Origin: Minisyncoccota bacterium
Lineage (GTDB): Bacteria > Patescibacteriota > Minisyncoccia > Phycocordibacterales > UBA6065
Assembly (NCBI GenBank): GCA_035438745.1
Contig: DAORIX010000002.1
Location: 1,830-65,829 of the forward strand
Reading direction: 5' to 3'
Length of the DNA stretch: 64,000 nt
Shown: positions 1 to 64,000 of the stretch, one piece after another
Numbering within the stretch: position 1 is the first letter of the stretch
How the letters are laid out: each line of letters opens with the position of its first letter
Notes under the pieces: generated by a model
Told to the model about the DNA's origin: nothing
Database searches by the model: none
Seen by the model: only the letters and a program-made list of their open reading frames with translations
Made by a program: the position numbers and the translations under genes

Positions 1-125
1 TCCTTGGTCGACGTCTTGCCCACATTACCGGTGATCGCAACAATTTTTGGCTTATGAACAAAAAGCACGAGTCGTGCCTCGAGAGTGAGAATTTCAACAA
101 TAAGTCCTTTAAGAAAATTTTTCAT
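1..125 (-). CDS. Mur ligase family protein, N-terminal fragment (murE/murF-like); gene continues beyond the window start
   Basis: Minus-strand ATG at 125..123 with an in-frame stop 4 codons upstream. Translation MKNFLKGLIVEILTLEARLVLFVHKPKIVAITGNVGKTSTK carries the Mur-ligase P-loop (ITGxxGKT). It sits immediately downstream of ftsI, as in dcw clusters. Confidence 0.5.
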   Translation of the reverse strand, partial: MKNFLKGLIVEILTLEARLVLFVHKPKIVAITGNVGKTSTK

Positions 126-178
126 ATGAATGAGGGTTTAGATTCTAGATTCAATATTCCAGCTTCAGTCTTCCGTCC

Positions 179-1879
179 CTATCTATCCGGTGGAATAGAG
201 TAATAACTAATCAAAAACTTTGTCATGTCCATAAATGGCTCAGTCAACGTATGTGAAGCGTACTCAGCCCCTTTAGGATACACGGTAAACAAGAAAATAA
301 TAAAACGTGGCTTATAGGCTGGAAAATATCCAAAGAACGAATGCAAGTACCTATCATCATAATAGCCTCGCTCGGTAGTACGTGCAATTTGAGCGGTACC
401 AGTTTTTGCCGCGACACTGTAACGAGGAATTTTTACGGTTCCCTTGAGAAGAGCCTCGTCAACCACATTTACCAACATGCGTGTAATGGTTTCTGATGTC
501 TTTTCACTAAAAACACGAGTAGGTTCTGATGCAGTAACTTCTTTTGAAAGTCCTGTCGTGTAATCAATACGCTTCACCACATGAGGATTTGGTAAAATGC
601 CTCCATTTCCAAGAGCCGAAAGAGCTCGTACTGTTGCAATGGGAGTGAGCGCAATACCCTGCCCAAAAGCCGCAGTGGCATGCTCCACCGCACGATTGTT
701 AAACAAATTTTCTATTTTTCCATATACCTCGCCCGGTAAATCTATTCCCGTTTCTTCACCTAAACCAAGTGAGACATAATAATCAGTGAGCTGTTTATTG
801 CCGAGACGTGACGCAACAAAGGCCATACCCGTGTTAAGTGAGTCATTCAAAACCTTCTGCATGTTTACTTCTCCTCTACCGCGTCCATCGAAGTTTGAAA
901 TCTTTGCACCGTCAATTGTCACCGAACCTTTGTCGGTAAAAGTAGTCTCAGGAGTAACCACACCAGCATCAATACCCGCAGCCATAGCAAGGGGCTTAAC
1001 GATAGAACCCATCTCGTACACACCTTGAATTATAGGATTTCCAAATACACGAAAATCTTTTTCACTACTATATGCGTTGAGGTCAAAAGTAGGAGCGAGA
1101 GCAAGAGCATAAATCTCTCCTGTGTAGGGATCCATAATGACACCTCCAGACAAATCAGACTTCCAGGTGTCCTCTATTTTTTGCAAACGGTTTTCAAGCT
1201 CTTCCTGAACGGTGGGTTCAATGGTGAGAACAATATCCCCTTCTGATTTTTTCCCCTTGAGGGACTCTGAAAGATTAAGAAATATTTCAGCAAAGAAGTT
1301 TTGATATGCGCCCTCTGAAGAACGACTCAGAGTGTCGTTATAATATTTTTCGAGACCATAAAGGCCTCCAATCTCATTCTCCTCCTTATAGCCCACAAAA
1401 CCGAGTGTATGAGCAGCAATTTTCCCATAAGGATAGTAACGCCACTTTTCTTTGTATACGTTTACCCCTGCCAGTTTCAAAGACTCAATACGTGTTTTTG
1501 TATCGGTATCAAGACGTTTTGCTATTTCTTCATAAGAGTCATTTACTTTTGTTGCTTTGAGTAAAAAATCTTCCTCAGAAAGCTCAAAGATATCAGAAAA
1601 ACTGTTGTACACATCCTCGGGATATTCTATGAGTTTAGGATTGAGAGCGAGAGTATACCCCGTCTTGAGAGTTGCAGCTGACACAAGACTGCCGTCTTTT
1701 GCACTAAAGAAAATAGAGCCTCTGTTAAAAATAGTATCCCCTTGTTTTGTGTACTGTCGATCGGCCTTATTACGAAAATGATCTCCATACATAATCTGGA
1801 GATAGTATAATCGCCCTACAAAGAGTAGGGCGCATGCGATTACAAAAAAACCAATAAAGAAAATCCGAGAAGACTTCAT
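179..1879 (-). CDS. ftsI: Penicillin-binding protein transpeptidase (FtsI/PBP3-like), dcw cluster
   Basis: 566-aa ORF with an N-terminal TM, an SxxK motif (SIVKP) and a KTG motif (AAKTGTAQ). It follows ftsL-rsmH-mraZ on the same strand. Confidence 0.85.
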   Translation of the reverse strand: MKSSRIFFIGFFVIACALLFVGRLYYLQIMYGDHFRNKADRQYTKQGDTIFNRGSIFFSAKDGSLVSAATLKTGYTLALNPKLIEYPEDVYNSFSDIFELSEEDFLLKATKVNDSYEEIAKRLDTDTKTRIESLKLAGVNVYKEKWRYYPYGKIAAHTLGFVGYKEENEIGGLYGLEKYYNDTLSRSSEGAYQNFFAEIFLNLSESLKGKKSEGDIVLTIEPTVQEELENRLQKIEDTWKSDLSGGVIMDPYTGEIYALALAPTFDLNAYSSEKDFRVFGNPIIQGVYEMGSIVKPLAMAAGIDAGVVTPETTFTDKGSVTIDGAKISNFDGRGRGEVNMQKVLNDSLNTGMAFVASRLGNKQLTDYYVSLGLGEETGIDLPGEVYGKIENLFNNRAVEHATAAFGQGIALTPIATVRALSALGNGGILPNPHVVKRIDYTTGLSKEVTASEPTRVFSEKTSETITRMLVNVVDEALLKGTVKIPRYSVAAKTGTAQIARTTERGYYDDRYLHSFFGYFPAYKPRFIIFLFTVYPKGAEYASHTLTEPFMDMTKFLISYYSIPPDR

Positions 1880-1888
1880 ACCCTCACA

Positions 1889-2218
1889 TTATAAACCTTT
1901 ATGGAGAGAAAGTACGTTTGTATTACCTACAAGAGAAATAAAATGAGCATCTATCGTTGGCTTCGTAAAGCCGATACCGTACGCAAATTCTTCGCTTATT
2001 GTAGAACGAAGGGCATTGTACTCTGTCTCTAAATCACTCATCGAAGCGACAAGTTCAGCCTTCTCTGTATTGATATCCTTGCTCTCAACGGCAAGCATAA
2101 TAGCCCCGTTTATAAAATAAATGTAGAGAGCAAAGAGTAATACAAAAAGAGAACATGCCACCCAGAGGGTTACAGGGGTTTCCATTTTTTTTACATTGTT
2201 GAGAACGTATTGAGTCAT
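1889..2218 (-). CDS. Small bitopic membrane protein, FtsL-like cell division protein
   Basis: 109 aa with a single TM and a coiled-coil-like region, located between rsmH and ftsI. Confidence 0.5.
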   Translation of the reverse strand: MTQYVLNNVKKMETPVTLWVACSLFVLLFALYIYFINGAIMLAVESKDINTEKAELVASMSDLETEYNALRSTISEEFAYGIGFTKPTIDAHFISLVGNTNVLSLHKGL

Positions 2219-2220
2219 GT

Positions 2221-3111
2221 TTATTTTTTTATAAAAATTCTTAATTTTGAGCTACGAGAGCGAGGGTTGGCCTTGAGTTCTTCATCGTTTGGTATCAGTG
2301 GTTTCTTAAAGAGATTGGTACCGAGCATTAAACCTTCTTTTTCTTTAAAAAATCGTTTTACAATCCTGTCTTCCAAACTATGAAAGGTTATGACCGCTAT
2401 CCTTCCACCAGAACATGTTCTATCAAAAGCCTTGTGTAATCCTTCCCGAAGGGCACCCAACTCATCGTTTACCGCAATACGTATTGCCTGGAATGTCTTT
2501 GTGGCGGGATGAATCTTTTTCATGTGTACCCACCGTGGCAGAGCTTCCTCGATAATCGCCACGAGCTCACCGGTTGTCTCTATGGGTTTTTCCTCCCGAG
2601 CGAGAACAATTGCGCGAGCTATTCTCCGAGCAAATGTCTCTTCGCCGTATCCGTAAATAATGTCTGCTATGTTTTCCTCGTCCCACTCGTTTACCACATC
2701 ATATGCAGTGGTAGATTCCTCGTCTGGATTCTTTGAGAGAGTCATGACGAGAGGCTCATCGAGCTTTATTGCAAAACCCCTACCCGACTCATCTATTTGA
2801 TGAGACGAAACGCCGAGATCAAGGAGTACCTTGTTTACACATGAGATGTCTTCGTCATCGAGAACCGTATCAATGTTTCTAAAGTTCTCACGCACAAGGG
2901 TTACCTTGTCAGCAAAAGAAGCGAGGCGTGTTTCAGAGCGAGTAATAGCCTCCTCATCGAGGTCAATACCAATCGCCTGTATCTTTTTGCCTGTTTCAAA
3001 TGCACCAAGGATGTGTCCGCCCGACCCTAATGTACAATCGAGAAAAACATCTCCATCTTCAAAAGAAAGGCCTTTGATAACTTCATGTAAAAGAACGCTC
3101 TTGTGCATCAT
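2221..3111 (-). CDS. rsmH: 16S rRNA (cytosine1402-N4)-methyltransferase RsmH/MraW
   Basis: 296 aa with an SAM-binding glycine motif (DCTLGSGGH). Downstream of mraZ. Confidence 0.9.
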   Translation of the reverse strand: MMHKSVLLHEVIKGLSFEDGDVFLDCTLGSGGHILGAFETGKKIQAIGIDLDEEAITRSETRLASFADKVTLVRENFRNIDTVLDDEDISCVNKVLLDLGVSSHQIDESGRGFAIKLDEPLVMTLSKNPDEESTTAYDVVNEWDEENIADIIYGYGEETFARRIARAIVLAREEKPIETTGELVAIIEEALPRWVHMKKIHPATKTFQAIRIAVNDELGALREGLHKAFDRTCSGGRIAVITFHSLEDRIVKRFFKEKEGLMLGTNLFKKPLIPNDEELKANPRSRSSKLRIFIKK

Positions 3112-3177
3112 ATATTTCGGTGTGTCTGAATCAGAAAATAAAAAATTATTTTATGCTCTGATTCATACGCACAACTT

Positions 3178-3612
3178 TTAGAGAACGCCGATTTGTCCGA
3201 GCTTCTCTGCAAGCGTATCTGCTTGCTTTTCTACGACCTTTTTATAGTCGGTCCATGCTTTTTCATTCCAAATCTCAGCACGCGACTGAACTCCAATGAT
3301 CACCACTTTGTCTTTGAGACCCGCACGCTCTCTCAAGAAATCAGGGAGTAAAATACGACCAATTGAGTCCACATCAACGAGAACCGCACCTCCAAACATA
3401 AAACGGTTGAAACTACGATTGTCCGCCTGAAGCATTGAGGACTCTGAAAGTTTTTTAGATATAACTTCCCACTCCTTTACTGCAAAAATAAACAGACAAT
3501 TGTCGAGACCTGGAGTCACCACAACTTTTTTACCCATCTCTTGTCGAAACTTTGCGGGCAGAGAGACGCGATTCTTGTCATCAAAAGCATGTGTGTATTC
3601 TCCAATGAGCAT
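3178..3612 (-). CDS. mraZ: Transcriptional regulator MraZ
   Basis: 144 aa with a duplicated MraZ fold (FDDKNRVSLP ... DSIGRILLP). First gene of the dcw cluster. Confidence 0.9.
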   Translation of the reverse strand: MLIGEYTHAFDDKNRVSLPAKFRQEMGKKVVVTPGLDNCLFIFAVKEWEVISKKLSESSMLQADNRSFNRFMFGGAVLVDVDSIGRILLPDFLRERAGLKDKVVIIGVQSRAEIWNEKAWTDYKKVVEKQADTLAEKLGQIGVL

Positions 3613-3832
3613 GGTTATGGTCTTTTTATACGCACAGGCTGTCGCATCTTCAAACCTACAATCTTTACGATTTTTATTTCACGGAACGTGGTTCCATTTT
3701 TTATAACGTATGTTGTGGTGATGGCTCGCATATTTTTGTGAGAAATTATTCATACCACTATTTCCCACTTACATATTATTGTATAACACTCTCACCCACT
3801 TGCCTACAAAGTTATCCACCTTTTTCATGTAC

Positions 3833-3862
3833 AAAAAAACAATTCCGTGTGGAATTGTTTTT
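3833..3862. terminator. Bidirectional rho-independent terminator between lysS (minus) and the dcw promoter region
   Basis: 7-bp stem caattcc/ggaattg with loop gtgt, flanked by an A7 run upstream and a T5 run downstream. Confidence 0.45.
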
Positions 3863-3886
3863 AAAAAATAATTTGTTTAAAAAACG

Positions 3887-5350
3887 CTATTCTGAGTCTT
3901 TTTTTGGCTTCATGAGAGGAAATAAATGTGTCTCACGTAGTGGTTTGTCGGCAAGAAAGGCAAACAAGCGCTCACCAAAGCCGAAACCACAGGTAGGAGG
4001 CATCCCATGCTCGAGCATTTCCACGAATTCCCCGTCAAACATCATTGCCTCCTCATCACCCGCAAGGGTAAGTTTCTGCTGTGCGAGAAAACGCTCACGT
4101 TGATCGAGAGGGTCATTTAACTCAGAATATCCTCTACCTACCTCACTGCCCGCAATGAGAGGCTGAAACATCTGGACAGTCTGTTTGTCTGAGAGCGCTT
4201 TTGCGAGAGGGGCAACAAGCACAGGATGATGTACGAGAAAAGCAGGACCTGAAATATTTTTTCGGCAGTACTTCCACAGAGTATCTGTTAAACGCTCACG
4301 ATTGTCCCCTTCATACTTCACATGGAGCTCTTCGAGCTTCTTTTTGATGTCTTTTTCAGAAGAAGTATAGACATTGATACCTGTTTGCTTTTGTATCTCA
4401 TCGGCATAGTTAATTTCTTTCCACTCATCTGCCAAATCAAAGGTGTGTCCTCGTGTAGTAAATTTCGTCTTACCAAAAACCTCACGCGCAATGGTGCGAT
4501 AGAGCTCAGTAACGAGCTTCATACCATCACGATAGTCTGCATACGACCAATAGAACTCCATGTTAGTAAATTCTTGGAGATGTTCCGGACTCGAACCTTC
4601 ATTACGATATACCCGTCCGATTTCAAACGTTTTTTGAAAGCCACCCGCCATCAATCTTTTCTGCCAAAGCTCACCCACAGAGATACGGAGAAACACATCG
4701 AGGTCATAATCATTGTGATGTGTCTTGAAAGGACGAGCCTCTGCTCCGCCTGTCGTTATTTCAAGTGTAGGAGTCTCCACTTCAAGGAATCCTTCTTTTT
4801 TAAGAAATGTCCTCGTTACATCCCAAAATTTTGATCGTTTTACAAAAAGATCTCGAAGCTCTGGATCAGTTGCCAAATCAAGATAGCGCTTTCTCAAACG
4901 AATATCCTCGTCTTGAATACCGTGCCATTTCTCAGGCATAGGAAGGAGAGACTTTGATGCCATGAGCCACGAGGAAACGAGCACTGATGGCTCACCTCTC
5001 TGAGTGGTGAAAAACGTTCCGGTAATGCTCAGAAAATCTCCTATATCAACCGTATCAACAAAGAGAGAGAAAGCGGTCGCATCAAGAGAGTCTTTTTTGA
5101 AAACAAACTGAAAGGTTCCCTTTCCATCATCGAGCACCACAAAATAAATTGCCCCCTGACCACGGATAGCCATGACGCGCCCTGTGAGAGAAATAGTTTT
5201 ATTTGTTTTGACGTAGTCATCGAAAACAAGACGTGCATCTTTGAGGCACATGTCTCGTGGAACCTTGCTCGGATAGGCCTCAAAACCAGCTTTTTTTAAA
5301 AGCTCAATTTTTGCTATGCGTGTGTTTCGTATTTCGATCTCTGATGCCAT
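3887..5350 (-). CDS. lysS: Lysyl-tRNA synthetase, class II
   Basis: 487 aa with an OB anticodon-binding N-terminus and class II motifs (FEIGRVYRNEG, GGFGFGERLFAFL). Confidence 0.9.
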   Translation of the reverse strand: MASEIEIRNTRIAKIELLKKAGFEAYPSKVPRDMCLKDARLVFDDYVKTNKTISLTGRVMAIRGQGAIYFVVLDDGKGTFQFVFKKDSLDATAFSLFVDTVDIGDFLSITGTFFTTQRGEPSVLVSSWLMASKSLLPMPEKWHGIQDEDIRLRKRYLDLATDPELRDLFVKRSKFWDVTRTFLKKEGFLEVETPTLEITTGGAEARPFKTHHNDYDLDVFLRISVGELWQKRLMAGGFQKTFEIGRVYRNEGSSPEHLQEFTNMEFYWSYADYRDGMKLVTELYRTIAREVFGKTKFTTRGHTFDLADEWKEINYADEIQKQTGINVYTSSEKDIKKKLEELHVKYEGDNRERLTDTLWKYCRKNISGPAFLVHHPVLVAPLAKALSDKQTVQMFQPLIAGSEVGRGYSELNDPLDQRERFLAQQKLTLAGDEEAMMFDGEFVEMLEHGMPPTCGFGFGERLFAFLADKPLRETHLFPLMKPKKDSE

Positions 5351-5363
5351 GAAAAGAGATTAA

Positions 5364-5831
5364 TTACTGAATAGAAAGTATTTTATAAGCAATTGCCCCT
5401 TTTGGAGTTGTAACAGATACTGAATCGCCCTTCTTCTTGCCAATGAGCGCCAAACCGAGTGGTGACTGATTAGAGATCTTGCCTTCATGTGCGTTCACCT
5501 CTTCTGACCCAACAATTTTAAATGAAGCCTCTCCTCCTCCAGATTTCTGAACTTTGATAGTAGAACCCATGCCGACAGAATCCGCATGACGGTCTCCGAC
5601 AATTTCAGCTGTTTTGAGTGTGTCCTCGATAATAGCGATACGGTTTTCAATAGTAGCCTGCATTTCACGTGCCTCCTGATACTCTGCGTTCTCGGATAGA
5701 TCTCCGAGTGAACGTGCGTATTCGAGATTTTGAGCAACCTCTCGACGCTTAACCGTCTTTAAATCCTCAAGTTCTTTTGAAAGCTCTGCAAACTTCTCCT
5801 TGGTAAGGTACTTTATATTTTCCATAGACAT
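5364..5831 (-). CDS. greA: Transcription elongation factor GreA
   Basis: 155 aa with an N-terminal coiled-coil bearing acidic residues and a C-terminal FKBP-like domain. Typical GreA length. Confidence 0.85.
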   Translation of the reverse strand: MSMENIKYLTKEKFAELSKELEDLKTVKRREVAQNLEYARSLGDLSENAEYQEAREMQATIENRIAIIEDTLKTAEIVGDRHADSVGMGSTIKVQKSGGGEASFKIVGSEEVNAHEGKISNQSPLGLALIGKKKGDSVSVTTPKGAIAYKILSIQ

Positions 5832-5905
5832 TGATTAAGTAATGGAAAGATAATAACGTATTTTTTAGTAAAAGGCAAACAACCCTCTCCTCTGCTCAAA
5901 AACGA

Positions 5906-7612
5906 CTACTTGAGATACTCAGGAGTATACAACTCCATCCAATCGAGCATCTCTCTCATAACAAACGTACCTCCATATATATTGGCACGTGGACCACTTT
6001 CCATAATAACCGCAAAGGCATAGCGGGGGTTTTTATAAGGGAAAAAACCAGTAACCCATGAGTTTACATTCTGCTTCGACACACCAAGCTCCGCCGTTCC
6101 TGTCTTTGCAGCAACCTCAACATACGAAACATTGAGACCTGATGCACTACCTATTGTTGCACCCATACGCATACCCTCTTTAACAACATTAAACTGATCT
6201 TGAGTGAATGGTAATTCGAATCGTTTTACCTCATTACTTGATGTAGCTACACGTAAAATTGATGGCTCGAGTAATGATCCGCTATTTGCAATAGACGCCG
6301 TACCACGAAGTATTTGAAGAGGAGTTACTTGAAAACCGTACTGTCCGATTGATGTGAAATACGTATCACCGATACGCCACGGATCACCCGGAAATACTTT
6401 TTCTTTCCATGCGGGCGACGGTACTACCCCTGCAGGACCCGCAAAGAAAGGATGAGTCTGCTCCTTTCCAAAACCAAAAAGAGACAGATATTCATCGATC
6501 GCTTGAATACCAAGACCTTTTTGTTTTTCAAAACCTCCACCAATTTGATAAAAATAGACGTCTGAAGAAACCGCGATCGCCTTGCGCATATCAACTGACC
6601 CGTGATTTTTCCAATCATTAAATACCGTCTTTTTTGTTGGATCATACGGATTTTGAATAGAAATTGAACCCGTGGTAACTATTTCCTTGTTCGGATCAAT
6701 AATATTTTCAGAAAGCGCAGCGAGTGCCATGTATGGTTTTACAATAGAACCAGGCGTATAGAGTCCGGTAAGAAACCTATCAAGAAATGGTTTTCTTTTA
6801 TCAGTATTGTACTCAGAAATAGCAGAACGATCGCCCGATGAAAGAGCTTGGCTATCGTATTCTGGGTAACTCGTCATTGCAATAATTTCGCCCGTCTTCA
6901 CATCAATGATACCTCCCGCTCCTCCCGTAAAACCAACACGGGGCGCAAGCTCTTCTATGTATTCATACAACTTTTTCTGTAAACGTGAATCGATAGATAG
7001 ATAGACGTTTTGCCCAGTAATAGCCGGCTCAACAACCGAACCAGATTGCACCTCACCCAAAGCGTCTGTTTCAATAATTTTGAGACCGTGCTCTCCCTTG
7101 AGAAGATCGTTATAAATTTTTTCTACGCCCTGAACACCCTCAAAATCTTTTCTAAAATAAAAACCATTTTTGTCTTTTGATGGATACCGTATGTAACCAA
7201 GCACATGAGCAAACCCTTTGTCTCTAATATAATTGCGTTCCGAAAAGTCCTCGTCTTCTGTATGTGTGGCATTCCATACCAAACGAACGCCATTGCGATC
7301 AAAAATAGCGCCCCTATCAGCAAAAATAGTTTCGTGTAAAAGTCGATTATTTTCACTCCGTGCCGCATACACTGCCCCATTTTTGACTTCGAGAAACCAT
7401 GCACGCCCTATGAGAATCGCCACGAGTATACCAAAACAAGCCGACACGATAATCACCGCTGAAATGTTTATAGGTTTTTCGAGACGCCCTTCAAACTGAT
7501 ACGTATCAAACTGAGGAAGATTTTTTGAGTCAAGAAAAATCTCGTCCGGATCGATGTTGGCGGAACGAGAACTGAACCTTTTAGTAAAAAGTCTTTTGAA
7601 CGAAGAAAGCAT
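5906..7612 (-). CDS. mrdA: Penicillin-binding protein 2 (elongasome transpeptidase)
   Basis: 568 aa with an N-terminal TM, an SxxK motif (GSIVKP) and a KTG motif (AAKTGTAE). It lies directly downstream of mreB-mreC-mreD. Confidence 0.85.
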   Translation of the reverse strand: MLSSFKRLFTKRFSSRSANIDPDEIFLDSKNLPQFDTYQFEGRLEKPINISAVIIVSACFGILVAILIGRAWFLEVKNGAVYAARSENNRLLHETIFADRGAIFDRNGVRLVWNATHTEDEDFSERNYIRDKGFAHVLGYIRYPSKDKNGFYFRKDFEGVQGVEKIYNDLLKGEHGLKIIETDALGEVQSGSVVEPAITGQNVYLSIDSRLQKKLYEYIEELAPRVGFTGGAGGIIDVKTGEIIAMTSYPEYDSQALSSGDRSAISEYNTDKRKPFLDRFLTGLYTPGSIVKPYMALAALSENIIDPNKEIVTTGSISIQNPYDPTKKTVFNDWKNHGSVDMRKAIAVSSDVYFYQIGGGFEKQKGLGIQAIDEYLSLFGFGKEQTHPFFAGPAGVVPSPAWKEKVFPGDPWRIGDTYFTSIGQYGFQVTPLQILRGTASIANSGSLLEPSILRVATSSNEVKRFELPFTQDQFNVVKEGMRMGATIGSASGLNVSYVEVAAKTGTAELGVSKQNVNSWVTGFFPYKNPRYAFAVIMESGPRANIYGGTFVMREMLDWMELYTPEYLK

Positions 7613-7624
7613 GGGTACCCTCTA

Positions 7625-7879
7625 TTATACATTTCGTGCAAAACTTTTCTTGAGCCAAAAAGAAATGATCACTAAAATACCCCCGAGAATAAGCCCTGTA
7701 TAATGAAAATGATCTGAAGGTATACCAAACAAAACATCATAGAGACCTCCCCACAACACAAGTTCGTAAAAATTGCTTACAAAAAATATCCCCACAAGAG
7801 CAGAAATAAGTGCCACCCACCATGGCAAAAATAACAAGGAAACAATAATAGCGATGTTAACAGTGGTACGTGGACTCAT
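7625..7879 (-). CDS. Small polytopic membrane protein, possible minimal MreD
   Basis: 84 aa with 2-3 TM segments. Its position between mreC and mrdA is where mreD is expected. Confidence 0.4.
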   Translation of the reverse strand: MSPRTTVNIAIIVSLLFLPWWVALISALVGIFFVSNFYELVLWGGLYDVLFGIPSDHFHYTGLILGGILVIISFWLKKSFARNV

Positions 7880-7881
7880 GA

Positions 7882-8682
7882 TTATTGTGGCAAAGCAAAT
7901 ATATCGACAAAGTTGATATCATTAATATTGAAAGGACTTTTAAAATAAACGGTCTGAATGGATTCAGCTGAATCAGTCTCCACATATTCAACAATACCCA
8001 GAATAGAGACATTGATAGATGGAGCTTTTATGACATCACCCTTCTCAACGAGTACATCAATAGGAAGCGAGAGTATGAAATTACCTCCTCCACGGCCAAT
8101 AGCGGTACCAGACACAGATCGTGGTCCAATAAGCACAAGAGTTTCTTTACCTGGAGATGAGTAGAGTTCAACTTTTGATAGCGAATTTTCAACTTCAACA
8201 ATATCACCCATGAGGACTTGTCCTGGACCGTACACCTTGTCTCCAATCGACACCCCCTGTCTCAAACCCGCATCGAGAATGAGAGAGTCGTACGGAGAAA
8301 ATGGCGGGCGTCTGAGGACGACACCTAAAACACGAGAAACACCTTCTGATCTACCCAAGAGCTCCTTAAACTCTTCATTTTGTGCGACAACTTCAGCTAA
8401 ATACAGACGCTCAGAAGCAAAACGCTCACGCTCAAGAAGGAGCGCTTCGTTTTCTTTCACTAGAGATGACTTTGATTTCATTATTGCAAGAGCATTTTCA
8501 AAAGACCCTAATGCAAAAAATTCAAAACGCCATATCGGCGAAAAAACTTTTGACGTAATCGAAAAGAAAAAGTTGGGCGCAAGAATAAATCCAGATGCAA
8601 AAATAAACAACACAACAAAAGATACGAAAACATTGCGTCTCGCATTCGTTTTTGTACGGTTACTTGGTTGGAGGTAAGTCAT
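7882..8682 (-). CDS. mreC: Rod shape-determining protein MreC
   Basis: 266 aa with an N-terminal TM, a coiled coil and C-terminal beta domains. Its start overlaps the mreB stop. Confidence 0.8.
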   Translation of the reverse strand: MTYLQPSNRTKTNARRNVFVSFVVLFIFASGFILAPNFFFSITSKVFSPIWRFEFFALGSFENALAIMKSKSSLVKENEALLLERERFASERLYLAEVVAQNEEFKELLGRSEGVSRVLGVVLRRPPFSPYDSLILDAGLRQGVSIGDKVYGPGQVLMGDIVEVENSLSKVELYSSPGKETLVLIGPRSVSGTAIGRGGGNFILSLPIDVLVEKGDVIKAPSINVSILGIVEYVETDSAESIQTVYFKSPFNINDINFVDIFALPQ

Positions 8683-9724
8683 CTTCGCCTTGTATTAAAA
8701 TATCCCGATATTTACTAATGTCTTCAAGAATAATACCGGTACCTCGAGCAACAGCGGTGAGCGGATCTTCAGCAATATGAACAGGAATTTTAATATGTTC
8801 ACTGATGAGCTCATCGAGTCCTTTGATAAGCGCCCCTCCTCCTACGAGATAAACACCTCTGTGCATAACATCGGCTAGAATTTCTGGAGGAGTTGTTTCC
8901 AAAACCTCTCGAATTGACTCAACGAGGTGATCAATAGACTGTGATATTGCCTCTCGAATATCATCGTCAGTTACCACTACTTCACGAGGAAGACCTGTGA
9001 CGAGATCCCTACCGCGAATAGAAGCTTCGTGTGATTCACGTCCTGGCACAACAACACCAATCGCAATTTTCACTTGCTCAGCAGTTTTTTCTCCAATCAA
9101 AATCTTAAACTCGTTTCGAATATACGACATGATGTCGGAATTGAGTTTGTCGCCTGCTATCTTGAGACTTTTTGAGCGCACAGCACCACCGAGAGCGATA
9201 ACCGCAATGTCAGTAGTACCACCACCGATATCAATAACCATATTACCGACAGGTTCGTGAATAGGTAACCTAATACCAATAGCTGCCGCCATAGGCTGTT
9301 CAACAACATGCACCTCGCGAGCGCCAGCGTTTCGTGTAGCATCTCTCACAGCACGAGCCTCAACGTTTGTAACTCCCGAAGGAATACCTACAACAACACG
9401 AGGTCCAAAAAAAGTACGAGATTTTTTCTGTGCTTTATTCAAAAGGTAGACAATCATTTCCTCTGCAACTTCAAAGTCAGAAATAACACCGTCGACAAGC
9501 GGTCGCACAGCCACAATATGTCCCGGTGTCCTACCGAGCATTTCTTTTGCTTGTGTACCTACAGCAACTACACGACCAGTTTTCTGATTTACAGCTACAA
9601 CCGAAGGCTCGTTAATCACAATGCCTTGGCCGTTTACATAGACGAGCGTATTGGCAGTTCCCAAGTCGATGCCAATATCATTCGAAAACATTCGATACAG
9701 TTTTTCTAGAAAAGGTAGATTCAT
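8660..9724 (-). CDS. mreB: Rod shape-determining actin homolog MreB
   Basis: 354 aa with actin-fold phosphate motifs (IGIDLGTANTLVYV, VIDIGGGTTDIAV). Confidence 0.9.
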   Translation of the reverse strand: MNLPFLEKLYRMFSNDIGIDLGTANTLVYVNGQGIVINEPSVVAVNQKTGRVVAVGTQAKEMLGRTPGHIVAVRPLVDGVISDFEVAEEMIVYLLNKAQKKSRTFFGPRVVVGIPSGVTNVEARAVRDATRNAGAREVHVVEQPMAAAIGIRLPIHEPVGNMVIDIGGGTTDIAVIALGGAVRSKSLKIAGDKLNSDIMSYIRNEFKILIGEKTAEQVKIAIGVVVPGRESHEASIRGRDLVTGLPREVVVTDDDIREAISQSIDHLVESIREVLETTPPEILADVMHRGVYLVGGGALIKGLDELISEHIKIPVHIAEDPLTAVARGTGIILEDISKYRDILIQGEDDLPPTK

Positions 9725-9739
9725 AAAAGAGTTTCGGTA

Positions 9740-10999
9740 TTATTTTTTGAAGTAAGACGTGAATGTGTCAAAAGACATACATTCGATTTTTCCTGTTGAT
9801 CGTTCTTTAACCTCAACCCCCTGTTCTTTGAGAGTTTTATCACTCACTACGACACGAAGTGGAATACCTATGAGATCAGAGTCAGCGAACTTTTCTCCTG
9901 GACGCATATCTCTGTCATCAAAGAGAACTTCGATACCAGCTTTTTTCAAATTCTCATACATACGCACTGCCTCTTTTTCTGTTTCGCTTCCCGCTTTACC
10001 TAGAGAGATGAGATGTACTGCGTACGGAGCAATTGATTGTGGCCACACAATGCCTGACGCATCAGAGAGCACTTCCACAACAGTTCCCATGAGGCGTCCT
10101 GGGCCAATACCGTATGAACCCATGACAACAGGCTTCGGACTACCAGTCTCATCAACATACGTGAGCTCAAAAGCATCAGAGAATCGTGTGCCGAGACTAA
10201 ATATATTTCCCACCTCAACAGCTTTTTTTGGTACGAGATCTGATTTTTCTACACCGAGATCTTTGAGTACATCGTCAGTGAGCACTTCTTTGTTTACGGC
10301 AATCTTTTTCTTTTCATCAACGTAGATAGTGTCCTCACCCGCGTCGGTGATTGTCTGAAATTCATGAGAATATTTTGAAAAGCTACCGCCCGAAGCAAAG
10401 GTAACATAGGTTTTATCGCCCAAACCTACACGATTAAATACTCGAATGTATGCCTCTTTTGCCTTTTCATAAAAAGCTTCGTGACTCGGTATGTCTTTTG
10501 AAAAAGAATAGAGATCTTTCATCAAAAATTCGCGACCGCGCATAATACCTGATTTCGCACGAGCTTCATTTCTGAATTTTGTTTGGATCTGATACGTATA
10601 CACAGGCAAGTCTCGATACGATCTGATGTAATCTTTCATTAAATGAGTGAGCGGTTCCTCATGAGTGAATCCCAAACCGAGCTCAGTATCGTTTTTTAAT
10701 TTTGTTTTGAACCAGTTGTCGACAACTGCGTCTGACCAACGCCCTGTTGTGTCCCATACATTTTTATCCTGAAGAGCGGTCAAAAATAATTCCTCACCTC
10801 CAATAGCGTTCATTTCCTCGCGAATAATTGTCGTGATTTTATTCATCACTCGCAAACCGAGAGGTAAAAAAGAATACACACCAGCCATTTCCTTGTGTAT
10901 AAAACCAGCACGAATGAGTAGCTCTGCATTTTTGCTCACTTCGTCCTTGGGTGCTTCTTTGCGTGTTTTTGTAAAGAGAAGAGATTGCCTCATGGCCAT
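9740..10999 (-). CDS. proS: Prolyl-tRNA synthetase lacking the INS editing domain
   Basis: 419 aa. The N-terminus (MRQSLLFTKTRKEAPKDEVSKNAELLIRAGFI) and class II motifs match ProS. It is too short to contain the bacterial INS domain. Confidence 0.85.
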   Translation of the reverse strand: MAMRQSLLFTKTRKEAPKDEVSKNAELLIRAGFIHKEMAGVYSFLPLGLRVMNKITTIIREEMNAIGGEELFLTALQDKNVWDTTGRWSDAVVDNWFKTKLKNDTELGLGFTHEEPLTHLMKDYIRSYRDLPVYTYQIQTKFRNEARAKSGIMRGREFLMKDLYSFSKDIPSHEAFYEKAKEAYIRVFNRVGLGDKTYVTFASGGSFSKYSHEFQTITDAGEDTIYVDEKKKIAVNKEVLTDDVLKDLGVEKSDLVPKKAVEVGNIFSLGTRFSDAFELTYVDETGSPKPVVMGSYGIGPGRLMGTVVEVLSDASGIVWPQSIAPYAVHLISLGKAGSETEKEAVRMYENLKKAGIEVLFDDRDMRPGEKFADSDLIGIPLRVVVSDKTLKEQGVEVKERSTGKIECMSFDTFTSYFKK

Positions 11000-11031
11000 A
11001 ATAATAGCTTATTTTGAGCTTTTACAAACCC

Positions 11032-11059
11032 TTGCGATTATTTTTATTTGTGGTATTAT
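11032..11059 (+). promoter_or_regulatory. Sigma70-like promoter (TTGCGA-16-TGgTATTAT extended -10) for the small ORF
   Basis: -35 TTGCGA at 11032..11037 and an extended -10 TGgTATTAT at 11051..11059, with a 16-nt spacer. Confidence 0.4.
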
Positions 11060-11076
11060 ATTAGAGAAACACTCAC

Positions 11077-11250
11077 ATGAATGTCCTTCTCCGGAACACC
11101 ATCCACGTCATCGGAAGTATCGTTTCTTCAGGTCTCTGTGTAGCCATCGCGCACAATGCTTTGAAACAAGAACCTCCCCTTGTCATGTATGGTATCTCCT
11201 GGTTTTGTCTGGCGGTGATATTTATGTATCACGCCCTACGCAAACACTAA
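11077..11250 (+). CDS. Small (57 aa) hydrophobic membrane protein, not in the ORF track
   Basis: ATG at 11077 and TAA at 11248..11250, translating to MNVLLRNTIHVIGSIVSSGLCVAIAHNALKQEPPLVMYGISWFCLAVIFMYHALRKH. It is bracketed by a good promoter and a strong terminator. Confidence 0.4.
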   Translation: MNVLLRNTIHVIGSIVSSGLCVAIAHNALKQEPPLVMYGISWFCLAVIFMYHALRKH

Positions 11251-11262
11251 GGGAAAATTCAA

Positions 11263-11310
11263 GGGCTCGTTCGATTCTATCGAACGAGCCCTTCTTCTTT
11301 TTCTTTTTTG
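11263..11310 (+). terminator. Rho-independent terminator
   Basis: Perfect 13-bp stem gggctcgttcgat / atcgaacgagccc followed by a T-rich tract. Confidence 0.55.
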
Positions 11311-11320
11311 TCGCAAAAAA

Positions 11321-12412
11321 TTAGAGCAATTTCATCACGTCTTTTACGGTGATGAAAATCATAAACACGAGAAGTAAACCAAATCCAACAACATTGAGCG
11401 TGTTAGCAATAACTGGTTTTATCGGACGACGTATTACCGCTTCAATGAGAACAAAAAATATACGCCCTCCATCGAGTGCAGGAAACGGAATGAGGTTAAG
11501 TACCGCAAGGTTGAGCGAAATGAAAGCCGTAAATGACATCAAGTAGGCAAACCCAAGTTCACGCGCCTCGCCTACAAGTCCCGCAATACCTACAGGACCT
11601 GCAACACCCGAAAAGTCAGCGGTACCCGTAACGATACCTGCGAGTAAATTATAAATATGGGAACTAATACCTACGAAAAGTCCAAAAGTGAGACGTGCCC
11701 CTTCTACAAACGCTGTATGAATAGGAAGAGAAACATTTCCAACAATATCCATCGAAATACCCACAGCGTAGACATCAGAATCTGCTTTCTGTAGAGGAGT
11801 TACACTGAGCGTTCTTTCTTTTGCTCCTTCACGCAAAACAAAATCAAGAGGAGTTCCCTGCGATTCTTTGACAAGGTTTTGCACTTCTTCTACTGTCTGA
11901 GGCAAAACATTTTCTGATCCCCGCACAATAGCCATAATCTCCTCGCCTGCACGTATACCAGCGGTTCCCGCGGGCGATTCTGAGAGTACACTCGTGATAA
12001 TCACACGCCTGTCTTCGACATACTGCGCCGGAATATCAGAAACTCCTGTCGTGAGACCTGACATGAGAGATATAGAAAAGAATACCCACGCGAGGATAAT
12101 GTTCATGAGAACACCCGAAGACAAAATGAGTACCTGTGCCCATTTTGGTTTATGCACGAAACTGCGTGCACTGTCAGGACCCTGTATAGACTCGTCGTCA
12201 GGATTTTCACCAAATATTTTTACGAAACCGCCAAACGGAACGGCATTGATTGAATATACGGTCTCTCCCCACTTTTTTGAAAAAATCTTTGGCGGAAAAC
12301 CGAGGCCGAATTCATCAACACGAACGCCTAACTTTTTTGCAGAAATAAAATGACCGAACTCATGCACGAGAACGAGCACCGCAAGTATAATGAGAAATAT
12401 AATTATAGACAT
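11321..12412 (-). CDS. rseP: Site-2 protease, regulated intramembrane zinc metalloprotease RseP family
   Basis: 363 aa with an HEFGH zinc motif near the N-terminus, a PDZ-like middle region, and a C-terminal LDGG motif. Confidence 0.85.
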   Translation of the reverse strand: MSIIIFLIILAVLVLVHEFGHFISAKKLGVRVDEFGLGFPPKIFSKKWGETVYSINAVPFGGFVKIFGENPDDESIQGPDSARSFVHKPKWAQVLILSSGVLMNIILAWVFFSISLMSGLTTGVSDIPAQYVEDRRVIITSVLSESPAGTAGIRAGEEIMAIVRGSENVLPQTVEEVQNLVKESQGTPLDFVLREGAKERTLSVTPLQKADSDVYAVGISMDIVGNVSLPIHTAFVEGARLTFGLFVGISSHIYNLLAGIVTGTADFSGVAGPVGIAGLVGEARELGFAYLMSFTAFISLNLAVLNLIPFPALDGGRIFFVLIEAVIRRPIKPVIANTLNVVGFGLLLVFMIFITVKDVMKLL

Positions 12413-12419
12413 ATAACTT

Positions 12420-13001
12420 CTAGCTCATTATTTCCTTCTCCTTCTTTTCAAACTGATCTGATAGTTTTTTGTTTACCTCATCAACAATCTTCTGTACCTC
12501 TTGTTTAAGCTTGAAGTGTTCATCCTTTCCCATACCACCCTCTTTTTCTTTTTTATCAATATCAGAAATAACTTCGTCACGATACTTTCGAAGAGTAATG
12601 CGAGCGTGCTCCAATTTTTCTTTTGCCATTTTTACAAACTGCGTACGTGACTCCGTCGTGAGCGCTGGAAAAGAAACACGCACCCCTTTTTCATCAACAG
12701 AAACCGAGAGTCCGAGATTTGCGGTGGTAATTGCCTTTTCAATAGGCTTCACTTGGCTCGCATCCCACGGAACAATACGAATTGTTCTCGGGTCCTCGCT
12801 CGTGATAGCAGCAACTTGGTTGATAGACATAAATTGTCCGTATGATTCAACCTTTACGGTATCCAAAACAGACGGATTTGCACGGCCGGTACGTACGGTA
12901 CCGAGCTCTTTTTGAAGCCACGCCTCAGATGTTTTTGTCTTTTCTTTAAATGAAGAAAGATTGTATGCCATAGTGGTAAATAAAAAAATAAAATGGTTCA
13001 A
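12420..13001 (-). CDS. frr: Ribosome recycling factor
   Basis: 193 aa with the typical RRF length and a conserved C-terminal helical bundle. Confidence 0.85.
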   Translation of the reverse strand: MNHFIFLFTTMAYNLSSFKEKTKTSEAWLQKELGTVRTGRANPSVLDTVKVESYGQFMSINQVAAITSEDPRTIRIVPWDASQVKPIEKAITTANLGLSVSVDEKGVRVSFPALTTESRTQFVKMAKEKLEHARITLRKYRDEVISDIDKKEKEGGMGKDEHFKLKQEVQKIVDEVNKKLSDQFEKKEKEIMS

Positions 13002-13024
13002 AACCTCAATCAGAGACTAGTATA

Positions 13025-13708
13025 TCACAAACGAGGCATCATGAGAGCGATATGTTCCAAAATCAACTTAAGCGACGACGATCTGTCGCGCAAGAATGAT
13101 TGAAAGCGTACTAATGTCTCGTATATATCATGGCGATCAAGGAAGAGTTTCCTCTTGTGCACAAGAGCAATGAGTCGTTCCACAAAAAGCTGTGCCTTAA
13201 CTTTGTCTTTTTCATCGATAATGCTCTTCATTGCTTCCAAACGCACACTATATGGTGCCTGTAAAAAAGCGACGACCTTGGCATCAAAGTCCTCATTCTG
13301 AGCGTCGACAGACGAGTGACGTATTACTACCACACGAGAAAGAAGTGTCGGTAAAAAACGTTCAAGTGATGATGTGATGATAAAAAAATGTGTCCCTTCG
13401 GTTGGCTCTTCAAAAACCTTGAGTAAAGCATTCTGAGCTTCGTGATTCATGGAATCAACACAAAACAAAAATATCTTTCTCGAACCCGAAAATCCTCGAT
13501 AATTCTGCATACCCTGAATCTTTCGACTGTCATCAATACCAAAATGAGAAAACTCTTCATAGAAAAAATCAGGATTTCCCTGACGCACAATACCGAGCTC
13601 CTCCTTGAGGAGGCCACACACTTCGGAGACAATACGTTCCTTGTCTCCATAAATAATGTATGCGTGGTGAACAGAATCCTTTGTAAACATGGGCTCAGTA
13701 TAAAACAC
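13025..13708 (-). CDS. holB: DNA polymerase III delta-prime-like clamp-loader subunit, shortened
   Basis: 227 aa with HAYIIYG and the sensor motif FEEPTEGTHFFIIT (clamp-loader box VII-like). There is no intact Walker A, as in delta-prime. Confidence 0.65.
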   Translation of the reverse strand: MFYTEPMFTKDSVHHAYIIYGDKERIVSEVCGLLKEELGIVRQGNPDFFYEEFSHFGIDDSRKIQGMQNYRGFSGSRKIFLFCVDSMNHEAQNALLKVFEEPTEGTHFFIITSSLERFLPTLLSRVVVIRHSSVDAQNEDFDAKVVAFLQAPYSVRLEAMKSIIDEKDKVKAQLFVERLIALVHKRKLFLDRHDIYETLVRFQSFLRDRSSSLKLILEHIALMMPRL

Positions 13709-13725
13709 TCTACAGCAGAGAGAAA

Positions 13726-13757
13726 GAAAAAAGCCCCACTCTTTTACGAGCGGGGCT
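13726..13757 (-). terminator. Rho-independent terminator downstream of the second mreB paralog
   Basis: On the minus strand: a 10-bp stem agccccgctc / gagtggggct (one G·U pair) with loop guaaaa, followed by UUUUUU. Confidence 0.55.
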
Positions 13758-13942
13758 AGTCTTCGGCAGTACAGATAGCCTGGTTACAGAATCATGAGCA
13801 AGACCCAAACAGATGCCCACCGAAACGTATGTCTACCTATACTGTGTGTACACACGGCACTCAAAAAAGATTCGTGCGTGAAGAAGACTATAATGTAGTA
13901 TACACCCAAACACTGATAAAGTCAAGTGTCTGTTTTTATGGC

Positions 13943-14956
13943 TTACCTCTTGGCGATAATAGTCTTTTTGTATACGTCGAGATGGTCCATAGCAATACCT
14001 GTCCCCTTCACCACACAATAGAGAGGATCTTCGGCAAGCACGGCCTTTACTCCAGTGCGACGAAACACGAGCTCGGGGAGATTGCGCAACATTGATGAGC
14101 CTCCTGTCATAGTAATACCCTGATCAATAATATCTGCTGACAATTCTGGCGGAGTTTCTTGAAGTACGTCTTTGATAGCTTTGATCATATCTCGTAGCTC
14201 CCTACTAATCGCTTTTACAATTTCATTTGTTTTTATTTCTGTTGAACGAGGAAGACCTGAAATAAAATCACGGCCTTTAATAGTCATCACGAGCTCCTCT
14301 TCGAGAGGCACAGCAGAACCGATCTGCATTTTTATATCCTCAGCAGTCTTGTCTCCGATAGCGAGATTGAATGTTTTCTTTATATAGTCGGCGATAGCCG
14401 CGTCGATTTTGTTACCTGCGCATTTTACAGACGTAGACGACACGATTCCTCCGAGAGAAATAACCGCCACATCAGTAGTACCGCCTCCAATATCTACGAT
14501 CATGTGACCCTTTGCTTCATGAATAGGAATACCCGCACCAATAGCCGCGAGAATGGGCTCCTTTACGACGTATGCATTTTTTGCCCCTGCGTTAATGGCT
14601 GCCTCTACCACAGCGCGTCTCTCTGTTGAAGTGATGCCTGCGGGTACAGAGACGAGAACTTCTGGTTTCCACAAATTCCACTTACCGAGAGCTTTGTCGA
14701 TAAAGTATTTGAGCATCGCCTCAGTCACACGATAGTCGGCAATCACACCGTCCTTCATTGGTCGGTACGCAATGATTGATTCTGGAGTACGTCCAATCAT
14801 TGATTTTGCATCGAGTCCCACCGCCAAGATTTTGTTGTCTTGCTCAGAAACAGCCACAACAGAAGGTTCGTTGAGTACAATACCTTTGCCCGGTACAAAC
14901 ACGAGCGTGTTTGCGGTTCCCAAGTCGATTCCAAGTTTTTTAGTAAATAATGACAT
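13943..14956 (-). CDS. Second MreB-like actin homolog (MreB/Mbl paralog)
   Basis: 337 aa with LGIDLGTANTLVFV, VDIGGGTTDVAVI and related actin-fold motifs. It is clearly paralogous to the gene at 8660..9724. Confidence 0.85.
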   Translation of the reverse strand: MSLFTKKLGIDLGTANTLVFVPGKGIVLNEPSVVAVSEQDNKILAVGLDAKSMIGRTPESIIAYRPMKDGVIADYRVTEAMLKYFIDKALGKWNLWKPEVLVSVPAGITSTERRAVVEAAINAGAKNAYVVKEPILAAIGAGIPIHEAKGHMIVDIGGGTTDVAVISLGGIVSSTSVKCAGNKIDAAIADYIKKTFNLAIGDKTAEDIKMQIGSAVPLEEELVMTIKGRDFISGLPRSTEIKTNEIVKAISRELRDMIKAIKDVLQETPPELSADIIDQGITMTGGSSMLRNLPELVFRRTGVKAVLAEDPLYCVVKGTGIAMDHLDVYKKTIIAKR

Positions 14957-15103
14957 AGAGTGGCTATACTATACGCTTTTTTTACTGTTTTGCGATAGTT
15001 GACTGTTTGAATATATATGACTTGATTCTGTGTATAAACAACAGTTTACTAACATAGCATATATGCTATACTATAAAGACATTACTCTTTTAACACATCA
15101 GCC

Positions 15104-16639
15104 TTGCGTATGAAAAAAACAGAGGACACATTGATTGCTATAGGACACATGATTGCACGTTTGCGAGAAGACAGACGTATGACTCAGGCGGAGCTAGGAG
15201 AAAAAATCGGCACGACCCAGTCAGTTATTGCGCGCATCGAAAAAGGAGAACAAAACCTCTCTACTGAGTCCCTCTCAAAAATAAGTCAGGCACTCAACCA
15301 TGAAATACTCTCGCTCTCACGTGGAGGAACGGTCAATTTTCGTATAGAAGGTGGCAAAAAACTATCAGGATCAATACAAGTACGCACATCTAAAAATGGA
15401 GCGGTAGGAGTCATGTGTGCTTCCCTACTCAACAAAGGCAAGACGGTCATCAAAAATACTCCGAAAATCGAAGAGGTGTTTCGTATTATTGAAGTATTTG
15501 AATCAATAGGAGTAAAAATAGAATGGAAAGGAAATGATCTCCACATTACTCCACCAGAAACATTTTCTCTCAAAGATATTCACTACGAATCAGCTGCAAA
15601 AACACGCAGTGTCGTCATGATGATTGGTTCACTCATTCATCGAATGAAGAAATTTAACCTACCTCAAGCAAGCGGATGCAAATTGGGATCACGCACCATA
15701 AAACCCTACGTATACGCTCTCGAAAAACTTGGCGTCACCATTGAGACGAGCTCGCTGTATTACGAAGTTGAGCATCAAGGTCTCAAGAAAAATAGAGAAA
15801 TCATTATGTATGAGGCAGGTGACACAGTAACTGAGGCAGTACTCATGGCATCAGCACTCATACCAGGAACAACAGTGATTAAATTTGCCTCAGCAAACTA
15901 TCAGGTACAGGACGTATGTTTCTACCTCGAGCTTCTCGGTGTACGTATCGAAGGCATAGGCACATCGACACTCACCGTACACGGCCTCGACACCAGCGTA
16001 CAAAAAGATGTTGAGTACTTCTTGTCCGAAGACCCTATCGAAGCAATGTCTCTCATCACCATAGCGATAGTAACGAATTCATCGATAGTCATCGAGAGAT
16101 GCCCTATTGATTTTCTCGAACTCGAACTTCTCAAACTTGAAAAAATGGGCTTCAAGTACAAAATACTCAAACGCTACAAAGCAGATAACGGCAAAACAAA
16201 CCTCGTCGATATAGAAACAAAACCTTCAAAACTCACTGCGCTCACAGAAAAAATACACGCACAACCGTACCCAGGAATAAATATGGACAATCTTCCCTTC
16301 TTTGCGGTCATTGGTACCCAAGCAGAAGGCGAAACATTTATTCACGATTGGGTATATGAAGAACGAGCGATTTACTACAAAGAACTCGATAAGCTTCGCG
16401 CAGATACTATCCTCGCCGATCCTCACCGTTTTTATGTAAAAGGCCCAACAAAACTCAAAGCTACGGAAATTGTTTGCCCACCAGCATTACGACCATCAGT
16501 AGTACTCATGATTGCTATGATGGGAGCGCAAGGTACTTCAGTACTCAGAAATGTCTACAATATTAACCGTGGATACGAAGACCTTGCCGAGCGACTCAAC
16601 AAAATAGGAGCACACATAGAAACATTCAGAGACCTCTAA
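15104..16639 (+). CDS. murA: XRE-family HTH domain fused to UDP-N-acetylglucosamine 1-carboxyvinyltransferase (MurA)
   Basis: 511 aa. The first ~75 aa form a classical HTH_3 (RMTQAELGEKIGTTQSVIARIEKGEQNLSTESLSKISQAL). The rest aligns to MurA along its length, including the catalytic Cys loop (ASGCKLGSRTI) and C-terminal INRGYEDLAERLNKIGAHIE. Confidence 0.8.
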   Translation: MRMKKTEDTLIAIGHMIARLREDRRMTQAELGEKIGTTQSVIARIEKGEQNLSTESLSKISQALNHEILSLSRGGTVNFRIEGGKKLSGSIQVRTSKNGAVGVMCASLLNKGKTVIKNTPKIEEVFRIIEVFESIGVKIEWKGNDLHITPPETFSLKDIHYESAAKTRSVVMMIGSLIHRMKKFNLPQASGCKLGSRTIKPYVYALEKLGVTIETSSLYYEVEHQGLKKNREIIMYEAGDTVTEAVLMASALIPGTTVIKFASANYQVQDVCFYLELLGVRIEGIGTSTLTVHGLDTSVQKDVEYFLSEDPIEAMSLITIAIVTNSSIVIERCPIDFLELELLKLEKMGFKYKILKRYKADNGKTNLVDIETKPSKLTALTEKIHAQPYPGINMDNLPFFAVIGTQAEGETFIHDWVYEERAIYYKELDKLRADTILADPHRFYVKGPTKLKATEIVCPPALRPSVVLMIAMMGAQGTSVLRNVYNINRGYEDLAERLNKIGAHIETFRDL

Positions 16640-16715
16640 GGCTTTTTGTTTGACCGCTGTGTACTTATCTGGTTGAGTATAAACAGCCACAACTTAGGGG
16701 TATACTTAAAAAGCT

Positions 16716-18596
16716 ATGTTTCTCGTATCTGTCATACCTATCTCGCGGGGCATCGCAACAGATTCCCTATCGTATTTTTCAAAAGAAGCCCCAAAAGAAG
16801 GGTCTGTTGTCACTGTCCCTCTTCGGAAAAAAACGGCTCATGGACTTGTTATAAAAGTTTCTCCTGCCCAAGAGGCAAAATCAGAAATAAAAAACGCAGA
16901 CTTTGAACTCAAAAAAATAGAGGGTCGTTCGCGTACCATTTTTTCTCAATCATTTATCAAAACAGCTGAAGAGGCTGCAACGTATCACACAGGAACAATC
17001 GGTGGCGCGCTCTACGAAATAATCCCGAAAGCAATACTCACCCATCTCGACACAGTACTCGAGTGTACAGAGCCTCACTATGTCGCGAATATTCGACAGC
17101 ATTTTGTACTTCAAGAAAACGATGATGATCGATTTGCTCATTACAAAGGTATCGTGCGTGAAAAATTTGCAAAAAAACGCTCAGTGTTCTTGCTCATGCC
17201 TACAATCGAAGATCTCAAAAAAGGTAGAGCATATCTTGAAAAAGGTATTCAGGACTATACCTATGTTTTTCACAGCGACATGACGCAAAAAGAAACGGTT
17301 GATTTATGGAACAAGGCGCTTCGCGAAAAGCACCCTATTCTCATCATCGGCACGAGTATTTTTCTATCTCTACCACGCTCTGATATTGGGATGATTATTG
17401 TAGAAAAAGACAATTCACGTGGTTACAAAAATATTGGTAGACCCTTCCTCGATATGCGTTATGTTGCCGAGCGTTTAGCAAAAAACATAGGTGCAGATTT
17501 TCTGATTGGCGACTCATGTCTACGTGTTGAAACCATCGAGAGACACAACGAGGGAGATTTTGTCGAATTTGCTCCTCTGTCATTCCGCTCTCTCTCAACA
17601 GCAACCGACGAACTCATAGACATGAAAAAATATTCGGGTCGTGAAGATGGTTTTCGTGTACTATCTGATGAATTTATCAATCTCATCAAAACGAATAAAG
17701 AAAACAATGAACTGCTCTTTGTTTTCGCCGCGAGAAGGGGTGTCTCGCCTTCTACAGTCTGTTCTGATTGCGAGGATGTATTATCCTGTGCAAAGTGCAA
17801 TACACCACTTATCCTCCACGGAAAAGATGATTACCGTTTTTTCCTCTGTAATCATTGCGGAAAAAAATACGACGCAAAAACAACCTGCAAAAAATGTGGT
17901 AGCTGGCGTCTCAAGCCACTCGGTATAGGTAGTGAACTCGTCGAGGAAAAAATCAAAGAAATACTTCCTGATACAAAAATATTCCGTATTGATAAAACAG
18001 TCGCCACCACACACAAGAAAGCTGTTTCCATCGCTGAAAAATGGATGTCTTCTCCTGGAAGCATACTCATAGGTACCGAAATGGCGCTCACCTACATCGA
18101 CAAAAAAATCGACAACTGTGCTATAGCGACCCTCGACTCATACTTTTCAATACCGGATTTTCGTATAAGTGAAAAAATATTCTCTATCATTCTCAAAATG
18201 AGATCTCTTGCGCACAAAAGGTTCCTCCTGCAGACACGAAGGCCCGATGAAGCCCTCCTGTCCTACGCGTGGAAAGGAAATATGATTGACTTCTTTCGAG
18301 AAGAAATAATCTTGCGACGCGCACTCAACTTTCCGCCATTTTCAGTACTTGTTAAACTCTCTTCGAGTGGCACAAAAGAGCGTGTTACAGAAGACATGAA
18401 AACGATAAAAACACTATGTAGCGACTATGGCGTGGATGTCTTTCCTGCGTTTGTTTCACTCCCACGAGGACATGTGGGAATGCACGCACTCATCCGTATT
18501 GAAAAGAAAAGCTGGCCAGACAAAAAACTTATTCAAATACTTGAAACCCTACCCCAATCCTTTACGGTAAATATTGACCCTGAGAGCCTCCTCTAA
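16716..18596 (+). CDS. priA: PriA-like primosomal protein N' with degenerate ATPase motifs
   Basis: 626 aa with a 3'-DNA-binding N-terminal domain and a Cys4-Cys4 zinc-binding region (CSDCEDVLSCAKC...CNHCGKK...CKKCGS). The helicase core is collinear with PriA. The Walker A position reads QENDDDRFAHY instead of GxxGSGKT, and the DExH position reads IVEKDN. Confidence 0.7.
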   Translation: MFLVSVIPISRGIATDSLSYFSKEAPKEGSVVTVPLRKKTAHGLVIKVSPAQEAKSEIKNADFELKKIEGRSRTIFSQSFIKTAEEAATYHTGTIGGALYEIIPKAILTHLDTVLECTEPHYVANIRQHFVLQENDDDRFAHYKGIVREKFAKKRSVFLLMPTIEDLKKGRAYLEKGIQDYTYVFHSDMTQKETVDLWNKALREKHPILIIGTSIFLSLPRSDIGMIIVEKDNSRGYKNIGRPFLDMRYVAERLAKNIGADFLIGDSCLRVETIERHNEGDFVEFAPLSFRSLSTATDELIDMKKYSGREDGFRVLSDEFINLIKTNKENNELLFVFAARRGVSPSTVCSDCEDVLSCAKCNTPLILHGKDDYRFFLCNHCGKKYDAKTTCKKCGSWRLKPLGIGSELVEEKIKEILPDTKIFRIDKTVATTHKKAVSIAEKWMSSPGSILIGTEMALTYIDKKIDNCAIATLDSYFSIPDFRISEKIFSIILKMRSLAHKRFLLQTRRPDEALLSYAWKGNMIDFFREEIILRRALNFPPFSVLVKLSSSGTKERVTEDMKTIKTLCSDYGVDVFPAFVSLPRGHVGMHALIRIEKKSWPDKKLIQILETLPQSFTVNIDPESLL

Positions 18597-18638
18597 AACC
18601 TCCTTTACCTTTTCTGTATTACGTTTTACTATCAGTTC

Positions 18639-19169
18639 ATGGTACCTATCGTCCAAAAAGACAATCCTGTACTCAGAGCACAGGCAAAACCTGTACCCGT
18701 TGAAGATATAGGTTCAGTAAAAATTCAAAAAATACTTGCTGATATGAAGCAAGCTCTCGACTCTCAAGAAGACGGAGTAGCTTTGGCAGCGCCTCAAATC
18801 GGCGCATCTCTACGTATTTTTATTATTTCAGGAAAAGTTTTTGACCTTATCTCTGGAAAAGAAGAGTCTGATAAAAAAGGAGAATCTGATAATAAAGATA
18901 TTGTCTGCATAAACCCGGAAATAATAAAACTATCCAAGGTAAAAAAAGAAGTCGAGGAGGGATGCTTGTCTGTAAGATACCTCTATGGAAAAACTAAACG
19001 AGCGAAACAAGCAAAGATAAAAGCGTTTGATGAAAACGGGAGACCGTTTGAATTAGGAGGTTCAGGACTACTCGCTCAAATATTTCAACACGAAATTGAC
19101 CATCTCAACGGTATACTCTTTACCGACACCGCAACCGATGTGCACGATTTACCTCCAAAAAACCAATGA
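18639..19169 (+). CDS. def: Peptide deformylase
   Basis: 176 aa with the three PDF motifs (GVALAAPQIG, EGCLSV, QHEIDHLNG). Confidence 0.9.
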   Translation: MVPIVQKDNPVLRAQAKPVPVEDIGSVKIQKILADMKQALDSQEDGVALAAPQIGASLRIFIISGKVFDLISGKEESDKKGESDNKDIVCINPEIIKLSKVKKEVEEGCLSVRYLYGKTKRAKQAKIKAFDENGRPFELGGSGLLAQIFQHEIDHLNGILFTDTATDVHDLPPKNQ

Positions 19170-20017
19170 AGAAAAAAATAGCTTTTTTTGGAACATCGGA
19201 ATTTTCTGTTTTTATTCTTGAAGAACTCAAGAAACAAAACCTCCTTCCGAACCTGATTGTGACAATGCCAGACAAGCCACAAGGCAGAAAACTCCTCCTC
19301 ACCCCTCCTCCAGTAAAAATCTGGGCTGATAGAGAAGGCATCCCGACCCTACAGCCGTCCAGCATAAAATCTCCTGAATTCGAACGTACCCTCAAAGAAA
19401 AAGGAGGAGATGGATGGGATCTCTTTATTGTTGCGTCTTATGGAAAAATTATCCCTGACTCTATTCTTTTCATGCCAATAAAAAAGACGCTCAACGTACA
19501 TCCATCCCTCCTGCCCCTTTTGCGCGGAGCTGCACCTATCGAACGGTCAATTCTCGCTAATATGCAGGAAACAGGGGTCACTATCATGAGACTTGATGCC
19601 GAAATGGATCATGGACCAATCGTAAGCCAAGAAAAAGTAACCATTGAGCCGTGGCCACTAGACCGGATTGAACTTGAAAAAAAATTAGGCGCTGTCGGAG
19701 GAGCTCTTCTTGCAAAAACTATTCCGAAATGGCTTGAAGGCACCCTATCAGAAAAAGAACAAGATCATAGCAAGGCAACACACGCGCCAAAAGTGACTAA
19801 AGAAGAAGCGCTCATTGATATGCAAGCGGACGTATATCAAAACCTGCTCAAAATAAAAGCTTTTGCAGGCTGGCCAAAAGCGTATTTCCTCGAAAAAGGA
19901 AAAAGAATAATCATTAACGACGCTACTATCGTAGACGGGAAACTTACTCTTCTACGAGTAACACCAGAAGGAAAACGAGAAATGTCTTGGAAAGATTACT
20001 CTCTTGGTAAAAACTAA
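19166..20017 (+). CDS. fmt: Methionyl-tRNA formyltransferase
   Basis: 283 aa. Its start overlaps the def stop. It carries the formyltransferase core (NVHPSLLPLLRGAAPIERSI) and a C-terminal Fmt domain. Confidence 0.85.
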   Translation: MKKKIAFFGTSEFSVFILEELKKQNLLPNLIVTMPDKPQGRKLLLTPPPVKIWADREGIPTLQPSSIKSPEFERTLKEKGGDGWDLFIVASYGKIIPDSILFMPIKKTLNVHPSLLPLLRGAAPIERSILANMQETGVTIMRLDAEMDHGPIVSQEKVTIEPWPLDRIELEKKLGAVGGALLAKTIPKWLEGTLSEKEQDHSKATHAPKVTKEEALIDMQADVYQNLLKIKAFAGWPKAYFLEKGKRIIINDATIVDGKLTLLRVTPEGKREMSWKDYSLGKN

Positions 20018-20658
20018 AAAGCCTCTAGTAATTCTATTTTTTGTATACGTATAGGCTCTTTTGGTAGATTCTTTGAATCGACAGGGACCGAACTGATTCG
20101 GTCAACAATCTCGATACCCTCAACCACCTCACCAAAAATAGTAAACTTGTCTTGAATCCTTGGTGTATCGTGTGTCAAAACAAAAAACTGACTGCCATTA
20201 GTATCCTTACCATAATTTGCCATAGCAACCGCACCACGAACCATAGGCCTATCGTTAATTTCGTCGGGAATCATATAACCAGGACCACCTGTTCCGTACA
20301 CGCTTATATCATCTTCTCGGGTCAGAGGATCTCCTCCTTGAATCATAAAACCCTTAATCACTCGATGAAATTGAGTTTCGTTGTAAAAATCTTTCTTTGA
20401 AAGACGAATAAAATTCTTTACCGTAAAAGGTGCTTTAGATCTCAAAAAACGAACTTTGAAAACACCCTCCTCGGTATGAATACGAGCATAGAGGATTGGA
20501 GTTTCTTGTAATGCGATCTCGGGATTTTTTTCAGCAAAAACTATACCCGTTTCAAAAGCGGTAGTGAGAAAATAGTACAAACTCGCACCAAAAAATACAC
20601 AAAGAGCGACAAACGCTGTTATTTGACCTCCTAGTGTTTTAAATCCTACCGCATGCAT
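20014..20658 (-). CDS. Membrane-anchored cyclophilin-type peptidyl-prolyl cis-trans isomerase
   Basis: 214 aa with an N-terminal TM and a cyclophilin signature (FHRVIKGFMIQGGDP). Confidence 0.85.
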   Translation of the reverse strand: MHAVGFKTLGGQITAFVALCVFFGASLYYFLTTAFETGIVFAEKNPEIALQETPILYARIHTEEGVFKVRFLRSKAPFTVKNFIRLSKKDFYNETQFHRVIKGFMIQGGDPLTREDDISVYGTGGPGYMIPDEINDRPMVRGAVAMANYGKDTNGSQFFVLTHDTPRIQDKFTIFGEVVEGIEIVDRISSVPVDSKNLPKEPIRIQKIELLEAF

Positions 20659-20663
20659 ATGAA

Positions 20664-21035
20664 TTAATCATTTTTCCTAAAACCTCGCAAAAGATTTTTC
20701 AATTTTAAACCACTTTTTCGGATGAAATCAATTCTTTTGTGCTTCTTTGAGCGCAAAGTTTCAATAAGCTCATCCTTCATGCCGTCAATCGCTGCATAGA
20801 GATCGTCACGTTCAACTTCTGCACGAATATCAAGCTGTTTACCATGCAAAGTCGCTTCTGCTTTAAAGATGTCTCCTGACCTGTGACGATTGGTTGTCTT
20901 TGCTATTTCAACATCTACAATCACCGAATCATCCTGTGGGTCCAAGTACCTATCAAGTGATGCTAATTTTTTGTCGAGATAATCAGAAATACCCGGAGTG
21001 AGCACAATATTAGTGACTTTTATAGTTTTTTTCAT
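20664..21035 (-). CDS. hpf: Ribosome hibernation-promoting factor / RaiA (short form)
   Basis: 123 aa with an N-terminus typical of YfiA/HPF (MKKTIKVTNIVLTPGISDYLDKKL). Confidence 0.75.
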   Translation of the reverse strand: MKKTIKVTNIVLTPGISDYLDKKLASLDRYLDPQDDSVIVDVEIAKTTNRHRSGDIFKAEATLHGKQLDIRAEVERDDLYAAIDGMKDELIETLRSKKHKRIDFIRKSGLKLKNLLRGFRKND

Positions 21036-21125
21036 GGTGTATTATTAAAAATTAAGAAAAACTCATAAACCAACCACACCGACATACTTCTTTACTTAAA
21101 GTATATACCACAATCGTGATGAATT

Positions 21126-21350
21126 CTAACTTTTTTCTTCGATGAGTACGATTTTGTGTGGTGAGTGGTGGCCACTCACAATACGTATAACTCTTTTTGA
21201 CGGTCCAAGGTAACAACGCAATAACTGAAGCGCTCTTTTATTTGCTAAACCACGAGAGGCCGGAGTGTTAACAGATATACTATACCCATCACCATCGTTT
21301 TGTACGCCCTCAGTACGAGCCTCTGGGTAAACAAACACTTTTATATACAT
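21126..21350 (-). CDS. DUF167/YggU-like small protein
   Basis: 74 aa. The GLANKRALQLL pattern resembles the GKANKALIKFL motif of the UPF0235 family. Confidence 0.4.
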   Translation of the reverse strand: MYIKVFVYPEARTEGVQNDGDGYSISVNTPASRGLANKRALQLLRCYLGPSKRVIRIVSGHHSPHKIVLIEEKS

Positions 21351-21411
21351 AAAATACAGTGTACATCAGAACCCTTCCCTTTTTAATAAGCTGTACTACA
21401 ATTATTAAGCT

Positions 21412-22428
21412 ATGCTACAGTCGCTGAAAAATATCTTTAAAAAGGAATCCCTACCTTGTGCGGTAGTGATAATTACTTTGGCATTTGGGACCGGTATTCT
21501 CTCTTATAAATTATTTGATTCGAGCCCTCGGGGCACACAAAAAGACTGTTTATCAGATCTTTTTTTTGTTAATCCAGAACCAGATTGTGAGTTGTATGAA
21601 AAAAAACTTGAAAGCATGTCAACACTTCAAGACAACCTCGAAGACTTAACCAAAAAATACCTTGCTGAGAAAAAAGCAAACAGAATTGGCGTCTTTTCGA
21701 GAGACCTCAAAACACGACGCTTCGTTGGAGTAAACGATACTAACGTTTTTGTAATGGCAAGCTTACTCAAAGTACCCCTCGCGATTGCATATTTCAGACT
21801 AAGCGAAATAACTCCAGACATTTTTTCACAACAAATTAAACACACGAACGCAAACATACTAGAAAACTCATCGTCCCAAAGAATAAAACCGAAAGAAGAT
21901 CTCGTACTTGGTAACATGTACACCGTAAGAGAGCTCATTTACCGAATGCTTGCATATTCAGATAACGCTTCAGCGCAAATGCTCTCAACAAATTTTGTAT
22001 CCCCTGATTACCTTAACAAAGTACTCCTCGCACTCGGCCTACAAGTGACCAAAGCTGGCGAAACAGAGAATATTCTCACAGCAAAAACATATGCCGGTAT
22101 TTTTCGTACTCTCTACAACGCCTCCTTCCTCAGCCGTGATTCATCAAATAACGTACTCGACATCCTCTCTCAAAGTACATTCGCCGACGGCGCCACAGCA
22201 CTCTTACCAAAAAATGTAAAAGTTGCGCATAAATTCGGAGAAAGGATTATTGTGGACGAAAAAGAAACAATTATAATCCAGCAATTACATGATTGCGGTA
22301 TTGTCTATGCAAAAAATGGCGACGAACCGTATACTTTTTGCATACTCACTGAAGGAAAAAAATATGAGGATCTCAAATACGTAATACAGAATCTCTCAAA
22401 AGCAATCTTCGATGAGATGAGTAAATAA
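21412..22428 (+). CDS. Class A beta-lactamase-like serine hydrolase (penicillin-binding fold) with an N-terminal TM anchor
   Basis: 338 aa with an SxxK motif (SLLK) and an SDN motif (YSDNASAQ). The third motif reads HKFGE rather than the canonical KTG/KSG. Confidence 0.5.
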   Translation: MLQSLKNIFKKESLPCAVVIITLAFGTGILSYKLFDSSPRGTQKDCLSDLFFVNPEPDCELYEKKLESMSTLQDNLEDLTKKYLAEKKANRIGVFSRDLKTRRFVGVNDTNVFVMASLLKVPLAIAYFRLSEITPDIFSQQIKHTNANILENSSSQRIKPKEDLVLGNMYTVRELIYRMLAYSDNASAQMLSTNFVSPDYLNKVLLALGLQVTKAGETENILTAKTYAGIFRTLYNASFLSRDSSNNVLDILSQSTFADGATALLPKNVKVAHKFGERIIVDEKETIIIQQLHDCGIVYAKNGDEPYTFCILTEGKKYEDLKYVIQNLSKAIFDEMSK

Positions 22429-22429
22429 A

Positions 22430-23029
22430 CTATCTCGTCTCACCTTCAAAATTCTGTTCAACCTCGCCAAACTGCATAGTGGTAGGATCAAGTTTTAACC
22501 ACACGCTCTTACCCAAAGAAGGCTCTGCTGTAAAAGGCTCATTTGGTAAACGAACAGCGTAATTAACAACAACAACGTTTTTTCTAGTAGTTCCCCTGCT
22601 TGTTTCACCCTCGTCTATGACAGTCGATTGTGGGGCGATTCTATCTCCTAGAAAAAAAGCGTGCGAACCGACATACCCATCAGGAGTATTGAGCGCGGCA
22701 ACAGCATACACAAAAATACCAGTACCACCTGCCTCCTGAGTCACTAAAAAAACAACATCCTCTCGTCCATCGTCGTTCAAGTCGTGTTTCACCTCATTGC
22801 CAAAATAACGCGTTATCGTTTTTGTGGCAGATCCAGCAACGGGAGATGTTTCAGCATAGCCATTCTGTAAAGAAACAGGCTCGCCTTCAATTATGTATGT
22901 TGTATTTTTATAGTCACCGTGTACGACCTGAGTAGAATTATCGTTCTTGAGAAAATAAAAAAGAGCGCCGAAAATGAGCACGAGAGAAATAACGATGTAT
23001 ATTTTTTTCATACAACAACTATATACCAA
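22430..23029 (-). CDS. Hypothetical membrane-anchored extracellular protein
   Basis: 199 aa with an N-terminal TM (probable true start at M7, MKKIYIV...). No recognizable domain. Confidence 0.5.
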   Translation of the reverse strand: MVYSCCMKKIYIVISLVLIFGALFYFLKNDNSTQVVHGDYKNTTYIIEGEPVSLQNGYAETSPVAGSATKTITRYFGNEVKHDLNDDGREDVVFLVTQEAGGTGIFVYAVAALNTPDGYVGSHAFFLGDRIAPQSTVIDEGETSRGTTRKNVVVVNYAVRLPNEPFTAEPSLGKSVWLKLDPTTMQFGEVEQNFEGETR

Positions 23030-23058
23030 AACATTCCCCGGAGGAAAACCTTACGCTC

Positions 23059-23943
23059 TTAGTGCTTTGGAATCTCTATAGAAACAGTAGTTCCTTTATT
23101 TTCCCCTTTTGATGTAACAGAGAGAGTACCCTTATGGCGTTTGATAATTTTTTTAGCAATATACAAACCCATACCCAAACCCTCAGTATGCATCGTGCGA
23201 GCTTTTTCTGTTCGGAAAAACCTTTTTGAAACCTTGTGCCTATCTCGTGAACGCATTCCAATACCAGTATCCTCTATTGAGAAAACAAGGAACTTTTTTG
23301 TATCGATGATACGCACATGCACCGTACCTCCTTCTGGGGTGTATCTAATAGCATTATCAAAGACAACATCGATAACAAACTGAATTTTTGACTCATCAAT
23401 AATAATAAGAGGTAGTCCTGAAACAGGCTCCATTATGAAATGGACCTTTTTTTGTTTCAAAAAATCAGAATACTTAACAAGTGTTTTTTCAACGATATCC
23501 CTAAAAGAGACCGCTTTATATGCGTACTCTGATCCTTTATCAAATTTTGTAAAATTCACCAACATATCGACCATTTCAAGGAGGTTTTCACTCGCCCGAG
23601 TCAATTCATTGATAGAATTTTGTTTCTCCTCAAGGGTAATATTCTTTTTGAGGGATTCTATTGTCCACTTAACCGACGTGAGCGGTGTGCGAAATTTGTG
23701 AGTGACGATGGTAATGAACTCATTTTTTATATTCTCATTGTCTCTCAGTGTGCGCCAATAAAAATAAGCAAAAAGAAAAGAAACTAAAAATAAAAAAGAA
23801 ATCGCGATATGAAAAGACACGGAAAAATGAGTCATGATAATTTCTCCGTAGAAACTCACGCAAACAATTCCAGCCACCACAATAAACACGAAGAGAAAAG
23901 ACAAAAAATTCTTCATAAATCTAGTATAGCAGAAGACACGCAC
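23059..23943 (-). CDS. Sensor histidine kinase (two N-terminal TMs, HisKA and HATPase_c domains)
   Basis: 294 aa with an H-box (THKFRTPLTSV), an N-box (DNAIRYT) and G-boxes (DTGIGM ... GLGMGLYI). No response regulator gene is adjacent. Confidence 0.85.
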   Translation of the reverse strand: MRVFCYTRFMKNFLSFLFVFIVVAGIVCVSFYGEIIMTHFSVSFHIAISFLFLVSFLFAYFYWRTLRDNENIKNEFITIVTHKFRTPLTSVKWTIESLKKNITLEEKQNSINELTRASENLLEMVDMLVNFTKFDKGSEYAYKAVSFRDIVEKTLVKYSDFLKQKKVHFIMEPVSGLPLIIIDESKIQFVIDVVFDNAIRYTPEGGTVHVRIIDTKKFLVFSIEDTGIGMRSRDRHKVSKRFFRTEKARTMHTEGLGMGLYIAKKIIKRHKGTLSVTSKGENKGTTVSIEIPKH

Positions 23944-24273
23944 ACGCTTATTAACACAAAACGAATAAAAGACGGTGAATCTCTCATATTAGGTATAAAC
24001 ACTTTAGTGTGTCATAAAACAATAAAATTTTATTATTGTCAAAAAGTAGTGTATACTTACTAAGTCGCAAAAATCTCTAATCAGTAGTACCGGTAAGGAC
24101 TCATTCGTTCCATAGATCGATACACAGATACATCTCATTGTCTGTGATGGAAAATCCTCACTCGTATTTTAGATATTGTTTTGCAGAAAGTGCTCATGAA
24201 CCACAAAAGGTCACTGAACTATACTGGCCACATGATCAACTCTTATTACACTCGGTACTAATTTAAAAAATCT

Positions 24274-24948
24274 ATGACTTCTCTTACAACAAAGACTTCA
24301 AAGCATCTTGCTTCTACAGGAGCAGTGCTTGTTGTCGCAATGCTTATTACCACTGGATTTATGCCCTCAGTAGCTCGTGCAGAAACACTCACTCGACAGC
24401 TCGAAATCGAAATGACTGGCACGGATGTTTCAGCGCTTCAGACGTTCCTAGCCCAAGACAGAACCCTGTACCCACAAGGTATAGTAACGGGATACTTTGG
24501 TTTTCTTACCAAAGCAGCAGTAGCAAATTTCCAAACACGTAATGGTATCGCTGCGGTTGGACGAGTTGGACCAGCAACACTACCTGTACTCAACCTACAA
24601 ATGGCTGCAGGAGGAATGGGAATGGCTGACGTTTCTACACAAGCACCTACCATCATAAGCGTAGGGGTAAATTCAAGTAGAAATAATGCAACGGTTGCAT
24701 GGAACACAAACGAAGCAACAAAGGGAGTAGTTTACTACAGCACAAGTCCCCTTTCTGTTTATGAATACCCTCACTCTGTGACTATCAGTGGTAATACCGC
24801 AATGACAGATACTAATTTCCGCACATCACAAAGTCTCTCTATACAGAACCTCGAGACAAACACAACATATTACTACATGATTCATACAACGGATCTATCT
24901 GGTAATGTGAGCGTTACCCTACCGTCAACATTTAGAACAACAAACTAA
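24274..24948 (+). CDS. Secreted protein with a peptidoglycan-binding (PG_binding_1-like) domain and a C-terminal FN3-like domain
   Basis: 224 aa with a signal peptide. The PG-binding helix-pair motif reads ALQTFLAQDRTLYPQGIVTGYFGFLTKAAVANFQTRNGI. The C-terminus carries an FN3/PAP-N-like beta domain. Confidence 0.6.
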   Translation: MTSLTTKTSKHLASTGAVLVVAMLITTGFMPSVARAETLTRQLEIEMTGTDVSALQTFLAQDRTLYPQGIVTGYFGFLTKAAVANFQTRNGIAAVGRVGPATLPVLNLQMAAGGMGMADVSTQAPTIISVGVNSSRNNATVAWNTNEATKGVVYYSTSPLSVYEYPHSVTISGNTAMTDTNFRTSQSLSIQNLETNTTYYYMIHTTDLSGNVSVTLPSTFRTTN

Positions 24949-24964
24949 ATCACCTGTTTAAAAA

Positions 24965-24990
24965 ACCGCCCTCGAATGGGGTGGTTTTTT
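24965..24990 (+). terminator. Rho-independent terminator
   Basis: 7-bp stem accgccc / gggtggt with loop tcgaatg, followed by TTTTTT. Confidence 0.5.
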
Positions 24991-25040
24991 GTATAATCGC
25001 CTCAAAATTAAACGAAGTAGAAAGTAACTAAAAAAATTAT

Positions 25041-25289
25041 ATGGAAATTATTCTTTGGATTATATTTGGTGGTATTGTTGGCTGGATTGCATCTATTATT
25101 ATGAAAACCAACGCTGAACAAGGGCTCGTCCTCAATGTCATCGTTGGTGTTGTTGGTGCAGTCATCGGCGGTTGGATCATGAGTTTTTTTGGCCAAACAG
25201 ACGCCACAGGTTTCAACCTATATGGTTTTCTCGTAGCGCTTGTTGGTGCAATTGTTCTTATCTGGATTGTTAAAATGATACGAAGATAG
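25041..25289 (+). CDS. GlsB/YeaQ/YmgE-family small membrane protein (transglycosylase-associated)
   Basis: 82 aa with three TM segments and the glycine-zipper pattern GGIVGWIAS ... VGAVIGGWI. Confidence 0.75.
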   Translation: MEIILWIIFGGIVGWIASIIMKTNAEQGLVLNVIVGVVGAVIGGWIMSFFGQTDATGFNLYGFLVALVGAIVLIWIVKMIRR

Positions 25290-25317
25290 AGATAGTAAGA
25301 AGATACGAGCCTTAAAA

Positions 25318-25352
25318 CACACAAACCACCGATAAGGTGGTTTGTGTGTTTT
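25318..25352. terminator. Bidirectional terminator between convergent genes
   Basis: 13-bp stem cacacaaaccacc / ggtggtttgtgtg with loop gataa, flanked by an A-run and a T-run. Confidence 0.6.
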
Positions 25353-25357
25353 AAAAA

Positions 25358-25546
25358 TTAAACTCGCGTTTTATTTTTTAACAACCCATCTTTTCTTTTG
25401 CTCCTTACAATATAAACAATACTTGAAATCACAATGAGGAGTCCGAGCCCTTGAGCACCAGGACTGTCGTCATATCCACCGTACACAAATACAAACACAC
25501 CAAAGAGCATGAGAAGGATTGCGCCTGCAATTTTAAGTTTATTCAT
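25358..25546 (-). CDS. Small membrane protein (62 aa)
   Basis: Two predicted TM helices. Position is consistent with the convergent terminator. Confidence 0.4.
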   Translation of the reverse strand: MNKLKIAGAILLMLFGVFVFVYGGYDDSPGAQGLGLLIVISSIVYIVRSKRKDGLLKNKTRV

Positions 25547-25589
25547 AGAGTTTATAGAAGTATAGCAAATTGACGAGATTGAGTAGAGG

Positions 25590-25850
25590 AAAGGAACATC
25601 GACCCTTACAGGGTCAGTACCCCGATTGGCGCGAGTACACGACTCAATCGAGCTTCGATCCCTTACGAAATCAATCCCTATTGATTTCGTAAGGGATATC
25701 TCGCCTTACAGGCGCAGTACAGGTTTCCTATTTTCTCGCATGAAAATACTCGAAAATATAGGAGAACCTTTTCGATCCCTTCACGTCGGTCTAACAGACC
25801 GACTTCCCGGAGTCACAAAAAGTAAAAGCGCCTCGAAAGGCGCTTAAACT
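25590..25850 (+). other. Structured intergenic element: three hairpins plus a tRNA-Asn 3'-end-like fragment
   Basis: Hairpin gaccct-tac-agggtc at ~25601. A perfect 17-bp inverted repeat tcccttacgaaatcaat / attgatttcgtaaggga at 25659..25696. Hairpin cgcct-tac-aggcg at ~25702. The tract ttcgatcccttc (25771..25782) plus ttcccggag (25804..25812) matches the T-arm/acceptor 3' strand of the tRNA-Asn at 41703..41740. That match is interrupted by a 7-bp-stem hairpin. Confidence 0.35.
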
Positions 25851-25994
25851 TTGTGGGCTCAACATCTTGGACGATTTTCGAGCGATATTCTACAAGACTT
25901 CCGGTCGATAGATTGGCTTACTGAATACCCCTTCCCCACGCTCGCACTGGAACAAATAAAAAAATTGCTGGTTTAATTTATTAGCTTTGAATAA

Positions 25995-26312
25995 TTGATT
26001 CTTATCAAAATGAAAGGAGGCTACAGAAAAGGTGCTGGACGGAAGAAAGGCTTTGCTGCGTATGAGGCTGAAAAGGCCCGTGAATTCATCGTGCAAAGAC
26101 TTTCAGCTGATCTTGAGCCAATTATCGAAAAAGCCATCAAACAAGCCAGGAGGGGCGATAAACAGGCAAGAACATGGTTATTTGAGAGAGCTTACGGAAA
26201 GCCTAAAGAGACTGTTGATATGTCGATTAATAATCCGGTTCCCCTCTTAACTGATCCACAAAAAGAAAAGATTGCCAGACGGGTACTCATGAAGACTAAA
26301 AACATCAATTAG
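25995..26312 (+). CDS. Hypothetical basic DNA-binding-like protein (GRKKG-type motif), possibly mobile-element related
   Basis: 105 aa, basic N-terminus MKGGYRKGAGRKKGFAAYEAEKAREFIVQRL. No confident family assignment. Confidence 0.4.
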   Translation: MILIKMKGGYRKGAGRKKGFAAYEAEKAREFIVQRLSADLEPIIEKAIKQARRGDKQARTWLFERAYGKPKETVDMSINNPVPLLTDPQKEKIARRVLMKTKNIN

Positions 26313-26457
26313 ATTGCAAAGTGCAATTTAAGAATCTACCTTAACTACAGAAGCATGTTTTTATAAACCCCTACGCTTTGAACGTCTTCCTGAATAAACC
26401 CAAAGACCAATTCCGTATCGGAGTAAGCTTTACGAGCGTCGATCAGGGATATAAAAC

Positions 26458-26685
26458 CTACTTAATTAAAGCTAGGGCTATAAGTATTAAACTCAGCGCA
26501 AGTCCTACCGGTGCAAAAAGATACTTAGTTAATATCATAGTTTTCTCGATACCGAATATTTTCCTCCAAATATACGCTTTCGGACTTTCGGTTACATATT
26601 TTCTTGCAAACGTTTGATCAATGAAAAATCTTCCTGAAAAATACAAAGCTATGAAGCCAGTTATTATTAATACGATTTTTTCCAC
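26458..26685 (-). CDS. Small membrane protein (75 aa), uncertain
   Basis: Two hydrophobic helices. It overlaps an alternative plus-strand ORF (26378..26617). The strand choice follows the neighbouring operon direction. Confidence 0.3.
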   Translation of the reverse strand: MEKIVLIITGFIALYFSGRFFIDQTFARKYVTESPKAYIWRKIFGIEKTMILTKYLFAPVGLALSLILIALALIK

Positions 26686-26737
26686 GTTAATTATGCTTAT
26701 TTATAACATTTGATTATTCTACTTTCTTTTAGTATCT

Positions 26738-27172
26738 CTATAAATTAGGTATTTTCAATATTTCTCTTACCCCTTTCCATTCCGGATCCCTTTCCATCCT
26801 ATAATCAAATTCTCTAGCCTGAGACCCACTTTCGATAATCTTGTTGAGCGTTGAAGAAATTGTTTGAGGGTTTGTAACATAGAAGAACAAACTCCTTATG
26901 CCGTTATGTGTAAATCGTCCGGCACGATACACCTCATCAACAGCTTTAAATTTGTGATATAGGTCGTCCTCCATATCATTCAGAATCTTATCTTCCATAT
27001 TCGATATTGAACCATTCTCAGAAACAAGAAGTTGGATATTAATACATAAAAACCAAGAAAGTTTTTCTTTAAATTTAGCTTTTAAATACCCTTCTGTAAG
27101 AATGAGATTCCATGGCAAATTATCCTTTTCTCCCTGATAAAGTTTGAACACATCCTGTTCAGTTTTTTTCAT
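26738..27172 (-). CDS. Candidate immunity protein for the RHS C-terminal toxin
   Basis: 144-aa cytoplasmic protein. Its start overlaps the RHS stop codon (ATGA). Position and size fit RHS toxin-immunity pairs. No recognizable domain. Confidence 0.5.
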   Translation of the reverse strand: MKKTEQDVFKLYQGEKDNLPWNLILTEGYLKAKFKEKLSWFLCINIQLLVSENGSISNMEDKILNDMEDDLYHKFKAVDEVYRAGRFTHNGIRSLFFYVTNPQTISSTLNKIIESGSQAREFDYRMERDPEWKGVREILKIPNL

Positions 27173-27173
27173 A

Positions 27174-30100
27174 TTATTTTATTCCAGTTATTCTCTTGAA
27201 ATTATTAACGAACGTCTCAACTTCCTTCTGTGAAATATTAAGGTAATTAGCTGCATTCTTGTTTGAAGGAGAGATGCCCCGAATCGCATTACCAGAACGA
27301 CCTACTGAATTGGCAACATCTTGCCCTATTTGCTCTAGCCCTCTGACCGTATTATATGAATTTGTTGAGTGTATAAGTCGTGCAGGTCCATATCCTTGCT
27401 CATTCATGTGATGAGTACGGTCTCTTTTTATTACATTTTTCTCGGGGATACTCTTACCACTTGTCCTTCCTGTATAAATTATATCGTCTTTCATTTTCGC
27501 ATATATTTCAAAACTTTTTTCAGCGACATTATCAACCTTATTTACAACCTTCGTAGTTCTCGCGACCACACCCACACCAGTTACTCCTGGTATTACCGCT
27601 CCAGCAACATCAAGGCTCAGATAGTTAAGTTCGGTGCGCACGTCTCCACCTGTAGCCATGGCTTCTCCAACTCTATACAAGTCATAGGCAATGAAACCAA
27701 TGTCAGCAATCGTATCAATTATTCTTCCGCTCGGATCTTTCAGTGTAACCGGATTATCACCCGCGTAAGCATATGAGTTCTGTAGTTGTGGGCTAGTAAG
27801 TACCCCCATACCATCATTAGTTAATCCAACTTCCCAAAACACCGGATCCTGTGAGAGGAATTGTCCACGAGCTCCCTCATAATATCGTGCATTCAGATAC
27901 GAGAGGTTATTTCCCTCATTCTCAAACTGCCCGATGAAACCACGATTTGAGTCTGTGCCATCTTCGACTCTCATAGATCCATACGGCATGTAATCCTTCT
28001 CTAGAATAACATCACCTGCCTCATTTGTTACAACATTTGTACTCTCTAAGTGGTCTGGGTGTACATAGTATGTTTTAGCTGTACCTGATGGGCTACCACT
28101 TACAATCGGTCTCTCTACATAGGCTATCAGAGTGTCTCCTGCCCAGATATATGAGGTTGAGGTGCCTGTTTGATATGTAGAGTCAGTATATTCGGCTGAG
28201 TAAAACTTATTTGGATAATGATGAACCTTGCTACCCACTGTTTCCGACATTCTGGCCATTGTGTGGTCGTATGTGTAGGCGGTAGTTGTACCTGTGGTTG
28301 TGGCTGATACGAGACGATTTAGGAAGTCCCAAGTATATGTAGTTGTGGCAGAACTAAAGATTGAAGAAGTAAGGTTACCATTGTTGTCATAGGTATACGT
28401 TGTTGATGCAGTTCCATCAAAATACTCGGAAGGAGCATGAGGATTGAGGTAACCTGAACCTGAATAGAGATAGAGAGACGAAGGTGCTGATTGGCTCACA
28501 GCAACATCAGTGGAGAATGTGGCACCGTTATTGTTCGTTAGATGATTTGCGTTTCCACTCGAATCTTGACCATTGCTATCGAGCTTCCACCAACCCTGAA
28601 GGCTGGAACCGTTTGAGAAATTATATGGATCACTGTAGAAGTTTCCGATTTCCGTTGATGTAAGCTTTCGAGACCATATACGAACATCATCCATGAGACC
28701 ATCGACATAGTATGTCGACACAGAATCAGTTTCCAACATCGCACCGATCGCTAATTTTCTAGCGCTATTATACAAACTTGTCACACTTCCTGTTTGCGTA
28801 CCCTGAGACACACCGTTAATCCATAGTTCGCCTACACTACCGGACCCTGTCCAAGTAAAGACTACATGCGTCCATGCACCTGTAGGAATAGTGCTCCCTA
28901 GTGTCCACGCGAGAGTTTCTTCATATGCGCCACTGCTCGATGGACGGAAGAACATCATGTGGGTACCACCAGCGTTGTACATATAGAGTTTATAAGACTC
29001 TTGGCTCGCATCTCCTTTGTGCACAAGGGTTTGTATCGTTCCGTTGTCAAAAGACTCAGGTTTTATCCATGCAGAAAAAGTGAGAACTGTACTCATGTCG
29101 AGACCTGTCTGAGAAGCATCTGCAATAGACCAAAACTGACTCGAACTTAATTCAAGGTCCGTTGAACGGAAGTTATCCTCTACTTGGTTTGAGAGAATTT
29201 TTTCTTTGAGATTTCCAATTTTGTTATATGAGTACAACTCTCTGAAAGAGACCGAGCTTGTGGCTGTTGTTGAAGCAGAGACAAGACGTGACAAGTCGTC
29301 GTACGCATAATTAACCTTGCGTGCTAGAGATGACGTTGCGGCCTCGATTATCGAAGTAATATTTCCAACAGAATCATAATAGTAGAGGATGTCTTGTAGT
29401 CGAGTGCCGTTTGCATTTGGGAAAGGATCCTCTATAGGGGGCAGTCCTGTATGCTCGATTACAAGTTTCGGATCCTCTGTCGTTCCCGTGGTATCAGCGA
29501 AAACAGTTTCAGCGTTGTATGATCTGTGATCACGCCAACCCGGACTGGTATTATCCAAATCAAGCCCGATACGAAGACCTAACCACGTATTACCAGATTT
29601 ATTTATATTTCCAAGTCCTGTTGAATTGAAGGGAAAATTATAATATTGTCTTGTTGAAATTGTGTTAATCGCTATCTCGGTATTTGACTGTCTGACACTA
29701 TCCCAGTTTGCAATATTATAATCATTATTCACAATAGCGTTTGAGCTTGCAGGACCATCGTGCTTATCAACCACAACTTTAAAGTCACCAGGATTTGTTC
29801 CTCCGCCCATTCCTGAATGCATAGTAACGCTTAATGTGGCAGATAAAATCATATCACTGTCGATGAGTGACGTGTTAAAACCAAATATGTTTCGTACTAA
29901 ATTTTGAAAATAGTAGTCAGCCACACGGATACCTACTTCACCCCCTGCACATGTATCACAAGAAATAACACCGTTTGAATCATGCGCCGAAGCCCAATCA
30001 CCAGAGCCATTCCAATACGCCATACCATCGACAGGTGATGCCTGACCTGCTGCTGAGTAAAAAGTACTCACTGTTTTTCCTTTTTTCCCTTTTATAATCC

Positions 30101-33100
30101 GCTCCGGACCGTGAATATTTTTCATCACAGAGAGATTATGTTCTATGACCTGCAATAGAGCCTCTCGAGGGTCTTCACGAAGGGTACGGACGTATTGTTT
30201 CTCCTCACCGGTAGATACATCTGTCTGCGTCCACTCTTGTCTAATGGTTCCACGCTCATCAGGCACAAGTATAGGAGGATTAAAGATGCGGAAACGCTCC
30301 ATGTCGACTGTACCATCAACACCAAACCCTATTCGTTTTCCTTTACTATCCCAAGCTCGAACAAAAACCTGAACACCACCCTCTATTGGCTCAACAGAAA
30401 CTATCTCAAATGTATAGTCCTTACGTTTCTCACGAACACCGCGAACAGCCTTTGCAATCTCCTCACCTTTAATGTTCGCACGTTTATAAGAACCCTTACC
30501 TTCAAGCAAAGCTCGGATCGAACCAGGCTCTGCAGGTGTAACGGAAAGTATTTTTTCAACAACTTTTGACTCAGTTCTCAAACGTGCTTCCGATGTACTA
30601 GCTGTGGTACTTGCTACCACAGGAACTATAAGAGGTTCAATTGGGACAATTGTTTTGTCATCAGAAACGACTTCATCTTGCGTCTCTACATCTGTTTCAA
30701 GTTCAGGTGGAGCGTCTTTAGGAATAAGCGCTTCCTCTGGAGTGACAGGCTCAGAAATCTCATTTGGAGAACTTTCATCAGAAGTTTTCTCTGTTTCTTG
30801 TGTAGAAACTTCGTCAGCAGAAACAGCGGGCTCGACTTGTGATGATTCAGGTGTTGGATTTGAAACATCTTCATTCGAAGGATTTTCTATCTCCTGAGCA
30901 TATACACTAGGAGCAAATAAAACTTGAGTAATTTCCTTGAGGCGTGATAATGCAAAATGAGACTTACTAGACGATTCACTTAGAGTCAAACCGCTTGTAT
31001 AAGTTGTGAGAATATTCACGAGGCGATACAGCGCATTAGAGTCATACGCATAATGTGTCTCGATACCATTAGCAAACTTTTTTGCCGCAAGTTTACCGTG
31101 TGGACCATAGTTAAGATCGGTGACGATCGGATTTCCTGCATGAGCAACAGAGTCGATTGTTCCAGCATTGTTATAGTTATAACCCTGAGTGACCCCGTTC
31201 GGAAGCGTAACCGTAAGCGGAGAGCCACGTCTATCGTAGGTATAACTCGTCGTATAAGTCTTATTCCCAATCTTTTTAGCTTCGCTATCAACATTACCTA
31301 AAATATCATAATCAAAAGTAGTCTGTGCAGAGGTACTCGACGCAACACAAAGACGACCGACTCCGTTGTCGCAACTATCATAGGTATATGTGTGCTCTGT
31401 GCCACTAGCTCCAGTATAATTTTCTGTGAGTTTGCGATTCAATGCGTCATAAGAATTTACTATGTTCTGAGCCTTAGGATCAGTACTAGATGCCAAATTT
31501 CCAAAAAGGTCATATGCATAGTTCCAAACCCCATAAGTGGAATCTCCTGATGCGTGTAGGTCTTGGGCGGTCGTGCGACGAGAAAGTCCATCATATGAGA
31601 ATGAACGAGTGTTACCAAGCGAATCGGTCATTCCCACTAAATTGTTGAGCGCATCGTGGGTATAACTCGTCGTATAGGTTTCTTCATCATTGTACTCAAC
31701 AACCGATGAAACATTACCGTAGGCATCTTTCTGTATGTCTTTTGGAACACCATTAGCGTCAGTTACCTTAACCTGCCAAGGGGTATACGCATACGTGGTG
31801 GTTCCAATAGATGTGGCAATCGATACAGGACGCTGCAAGGCATCATATGTGTAATTGGTATAAAGTGAAGATACATGAGTAGGAGAAGTACGCGCTGAAG
31901 TAGATGCAAAATACGGAAGGGACTCCTTCGCAAGTAAACCTGCACTACCGTAAACATAACTTTTAACTGAGTATCGATTGGTCATTTCTGCCTGAGAACG
32001 CTCCTGAATGACACGACCAAGACCATCACGATAAGTGTATACGTCTGTCGTGCTCGCGCTCGTTAAATATGTGCGAGTACGAGTGCTAGCTGGAAATGTA
32101 TCCGTATAAACATAATCTCGTAACACCTCAGTCAGAAGAGGGAATGAAGGATTAGTTTGGCGTTCCTCTTGTACTCGTCCAAGCGGTTCAAATACTGTTC
32201 TACGAACGGTACCGTTTTCATCTTCAACCCTTATTGGCTTGCCCACCATATAGTCATATTCATAATCAGTACCTTGGCTCAAAGCATTCGTAACAGTTTC
32301 TGGGTACAAATTAAATGAGTCATATGAATACGTCGTCGTATTGCTTCGGGGATCAGTCTCCGATGTGACTAATCCATATGAGTTATATGCTTTCGTCGTG
32401 CTTGAATAGTCACTTCCACTGATCCATTTTTCTTCTTTCGTTAAGTTGCCCTTGACCGCAGTACCAAGGGACTGAGTGTCGTAATACAAACGAGTAAGTG
32501 CAACAGATGTTCCTGAGTTGTCTTTGACCTCTTTCGTTGTAGGAAGAGTAAGATTTTTGCTTGTAGTTGCACTATAAGTAATAATCGTGGTACGTGTATC
32601 AGAACCAGTATTGCTATACGTTCCGTCAGACGATCCAGTCACTTCTCCCCTCTCAATTGACTGGAGAAGGTTGCCGGTTGTTGTTGAATAGGAGTATTCC
32701 GTCGCACGATCTTTGTGAGTTGATCCGCCTTCAAAATCCTGGACCGAGTCCGATGCAAGTCGTGTAAACCAATATGCGGGTGTAGGAGAAGATATAGTAC
32801 GACTTGGATTGAGCGCAATCACATTCTTGAGCATAGTTCCAGAGTTAGTACTCGAATATATGACGCTCTTCGCTCCAACGGCTCCGAGTCCCCCTCCGCT
32901 ATCCCAAGATTCTGTGTCTGAAGTCTGGATAAAAGCACCTGAGTTTACAGAATGGCTTCCTGCGGTTGATCCAAACACACCGACAAGCCATGCATTTGGA
33001 GTGTCGGTTGTGACTGTTGCTGTAACCGAAGTGCCTGAAATTCCACCCTCTGCATCGTACCAACCAAATGGATTTTCGGTATCAACACCTGAATACGAAA

Positions 33101-35873
33101 TTGCATGTGCTCCAAACCAGCCGTCTAACCCTCCTCGTGTCATCGTGAGGGTGTGAGTTCCCGTTGGAGGATTAAGTAAATACCACAAATTAACGTTTCG
33201 ATTGCTAGCCGCAGAAGCGCCAGCTCCAACCGGTGTCAGTGCAATACCATTATAAGTAACACCACTAACAAAGAGTCCGCCCTGAGAATCACCAATAACA
33301 AGGAGCATATTATCACTGCTACCTACCGTAAAACTATATGAATGAGACGAACCAGAAGCTACATTTGAAAACTGCGACGAGCCTCGAGCGATGTCAGTTG
33401 TACTGGTACTCGTCGTTGCACTTGTTATGTATTGGTCACTTGAATAAACATAGAATGATTTTTTGAGCGTTGTTGAGGCCATGCTCACAACATCTTCACG
33501 ATATTTTTTTCCAATGAGTGCAAATCCGTCAAGAAGCTCTCCTACGCTTGTCGAGGCCGTGTTGCCTTGATGGTAATAACTCTGTGTTGATCCGAGGCCA
33601 TCAAATCGATTGATTTTTGCAAACCCAGCAAATCGTCTATCTCTAGTGTTTGAAGGATTCAAATAAATTCTGCCACCCTCATACGTGTATGAGTAAGATT
33701 GTGAACCGCCAAAACCATCATTGTCTGTTAATTTTGTGACAACTAAAATTGAAAAAGGTAAGTCGGGATTCTGACTAGCCATTTGAGCCGAAAACTGATA
33801 TTCAATTTGAGTATTTCCTCCCGTACTTAAGCGACGGAATGTGAGCATGTCAGCCTTAGCTGTGCCACCCGAAGATACTGTGCTTTTTGTACTAGCGCTG
33901 TCGGGGATACCGTCTCCATTCCAATCAACGAGCTCGTTGTAATCTACACGTCCTGTCCATTGGCCTCCCGAAACCACCCCATTAAAGATATACTCTGGTA
34001 CCGTGAGAGATGATGTTGCGAATCCACCGCCCGTGTTTAGGTATACGTAATTGTAGCTTCCTGTTTGAATGTCTGTCACACCACTTGCCTTGGTTGAATA
34101 GGACGGCATATTGTATGACCTAATGTAGTCGAGGAGACCGTCACCATTCATATCTATGAATCGAATGCCTTTGTCCCAACCACCTGTCTGACGCACACCT
34201 GTGTTAATGGTCCATCTCGTATCAACAGAACCCCAACTAGATCCATTGTTAAGATAGAATTTGGTTGAACTTGCATCTGAGTACATCCAGTCGTCGAGGC
34301 CGTCTCCGTTAACGTCCACGAGTTGTGACATTGAAACGTCGGTTGCTGTGGTCGGCATTGCCGCAATAGGCGCAAAAGAACTTTTCACTCGCCAACCGTT
34401 CTCCAAACCACTATTGAGATAACTTCCATTAGCGGCACAGATTGTCGTTGTCGCCACATAATCAACAAGCCAGTCGCCGTTAAGATTTCCAAATAATCCC
34501 GTTGCAACACTCTCAGAACCATTCGCGCAACTAAAGAGTGGTAAACGAGATGGGGTTGCAGTGCTTGTCCAAGTGAAAGGAGCGGTGTTCTCGTAGTATC
34601 CTCGAGTAATAACACCACTTGAGTCACGATAGCTTCGTGCAATGTCTGCCTTACCATCCCCATTGAAATCAACGAGGCGGACACCGCGTTCTACGTATGG
34701 AAAATCATTTGATCCTCCGAGCCCAGAGTTGTCGTAGCTCCAAAATTCAGAAGAGACCGCCTGATTATATTGGGGAAAGTTGGGAAATTCATTCTCGTCT
34801 ACGATTCTGTGTGCGCTCGATGTTCCACTATTGCTCCAGAAGACTGCCTTATCAGGCAAACCATTACCATCCACATCGGCAACCATACGAGCACTGTTCC
34901 AAATCCGAGGATTGGTTGATGATGCGTATGTCGGTGTTGAAGTAGAGTATCCAAACGTAACAGCAGGCAAAGCGGCAGTATTACCGTCACTATCCCTTCC
35001 AGTTTCAATGGCTGAAATAAGAAGAGAGCGTGAACCATTGCTTCCACTTAAATAACCAAGAGTATACTTTCTTCTCCATTCATCATTTATGGATGCTTTT
35101 ACTTCTGTAAGACGCTTTGTTGTATTTACCCAAAATCCCGTTTCGTATGAAGTATAAACATCTGGACGTGTTTCGTAAGTGAAATCAACTTCAAATGGAC
35201 CGTCCGTTGTTCCGTTTCCGGTGTACGTAATTTTGGATGGGTAAATCTGATTACCGTCCTTTGTATATTCGAATTTTATGAAGTTGTCATTAGTATCTCG
35301 CACCTCCTCAAGCATCCAGCGATAAACATTATCAGGACTTGTCGTTGCCGACTGCCTAGACGCAGTGGTTGTACCGAAAGAGTATCGTGTGCCGCTTTTA
35401 TCAAATACGGTCCAAACGTTGTTTTGAAGACGGTAGGTAATAAAATTGCCATCCTCAAAGCGATGGCGATATCCTCCATTATTGTCCGATGGAACAAGTT
35501 CACCACCAAGAGATGAGGTAAAGTAGTTATCAATGTAGAGACGATCGGTTCCTATCTGATTCATGCGTGTGATAGACGGAATCGATAACTTCCAACCATA
35601 ACCATAAGGACTCTCACTTAAATCTTGACTGTTGTATGTAAGAGCAAGGTCTGGAGTAAGTCCCTTTCTTCCAGGTGGAACCTTAAACGAAATACTATCT
35701 GTGTATGCACCTTGATTTAAATCGACTCTCACTCTTCCAACACTAGCGCTAACAATATCTTCTCGCTCTTTTGCGTCCACAAGAGAGGGAGGAATAAGAC
35801 TGAGAACAAGATTACACAACACAAAAAGAACGATCGCTCGTCCACATCTGCGCAACGCTACAGTTGAGTACAT
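27174..35873 (-). CDS. Giant secreted RHS/YD-repeat polymorphic toxin, TcB-TcC (BC-fusion)-like
   Basis: 2899-aa uninterrupted ORF with a signal peptide and an SpvB/TcaC N-terminal motif (ISFKVPPGRKGLTPDLALTYNSQ). It has at least five FG-GAP-like calcium-binding repeats (VDVNGDGLPD, DFNGDGKAD, DVNGDGLDD, DMNGDGLLD, DWNGDGIPD). It has many YD repeats and a Glu/Pro/Ser-rich linker. It has a LamG/ConA-like jelly-roll (LTFSAWIKP ... ELWINGVSQG). The RHS core ends NPVTLKDPSGR at ~27723..27755. A unique 182-aa C-terminal domain follows. Confidence 0.85.
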   Translation of the reverse strand: MYSTVALRRCGRAIVLFVLCNLVLSLIPPSLVDAKEREDIVSASVGRVRVDLNQGAYTDSISFKVPPGRKGLTPDLALTYNSQDLSESPYGYGWKLSIPSITRMNQIGTDRLYIDNYFTSSLGGELVPSDNNGGYRHRFEDGNFITYRLQNNVWTVFDKSGTRYSFGTTTASRQSATTSPDNVYRWMLEEVRDTNDNFIKFEYTKDGNQIYPSKITYTGNGTTDGPFEVDFTYETRPDVYTSYETGFWVNTTKRLTEVKASINDEWRRKYTLGYLSGSNGSRSLLISAIETGRDSDGNTAALPAVTFGYSTSTPTYASSTNPRIWNSARMVADVDGNGLPDKAVFWSNSGTSSAHRIVDENEFPNFPQYNQAVSSEFWSYDNSGLGGSNDFPYVERGVRLVDFNGDGKADIARSYRDSSGVITRGYYENTAPFTWTSTATPSRLPLFSCANGSESVATGLFGNLNGDWLVDYVATTTICAANGSYLNSGLENGWRVKSSFAPIAAMPTTATDVSMSQLVDVNGDGLDDWMYSDASSTKFYLNNGSSWGSVDTRWTINTGVRQTGGWDKGIRFIDMNGDGLLDYIRSYNMPSYSTKASGVTDIQTGSYNYVYLNTGGGFATSSLTVPEYIFNGVVSGGQWTGRVDYNELVDWNGDGIPDSASTKSTVSSGGTAKADMLTFRRLSTGGNTQIEYQFSAQMASQNPDLPFSILVVTKLTDNDGFGGSQSYSYTYEGGRIYLNPSNTRDRRFAGFAKINRFDGLGSTQSYYHQGNTASTSVGELLDGFALIGKKYREDVVSMASTTLKKSFYVYSSDQYITSATTSTSTTDIARGSSQFSNVASGSSHSYSFTVGSSDNMLLVIGDSQGGLFVSGVTYNGIALTPVGAGASAASNRNVNLWYLLNPPTGTHTLTMTRGGLDGWFGAHAISYSGVDTENPFGWYDAEGGISGTSVTATVTTDTPNAWLVGVFGSTAGSHSVNSGAFIQTSDTESWDSGGGLGAVGAKSVIYSSTNSGTMLKNVIALNPSRTISSPTPAYWFTRLASDSVQDFEGGSTHKDRATEYSYSTTTGNLLQSIERGEVTGSSDGTYSNTGSDTRTTIITYSATTSKNLTLPTTKEVKDNSGTSVALTRLYYDTQSLGTAVKGNLTKEEKWISGSDYSSTTKAYNSYGLVTSETDPRSNTTTYSYDSFNLYPETVTNALSQGTDYEYDYMVGKPIRVEDENGTVRRTVFEPLGRVQEERQTNPSFPLLTEVLRDYVYTDTFPASTRTRTYLTSASTTDVYTYRDGLGRVIQERSQAEMTNRYSVKSYVYGSAGLLAKESLPYFASTSARTSPTHVSSLYTNYTYDALQRPVSIATSIGTTTYAYTPWQVKVTDANGVPKDIQKDAYGNVSSVVEYNDEETYTTSYTHDALNNLVGMTDSLGNTRSFSYDGLSRRTTAQDLHASGDSTYGVWNYAYDLFGNLASSTDPKAQNIVNSYDALNRKLTENYTGASGTEHTYTYDSCDNGVGRLCVASSTSAQTTFDYDILGNVDSEAKKIGNKTYTTSYTYDRRGSPLTVTLPNGVTQGYNYNNAGTIDSVAHAGNPIVTDLNYGPHGKLAAKKFANGIETHYAYDSNALYRLVNILTTYTSGLTLSESSSKSHFALSRLKEITQVLFAPSVYAQEIENPSNEDVSNPTPESSQVEPAVSADEVSTQETEKTSDESSPNEISEPVTPEEALIPKDAPPELETDVETQDEVVSDDKTIVPIEPLIVPVVASTTASTSEARLRTESKVVEKILSVTPAEPGSIRALLEGKGSYKRANIKGEEIAKAVRGVREKRKDYTFEIVSVEPIEGGVQVFVRAWDSKGKRIGFGVDGTVDMERFRIFNPPILVPDERGTIRQEWTQTDVSTGEEKQYVRTLREDPREALLQVIEHNLSVMKNIHGPERIIKGKKGKTVSTFYSAAGQASPVDGMAYWNGSGDWASAHDSNGVISCDTCAGGEVGIRVADYYFQNLVRNIFGFNTSLIDSDMILSATLSVTMHSGMGGGTNPGDFKVVVDKHDGPASSNAIVNNDYNIANWDSVRQSNTEIAINTISTRQYYNFPFNSTGLGNINKSGNTWLGLRIGLDLDNTSPGWRDHRSYNAETVFADTTGTTEDPKLVIEHTGLPPIEDPFPNANGTRLQDILYYYDSVGNITSIIEAATSSLARKVNYAYDDLSRLVSASTTATSSVSFRELYSYNKIGNLKEKILSNQVEDNFRSTDLELSSSQFWSIADASQTGLDMSTVLTFSAWIKPESFDNGTIQTLVHKGDASQESYKLYMYNAGGTHMMFFRPSSSGAYEETLAWTLGSTIPTGAWTHVVFTWTGSGSVGELWINGVSQGTQTGSVTSLYNSARKLAIGAMLETDSVSTYYVDGLMDDVRIWSRKLTSTEIGNFYSDPYNFSNGSSLQGWWKLDSNGQDSSGNANHLTNNNGATFSTDVAVSQSAPSSLYLYSGSGYLNPHAPSEYFDGTASTTYTYDNNGNLTSSIFSSATTTYTWDFLNRLVSATTTGTTTAYTYDHTMARMSETVGSKVHHYPNKFYSAEYTDSTYQTGTSTSYIWAGDTLIAYVERPIVSGSPSGTAKTYYVHPDHLESTNVVTNEAGDVILEKDYMPYGSMRVEDGTDSNRGFIGQFENEGNNLSYLNARYYEGARGQFLSQDPVFWEVGLTNDGMGVLTSPQLQNSYAYAGDNPVTLKDPSGRIIDTIADIGFIAYDLYRVGEAMATGGDVRTELNYLSLDVAGAVIPGVTGVGVVARTTKVVNKVDNVAEKSFEIYAKMKDDIIYTGRTSGKSIPEKNVIKRDRTHHMNEQGYGPARLIHSTNSYNTVRGLEQIGQDVANSVGRSGNAIRGISPSNKNAANYLNISQKEVETFVNNFKRITGIK

Positions 35874-36011
35874 AAAAAATAGAGATTAAAAAATATAAAC
35901 TCAATTCACCCTACGTTCAACACTAAAACTATACCACTTGAGCTTATAAGAAGCATAAGGGTTTATCCACCTCATATACTTTCATCATTTAACGAAGCCC
36001 AGTTTGGTTAT

Positions 36012-36401
36012 TTAAAGTGCGGTATAAAAGCCTGAAGGAGTAGATACGTAGCTTGGTATCTGGAAGCGTACTTTATCTAAGGTATATCTCACCCTGTTGA
36101 ACCGAATAATCTCACCAGAAGTTTCCGCCACACAATAATCATCCAGCGTAAAATTTTGATAAATCACGTTAAGGTTTTCAGACGTTGCTATTGAATGTCC
36201 GGAATTTGCATTAGGAATACGAGTATTATTTTCAGACACAAATGCAAGAAAAATGGTTGTTCGTGCTTGTAAAACAAGTTCTGATTCGTTTGGGGTAAGA
36301 GGCTGGAAGTTATTATTTGAAAATTGCACAACTCCAATACCATGAACATTTCCATGATGAGTAACTTGTGTGGCAAAAATCCTCTCGATCTTTTTTCTCA
36401 A
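36012..36401 (-). CDS. Hypothetical protein (129 aa)
   Basis: ORF of reasonable length in an AT-rich accessory region. No recognizable motif. Confidence 0.4.
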   Translation of the reverse strand: MRKKIERIFATQVTHHGNVHGIGVVQFSNNNFQPLTPNESELVLQARTTIFLAFVSENNTRIPNANSGHSIATSENLNVIYQNFTLDDYCVAETSGEIIRFNRVRYTLDKVRFQIPSYVSTPSGFYTAL

Positions 36402-36490
36402 AATTGGGTCTTTTATGTGAACATCTTCACACGTATCCCCTAACTACATAATCAGATGAATAAATACTAGCATTTGTTACACTACTAGAC

Positions 36491-37252
36491 ATGCTTGCTT
36501 TCATAGATGAGACTGGGGACCATAATTTAAACATGAAGACTGTTGATAATAACTACAATATTTTTGTATTGTCTCTGGTTCTCATTAGAAAAAAGGACTA
36601 TAAGAAGATAGACATGGGGTTTAAAAAGATAAAAAAAGATATATTTGGAGACGAGAACTTTATAATCCACACATGGGAATTAACACATCCAACGCACAGG
36701 AAATCAGACAAACGTAATGGAATAATGCGTGTCCATGAAAAAAGAGAAGAATTTTATAAAAAAATGAATGACTTTATCGAGTCGTCGTTAATAAAGACGT
36801 GCTTCACGGTAGTTAGAAAACTACATTTTGCTGGTAAATATGTATTTCCGTCGGATCCATATGAATTATCTTTTGAAAATCACCTAAACAGAATTTTACA
36901 CTACTCTAGTGGTGATGATATAAGTATTTATGCGGAATCTAGAGATGATGCTTTGGATAAGAGTCTTTTAGCAGAATATACTAAATATTCAATTAAAGGG
37001 GTATGTTTCCACGACTCAGAAAAAATGAAGAGAATAAAGGAATTCAATATAAAAAGCAAAAAAGAAAATATCACAGGACTTCAGATAGCAGATTTACTAG
37101 CAAGTCCAGTAGCAAGACATTTTTTAAATATTAAACCTAGACCAATAGGAAACGAAATACCTTATTCATTAGTAAGAAAAAAACTAGCAGGAAATATAAA
37201 GTTATCCATAACAATTATTCCAGATGATGCAGAGATTAACCTATTGAAATGA
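36491..37252 (+). CDS. DUF3800-family protein
   Basis: 253 aa. The N-terminal FIDETGD and later GLQIADLLA resemble the conserved IDESG and LQxAD motifs of DUF3800. Confidence 0.55.
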   Translation: MLAFIDETGDHNLNMKTVDNNYNIFVLSLVLIRKKDYKKIDMGFKKIKKDIFGDENFIIHTWELTHPTHRKSDKRNGIMRVHEKREEFYKKMNDFIESSLIKTCFTVVRKLHFAGKYVFPSDPYELSFENHLNRILHYSSGDDISIYAESRDDALDKSLLAEYTKYSIKGVCFHDSEKMKRIKEFNIKSKKENITGLQIADLLASPVARHFLNIKPRPIGNEIPYSLVRKKLAGNIKLSITIIPDDAEINLLK

Positions 37253-37605
37253 GAAGAGCGCCCCACAAAGGCGGTGCGCTCTTCTACTACATAAATGGTA
37301 TCATAAGGTATCTAATCCAGATAACTAGTTATCCCCTTAAAATATGGCTACAAACGAAGACAAATTTCTCTCTACTTTACTAGGTGCTTTATTGCCTGTT
37401 TCAAGATAGATACAAAAGTTTTCTTATTCATTCGCTTTACTTTAATTACTTTAGTATAACTATACCAGTATTAATAAAAACTCTTCTAAAACTGCCTACA
37501 GCGGTTTTTATTTTTCCTCTAATTATACTCATGAAGGGAGACGTGTGTATGTGCAGTCCCTAACAAAAAATATTTTTGTTAATCTTTTATTGAAATCATA
37601 TACAC

Positions 37606-38271
37606 TTACATCTGAATGAGCTCTAACTGTAACTTTGCTTTTAAAACCTCAAACTCTGCAATCTTTTTATCTAAAAGAACTTGAGGGGGTCTGATTGTAG
37701 GTGATTTCTGCCAATTTTCATTACAAGAAGATGGATTACTAGTGCATATTTCTTTATCGTAATCGCCCGCACGGACCCTACTGATTTCAAGATCCATGCT
37801 CGCAATTGCGGCAAGCGTTGCCTTTTTCTGCGCCTCAGCTTGGGTTAAAGACGCCTCCAACTGTTTGATCCTTGCCTGTAGCTTTTCTAAATCAATAAGA
37901 CATTGATTTGGTGTTCCTTGGAGTTCTTTAATCTTTAATTTAAGAGAGTTATTTTCATCAATTACTGATTGGTCCGGCTTAATTACAATCTTTTCAACAA
38001 TCCGGTCCACTGGCACTGTAACTGTTTTGATTACCGCCCTTTCGATAACCGTTGATTCCGGTACTATCACAGAAGATGAAGTAGCGGTTGTTTCAGGAAC
38101 TTCATTATGTTCATTAACACTTCTCTTAAGATCACCTGCATCAACCCTAAGCTCTGGAATATTTTTTATTTCGTTTTGCACAAACCAAGTACGTGGATTC
38201 CACCATTCTGCATGAACAATAGACGGAAGGAGAATCGCCCCCAGAGATAGCACTATTATTTTATTTTTCAT
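37606..38271 (-). CDS. Secreted coiled-coil protein
   Basis: 221 aa with a signal peptide, a Val/Ile/Pro-rich repeat region and a long coiled coil (LKLKIKELQ ... LEASLTQAEAQKKATLAAIASMDLEISRVRAG). Confidence 0.55.
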   Translation of the reverse strand: MKNKIIVLSLGAILLPSIVHAEWWNPRTWFVQNEIKNIPELRVDAGDLKRSVNEHNEVPETTATSSSVIVPESTVIERAVIKTVTVPVDRIVEKIVIKPDQSVIDENNSLKLKIKELQGTPNQCLIDLEKLQARIKQLEASLTQAEAQKKATLAAIASMDLEISRVRAGDYDKEICTSNPSSCNENWQKSPTIRPPQVLLDKKIAEFEVLKAKLQLELIQM

Positions 38272-38635
38272 AGTAAAAGTTTTAATAAACCTTACCTGTG
38301 TATTGCATACAAAAAACCTGCCACAGGTAGAGGCCTAAGCCTCTCATACCGGTTTCCCGATATGGCGAGTTAAGCGACCCTATGACAGGCTCTTTATGCT
38401 TAACTCGACTTCTGACCATGCCACTGATGACTCAGTAGTTTAGGTACTTTTTCATATTCAATTGTCTCCTTCACTCTACCATCACTTCCCTCAAATACAA
38501 AAGAGTTTAAAAAAATGGGAGGGGGGGCAAAAATGCTAGCAAATGCAATCATGAAAATGATAGCATTTCGAAAACTTATTAGCCCACCTAAACTTACTTA
38601 AAAATATATGTATAATTGACCCATACAGAGCTGAA

Positions 38636-39346
38636 ATGAAACCTCAAGAAAGAGCTGATTATGAGATATGGTGGGTACTACAAGAGATTAAAAAAGAGTG
38701 TTTGATTTTAAGATCAGACCATTTTGTTGTTAGAAAAGACACGCCTTTTGAAATAACTCATACCCATACAGACACGGCCCCCACACATAAAACACAAACA
38801 AAGATTTTATATAGACTTCATGAACTAGGGACAGTTATTATTGACGTATTGCCTATAGGTGTCGAAACAGAGATCGTCTTTGTCGATGGTATCCCTTCTT
38901 TAGCGAAAAAAGAAAAACAATCATACAATCCTGAATTATCGATAAAGGTAATTCAACCAAAGTTTGAACAAACATATAGTGAGTATGCAGGTTTATTGTC
39001 AACAACTGTAGATAATAAAAGTTTAAAAGGTAGAAAAATCATATATGATGAGACAAAGCAAATTATTTTTATCGATGCAATACCCTGTCCGCTCGTGCCC
39101 TCACGTAACGAAAGCGATCTTGCAAAAGTAATGTTTAAAAAAGAGATTGGACAATTTGTAGACTGGTCAATCCTCTACGAAGAAATAACTGGTATCGAAG
39201 CTCTAGGAACAGATAAAAAAAATCAGAAAAGACAAAAAATGCTTAGGGATACCAAAGATAGATTAAACAAACATATAAAACATGTGGCTAACACCGAAGA
39301 CAATCTTTTAAGTTGGAAAAATAAAAGTATTTCGAGAAACTACTAA
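38636..39346 (+). CDS. Hypothetical protein (236 aa)
   Basis: AT-rich ORF inside the putative element. No recognizable domain. Confidence 0.5.
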   Translation: MKPQERADYEIWWVLQEIKKECLILRSDHFVVRKDTPFEITHTHTDTAPTHKTQTKILYRLHELGTVIIDVLPIGVETEIVFVDGIPSLAKKEKQSYNPELSIKVIQPKFEQTYSEYAGLLSTTVDNKSLKGRKIIYDETKQIIFIDAIPCPLVPSRNESDLAKVMFKKEIGQFVDWSILYEEITGIEALGTDKKNQKRQKMLRDTKDRLNKHIKHVANTEDNLLSWKNKSISRNY

Positions 39347-39437
39347 CAACAATCAGAAGTGATTCGCAGGTGAGTCACCACTCACACTGCTAAAGTCGAG
39401 GCACGAAAGCTTCGGCTTTTGTTTTAGTTAGTTATTT

Positions 39438-39617
39438 ATGTCAGAAAAACAAATCAAAACAAATGTCGAAAAAGACTGCCAGATTATAGAGCTATTAGAG
39501 TTCTTTGAACTTTTAGCGCGGTTTGATTATGAGGATAAACAAAAATCAGAAGCCAAGACAGACTCTTTAGAATCAGCTCCTAAAGAGTCTGTCTTGGGGT
39601 CGGATATAAAAAAATAA
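39438..39617 (+). CDS. Small acidic protein (59 aa), not in the ORF track; contains a 15-bp perfect inverted repeat in its 3' end
   Basis: ATG at 39438 and TAA at 39615. Translates to MSEKQIKTNVEKDCQIIELLEFFELLARFDYEDKQKSEAKTDSLESAPKESVLGSDIKK. Ends 11 nt before the next gene. Confidence 0.3.
   Translation: MSEKQIKTNVEKDCQIIELLEFFELLARFDYEDKQKSEAKTDSLESAPKESVLGSDIKK
39555..39595. repeat. Perfect 15-bp inverted repeat aagacagactcttta(N11)taaagagtctgtctt
   Basis: Read directly from the sequence. Candidate protein-binding site (recombinase or regulator) or RNA hairpin. Confidence 0.6.
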
Positions 39618-39628
39618 TTACAATAATC

Positions 39629-40135
39629 ATGGCAAAAAAAAGAATAATTAACACTCGGTTCTGGGTAGATGAATACATATCAAGGCTCGATCCTATAGAA
39701 AAACTGCTATTTCTATATTTTTTAACAAATCCCTCTACAGAGATATGTGGAATATATGAAATACCCTTGAAAACTGTCGCCACCGATACCGGTATCGACA
39801 AAGATATGGTAGAAAAAATAATTAAAAGGTTTAGTAAAGATAATAAAATTTACTACAAGAAAGGTTGGATTGCGATAAAAAATTTTACGAAGCACCAAAC
39901 CCTAAATCCAAGCGTAAAGACAGGAATAGGAATATGTGTTTCTAAGGCCCCTAAATTCATGTTAAAGAAGGTCAATCTGCCCCCAGACTGTGTACACTCT
40001 CCAGGCAACATCACGCATGTTAATCCAAACCCAAATCCTAAAAATAAATCTAAAATGGACACAGACACCAAGCGTCATTTAATACTTAGAAAAGAAATTG
40101 ATGAAATAGTTAACCAAAAAAGAACAATTCCTTAA
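39629..40135 (+). CDS. Winged-helix DNA-binding protein, phage replisome-organizer/DnaD-N-terminal-like (tentative)
   Basis: 168 aa. The N-terminus (RFWVDEYISRLDPIEKLLFLYFLTNPSTEICGIYEIPLKTVATDTGIDKDMVEKIIKRF) resembles phage replication-initiation / DnaD-like winged-helix domains. Confidence 0.45.
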   Translation: MAKKRIINTRFWVDEYISRLDPIEKLLFLYFLTNPSTEICGIYEIPLKTVATDTGIDKDMVEKIIKRFSKDNKIYYKKGWIAIKNFTKHQTLNPSVKTGIGICVSKAPKFMLKKVNLPPDCVHSPGNITHVNPNPNPKNKSKMDTDTKRHLILRKEIDEIVNQKRTIP

Positions 40136-40156
40136 ATATTTGATAAAATTACATCA

Positions 40157-41761
40157 ATGAGAAATAAAGCTATTACTTATTGTAGAGTATCCTCTAAAGA
40201 ACAAGAAGAAACTGGTTATTCTCTTGATGCTCAAGAAAAACTATTAAAAGAGTATGCTGAAAAAAAAGAATGTGAGGTCACTAAGGTGTTTCGTATCTCT
40301 GAATCCGCAAGTGGAAAACAAATCAGGAAAACATTTAACGAAATGCTCGCTTACATGGAGAAAAACCACGTACCTGTTTTACTCTGTGAAAAAATAGATC
40401 GCCTTACCAGAAACCTAAAGGATGCCGCGACTGTCAGTGACTGGTTACAAGCTGATCCTATACGAGAAATTCACTTTGTTAAAGAAAACTTTGTAGTAAA
40501 CAAAAATACTCGTGCTCATGAAAATCTTGTTTGGGACATGAAGGTTGCCATTGCGCGCTTCTATACAAACAATCTATCAGAAGAGGTTAAAAAGGGGCAA
40601 GCAGAGAAAATTTCACAAGGCGGCCTCCCTACTAAACCACCTATTGGATACAAGACTATTGGAGAAAAAGGCCACAAGGTCCATGTTTTAGATCCGGACA
40701 AAGCACCTTTTGTAAAAAGAATGTTTGATCTTTACGCTACTGGGAACTACTCAATGACCAGCCTCAGAGAAGAGTTACATACGGAGGGTTTTCGAATGAG
40801 ATCCGGAAAAAAGGTTATGAAAAGTAAATTTGAGCAAATGCTTAAAGACCCTTTCTATTACGGTGCTTTGAGATGGAATGATGTCATATATCACAATGGA
40901 ACACATGAACCGATTATCTCAAAAGAAACGTTTGATAAAGTTCAAGATATAAGAACAAAGAAAAAAGCACCTAGTTACTCAAGACATTCTTTTCAGTTTA
41001 GAAAGATGTTCAAGTGTGGAGAATGTGGTGGAAGCGTCACCGCTGAAATACAAAAAAACATCGTCTATTACCATTGTAATCATTATCGACCTTGCTCTCA
41101 AAAGAAATACACTCCTGAGGAAAAGCTTGAAGAGAAATTATTTGGTGTATTCAAGTTTTTTGAAACCATTACAGTAGAAGAAGCAGAAGAAATAAAGGCC
41201 AAAATCAAGCTAAACCACTGCCAGGAAATCGAATATAAGGAAAACACCATTAAAGCCCTGAACGAACGGTATAACACGCTACAAAGACGGTTAGACAACC
41301 TTTATAACGACAAGCTCGATGAGAAAATCACACGCGAGTTCTGGGAAAAGAAGCAAGCTGAAATAACAAATGAGCAAAAAGCTATTCAGGACCAGCTTTC
41401 TCGCCTCAAAGGCGAAGAAGCGAAGTATTTTGAAATCTGGCTCAACATCCTAGATCTCGCTCGTCGAGCCGGCGAGATCTACAAGAAACGATCACCAGAG
41501 GAGAGGCGTTTACTTTTGAGTCATATTTTTTCGAACCTGGTCCTAAAAGACGAAACAGTGACTCCTACTCTCAAAGCTCCAGTCCAGAAACTTGCTGAAC
41601 GTGTCCAACAACGACTAGACGCCGAAAAGACTTTCGAACCAGATAAAAACGGCTCTATAAAAACACAAAAAGGTGCTCTCGCACCCCTTGTGTCCAACTA
41701 TGCTCCGGGAGAAGGGATCGAACCTTCGACCAATCGCTTACGCTTACCCTCTCATTACTGA
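40157..41761 (+). CDS. Large serine recombinase (resolvase catalytic domain, recombinase domain, zinc ribbon and coiled coil)
   Basis: 534 aa with N-terminal ITYCRVSSKEQEETGYSLDAQ (catalytic Ser). It has a recombinase domain, a zinc ribbon (CGECGGS ... YYHCNHYRPC) and a C-terminal coiled coil. The last ~20 codons overlap the tRNA-Asn 3' exon on the opposite strand. Confidence 0.85.
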   Translation: MRNKAITYCRVSSKEQEETGYSLDAQEKLLKEYAEKKECEVTKVFRISESASGKQIRKTFNEMLAYMEKNHVPVLLCEKIDRLTRNLKDAATVSDWLQADPIREIHFVKENFVVNKNTRAHENLVWDMKVAIARFYTNNLSEEVKKGQAEKISQGGLPTKPPIGYKTIGEKGHKVHVLDPDKAPFVKRMFDLYATGNYSMTSLREELHTEGFRMRSGKKVMKSKFEQMLKDPFYYGALRWNDVIYHNGTHEPIISKETFDKVQDIRTKKKAPSYSRHSFQFRKMFKCGECGGSVTAEIQKNIVYYHCNHYRPCSQKKYTPEEKLEEKLFGVFKFFETITVEEAEEIKAKIKLNHCQEIEYKENTIKALNERYNTLQRRLDNLYNDKLDEKITREFWEKKQAEITNEQKAIQDQLSRLKGEEAKYFEIWLNILDLARRAGEIYKKRSPEERRLLLSHIFSNLVLKDETVTPTLKAPVQKLAERVQQRLDAEKTFEPDKNGSIKTQKGALAPLVSNYAPGEGIEPSTNRLRLPSHY

Positions 41762-42319
41762 AAGGAGCGGACTATATCATTCTCGTGATCCACCTCTGGA
41801 CCTTACGAGACGAGGGGCTTCCCATCTGCCCCGTGGCAGACAGTACTCCTAAAAAGGATAGTCTCTACACCCTCCCTTCAACCTCACTCAAGATTTACTT
41901 TGAGTTTTCGTCAAAGGGCTCGGCTCGGGATTGCCCACACATGTGGGGTTCCCCGAATTCACCTCGTTTTCGACCAAGCTTTCACTTGGAAGCTGCATGA
42001 TGCCCGCACCAACCTCTCTGTGGCAATTCGCGCACAAAAGAATACATTTATCGAGCTCTGCTTTTACCTTATCCCATGAACGCGTATAACCCTTATCACC
42101 AATCCCGAATCCTTTTTCTTCTTTTTTGATATGGTGAAGTTCTAACGCGCCTTGATATTTATTGTATCCACAGATCTGACATTTGCCTCCTTTGTACTCA
42201 ATAGCCAAAGATTTGATTTTTTTGCGTCTTTTAGAAACCGCACGAATCAAAGCTTCGCGTCGATCGGCATATTTTCTTCTGTCTGGCATTACTTTAATAA
42301 TACCACCAGAAAATCGTTT
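41741..42319 (-). mobile_element. Group I intron (~579 nt) carrying an HNH homing-endonuclease ORF
   Basis: The 3' part of the intron contains the paired P7-type elements AGAGACUA ... GAUAUAGUCCGCUCC. These are close to the Tetrahymena CAGACUA ... AUAUAGUCGGACC core. The intron ends in G before the 3' exon and follows an exon U. Confidence 0.7.
41888..42289 (-). CDS. HNH homing endonuclease encoded within the group I intron
   Basis: 133 aa with HNH motifs CQICGYNKYQGALELHHI ... LLCANCHR. Confidence 0.8.
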   Translation of the reverse strand: MPDRRKYADRREALIRAVSKRRKKIKSLAIEYKGGKCQICGYNKYQGALELHHIKKEEKGFGIGDKGYTRSWDKVKAELDKCILLCANCHREVGAGIMQLPSESLVENEVNSGNPTCVGNPEPSPLTKTQSKS

Positions 42320-42536
42320 ACAGGCGACTGCTCTACCGCTGAGCTATCCCGGAATGTTTTATGTGCTCTATCTGGCTATCAGTTTACTCATAGCCAGAAC
42401 AAAACCTTAAAACACAGAGTACTAAACTTATGAATCCTACGCCTCCTTCCGAGCTTCTACCTATACATAACCGGAATGTTCTGTATCATAGCAAATTATA
42501 GACATGAAGCAATAAAGCCACCGCCCTACCCTCACC

Positions 42537-43061
42537 CTACATTTTTTTCAACTCAAGTGATGACAAAATCTTGTAAAAATCAGTACGAATCATATCGCTC
42601 TTTGCTTTATACGAAACAGTAAAAACATAGACCCGAGAACCAACTTCTACTGCAAAAGCATCGCCGTTAAATGCTCCCGCCCACTCATACGTGAGTGCAG
42701 GAAATCCGGACAGAGTTGTCCTTTTAAAAGAACCCTTTGATGCTACCCACGAATCTTCTCGCCTGAGAGTAAGCCACTGATCGAGCGTACTCGCATCGCT
42801 TTTTTCATACACCCGCACAGCAATTGAAGGCACATTGTCTCGATTGAGTGTCTGTCCTTGCTTAATAGTACTCTCAGTGAGTGTTACGGTATGTCCCGAT
42901 TTATCTATAGTAAAACTATCATCAAGAAAATACTTCGATGGATAGGTGAAAAAGATAGAATTGTCTTCTGTTCGATACTCTTTTGCAATAGTTTGAGAAA
43001 AATATTTTCCTGCAAAAATACCAATACCGAGCACAAACAAAATAACAATAAAAGTTTTCAT
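42537..43061 (-). CDS. Membrane-anchored extracellular hypothetical protein
   Basis: 174 aa with an N-terminal TM. Its architecture is similar to the protein at 53757..54314. Confidence 0.5.
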   Translation of the reverse strand: MKTFIVILFVLGIGIFAGKYFSQTIAKEYRTEDNSIFFTYPSKYFLDDSFTIDKSGHTVTLTESTIKQGQTLNRDNVPSIAVRVYEKSDASTLDQWLTLRREDSWVASKGSFKRTTLSGFPALTYEWAGAFNGDAFAVEVGSRVYVFTVSYKAKSDMIRTDFYKILSSLELKKM

Positions 43062-43151
43062 AAAAATGATTCTAATTTATTTTCTATAAGTATAACATTT
43101 ACCCACAGATACTTTGACTCAAAGGGTGCCACATGGTATAATTGACTTTAT

Positions 43152-44141
43152 ATGAGAACAGTGTTGAAACACTATTTTGTTCCCCACGCGGATAATGAGT
43201 ACGCACCCCATTTTTTCCGCGACACCTGTCTAACTTTTTTTGCGATCATAACTATCGCTCTCCTCTCCCTCTCTGTTGCAGGATCATTTGCTGCAAAGGA
43301 GACAGGACTTTTGGGCGCTATCTATTCATCAGTACTTGTAGACCTCGCAAACCAAAATCGAGAAGAAACCAATCTCAAAACCCTCACCATAAACCCTGTA
43401 CTCGAGAGAGCCGCTTCGCTCAAAGTCGATGACATGATTCAAAAAGGTTATTTTGCACACCAGAGCCCTGATGGTATCACTCCATGGTACTGGCTCAGCA
43501 AAGCAGGCTATTCATTTATATACGCAGGTGAAAATCTCGCCATTCACTTTACCGAGTCAGAAGCAGTAAATCAGGCATGGATGGCCTCTCCCGGACACCG
43601 TGCAAATATTTTAAACAAAAACTTCAGTGAAATCGGAATCGCGGTCCGTGACGGTTTTTATAACGGAAGAAACACAACATTTGTTGTCCAAATGTTTGGT
43701 AAGCCTACCTATCTCAGCGAGAAACATACTCCCAAGACTCTCTCCTACGAAGACAACACTGTTCCCAACGTCAAAGGTGAGTCTATAGAGATCCTCGAAC
43801 AGACACAAAACGACACACAAACAGAATCCTTTATTTTTGCAAAGAACACCGCCCTCGAAGAAAATATCGAACTCGTTGGAGAAATGACTGCCCCTCAAGA
43901 GAAAAAAACATATTCATCGTGGTTTGAGCGCCTTGTCATGCGTTTTCCTAAAATAATTGAAAATATGTACATTACGCTCGGTACACTCGTTGCCCTCGCA
44001 ATTCTCGTCCTTGTTTCAATCGAAATCAAACACCAGCATCCAAAACATCTCGCCTACGGTCTCCTCATACTCGTACTCATCGGAGGATCACTCTACGTAC
44101 ACAACACTACAGAGCTCGCGCAACTCGCTCGACTCCTCTAA
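43152..44141 (+). CDS. CAP/SCP (cysteine-rich secretory protein / PR-1-like) domain protein with a C-terminal TM anchor
   Basis: 329 aa with an N-terminal TM. The CAP motifs read AHQSPDGITPWYW and NQAWMASPGHRANILNKNFSEIGIA. C-terminal hydrophobic helices follow. Confidence 0.7.
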   Translation: MRTVLKHYFVPHADNEYAPHFFRDTCLTFFAIITIALLSLSVAGSFAAKETGLLGAIYSSVLVDLANQNREETNLKTLTINPVLERAASLKVDDMIQKGYFAHQSPDGITPWYWLSKAGYSFIYAGENLAIHFTESEAVNQAWMASPGHRANILNKNFSEIGIAVRDGFYNGRNTTFVVQMFGKPTYLSEKHTPKTLSYEDNTVPNVKGESIEILEQTQNDTQTESFIFAKNTALEENIELVGEMTAPQEKKTYSSWFERLVMRFPKIIENMYITLGTLVALAILVLVSIEIKHQHPKHLAYGLLILVLIGGSLYVHNTTELAQLARLL

Positions 44142-44250
44142 CGTAAATCAAATGCAAACAAGTTGCATTTACTAAAAATCTGTGCTACTTTAGCCAACAG
44201 AAAGATAAGACATTGTGTCTTATCTATGAGCACCTTCAATAACGAGCACT

Positions 44251-45009
44251 ATGTGTAAAACATACGACGGAGACCGAACCCAGCTACCTATACACAAAAA
44301 AGGACTGAATGCAGTACTCAACATCTACTCATCACGAGTAACCGAGGGAGTCCCCCTCCCCGAAAAAGTTGTTACTGAATGCTACGGAGCAATGACCGAC
44401 AAACTGCACGTACGTATTATGCATTTTGTCGCACTCATTGATCTCGTGTATCGATACTACAACGATGAGAAAGGACTATGGGGAATGGGACCAGAGCTCT
44501 TGTTCTCTGCCCATCTCCCTAACACCCTCACTCGTTTTCGCTCGAAAGAAATGACAGCACTGCACGACTCATGGTTGTCATTCCAACTCGCAGAAAGGAA
44601 TAGAAAGAAACTCGACAGCATACTCCGAACACACTGTGACTTAGCGCTTGTGTCCCTCTGCTGTTGCGGAAGCAAGGCCGTAGCCTTTGGCGATGCAAAA
44701 CACGCCTTAGAACTATCGGGAGATTTCAACTATGTCCGAACAACTGCCGACATGTATGGACAAGTCGACGAAACAACGGAGCTTGATGACATTCCGAACG
44801 AAGCAATGCCCGATCTACTACGTTCAGCATTCAAAAGAATCATCATCAACGCACACAAGATTGCTCACGCACAGAATGATTGTTTCTGTTGTTCAATCTC
44901 CCCTACGCTCAAAACCGCAGGTGTGATCGACTCAGAAATCAAGCGCGCACAACAAGTTCAGTTGTTCCTCCCAGAACTGTCAAAAACAAAAGAGACGGTA
45001 CTCGTATAA
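44251..45009 (+). CDS. Cys-rich hypothetical protein (GC-richer than its neighbours)
   Basis: 252 aa with CCCGSK and CFCCS clusters. No recognizable family. A strong terminator follows. Confidence 0.5.
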   Translation: MCKTYDGDRTQLPIHKKGLNAVLNIYSSRVTEGVPLPEKVVTECYGAMTDKLHVRIMHFVALIDLVYRYYNDEKGLWGMGPELLFSAHLPNTLTRFRSKEMTALHDSWLSFQLAERNRKKLDSILRTHCDLALVSLCCCGSKAVAFGDAKHALELSGDFNYVRTTADMYGQVDETTELDDIPNEAMPDLLRSAFKRIIINAHKIAHAQNDCFCCSISPTLKTAGVIDSEIKRAQQVQLFLPELSKTKETVLV

Positions 45010-45017
45010 GGAACACA

Positions 45018-45051
45018 GCTGTGAATGGACAAACACATTCACAGCTTTTTT
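45018..45051 (+). terminator. Rho-independent terminator
   Basis: 10-bp stem gctgtgaatg / cattcacagc with loop gacaaaca, followed by TTTTTT. Confidence 0.6.
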
Positions 45052-45070
45052 ATAAAAAAGAAAAAATACT

Positions 45071-45901
45071 ATGATAATAGGATTCTTAGGAAAAGGAGGA
45101 AGCGGAAAATCAACACTTTCCACTCATTTCACAAAATACTTAGCACAAAAAAAGTATATGGTACTTGCTATTGATGGTGACCACAACATGGATATGAGTT
45201 ATCTTTTGGGAAACAAAAACTCATCTACCCCATATCTAGGAAACGGCCTCGGTGACTTGCTCGAGTACAAAAACAAAAAATATGCACATTATAGTGATAT
45301 GCTTTTTGACGATGAAAGGCCTCAATTTTCGATACATCCAAAAGATGCTTTTACAAAGAAATATTCTGTAAAAATTTCACGAGGCATTGACCTTATGATA
45401 GGTGGACCCCACACAGACAATGTAAAATTTGGTCAGAGTTGTAGCCATGTACTAACTACACCTCTCAAGTCATACCTACCTTTGGTAAAATTTTCAAAAA
45501 AACAAGCAATCGTGCTCGATGAAAAAGCTGGCTCAGACGGTGCAGGAACAGGTATTGCGACGGGTTTAACCTTAGCGATTATTTGTGTTGAGCCCACACC
45601 ACAGAGCATAAAAGCAGCAAAACAAATTGCGGAACTGCTCACCTTTTTTGGCACACCATACGAATACATAGTAAATAAATACAAGAAAAATTCTCCTCTT
45701 AACGGCCTAGATAAAAAACCTCTCGCCTTGATCCCATTCTCAGAGCAAGCGACTTCAAAAAAGTTTACCGGTGCAAAAAAAGCGTTTAGTACTATCGAAA
45801 AAAGAGCACTTAATGAAGAGCAAAAAGATACCGAGGCTCGCTTCAAACGAAGTAAACAAAAATTTGAGAGAAACAAAAGCTTCAAAAATACAAATTCGTA
45901 A
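45071..45901 (+). CDS. MinD/ParA/CooC-family P-loop ATPase with a basic C-terminal tail
   Basis: 276 aa with a deviant Walker A (FLGKGGSGKST) and an LAIDGDHNMD motif that is MinD/CooC-like. Confidence 0.7.
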   Translation: MIIGFLGKGGSGKSTLSTHFTKYLAQKKYMVLAIDGDHNMDMSYLLGNKNSSTPYLGNGLGDLLEYKNKKYAHYSDMLFDDERPQFSIHPKDAFTKKYSVKISRGIDLMIGGPHTDNVKFGQSCSHVLTTPLKSYLPLVKFSKKQAIVLDEKAGSDGAGTGIATGLTLAIICVEPTPQSIKAAKQIAELLTFFGTPYEYIVNKYKKNSPLNGLDKKPLALIPFSEQATSKKFTGAKKAFSTIEKRALNEEQKDTEARFKRSKQKFERNKSFKNTNS

Positions 45902-45922
45902 TAAAAAAAATAAGCTGTCTAG

Positions 45923-45951
45923 TTGCTTGACCTGTCGAGACTCTATATACT
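45923..45951 (+). promoter_or_regulatory. Sigma70-like promoter TTGCTT-17-TATACT upstream of the DUF4430 operon
   Basis: -35 at 45923..45928 and -10 at 45946..45951, with a 17-nt spacer. Confidence 0.4.
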
Positions 45952-45984
45952 CCTAGGTGTTAGCTATCACGCACGATGCGTGAC

Positions 45985-46205
45985 ATTCAAAGAAAAAAGA
46001 TTTGAATGTGGAAATGAGGTAAGAAACAAATAGATAGTTTCAATTCCTCTACTGTGCCGCAACGGTAATGCCTGACATCTCATGATGTACAGGACAAGTC
46101 CGGTCGTTAGCTACATTTTACAATTCCGAGCAGAAGCGCATACACCATGGTGAGACACCTAAACTCTCCATACCTATCCTTCTCTCGCGAGAAGCTTTTT
46201 TATTA
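45985..46205 (+). promoter_or_regulatory. Long structured leader with a terminator-type attenuator; candidate riboswitch, possibly cobalamin-class
   Basis: ~260-nt untranslated leader after the promoter. It has a 9-bp hairpin acattcaaa / tttgaatgt. It has the tract AGGTAAGAAA ... TTCC ... CTGTGCCGCAACGGTAATGCC, which resembles the cobalamin-riboswitch core (GGGAAG ... GGTGAAA-TCC ... CCCGCAACTGTAA). The GGTGAAA motif is poorly matched. A hairpin cttctc-tcgc-gagaag plus CTTTTTT at 46179..46201 sits immediately before the ATG at 46213. Confidence 0.3.
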
Positions 46206-46212
46206 TCTTATT

Positions 46213-46734
46213 ATGCGTACACATATACAAAAAATAGTAGTAGGCGTTCTGGGTTTAATTATCCTGACTTTTTTACTCCTTGGATCACAAAAAACAAGCC
46301 CTACCGTAGAGAATGAGGTATCGCCCACAACCACGCCCGATATTACAACAAACATCGAGATAAAAAATACCCCTCGAGAATACCCTACTGAAAAAATAAC
46401 TCCAAAAGTTGCAGAAAACCCTCTCAAGGAACCGATAACAGTAACGCTCACCATTCCTCAAAAAACATACGAGACGAGCGTAGAAAACAAATCATCGGTG
46501 TATGACCTCATGGAACACCTCCGAAATACACAAGGGCTACTTTTTGAATCTGAATACTACACAGGCATGGGTTTTTTCATTACATCACTATCAGGTACCA
46601 AGCAAAACCCGAAAAATAGTGACTATTGGACTCTTTATATAAACAACAAGGAATCACAAACCGGAGTGTCCTCTGCCCTTTTGAAAAACGGAGACTCAGT
46701 AGAGTGGAAATTAGAAAACAGAAATAACCTATAA
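46213..46734 (+). CDS. Membrane-anchored DUF4430-domain protein (transcobalamin beta-domain-like)
   Basis: C-terminal DUF4430 pattern (SDYWTLYINNKESQTGVSSALLKNGDSVEWKLE). The start is placed at 46213, after the leader hairpin. The ORF track offers an in-frame upstream ATG at 46147. Confidence 0.6.
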   Translation: MRTHIQKIVVGVLGLIILTFLLLGSQKTSPTVENEVSPTTTPDITTNIEIKNTPREYPTEKITPKVAENPLKEPITVTLTIPQKTYETSVENKSSVYDLMEHLRNTQGLLFESEYYTGMGFFITSLSGTKQNPKNSDYWTLYINNKESQTGVSSALLKNGDSVEWKLENRNNL

Positions 46735-46739
46735 ACATC

Positions 46740-48740
46740 ATGAAAAAATTACTTTTTGTAACATTACTTTTTGTTGCGCCACTCATTACACTCGCTGATG
46801 AAGCAACATCAACTGCAACCACGACGCCAGAAACCACTGTAGAAGAAACTATTGTAGTAAACCTCAACATCAGACATACCAACACGGTTATTTTTTCAGA
46901 ACCAATCACCGTACCAAAGAATAAAACAATAGGAACACTGGATAATACCGGCGCGAGCCATACCGTACTCAGCGATAGTGTTCTCGGAGCACTCGTGCGT
47001 GCAGACAGTGATAGTGAGTTGTTCCGTATTTCAGACCTCGCCCACTACAGCTCTTTTGATTCGTTTATCATAAACTGTATCGAAGCAAATACTTCAAACT
47101 TCTGCTACAACTGGCAATATGTAGTAAACAATACCTATCCCTATGTCGGTATAGACGATTACATTCTTTCTCAGGGCGACACGATATATCTCTACTTTGG
47201 ATCGCCTCGAAAATTTTCCTTTACCGCTACGACCACAGACACACAAACACCTTTTGATGTTCTTGTAGAAACATATGATTACGAAAACGACGCATGGAAT
47301 CCTCTAGAAAATGCTCGCGTAGGTGCAACACAGCCAAATCCAAGCGACCCCTACTCACCCCTCGTACCATTTTCATCAATGAGCAATACGCTAGGTATTG
47401 CGTCTCTACTCGTATCAACTCCTGGAACATTTGATATTGGACTAGAGCTTGATTATTACTACCCTACGCAACCTATTGTCGTTATCGAGGCTCTTTCTAC
47501 CACAACAAGTACAAGTACTCCTCCTGAAAATACTCAATCAAATAATTCATCTTCACGCAGAGAAGAATCACAGACAACAGAACCTCAGAAAAACTTTGAT
47601 TTGGAAAAAGCCCTCTCGTTCATACTCTCATACCAAAATGAACAAGGCGTATTCGCCAACGACCTCTACACCGACTGGGCACTTCTCGCGCTCATAGCGG
47701 GAGACGCATCTGGAAATGCCATCAGTAAAACCAAAAAATACATCACCGAAAATCCGACAACAGGATCATATCTCCTTGATTATGAGAGACGCGCTCTTTC
47801 CCTCATGAGCGCAGGTATAAACCCCTACACAGGTAGCTCTCAAAATTACATAGAGTACATACTAAAAACGTTTGACGGCACACAGTTTGGTAACAGCGAC
47901 CTCTTTAATGACGATATTTTTGCACTCATACCCCTCCTCAAAGCGGGATACGGGGCACAGGATTCAGAAATACAAAAAGCGGTTACGTTTATCATCTCCA
48001 AACAAGATAGTAACGGATCATGGCTCGGTGTAGACCTCACCAGTGCAAGTATTCAGGCCCTCATGCCCGTACGATCCCTCAGTGGAGTCGAAGAGGCGCT
48101 TCAGAAAGCAAAGAGCTATCTCAAAAACGCGCAAGGATCTGACGGCGGGTTCGGAAATAGTTTTGCTACAAGCTGGGCAATTCAAGCAATACATGCTCTC
48201 GGAGAAAATCCACAGACATGGACAAAAAATAACAAAAGCCCTCTCGACTATCTTGCGAACACACAAGACACTGACGGAGGTCTCGACAAAAGCCTCGATA
48301 CCAATTCTCGTCTATGGGCAACAAGCTATGCCATCACAGCCCAGAGCGGTAAAACATGGAATGCACTCATGGCAACATTCTCAAAAAACACCTCTCGAGA
48401 CGCCGGCTCTTCTCCGGTCGTTTCGGCGGGAGCAACTGGTACAACGACAGGGTTTGTACTTGGCACAAGTACAAACGCAGTTATTCAAACAGATCGAGAT
48501 ATGACACGAAAAATTGTTCTCGATTACATCTATGAACTCACAGGACTCACCGGAGACACGCTCATTCTACTCTATGAACCACAGACAGTCATTCCCGCGC
48601 CTAAAAAACAGACTGTATCTACTACAACAGAACAAGAAATACCAAACGATACGCTGCCGGCACGAACCTTTGAAGTGCCAACACCGCCACGGAACATAAA
48701 GGGTACGCTCAAAGACTTCCTCGATTCGATATTCAAATAA
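46740..48740 (+). CDS. Secreted DUF4430 plus prenyltransferase/squalene-cyclase-like alpha/alpha-toroid protein (bacterial transcobalamin-like architecture)
   Basis: 666 aa with a signal peptide. The N-terminal DUF4430-like pattern reads NWQYVVNNTYPYVGIDDYILSQGDTIYLYF. A Ser/Thr linker follows. The C-terminal half has repeated toroid motifs (QNEQGVFANDLYTDWALLAL, SDGGFGNSFATSWAIQAIHALGE, QDTDGGLDKS...LWATSYAI). Confidence 0.65.
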   Translation: MKKLLFVTLLFVAPLITLADEATSTATTTPETTVEETIVVNLNIRHTNTVIFSEPITVPKNKTIGTLDNTGASHTVLSDSVLGALVRADSDSELFRISDLAHYSSFDSFIINCIEANTSNFCYNWQYVVNNTYPYVGIDDYILSQGDTIYLYFGSPRKFSFTATTTDTQTPFDVLVETYDYENDAWNPLENARVGATQPNPSDPYSPLVPFSSMSNTLGIASLLVSTPGTFDIGLELDYYYPTQPIVVIEALSTTTSTSTPPENTQSNNSSSRREESQTTEPQKNFDLEKALSFILSYQNEQGVFANDLYTDWALLALIAGDASGNAISKTKKYITENPTTGSYLLDYERRALSLMSAGINPYTGSSQNYIEYILKTFDGTQFGNSDLFNDDIFALIPLLKAGYGAQDSEIQKAVTFIISKQDSNGSWLGVDLTSASIQALMPVRSLSGVEEALQKAKSYLKNAQGSDGGFGNSFATSWAIQAIHALGENPQTWTKNNKSPLDYLANTQDTDGGLDKSLDTNSRLWATSYAITAQSGKTWNALMATFSKNTSRDAGSSPVVSAGATGTTTGFVLGTSTNAVIQTDRDMTRKIVLDYIYELTGLTGDTLILLYEPQTVIPAPKKQTVSTTTEQEIPNDTLPARTFEVPTPPRNIKGTLKDFLDSIFK

Positions 48741-48764
48741 AAATAAGTTACAATAAACCCCACC

Positions 48765-49307
48765 ATGAAAACACGTACCAAAATAATTCTCGCACTACTC
48801 CTCATCGCTTTTGGCTTTGCAGGACGAATGCTTCCTCATGCATGGAACTTCACACCACTCATCGCTATTTCACTCTTTGCAGGAGCTTATCTCGGACGAC
48901 GTTATGTGATAGCAATACCTATCATCACCATGCTTCTCTCAGATATATTCCTCGGCTTTTATAATGTCGGAGTTATGCTCACGGTATACACAAGCATAAT
49001 TCTAGCGGGCTACATAGGAACATATCTCTCCTCACAAAAAAATCTCGAACGTCTCACTCTCGCAACGCTCTCCTCATCAACACTTTTCTTCCTTACAACT
49101 AACACAGCAGTGTGGGCTTTTGGAACTATGTACGAAAAAAGTATTACCGGCCTCCTCGCGTCATATACCGCAGGAATACCCTTTTTTAGAAATATGATTG
49201 TAGGAGATATGTGGTTTACCCTTGTTCTCTTTGGATCGTATGAATTGGCAGTACTTTTGTACAAAAGAATAAACACAAAGGAAACACCCGAAACTATTAA
49301 CTTGTAA
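48765..49307 (+). CDS. Small polytopic membrane protein, ECF-transporter S-component-like (candidate substrate-capture subunit)
   Basis: 180 aa with 5-6 predicted TM helices. Its size and topology match ECF S components. It is the last gene of the DUF4430 operon. Confidence 0.4.
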   Translation: MKTRTKIILALLLIAFGFAGRMLPHAWNFTPLIAISLFAGAYLGRRYVIAIPIITMLLSDIFLGFYNVGVMLTVYTSIILAGYIGTYLSSQKNLERLTLATLSSSTLFFLTTNTAVWAFGTMYEKSITGLLASYTAGIPFFRNMIVGDMWFTLVLFGSYELAVLLYKRINTKETPETINL

Positions 49308-49377
49308 CACGTAGAGACCAGAATCTAGAAGCTAAAAACTAGAATCTAAAACCTGACCCTTGAAAGCTTCCCATCAA

Positions 49378-51567
49378 CTACCTACCCAATCTATAGAGCT
49401 GTTTTGCTTCGTCGACAGAGAGCACTCTGTTATATACGCGAACTTCATCAATAGCTCCATCAAATGTTCGTGCAGTATCAGCACGATTACCTATAACCAA
49501 ATCGAGAGAAGCATCGGATCCGGCAGAATCAGTAGCGCCAGCAACAACAGTATGGTACGAAATTTCGACACCGTTCCTATAAATACGTGATCCTGAGTTG
49601 TTATAGCCGGTAGATCCATCCCATGTAACCATAAAATGTTGCCACTCGCCTATAGTAAAACTATTACTTGCACCGCAACGTCCCGCTCTCGCGGTAGCAG
49701 TAGAACCTACTTTTATAAAATATATAGCATTTGTAAGACTTGCTTCTCCAGCGAGACAACCAGCACCTGTAACTAAAGTAATCTGCCATTGGCCAGCAAC
49801 ACCAATATTTCCATTCTTTGCTACCACACGAGATTGATTACCCTCACCTGCAGAATTTGGTTTAATCCAAAAACTAACACTCATAGGAATGAGGTCGTCG
49901 AGAGAACTCGCTGAACCAGCATTCACAATATCGTCCACCGCATCAAAACGTAGTGCCTGACCTGATTTTCCTGGAACAGGAGATGTGGTGGTACTCATAC
50001 TTGTAATCACCGCGTTACTGTTACGACCAGAACGATCGTATGCGATATTATTCGCCCAACTGATGTCAGAACCATTAAATGACCAGTATCCCACGAGACC
50101 GTCAGTAAATCTATTTTGTTGTGATGAGTTAATAGCGGTCTGATTTTGATTGTAGAGTGCCTGTACTTCACTATCAGAAAGTGCCCTACTGTACACGCGC
50201 ACATCGTCTATTTTTCCAGGGAAAAATCGTCCTGGAGTACCACTGATATACGCTCCTCCAATAGCAGCATTGGCTGAAGAACTCTGTGCACCCACAGCTT
50301 TTACAGCACTTGCCACCAATACACCATCGACATATAACACCCAAGATGTCCCATTATAAAGTCCGACAACATGATGCCATGTGTTTATCGGAAAATTAAT
50401 ATTCCAAGAAGTACCGTAGTCGATCGAGGGACCGAAAGTCAGAACCTCCAACTTTGCGGGACTGCCACTATAGCGTAAAACGTATGCTTCTCGAGTACCA
50501 TCAAATCCCTTCTCCATAATTATACCGCAGTAGTTAGCGCAACCATTATTGTTCGATGGAAAAGAACTAAAATTGACCCACGCAGACAATGTTATTTGTC
50601 CCGTAATATTAAGCGCAGACGGATTACCGAGAGCGATAAAGTCATCTGTACCGTCAAAATCCAAAGCCTTGCCTTTCTTTCCTCCTACCCAATCAGTGTG
50701 TGGAGCCATGTTGGTGAGAGTTCCATGAAGGCTATTACCAGAAAAATCATGAGCGATAGTAGAAGTACCTTCGTCAAAAGACCAGTGTCCGACAAGTCCT
50801 CTGTTTGAAACAACCTTACGAGTCACCTGACCGTTTGAGTAGAGTGCCTGAATTTCATTGAGAGATAGAGCTCTGTTATAAATACGCACGTCGTCTATTT
50901 GAGCACTGACATACCCGTCATCACCAGTACCCACTCCAGCTCCGATAGCAACCGCTCCTCCGTTGTTCATACTTCCCATACTCGCACCCGACGTTGCAAC
51001 AAGAACTCCATCATAATAAAGGAGTGCATTAGAGCCGTTTGAAACACCGACAATGTGGACCCATTTGCCTGTTTGAGGAAAAGGTCCGATAGCCCACTGG
51101 TTTTCAGCACCTCCCTGCCTACCAAAACGCATACCAGTACCAACATGAGACCAAAAGGCATATGAGCCAGAAGCTTTCGACAAAAGATCGCCGTCATCCC
51201 ATACAGAATCTTTGACCCACATAGAAATAGTCACTGTGCTCGAAATGTTGAGCCGGCCTTGAGAATCAGTCACAGAAACATACTCATTTACACCATCAAA
51301 ATCGAGTGCCTTTCCCCTTTTACCGTTTATCCAGTCGGTTGCCTCCATGTTGTTGAGGTTTCCGTTTTGACCAAAACCAGAAAAATCATGAGCAATAGTC
51401 CCAGCACTTTCATCAAAAGACCAGTAACCCACAAGACCGAGGTTTGATGGCGGTTTAGAGAAAGTTCCAGCATGAAGAGGTAAAACCATCAACAAGTAAC
51501 TTGCCACAACAAAACCAAATACAAAGGTAAATCGAATTTTTTTGCTATGTAGTAGTGAGGAAAACAT
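49378..51567 (-). CDS. Secreted protein with three LamG/ConA-like lectin-fold repeats
   Basis: 729 aa with a signal peptide. It has three repeats of GLVGYWSFDE..GT.A.D.SG...G...NM....DW..GK.GKAL.FDG.DD.V........W.H.V......LY.DGV.......IDDVR.YNRALS..E...LY. Confidence 0.7.
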   Translation of the reverse strand: MFSSLLHSKKIRFTFVFGFVVASYLLMVLPLHAGTFSKPPSNLGLVGYWSFDESAGTIAHDFSGFGQNGNLNNMEATDWINGKRGKALDFDGVNEYVSVTDSQGRLNISSTVTISMWVKDSVWDDGDLLSKASGSYAFWSHVGTGMRFGRQGGAENQWAIGPFPQTGKWVHIVGVSNGSNALLYYDGVLVATSGASMGSMNNGGAVAIGAGVGTGDDGYVSAQIDDVRIYNRALSLNEIQALYSNGQVTRKVVSNRGLVGHWSFDEGTSTIAHDFSGNSLHGTLTNMAPHTDWVGGKKGKALDFDGTDDFIALGNPSALNITGQITLSAWVNFSSFPSNNNGCANYCGIIMEKGFDGTREAYVLRYSGSPAKLEVLTFGPSIDYGTSWNINFPINTWHHVVGLYNGTSWVLYVDGVLVASAVKAVGAQSSSANAAIGGAYISGTPGRFFPGKIDDVRVYSRALSDSEVQALYNQNQTAINSSQQNRFTDGLVGYWSFNGSDISWANNIAYDRSGRNSNAVITSMSTTTSPVPGKSGQALRFDAVDDIVNAGSASSLDDLIPMSVSFWIKPNSAGEGNQSRVVAKNGNIGVAGQWQITLVTGAGCLAGEASLTNAIYFIKVGSTATARAGRCGASNSFTIGEWQHFMVTWDGSTGYNNSGSRIYRNGVEISYHTVVAGATDSAGSDASLDLVIGNRADTARTFDGAIDEVRVYNRVLSVDEAKQLYRLGR

Positions 51568-51613
51568 TTTTTAAAAAATAACTCTTTTCATTTTAACATG
51601 CCAACCTTTCAAA

Positions 51614-53779
51614 TTATTTTCTACCCATTCCGTATAACTTTTTTACTTCATCGGCAGACAGTGCTCTATCATAGATACGAAACTCATCCATATTTCCATC
51701 AAAACGACCAGTTCCACTTTGATGACCACCGATTAAAGGACGTATTGGAGTCAAACTAAGACTACCAGAATCAACCACGGAGCTTTGGAAAACACCGTTC
51801 CTATAAATAGAAAAAGTACTATTATAATTGCGAACAAACGCAATATGGGTCCACTCATTAAGAACAATATCCCCAATCGTACAAACAGCCCCTAAGCCAG
51901 TACTATTTTCATAACGCTTTTGCAAACAATACTTATTCCCTATTGGTTTAAGCGATATAAGTGAGTTACTAGTAGTCATGCGATCAAAAAAATAAGTACC
52001 TGAACCATCGGTCGAGAGACCGTTCGTATAAGCACGAGGCTTTAACCACACACTGTATGTAAAACTACCATTAGAATTTATACTCGGATTAGCGTTCACC
52101 TCAACAGAATCATCAACACCGTCAAAACTCAGAGCTTGGCCTGATGCGCCCGCTACTGGTGATGATGAGTTACTCATATTAACAATGGAAGCATTATTTC
52201 CTCTCCCTGAGCGATCATACGCTACGTTTGTAGGCCAATGTATATCAGGAGCATTAAATGACCAGTAGCCGACAAGACCGCTCGTCAGTTGATCTTTTTG
52301 TGGAGCATTAATTAATGTTTTATTTTGTTGATATAGTGCTCTTACTTCAGACGAAGAAAGTGTTCTATTATAAATACGTACATCATCAATATTTCCATCA
52401 AAAGATCTAGTCCCAGCGAATGCATCACCTCCTATCCTGAAAGAACCGTTAAGTGTTTGATTGTTGTGCGTGATGACGTTTTCAGCACTACGACATGAAT
52501 CACCAGTACATAAATACGCTGTTGCTTTTGTTGGTTCAATCGCCACTGCAACCAAAGACCATGTATCCAATGGTATTGAAAGCCCACTCGACCATCCATA
52601 TGTTGCAACATTATTATCGTTCCAAGTATATGTTAAGTCATTTGTAGCGTCTCGATAGTGTATACCAACTGACTGTGGATCATTTCTTAAATACAATATA
52701 CCTGTATAGGCTCCTGTTCTTACCCCTTTAACCCACGCAACAAAGGTTACTGTATTTGAAGTAATCCCAGAAACAGGAAATGAAACATAATCATTCGTAC
52801 CATCAAAGTCTAAAGCTTTTCCCTTCTTGCCTGCTACCCAGTCGGTGTTTGCGTCCATGTTGGTCATATTTCCATTGCGACCATTCCCTGAAAAATCATG
52901 AGCGATGGTGGATGTGCCCTCGTCAAAAGTGAAATGTGCAAGAATGCCCCTGTCGGATACTCCAGTTCGAATCGTCTGTCCCACAGTAGCAAGCGCCTTG
53001 ATTTCATCTCGAGTCAACGCCCTGTTGTAAATACGCACATCATCAATGGAGCCCGCAGTGAATTCAGAAGTACCTTGATATGAACCGAAATACGCGCCCG
53101 TTGATCCTGAGAAGACCGGAAGGTTTACATTGGGTGTATCTTTTTGGTTTGTAACAGACCCATCAACGTACACTTTGAAACCATTAGTTGTATTCTTCTC
53201 CCACGTCATAGCAATATGCCGCCACTTACCATCATGTACGTTACCGCCACCAATATTCACACCTGTGACTCCTCCGTCTGTAGAAACGAGAGCACGTGGT
53301 GCAAATGCCCCACTACTTGTCCAACCTAAAACAATATAAGCAGTACCATCTTGTAAGCGCACCATAGACTCAATATCAGAACCCTTAAACCAACCGGCTA
53401 TTGTTATTGCAGTATTACCAGAAACACGACTAGAAAGATTGGCGCTTGGTAACGCAACATAATCATCGACTCCATCAAAATCAAGAGCCTTACCTCTCTT
53501 GCCCGCTACCCAGTCAGTAGATGCATCCATGTTGGTCATAACACCGTTGAATCCATTCCCTGAAAAATCACGAACAATCGTAGAGACACCCTCATCAAAA
53601 GACCAGTGACCAATGAGCCCGAAGTTTGAAGGAGGTTTTGAAAAGGTGGCAGCATGAACAGGCAAAACCATTAACGAGTAACCTGTCACGACAAAACCAA
53701 ACAAAAGGGCAATTCGGATATTTTTAATGTTAAACAAAAAAGACATTATGTTTTTATTATTTCCACTCCATAGTAGCAA
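51614..53779 (-). CDS. Secreted protein with three LamG/ConA-like repeats, a paralog of 49378..51567
   Basis: 721 aa with the same repeat architecture and the same N-terminal sequence pattern (VLPVHAATFSKPPSNFGLIGHWSFDEG). Confidence 0.7.
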   Translation of the reverse strand: MLLWSGNNKNIMSFLFNIKNIRIALLFGFVVTGYSLMVLPVHAATFSKPPSNFGLIGHWSFDEGVSTIVRDFSGNGFNGVMTNMDASTDWVAGKRGKALDFDGVDDYVALPSANLSSRVSGNTAITIAGWFKGSDIESMVRLQDGTAYIVLGWTSSGAFAPRALVSTDGGVTGVNIGGGNVHDGKWRHIAMTWEKNTTNGFKVYVDGSVTNQKDTPNVNLPVFSGSTGAYFGSYQGTSEFTAGSIDDVRIYNRALTRDEIKALATVGQTIRTGVSDRGILAHFTFDEGTSTIAHDFSGNGRNGNMTNMDANTDWVAGKKGKALDFDGTNDYVSFPVSGITSNTVTFVAWVKGVRTGAYTGILYLRNDPQSVGIHYRDATNDLTYTWNDNNVATYGWSSGLSIPLDTWSLVAVAIEPTKATAYLCTGDSCRSAENVITHNNQTLNGSFRIGGDAFAGTRSFDGNIDDVRIYNRTLSSSEVRALYQQNKTLINAPQKDQLTSGLVGYWSFNAPDIHWPTNVAYDRSGRGNNASIVNMSNSSSPVAGASGQALSFDGVDDSVEVNANPSINSNGSFTYSVWLKPRAYTNGLSTDGSGTYFFDRMTTSNSLISLKPIGNKYCLQKRYENSTGLGAVCTIGDIVLNEWTHIAFVRNYNSTFSIYRNGVFQSSVVDSGSLSLTPIRPLIGGHQSGTGRFDGNMDEFRIYDRALSADEVKKLYGMGRK

Positions 53780-54314
53780 GCGCTTTATCCAAACCCTCTA
53801 CTCCTTCACGGGTCGATGAAAATTGGTACGCATATCCATCTTTTACAAACCACACTTCAAAAGTATCCCCGAGCGACTCGTGTCGAGAGACAAAAGAGAG
53901 CGCTTTAATTCCGCTAGGTAACGATACTGTTTCTGGACTCTTCATAACAATATCTGGTATATCATTTTGAATTCGGTTTGGAGTAAGCTCAATATTCGGC
54001 TCATCAAAAGGGGTGACGAAAATCTGAAAACCTGCTAGAGAGTCCCCTCCTCTACTCACTACAATAGAATCTCCTATTTCTTCCTCAATAAGACTTGGCG
54101 CGTATCCTTCTGGATACTCAAAAGAAAAAACAGGATCTGAGTGGCTATACTTTGAACCTGTAGCGGTTTGTGTTTTCGGAGCGTCCCCCACTTCTGGAGT
54201 TTTTACAGCAGTAGTGTCAAAAACAATACTTCTGTCTATTTTGAAGAAGAAAAAGTAAACAACAAAACCAACGATGAGCAAAAAAAGTATAAGGATGATA
54301 TTTTTCTTATGCAT
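53757..54314 (-). CDS. Membrane-anchored extracellular hypothetical protein
   Basis: 185 aa with an N-terminal TM. It lies immediately downstream of the giant fibre-like gene. Confidence 0.5.
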   Translation of the reverse strand: MHKKNIILILFLLIVGFVVYFFFFKIDRSIVFDTTAVKTPEVGDAPKTQTATGSKYSHSDPVFSFEYPEGYAPSLIEEEIGDSIVVSRGGDSLAGFQIFVTPFDEPNIELTPNRIQNDIPDIVMKSPETVSLPSGIKALSFVSRHESLGDTFEVWFVKDGYAYQFSSTREGVEGLDKALATMEWK

Positions 54315-54336
54315 GTTTTTTAATTTGAGTTAACTA

Positions 54337-57300
54337 TTAAGGGGTTTCAGGTGCTGGTTCTGGAGCAGGTTCAGGATCTGGGGTTGGAGCTGGCTCTGGA
54401 TCAGGTGTTGACTCCGGTGTCGGTTCTGGATCAGGAGTAGGTGTTGGTTCAGGGGTCGGAGTAGGTTCAGGATCTGGGGTTGGAGCTGGCTCTGGATCAG
54501 GTGTTGACTCCGGTGTCGGTTCTGGATCAGGAGTAGGTGTTGGTTCAGGGGTCGGAGTAGGTTCAGGATCTGGGGTTGGAATTATTGGACTTGTTGTTGT
54601 CGCTCCACACTCTCCTGCCTCAGACTGCATCACACCGTTTGCGATAAACATACAAACAGATTCGCCTGTAATACGATCGGTCACCGTGATACCCGCAGTA
54701 CTCCTGTCATCAGGAACAATCTTGAGAGATTTCGCGGTAACAGCATTCGCCACAAGATTGTTTACCGTTATTGTTTCTGCGAATATGTCGGTAAAGCGCG
54801 CAATCGTATTTTCAAACACTACACCAATCTGAGTAAACCACTCTGAAACTATTGAAATAGTTGTCGATGCTGTTGTTGAAGCAGTAGTTGTTCCTGAGAG
54901 AGCCTCGAATGTCGATGTTGCAGTTGTTGAAGACATTATAGAAGCGAGGAGATTTGCTGTGGCGTCGAGGCGAGCTTCGAGTGTTGTTACGCGATCAGAC
55001 AAAGCATCGATTACACGAACCTGTTCCTGAACACCAGCGAGGATGTAGGTAGAAAGTTTATAAATATCTACACCCTTACCTCCAGGAGCGAGAACTTCGA
55101 GTGGAGCCTCTTCTGCAATGAGACCGAGGCGAAGAGGTTCTGAACCTGACTCAGTGTTGTAGTGATACGTTGCAACTCCAATATTTCGAATGGTATCCAA
55201 GACAGAAGCTTTCTCTTCTTGTGACAAGTACGTAATATCTTTCTTTGCATCTCGTGTTGAAACATTTACAAACGATGTCGCCGCAACATCACCATCTACA
55301 TAGAGTTTGTATGCTGCCGAAGTAGTACCGAATCCTGCATGACCATTCGCGTCAATCACAAAGACCTCGTCACCTTCATTGTCCTTGAGAATAAGTTTTT
55401 GAAGTACAGAAGGATTGAGATCGCCTTCAGTAAACGCAAAGCTGTTTGCGAACACCAAGTCGCCCGTATAGGTATTTCCTGTTGTACGGAGATTTCCCTT
55501 GACCCATAGGTTTGAAGAGTACGTTGATGTTGAGTTTGCGCCAGTACCCAAGACATCGAGATAACCAAAGATTGTTGATGTAGCGCTTGTTGATGTTGCG
55601 GTGAACTTTTCTGCAACAACAGCACCTGCAACTGACAACTTTGCATATGGAGATGATGTTCCAATACCTACAGCGGTATTTTTTATACCTCCCGCACCGT
55701 TTGATTCAGCGTACACAGTAAGAAGTGGATCGCCGTTGATAGCTGCGGTGTAGCTCTGCTTTGTACCATCTGCTGACGCTGACGTTACTGGCATATCTGT
55801 CCATGTCACAATACCTGCATCAGAATCAAATGTTGTGATACCCAACTGAAGGTTATCGATGTTCGTTACTCCTGATGAGAAGTCATAACGAAGAGATCCG
55901 TTACCCACATTGAATCCTCCAGCAAATGTTGAAGTAGCTGTTGTTGATGTTGCAGTGAACTTTTCTGCAACTACCTCACCTACAACTGACAACTTTGCGT
56001 ATGGAGATGTCGTACCGATACCAACGTTTCCGTTACCCGAAACGATGAAGAGTGTTGATGTCGCAAGGTTGGTTGATGATGTTGCAATGACAAAGAGAGG
56101 AGTAGCTACCGCTCCATTATGTGAACCAACAGAAAGCTTTGCGTATGGTGATGTGGTACCTACGCCAACTGTTCCAGCGACAAGTGTTCCAACAGAACTT
56201 CCTTTTGTACCGGCACCAACAAATAATTTGCCAGCCTCTCCTCGAGAAATACCTATATCTTTTGTTGACCACCACTGATCATTACCCCAACCAACAATTG
56301 CCTGATATCCCAAATTGACTCCTCGAGGATAGTTAGCGGACTCAGTACTACTATCAACGAGCATCGCTGTCTGATCATCTAGCGTACCCAAGTTAGAAGA
56401 ACCAATAAGACCATCCTCACGAATAAAGGCAACTTGTACTCCTGATGAGTTATTGATACGGAGGACAGGATTAGCAGTACCTCCTCCCACGTTACCTGCT
56501 GCTCCCTGAATAGTCACACGAGTATTTGTTGTACCTCTAAAGAAAGCAGTAGCCGCAGTAGCAGAACTCAACACTGAGAACGTATTAAACGGAGTTGTAG
56601 TTCCTACTCCCACATTTCCAAATCGATCAACAATAAACACTGTGCTTGTGGCAGTACCTGCTGTTGAAGATGCGATAACAAAGAAAGGAGAGACAGGATT
56701 TGTTGTAGTAGAAACAGAGAGTATTCCCCATGGAGACGTGGTACCGAGACCCATTCTGTATGCAGAGTTGGTGTAGATAGAGAGAGCATCTAGAGTAGAT
56801 GTTGCCCACTTTGAATTTGCACTACCTCCGCCTCCCGCACCGCCGTCATCATCAGAACAAACAACTTGTCCCAAAGCATTTGTAGTGAGGGCTCCACCGT
56901 TGGTGTTTCCTGTACAGTTAAGTCCTGTTATAACAAGGGCAGTGGTTGATGCAGTACCTGTGGCAGTGAGGTTACCTCCGATGTATGCATTGCCGGCTAC
57001 AGAAAGACGGGTGAATGGCGTAGATGTACCAATACCAATTCTGCCACCTTGCACAATCCTCATTGCTTCAGATTGCGCAGGAGAAAATGCAATAAAGTTT
57101 GCTGTTCCGCCTGTGTAATTAGTCGTAACGTTAAGATAATTGTCTCCGCTATTATTAAAGAGAAGCTGAGCGTTTTGACTCGTTGCACCACTGCCGAGCT
57201 GCAAGAGGCCGTTTGTAGAATAGATACCTGTGTCCACACCAAGTGATCCAGAAACACTAAGATTTCCTGTTGTTGTCGCACCACCAGAAATAGTGAGACC

Positions 57301-60300
57301 TCCGTTTTGAGCACCGTTTCCAATAGTTGATGAAGCTGAAACGAGTATGCCGAGTGTTGTTGTTGGAGCGAGATAACCGTTAGTGATCTCCCATGCTTTA
57401 CCGAATGTAAGTCCGCTACCACCTACTGATCCTGTGATACATGATCCGTTAATAGCGAAACATCCTCCAGTAAGATTGAATCCAACGTTTGAGGTTGATG
57501 TAGCAGAGCCTGAGATGTTGAGGCCTGAGAGTGTTGTGGTACCAAAGCCTGTAGCTGATACAGAGAGGAGCGTTGTTGAGGCGCTTGAAGTAACTTCAAA
57601 GGCACGACCCGTTGTTGTTGCCCATACAGAGAGACGAGCATATGGAGTGGTTGTTCCAATTCCTACTGCACTATTTTGTATACCTCCAACACCGTTTGAT
57701 TCTGCGTAAACAGTAAGGAGAGGATTTCCGTTAATTTCTGCAGTGTAGCTATGCTTTGTAGCGAGAGGAGATGCTGCGGTCACTGGCATATCTGTCCATG
57801 TCACGATACCTGAGTCTGTATCAAAGGTAGTGAGGCCGAGTTGGAGATTATCGATGCTTGTGACGTTTGATGAGAAATCATATCTCAAAGATCCATTACC
57901 AACATCGAGTCCTCCAGCAAAGGTTGATGTTGCTGTCGTTGATGTTGCGGTGAAATTACGCGCAACTACTTCACCGACAACTGAAAGTTTTGCGTATGGA
58001 GTTGTAGTACCGATACCAACGCTTCCATTAAAGTATGCATTGCCGGTAGTAGTTGAGTTTCCAGAAACAGTGAGACCTCCCTGTCCTGTACCATTTCCGA
58101 TTGTTGATGAAGCTGAAACGAGAACACCGAGAGTGGTTGTAGGTCGGAGTGAACCAGCAACTATAGACCAGTCACGGAATTGTGAAGCGTAATAATCTTG
58201 TGATGTTGTAGCCCATGATCCAGCAGCTGCTCCACAAGCAGAACCTGTACCTGATACCTGACCAAGAGAGTTCACTTGGAGACACTGAGTAGAGCCGGTT
58301 ATTGAAGTGATAGTGAGATTCGTTGTGGTTGCAGTGCCTGTAGCAAAGAGATTTGCGACAGTGAGATTACCTGAGAAGAGGCCGTTACCCTGTACTGAAA
58401 GTTTCGTTGCTGGGGTTGTTGTACCGATAGCCATATTTCCTGCAAAGTAACCATCTCCGTTGTCGAGGTCCACAAATGCAACGTTCGTGTTGTTTCCCAT
58501 CCACTGGAACTTATTCTCAGGATTATTCCAATACAAACCGTATGTATCGTAATTGGTAGATCCGATAAAGAAAGACATTACATATCGACTCGAGCTTGCA
58601 TCAAATCTCCAACGACCAGTTGAACTAATATCTCCTACAATTTCGAGAGCATCGCGAGGAGCCGGTGCGTTTATACCAACCCTTCCGTTATTAAGTACGG
58701 TGAAGAGTGTGGTTGTTGAGTTTGACGTAGATGACGCTATAGAGAAGAGAGATGTGTTGGTTTCTCCGTTGTATGCATGCACAGAAAGTTTTGAGACAGG
58801 AGTTGAGGTACCAATGCCAACATTTCCAGTTGATGATATTCTCATTCTTTCAGTATTGTTTGTACCGAAGAGAATACTGTTAGCGCTGTTGTTACCGATA
58901 AGCAAGTTTGTAGAAGAAATAAGAGATGAAACCGCAAAAGAGCTTACTCCCCACACTGAACCCGTAGCACCTGCTCCATACATTCTCAAAGTAAGGTTCG
59001 ATGCAGCTCCAAGACTCTGGAGAACAAGGTTCGCAGAACCGCTCGCACCGTTTGATGTCTCCTGAACTTCGATACCTGAATGTGCATTAGCAGTGCTCTT
59101 TATTTTCAAAAGCGCATTAGAAAGTGTTCCGCTGTATGTACCACCAATAGCCATTACACCTGTAGTAGTTGAGTTTCCAGAAACAGTGAGACCTCCCTGT
59201 CCTGTACCATTTCCGATTGTTGAAGAAGCTGAGACGAGGACACCGAGAGTGGTTGTAGGTCGGAGGTATCCGTTGAATATTGAGAAATCACGGAATTGTG
59301 AAGCGTAATAATCTTGTGAGGTTGTAGCCCATGATCCAGCAGCTGCTCCACAGGCAGAACCTGTGCCAGATACCTGACCGAGAGAGTTCACTTGGAGACA
59401 CTGAGTAGAGCCGGTGATTGAGGTGATAGCGAGGTTGGTGGTTGATGCGGTGCCTGTAGCGGTGAGGTTTCCTCCGATGTATGCAGAGCCGGCTACTGAG
59501 AGACGTGCGAATGGAGATGAGGTTGCGATACCGAAGTTACCAGCACTAGAGAACTTGAAGCGTTCCATGTAATTAGCACCTCCATCTAGATTGCCCCATG
59601 CCAATCCCTCATCCTGAGTGGTTGAAGCAAACCAGAAAACAGATGGAGTATCTTGATTTGAAATAAAGAATTGAGGTGACTGAGTTGAGTAGGCTATCAT
59701 ACCAAGCATAGAAGAAACTTCGCCAACAAAGACAGACTCACTATCTACAATTAAATTTGTAGTTCTCAACATATCGCCGAGAACAGTCAAAGATCCCGTC
59801 GTCGTAGCACCACCAGAAATAGTGAGGCCTCCCTGTCCTGTACCATTTCCAATTGTTGAAGAAGCTGAAATGAGCACACCGAGTGTTGTTGTCGGACGAA
59901 GTGAGCCTGCGACTATAGACCAATCACGGAATTGCGAGTTGTAGAAGTTAGCTGAAGTTGTAGCCCATGATGAAGATCCTGCTCCGCAGGCAGAACCTGT
60001 TCCTGATACCTGACCGAGAGAGTTGACTTGGAGACATTGAGTAGAGCCGGTGATTGAGGTGATAGCGAGGTTGGTGGTTGATGCGGTGCCTGTAGCAAAG
60101 AGATTTGCGACAGTGAGATTGCCTGAGAAGAGACCATTACCCTGGACTGAGAGTGTGGTAAATGGCGTTGAGGTGCCAATGCCTATACTGCCCGAATCTG
60201 TAATTCTTAGACGTTCTAATTTTGTGGTGCCACCACTGAGAGTGGTGTCAAAAGTGATGTATGTTCCTTGATTTGTTGTTGACCAACCCTCTGCTGTTTT

Positions 60301-63300
60301 GAAAGAAATACTTGCCTTAGAAGCACTTGTAAATGATTGCCCTGTATGGCCGCGACCTCCAAATACCATAAGGTCTTGATTCGCAGTAACAGCAGAAGGA
60401 GAATCAGATGTTCCTCCTGATCTTCGTCCGATTAAACCAACTCCAGTTGTATTGCTATACAAATCAAGCAACATTGCGCCTGATGATTGTGTAAACACGG
60501 TATGGAATCTTGACTCTGGGCTTGTTGTTCCCACACCCACATTTCCAAACTTGTCTACAATAAACACAGTGCTTGTGGCAGTGCCTGCTGTTGAGCTTGC
60601 GATAACAAAGAATGGTGTAGCAGGATTTGTGGTGGTAGCTATTGAGAGTTGTGCCCACGGAGTTGTAGTACCGAGACCGATAGTACCAGTGATAAAGGCT
60701 CCTGAAATGTCATTTGATGTTCCGCTTCCAAGAGAAAGCTTTCCATCTGAAAGTCGAGTAAGGACAGTATCAAAGTCATTAAGGAACGGCTGTCCTATAC
60801 TCAAAGCGCCATTTAGAGCAACCAACGTATCAGTTCCAGTCAATATAGGAGTGTTATCAGGTCTCTGTATAGAAATATTTCCTAGGCCAGGATTCGTTGA
60901 ACCATCCATCAACTTGAAACCAAAAGATCCAGACCCTGATGTAAATGCTGCATATGGTGCTCCAATATTAGGTGTAGAAAAAGCAGAGGCATATGCATTA
61001 CCTGTGGTCGTTGAGTTTCCAGAAATAGTGAGTCCTCCCTGTCCTGTACCGTTTCCAATTGTTGAAGACGCTGAAACGAGAATACCGAGAGTTGTTGTTG
61101 GACGGAGTGAGCCGGCGACTATAGACCAATCACGGAACTGTGAGTTGTAGAAGTTAGCTGACGTTGTTGAGAACGCTGAAAGAGACTGCTGTGTGAGCCA
61201 GTAGTTAGATGAGGTTGTTGAGAATGAGAGACCTTGTGAAGCGAAGTATGAAGCTGATGTGGTAGACCAACGAGAAAGTGTAGAGTCCCAGTATGCAGCT
61301 GAGGTTGTTGAGAAGAAGTTGTTAACTGACTTCCAGTAGTCAGATGATGTTGTTGACCATGCAAATGCAGAGGTGAGGTAGTCTGTACCTGCTACAGCTG
61401 GTACTACTTGGCCGAGAGCGTTTGTTTTGAGGAGAGTACCGAGTACGTTGGTGATGCTGAGGTTAGTTGTGGTTGCTGTACCTGTAGCGGTGAGGTTACC
61501 TCCGATGTATGCATCGCCGGCTACTGAGAGACGCTTGAATGGAGATGTTGTACCTACACCCACAAAACCAGAAACTGCAGATGCTCCGAGGATGGTGAGC
61601 TTTGCATCATTTGATGGGCCAATCTGAGTTGATGACGCTGTGCTGTTTGTAATTCCCCATCCAATTGCGCTCGCACCTACTGCAGAAACGGTATTTCCTA
61701 CACCGAGAGTGATTGAGTTTACTGTGTTGATACTGTTGTTTGAACCAATACCAATTGAGCGGCGTCCTGCAATGAGATTTGCTGTACCGATAGCGATTGA
61801 ATCCTGCTGATTTGCTTCTGCGGTATAACCAATAGCCACAGAGTTTACTCCAGCTGCAATAGAAGTATTACCGATAGCTGTTGCGCGTGACTGGCTTGCT
61901 GTGTTTTGGAAACCGATAGCGGTTGTCTCGGTAAACGACGCGATGTTTCCATAACCAACAGCAGTGATGAATGAGCTTGAAACATTGTTTCCGATACCGA
62001 GAGCGGTTGAGCTGTCTTGGCTGATGCTGTTACCCTGTCCAAAAGACATACCAAAGTTACCAGTGATGTTGTTGTTGATACCGACAGACACTGCGTTTGT
62101 TCCTCCTGCTGTGTTGAGGAGACCAAATGCAACTGACTGATTTCCGCTCGTCACTTGAGTGAGAGCTGAACGATATCCCTGAACGTCGATAGATCCAATT
62201 CCACGAGCATCTCCCGTTGTGTCTCCGATAGCAACAACACTATTTGCTGAACCGATATTGAGTCCTCCATATATAGACACTTTTGCTGTTGCCTCAGGTG
62301 TTGTGGTGCCTATAGCAACTCCGCCAGCTATATAAGCGTCACCCGTCGTTGTAGCACCACCAGAAATAGTGAGACCTCCATTTTGTGTTCCAGAGCCGAT
62401 GGTTGAAGAAGCTGAGACGAGAACACCAAGTGTTGTGGTTGGACGAAGTGTTCCAGATACAACGTTCCAATCTTTAAATGCTGATGAGATGTAGTCTGTA
62501 CCTGCTACAGCTGGTACTACCTGACCGATAGCGTTTGTTTTGAGGAGAGTGCTGAGTGCGCTTGTGATGCTGAGGTTAGTTGTGGTTGCTGTACCTGTAG
62601 CGAGAAGGTTTGCGAGAGTTACGTTGCCTGAGAAGAGACCATTGCCTTGTACTGAGAGTGTGGTTGCCGGAGTAGTTGTTCCCACACCAACACTGCCAGC
62701 AAAATATGACTTAGCTGTTGCGTTTGAATAGAGGGCGTAATTGTCAGCACCAGTAGCCGGTCCTTCTATCTGAATACCATAATTTGTAGTTCCGCCAGTA
62801 GAATACGCGTAGAGACCTGTATTTAAAGTAGCTCCTACTCCAGTAGCGAGGCCGACAACTCCATAATTGTTACCAGAAGTTGAGAGGCTCTCAGAGCGAA
62901 TCAGTCCTTGGCCTGAAGCTGAAGTTGAGCGCACATGTAGTTTTGACTCTGAACTTGGAGTAATGATTCCGACTCCTATGGTTCCCGCAAAATATGCATT
63001 ACCAGTCGTTGTCGCACCACCAGAAATGGTGAGTCCTCCATTTTGAGCACCGTTTCCAATAGTCGAAGAAGCAGAGATGAGAACACCAAGAGTCGTTGTT
63101 GGACGAAGAGTTCCTGCGACTATAGACCAATCACGGAACTGTGAGTTGTAGAAGTTTTGTGAAGTAGTCGAGAACGCAAGTCCCTGTGAAGCGAAGTATG
63201 AAGCTGAGGTTGTTGAGAAGAATTCACCGAGGAGAGCAGAAGTGATGAGACCGTTTGAATTAGTCTTGAGGAATGAAGATGCGAGTCCTGAGAGAACGAG

Positions 63301-64000
63301 GTTGGTTGTCGTTGCGTTTGTTGTTGTGCTGTTGGTGATTGTGAGTGAGCCGATGGTTGATGAAGCAGTGAGGATGAGTCCACGAGTTGTTGTAGGTGCG
63401 AGATATCCATTGCCTTGAACAGTGAGAGCGTTAAAGAGTGAAGCGTAGTAGTTTTGTGATGTTGTAGCCCAGCCAGTGAGTGTGAGAGAACCTCCGAGTG
63501 ATACTGATCCTCCACCGGTGATACCACCAGCGGTGTTCAAAGTAATAGATGAGTTTTGAAGTTGTGCGTTTCCAATAGTAGATGTAGCAACAACTCGTCC
63601 AGAAGCATTCACTGAAAGGAGTGATGATGTGATTCCTGTGATAGCGAGGTTGGTTGTGGTTGCGTTTGTGGTTGTACCGTTTGTGACAGAAAGATTGTTG
63701 ATTGTAGATGATGCGGTGACGAAGATTCCTCGAGTGGTTGTAGGAGCGAGAGCGCCGAATGAGTTGATAGACCAGTCACGGAATGATGATGAGAGGTAGT
63801 CTACTCCTTCTACTGCATTTGAGAGCACACCTGAAGTTGATTTAATGATGCCGTTTGAGAGAGCGGTGAGTGTGACTGTACCCGTAGCAGTGAGGTTACC
63901 TCCGATGTATGCATCTCCTGCGACTGAGAGGCGTGCGAATGGAGATGTGGTAGCGATACCAAGGTTGGCGGTTGATCCAGGAGCAGAGGTAAAATGCCCT
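54337..64000 (-). CDS. Giant tail-fibre-like surface protein (more than 3163 aa; N-terminus lies beyond the window end)
   Basis: Uninterrupted minus-strand ORF running to the window edge, with extremely Thr/Ser/Gly-rich beta-type repeats. A ~150-200-aa module recurs at least 6 times at near identity ([44 protein letters not shown] ... [38 protein letters not shown]). A C-terminal peptidase-S74 (endosialidase chaperone) domain lies at ~54960..55265 ([37 protein letters not shown] ... [12 protein letters not shown]). A P/T/E-rich tail follows. Confidence 0.85.
54366..54590. repeat. 96-nt tandem repeat (~2.3 copies) encoding the [32 protein letters not shown] tail
   Basis: Direct tandem duplication seen in the sequence (ggttcaggatctggggttggagctggctctggatcaggtgttgactccggtgtcggttctggatcaggagtaggtgttggttcaggggtcggagta, twice). 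Confidence 0.8.
57000..63900. repeat. Large near-identical intragenic direct repeats (0.6-1.2-kb modules, 5 or more copies) inside the giant gene
   Basis: Long identical stretches recur. For example, ...gactatagaccaatcacggaa(c/t)tg(c/t)ga ... gcagaacctgt(a/t)cctgatacctgacc(a/g)agagagtt(c/g)acttggagaca(c/t)tgagtagagccggt(t/g)attga(a/g)gtgatag... is seen at ~58150, ~59270 and ~59890, with partial copies at ~61090 and ~63110. This explains the many antisense ORFs in the track. Confidence 0.75.

Follow-up and report, generated by a model that had tools for sequence, protein, structure and literature searches.

The closest characterised cellular relatives of the gene described here are the mosaic adhesive trimer (MAT) fibres of Bdellovibrio bacteriovorus, which occur in S74 and non-S74 kinds. 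For these fibres, the SDxxxK dyad, a capping-loop consensus, proven self-cleavage of Bd3182, and a set of structures (PDB 8ojn, 8onb, 8onc, 8ond, 8ol4, and 8oml) have been reported (Caulton et al. 2024, PMC10769870). S74 domains are also found in phage fibres such as the K1F endosialidase (3GW6), T5 pb1 (4UW8), and those of Bacillus phage Slash/Staley, where a triple-beta-helix with a capping loop precedes the S74 domain. A non-viral S74-type domain with further sequence after it is present in eukaryotic MyRF, a membrane protein with a DNA-binding domain. Among CPR bacteria, the predator Vampirococcus lugosii encodes giant membrane proteins of up to 4,163 aa, which were proposed to form a fibrous surface and to act in host attachment (PMC8080830). 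Here, we establish the domains, motif homologies, chromosomal context, family distribution, gene cassette, and strain-specific module differences of a giant gene from a very small, host-dependent bacterium of the Candidatus Paceibacterota. The gene probably encodes a cell-surface fibre that follows the plan of phage tail fibres and Bdellovibrio MAT fibres and is used for host contact, and we read it as a variant of the known cell-encoded S74 fibres, for which the Bdellovibrio prey-recognition fibres are the sole characterised parallel.

The DNA analysed (the window) is a 64-kb chromosomal stretch of a Candidatus Paceibacterota MAG. That the setting is chromosomal had been proposed in the preliminary description, and it is borne out by the genes for PBPs, RsmH, LysRS, MreB, PriA, and Fmt within the window. 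The proteins of the window have been deposited under Candidatus Paceibacterota. Stop-free translation, the ORF list, and relatives in Patescibacteria define the giant gene as a single unbroken minus-strand frame of 3,220 codons (54337..63999), with its stop codon at 54337-54339 and its 5' end open at the window edge. A giant reading frame had been described before with a length of more than 3,163 aa; the frame stands, while that figure counts from the first GTG (63828) and the stop-free frame comprises 3,220 codons. The 57 codons 5' of this GTG are open and hold a 13-residue family motif at aa 14, so the protein extends past the window. The N terminus thus lies outside the 64-kb window; exact-match scans for the window-end sequence gave no match and did not recover it, and no membrane helix was found in the visible part of the protein. 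All the protein strings given in the preliminary description were located in the translation, and the body is rich in Thr and Ser, as had been noted (15.3% T and 12.6% S, with 12.8% G).

The C-terminal region contains the S74 domain that had been proposed from the sequence. The Pfam Peptidase_S74 profile (PF13884) matched aa 2915-2965, with T2915 at profile position 2 so that Ser2914 occupies position 1. The score was 23.5 bits for the whole protein and 27.4 bits for the last 320 aa, above the gathering score of 22; the excess amounts to a few bits. Profile score, coordinates, and an alignment of 18 relatives place the core at 55105..55260 on the minus strand. The predicted nucleophile and cleavage site is Ser2914 (codon 55258-55260), which with Lys2919 (codon 55243-55245) makes up an S-x4-K dyad within the motif S-T-R-D-A-K. 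The S, T, and K of this motif are invariant across the 18 relatives, and the Asp of the usual S-D-x-x-x-K is Thr throughout the clade. The rest of the chaperone (aa 2966-3024; 54928..55104, minus strand), delimited by an AlphaFold model and by matches to 7dc3 and 3gw6, consists of a conserved LGLIAEEAP plus 10-residue region, followed by a helix of about 46 residues (model residues 158-203) that is expected to form a trimeric coiled coil.

The AlphaFold model covers the C-terminal 317 aa as a monomer. Its pLDDT was 85-93 over most of the chaperone domain and 72 in the first block after Ser2914, moderate ahead of the predicted cleavage site, and below 50 in the 43 N-terminal residues. When the model was compared with solved structures using Foldseek, the best match was the ICA domain of MyRF (7dc3) with a probability of 1.0 and a target-normalised TM score of 0.51, which supports the domain assignment made from the sequence. 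The tips of Bdellovibrio fibres came next, and the endosialidase chaperone 3gw6 was much weaker (rank 18, probability 0.23).

The preliminary description had the S74 domain terminate the protein, which is not the case: 306 residues come after Ser2914, and about 195 of these lie beyond the coiled coil. This region begins with an extension (aa 3025-3135; 54595..54927, minus strand) that is conserved in relatives and modelled with a pLDDT of 84-86. A linker rich in Ser and Thr leads to a short helix, strands, and a small beta domain with Cys3116 and Cys3131 (a 14-residue string and, further on, GEC), which is conserved in relatives as GITxxDxxTGxPYC...GxC. The last 85 residues (aa 3136-3220; 54340..54594, minus strand) form a Pro/Thr/Glu/Asp-rich tail, in agreement with the Pro/Thr/Glu spacer reported earlier, and are encoded by two 96-nt repeat units that are 99% identical. 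In relatives from genomes, the fragment that follows the Ser is mostly 235-585 aa long (full range 87-980), and in metagenome representatives its median length is 358 aa. Classical phage fibres have no such stretch of about 195 residues past the chaperone, so the fragment that would be released may have a role outside the account given below.

Upstream of the chaperone, a motif scan revealed 18 copies of the capping-loop motif GxGTTxPxxKLSV. The last copy (13 residues, aa 2889-2901; 55297..55335, minus strand) lies directly before the predicted cleavage site, and 17 further copies begin at aa 14, 342, 438, 562, 814, 1108, 1273, 1490, 1728, 1857, 1995, 2113, 2322, 2417, 2612, 2660, and 2778. 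In profile alignments, the motif fell onto the capping loops of Bdellovibrio Bd2133 (8ond; E 1e-8, the best match), and also onto those of Bd3182 (8ojn), Bd2439 (8ol4), and Bd1334 (8oml). The protein further matched PHROG tail-fibre family 9942 (E 4.5e-9) and tail fibres of cultured Bacillus phages (31% identity, E 6e-12, over about 200 aa spanning the predicted cleavage site). Alignment to solved trimeric Bdellovibrio fibres and identity to phage fibres speak for the trimeric beta-helical fibre that had been suggested.

Two further kinds of module are found in the body. Repeats resembling the beta-roll of YadA heads occupy about aa 591-815 (61555..62229, minus strand; best at aa 715-739) and scored 33.3 bits over four stretches with Pfam YadA_head when the segment was searched alone (cut-off 25) and 23.5 bits on the whole protein. 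Only head-type repeats matched; the C-terminal beta-barrel anchor of YadA gave no Pfam match with either the whole protein or its segments. The paired cysteines that had been noticed in the repeats are indeed present, in a 22-residue string that occurs three times (aa 1322-1338, 1534-1550, and 1906-1922, with Cys1322/1338, 1534/1550, and 1906/1922) within 58234..60036 on the minus strand. Each copy is followed by a 15-residue string and then by RPTTTLG...SSTIGNG...GGLTISG, and the DNA copies of the module are 76-88% identical to each other.

The giant gene lies in a same-strand cluster. A gene for a 185-aa protein (53757..54314, minus strand) begins 22 nt downstream; its sequence and model indicate a membrane helix at the N terminus and, outside the cytoplasm, a PsbP/LpqN-like domain (pLDDT 73), which matched PsbP 1v2b/4rth at a probability of 1.0. 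It is followed by two genes for secreted proteins with three LamG (Laminin_G_3) domains each. The first (51614..53746, minus strand; Pfam 237 bits, three stretches) encodes 710 aa with a likely start at ATG 53746, a length also given by the JGI gene call, and opens with a hydrophobic signal-like segment. The second (49378..51567, minus strand; 242.5 bits, three stretches) encodes 729 aa and ends the cluster. The preliminary description had placed the giant gene next to two LamG genes; both are present downstream, but the 185-aa gene sits between. In the distant relative L019, whose fibre gene lies between BipA and LamG genes, the order is fibre gene, homologue of the 185-aa gene (35% identity, E 7e-23), and LamG triplet, and in L013 the fibre gene is followed by LamG. 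Of the 80 listed genome loci, 21 have LamG-triplet genes downstream of the fibre and 12 have homologues of the 185-aa gene. A large serine recombinase gene, an HNH gene, and a low-GC island are located 12-18 kb from the giant gene, and a Peptidase_M50 gene of the site-2-protease type is also present in the window.

In species-representative genomes, tblastn confirmed 158 related stretches; 80 loci were listed, every one of them from Patescibacteria. At E<=1e-30, the family spans 3,544 clusters and reaches lengths of 7,920 aa, and many relatives have a precomputed PF13884 match. Complete relatives are 3,100-4,735 aa long, on contigs of 84-281 kb. The complete giant relatives open with HTH_17-like domains (one or two), which a linker joins to a single membrane helix. 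This start was observed in 9 of 10 giant representatives and in L013, L018, L019, L011, L029, L031, L079, and L102; half of the HTH_17 matches are marginal in score. Short relatives carry signal peptides. The giant gene has the C-terminal module of this family, namely a capping loop, the STxxx and 10-residue motif, a coiled coil, and the two-Cys domain (GITxxDxxTGxPYC...GxC). As judged by sequence, it is a member of a very large Patescibacteria family of HTH-TM-fibre-S74 proteins and no one-off.

The fibre differs between strains. In a sister strain with 94-99% identity in the genes on its flanks, the fibre gene lacks a block of 460 aa (about aa 1895-2354; 56938..58317, minus strand), and the fibre is mosaic N-terminal of aa 1500 in the same comparison. 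The tip by the predicted cleavage site is 98-100% identical in the two strains compared, which is contrary to rapid host-range switching at the tip.

From these features we infer the trimeric state, cleavage, anchoring, length, and adhesive role of the fibre, which would come about as follows. An N-terminal anchor, deduced from the HTH_17 and single membrane helix of complete relatives, would insert the protein in the cell membrane, and the chain would be exported so that more than 2,900 residues become extracellular. At the far end, the C-terminal S74 chaperone would set three chains in register and nucleate the intertwined triple-beta-helix segments marked by the 18 capping loops, interspersed with the YadA-head-like roll and with small Cys-paired and globular modules. 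The chaperone would then cut itself at Ser2914 by means of Lys2919, exposing a tip segment (about aa 2790-2913) and shedding a 307-residue fragment with the coiled coil, the small disulfide domain, and the Pro/Thr tail. By linear extrapolation from the model of about 550 Å for Bd3182 (922 aa), the length of the mature fibre would come to about 0.2 micrometre. The fibre would touch and recognise the surface of host cells, probably together with the PsbP-like protein anchored in the membrane and the two secreted, lectin-like proteins with LamG triplets.

Whether the gene is truly giant, and whether it belongs to the cell, bears directly on this interpretation. It is hardly credible that the length is an artefact of mis-joined or expanded repeats and that the real gene is much shorter. 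What raises this concern is that each of the five other assemblies extending into the gene breaks off within it, that the 460-aa block differs between strains, and that a near-identical JGI contig of the same strain has a Pro/Thr tail shorter by one 96-nt unit (32 aa). The tail-unit difference and the five interrupted assemblies make the repeat copy number provisional. The body is unlikely to have collapsed in assembly since its internal DNA repeats are just 67-89% identical, too divergent for easy collapse or mis-joining. Moreover, the independent JGI contig is 99.9% identical over 2,938 aa with the tail unit as the sole difference in length, and the lengths of complete relatives and of representatives reaching 7,920 aa make such a size normal for the family. 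We regard as highly improbable that the gene encodes a true tail fibre of a prophage or a phage-derived particle residing in the chromosome. S74 domains and beta-helices with capping loops are typically seen in phage fibres, the PHROG and Bacillus phage matches are to tail fibres, the recombinase gene, HNH gene, and low-GC island are 12-18 kb distant, and the upstream DNA lies beyond the window. Yet no phage module was found beside the gene, as the ten downstream genes are non-viral or share merely LamG domains with phage proteins and gave no virion-module PHROG matches beyond LamG-level similarity. The chromosomal neighbourhood is retained in sister strains, the fibre gene of L019 is placed between BipA and LamG genes in a housekeeping setting, and no fibre relatives were found in the 2.9 million contigs of IMG/VR. 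The HTH and membrane helix at the N terminus of complete relatives are absent from virion fibres, and a size of 3,000-7,900 aa far exceeds that of known tail fibres.

Given a cellular protein, its function could be other than the recognition of hosts. The gene may encode a general envelope structure, such as a fibrous coat, a spacer, or a fibre for cell-cell cohesion, in place of a specific host-recognition adhesin. The fibrous surface of Vampirococcus, also a CPR bacterium, has been attributed to giant membrane proteins (PMC8080830), the distal tip is near-identical between strains while length and mid-section modules vary, and the Thr/Ser/Gly-rich make-up and Pro/Thr tail resemble wall-associated spacers. 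We consider this unlikely, as the Bdellovibrio MAT fibres serve prey recognition, the S74 tips of phages and Bdellovibrio reveal binding clefts once cleaved (PMC10769870), and the YadA-head-like segment and the linked lectin-like LamG genes suggest ligand binding. A more elaborate possibility is that the fibre acts as the outer, sensing part of an HTH_17 transcription factor tethered to the membrane. On contact with a host, or when the fibre is lost, intramembrane proteolysis would release the HTH, in loose analogy to MyRF. The nearly invariable HTH_17-like start and single membrane helix of complete relatives are consistent with such a sensor, as are the best structural match of the chaperone, MyRF, whose S74-type domain controls a DNA-binding domain, and the site-2-protease-type gene in the window. 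Still, it appears very unlikely: the N terminus of the giant gene lies outside the window and the HTH is seen in relatives, with marginal scores for half of them, M50 proteases have housekeeping roles, and the membrane would lie between HTH and S74, which prevents cleavage by S74 from freeing the HTH as in MyRF.

The host-contact fibre that we favour shares most with the S74 subgroup of Bdellovibrio MAT fibres (e.g. Bd3182). Both are cell-encoded, mosaic in domains, and built of beta-helix segments with the same, directly alignable capping-loop motif and a C-terminal S74 chaperone/protease with a Ser-x4-Lys dyad, and both belong to organisms that live by attaching to other cells. They differ in source organism (Patescibacteria versus a deltaproteobacterium-like predator) and in size (more than 3,220 aa, and up to 7,920 aa in the family, versus about 1,000 aa), and the giant fibre has about 195 residues past the chaperone, STRDAK for SDxxxK, and linked LamG-triplet and PsbP-like genes. 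MAT fibres begin with a signal peptide and a conserved 130-aa beta-rich domain; since complete relatives of the giant fibre begin with HTH_17 and a membrane helix, membership in the MAT family proper is doubtful on sequence grounds. The S74 domain, the triple-beta-helix with its capping loop, and the 31% identity to Bacillus phage fibres are shared with phage ICA fibres, in contrast to the non-prophage chromosomal context, a length several times greater, the non-terminal chaperone, and the membrane anchor of relatives. In MyRF, the DNA-binding domain and ICA lie on one side of the membrane and cleavage frees the factor, whereas in the giant fibre the HTH (of relatives) and S74 are parted by the membrane helix, with S74 at the far end of the fibre. 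The YadA trimeric autotransporters resemble it in the head repeats and as long adhesive fibres, trimeric by inference here, but trimerisation without the C-terminal beta-barrel anchor would run via the S74 chaperone. The Vampirococcus lugosii proteins are likewise giant, membrane-located, and from a CPR bacterium, but have WD40, PKD, DUF11, integrin, and fibronectin domains, with no S74 or tail-fibre architecture reported (PMC8080830). In the literature searched, we found no description of fibres of such giant size, of a start with HTH and membrane helix, of an extra C-terminal module behind the chaperone, of linked genes for LamG triplets and a PsbP-like protein, or of modules gained and lost from strain to strain.

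Patescibacteria (CPR) account for a large share of the diversity of bacteria. They live for the most part in attachment to other cells, and little is understood of how they recognise and hold their hosts. A wider and quite speculative idea, to which we give little weight, is that they recast the phage tail-fibre plan as giant membrane-tethered fibres of 3,000 to nearly 8,000 aa, with a cytoplasmic HTH, one membrane helix, and an S74-folded fibre. Host contact would then be both attachment and a signal to the symbiont genome, and some lineages may join alternative S74 tips by split inteins. The giant fibre family is a concrete, testable candidate for a cell-encoded, phage-type receptor-binding fibre for gripping hosts, and its features could guide host prediction, cryo-tomography, and biochemistry.

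On the minus strand of the window, translation shows one open frame spanning 54337-63999, with 3,220 sense codons before the closing stop at 54337-54339. The ORF listing starts this gene at the first GTG (63828) and so gives 3,163 aa. Since the 57 codons before that GTG are free of stops and already hold a family motif, the protein start lies beyond the window; the size of more than 3,163 aa stated in the preliminary description is correct and conservative, as the frame is still open upstream. All peptide strings cited there were found in the translated protein. The visible part is rich in Thr (15.3%), Gly (12.8%) and Ser (12.6%) and contains no membrane-helix-like segment, and its cysteines, only 12 in number, are arranged as six pairs. 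No match to the protein was obtained with NCBIfam. The last 62 bases of the window had no exact match in genome contigs or metagenome contigs, and a protein-based metagenome scan recovered relatives and no extension of the gene. A promoter and terminator scan of the giant-gene cluster performed no better than on shuffled sequence.

Near the C-terminus, the Pfam Peptidase_S74 profile (PF13884, an intramolecular chaperone) matched aa 2915-2965 with 23.5 bits in the whole protein and 27.4 bits in the last 320 residues (cut-off 22). Profile position 2 aligned at T2915; the nucleophile position thus falls on Ser2914, and Lys2919 comes five residues later, a spacing that agrees with the SDxxxK dyad cited for S74 domains (PMC10769870). 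When the giant protein was aligned with 17 relatives, the Ser, the next Thr, the Lys and the LGLIAEE block were invariant. An AlphaFold model of aa 2822-3138, built with 37 sequences as input, had a mean pLDDT of 69.7, with 85-93 over most of the chaperone, and its top match among solved structures was the S74-type ICA domain of myelin regulatory factor (MyRF; 7dc3, probability 1.0), followed by Bdellovibrio fibre tips; the endosialidase chaperone 3gw6 was also among the fold matches, much weaker, at rank 18 (probability 0.23). A phmmer search of the PDB sequences with the C-terminal 317 aa returned nothing, and matches came only from profile and fold search. In a translated search of cultured phages, the tail fibres of Bacillus phages Slash and Staley showed 31% identity over about 200 residues across the cleavage site. 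Since sequence, motif and fold all agree, the S74 domain proposed in the preliminary description is confirmed by its Pfam score, its Ser/Lys motif and its modeled fold, and we infer that the giant protein cleaves itself at Ser2914.

The body of the protein resembles known fibres. A profile of the C-terminal region matched four solved Bdellovibrio bacteriovorus fibres, Bd2133 (8ond, E 1e-8), Bd3182 (8ojn), Bd2439 (8ol4) and Bd1334 (8oml), and the match passes through the motif '[16 protein letters not shown]'. The same motif is the "capping loop" that edges each trimeric beta-helix segment in the Bdellovibrio fibres and has also been noted in MyRF (PMC10769870). A motif scan found 18 capping loops across the entire visible length. 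The stretches separating the loops contain a module of about 60 aa (FRDWSI...RPTTTLG...SSTIGNG...GGLTISG) in nine copies, of which three have a paired-cysteine motif in front, as well as a YadA-head-like repeat region (33.3 bits, cut-off 25) and several segments of 100-300 aa each with no family match. The protein also matches PHROG tail-fibre family 9942 (E 4.5e-9). These features support a long, segmented, beta-helical fibre with a predicted trimeric state.

In phage fibres and in Bd3182 the chaperone is the end of the protein, whereas the giant protein has 306 residues beyond Ser2914. The canonical chaperone part runs as far as about aa 3024, where a 46-residue helix ends. Beyond it lie a Ser/Thr linker, a short helix plus strands, a small beta domain (pLDDT 84-86) in which a Cys pair is conserved, and an 85-residue Pro/Thr/Glu/Asp tail. 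This extension is a family-wide trait: the fragment past the Ser measured 235-585 aa in most scanned genome loci (full range 87-980) and had a median length of 358 aa among 82 metagenome representatives, and in many relatives Ig-like DUF5011 domains stand in for the Pro/Thr tail. Within the tail, at 54340-54594, two 96-nt units are 99% identical, and the same-strain JGI contig is one unit (32 aa) shorter, which is either true copy-number variation or an assembly difference.

A word-indexed search with the C-terminal module recovered 36 Patescibacteria proteins, and a species-representative genome collection gave 158 tblastn-confirmed stretches, the best 80 of which were kept as loci, all 80 from Patescibacteria. 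Among 1.84 billion representative proteins there were 3,544 clusters at E<=1e-30. The shortest S74-bearing ORF in the genome loci has 380 aa and the longest exceed 3,800 aa, the upper end being bounded by the 10-kb flank; complete genes in metagenome loci encode 3,621, 4,428 and 4,735 aa, and at least 2,500 aa were present in 65 of the top 143 new representatives, the longest having 7,920 aa. In two metagenome loci, L012 (Ga0210043_1000069) and L016 (Ga0255338_1000610), the fibre frames are open across the whole 21 kb, giving at least 6,971-6,992 aa with 48-50 capping loops, and representative proteins of 7,214-7,920 aa carry the S74 module at their end.

At the N-terminus, complete giant relatives carry HTH_17-like (excisionase-type) domains, either one or two, and, after a linker of some 100 aa, a single strongly hydrophobic helix. 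This start was seen in loci L013, L018, L019, L011, L029, L031, L079 and L102 and among proteins P0131-P0178; HTH_17 scored above the cut-off of 27 in three of eight N-termini scanned together (best 61.6 bits) and reached 27.3 bits in L018. Since one membrane helix follows the HTH_17-like domain, a putative DNA-binding domain would be linked through the membrane to a giant fibre outside the cell. In a few relatives a plain signal peptide takes the place of the HTH_17 domain and helix, and signal peptides also occur in short relatives. At L104, a locus in another Patescibacteria genome (JBBTUR010000004.1; proteins P0012 and P0018), a 2,028-aa HTH-TM fibre gene (994-7080) with the canonical S74 motif SDSRLKN ends in an intein N-terminal half (CVTGDTRL...TTANHP). 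Downstream, after 3 kb holding PIN/DUF433 and PDDEXK genes, a 508-aa gene (10001-11527) opens with an intein C-terminal half (PF14890, 52 bits; ...FAHN|T), to which capping loops, an S74 domain and the extension are joined. The two halves may make up a split intein that attaches a different fibre tip to the shaft by splicing, or an insertion may have disrupted an intein.

In the window, a gene for a 185-aa protein (53757-54314) lies 22 nt past the stop of the giant gene and on its strand; the protein is modeled as a membrane helix plus a PsbP/LpqN-like domain. Next come two further minus-strand genes (51614-53746 and 49378-51567), each for a secreted protein that has three LamG domains, and the gene after the LamG pair is convergent. 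The most similar complete relative, L019, sits between BipA and LamG genes on a contig of 84 kb. Its cassette is the same: the fibre, a 169-aa protein homologous to the 185-aa one (35% identity), and a LamG triplet. Among the best 80 of the 158 genome stretches, LamG-triplet genes lie downstream in 21 loci, several directly after the fibre gene, and 12 loci carry a homologue of the 185-aa protein. The name "TafC fimbrial protein" was rejected for the LamG proteins (97-135 bits against a cut-off of 410), the LamG domain being all they have in common with haloarchaeal Tat-fimbriae. Elsewhere in the window, a second giant gene (2,899 aa; 27174-35873, minus strand), whose domains are SpvB/TcaC N-terminal, FG-GAP, RHS-repeat and LamG, resembles an RHS-type polymorphic toxin, and the DUF695 gene after it (26738-27172, minus strand) is a possible immunity gene. 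An unusual fusion occurs at 15104-16639 (plus strand), where a Cro/C1-type HTH_3 domain is found at the N-terminus of a MurA/EPSP-synthase-family protein.

We consider it probable that the giant gene encodes a cellular, N-terminally anchored, trimeric fibre that is folded by its S74 domain and used in host contact. The chain would be anchored at its N-terminus and three chains would form the fibre; the chaperone would fold it starting at the far end and would then remove itself at Ser2914, and the LamG and PsbP-like partners would act with the fibre in contacting the host surface. Of the characterized systems, the nearest is the S74 subgroup of the Bdellovibrio mosaic adhesive trimer (MAT) fibres, where self-cleavage and a part in prey handling have been demonstrated (PMC10769870), and the giant protein, known here from its sequence, would work like a MAT fibre. 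We keep it out of the MAT family because the N-terminal region, where the defining MAT domain would sit, lies outside the window and the relatives start differently. A trimeric autotransporter was ruled out, since the anchor barrel is absent. A fibre of the envelope with no specific role is an unlikely reading, and a signaling role for the HTH anchor, with its putative DNA-binding domain, is less likely still.

A prophage origin was weighed on the gene's context. The protein does not look like a virion fibre, and an IMG/VR scan with the C-terminal profile found no relative. The window's proteins are deposited under 'Candidatus Paceibacterota bacterium' (HRH224xx), and its genes include those for PBPs, RsmH, LysRS, two MreB proteins, a class II tRNA synthetase, a site-2-type protease, PriA and Fmt. 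Among the ten genes downstream of the giant gene there was no PHROG match that indicates a virion module, except via LamG domains. A low-GC island at about 36000-42300 (34-36% against 41-44% in the stretches around it) holds DUF3800 and several family-less genes besides a large serine recombinase (40157-41761) and an HNH gene (41888-42289), and probably represents a mobile element that has integrated; recombinase, HNH gene and island lie 12-18 kb from the giant gene with unrelated genes between. Because no virion module lies downstream and these elements are set apart, a prophage fibre is unlikely, as judged from the downstream side that the window contains, and the prophage reading was dropped given this context and the chromosomal gene content.

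That the length of the gene is an assembly artefact is very improbable. DNA repeats inside the gene are 67-89% identical, save the two 96-nt tail units (99%). The same-strain JGI contig (L001) begins within the giant gene and is 99.9% identical over 2,938 aa, the absent 32-aa tail unit being the sole length difference by global alignment. In the sister strain (L003), the flanking proteins are 94-99% identical to those of the window, and the fibre is 93-100% identical over aa 2355-3220 and 90-97% over aa 1500-1890 by global alignment, lacks aa 1895-2354 as one clean 460-aa block and differs in module content N-terminal of aa 1500, so that the proximal half is mosaic. The distal 870 aa are near-identical between strains; the tip is conserved at this evolutionary distance. 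The missing block, the module differences and the conserved end indicate that the shaft varies by module gain, loss and exchange. The most divergent gene of the cluster is that of the first LamG-triplet protein (51614-53779 against 4118-6208 in the sister strain), with only 58% identity. All five independent assemblies with the 185-aa gene (L001, L003, L004, L005 and L006) stop inside or right at the giant gene, and the fibre gene is therefore a systematic contig breaker in short-read metagenomes; since the other assemblies end inside the gene, part of the strain variation could be an assembly effect. In the same comparison, a ParA/CbiA-like gene and a neighbouring 252-aa gene (44251-45901) were called in the JGI locus and are absent among the sister-strain gene calls, where a 666-aa DUF4430/terpene-cyclase-like gene appears broken.

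Cell-encoded S74 fibres are a known kind, as the Bdellovibrio fibres, the MyRF domain in eukaryotes and a named Patescibacteria relative attest; at least one such relative bears the source name 'tail fiber domain-containing protein'. Among open-access papers and preprints searched for CPR taxa together with S74, tail fibre or endosialidase, we found none on such proteins, and in those retrieved the Patescibacteria family itself, its giant sizes, the start of HTH plus membrane helix, the post-chaperone module and the LamG/PsbP-like cassette are undescribed. The giant fibre bears directly on how CPR bacteria attach to their hosts, and is for that reason of above-average interest.
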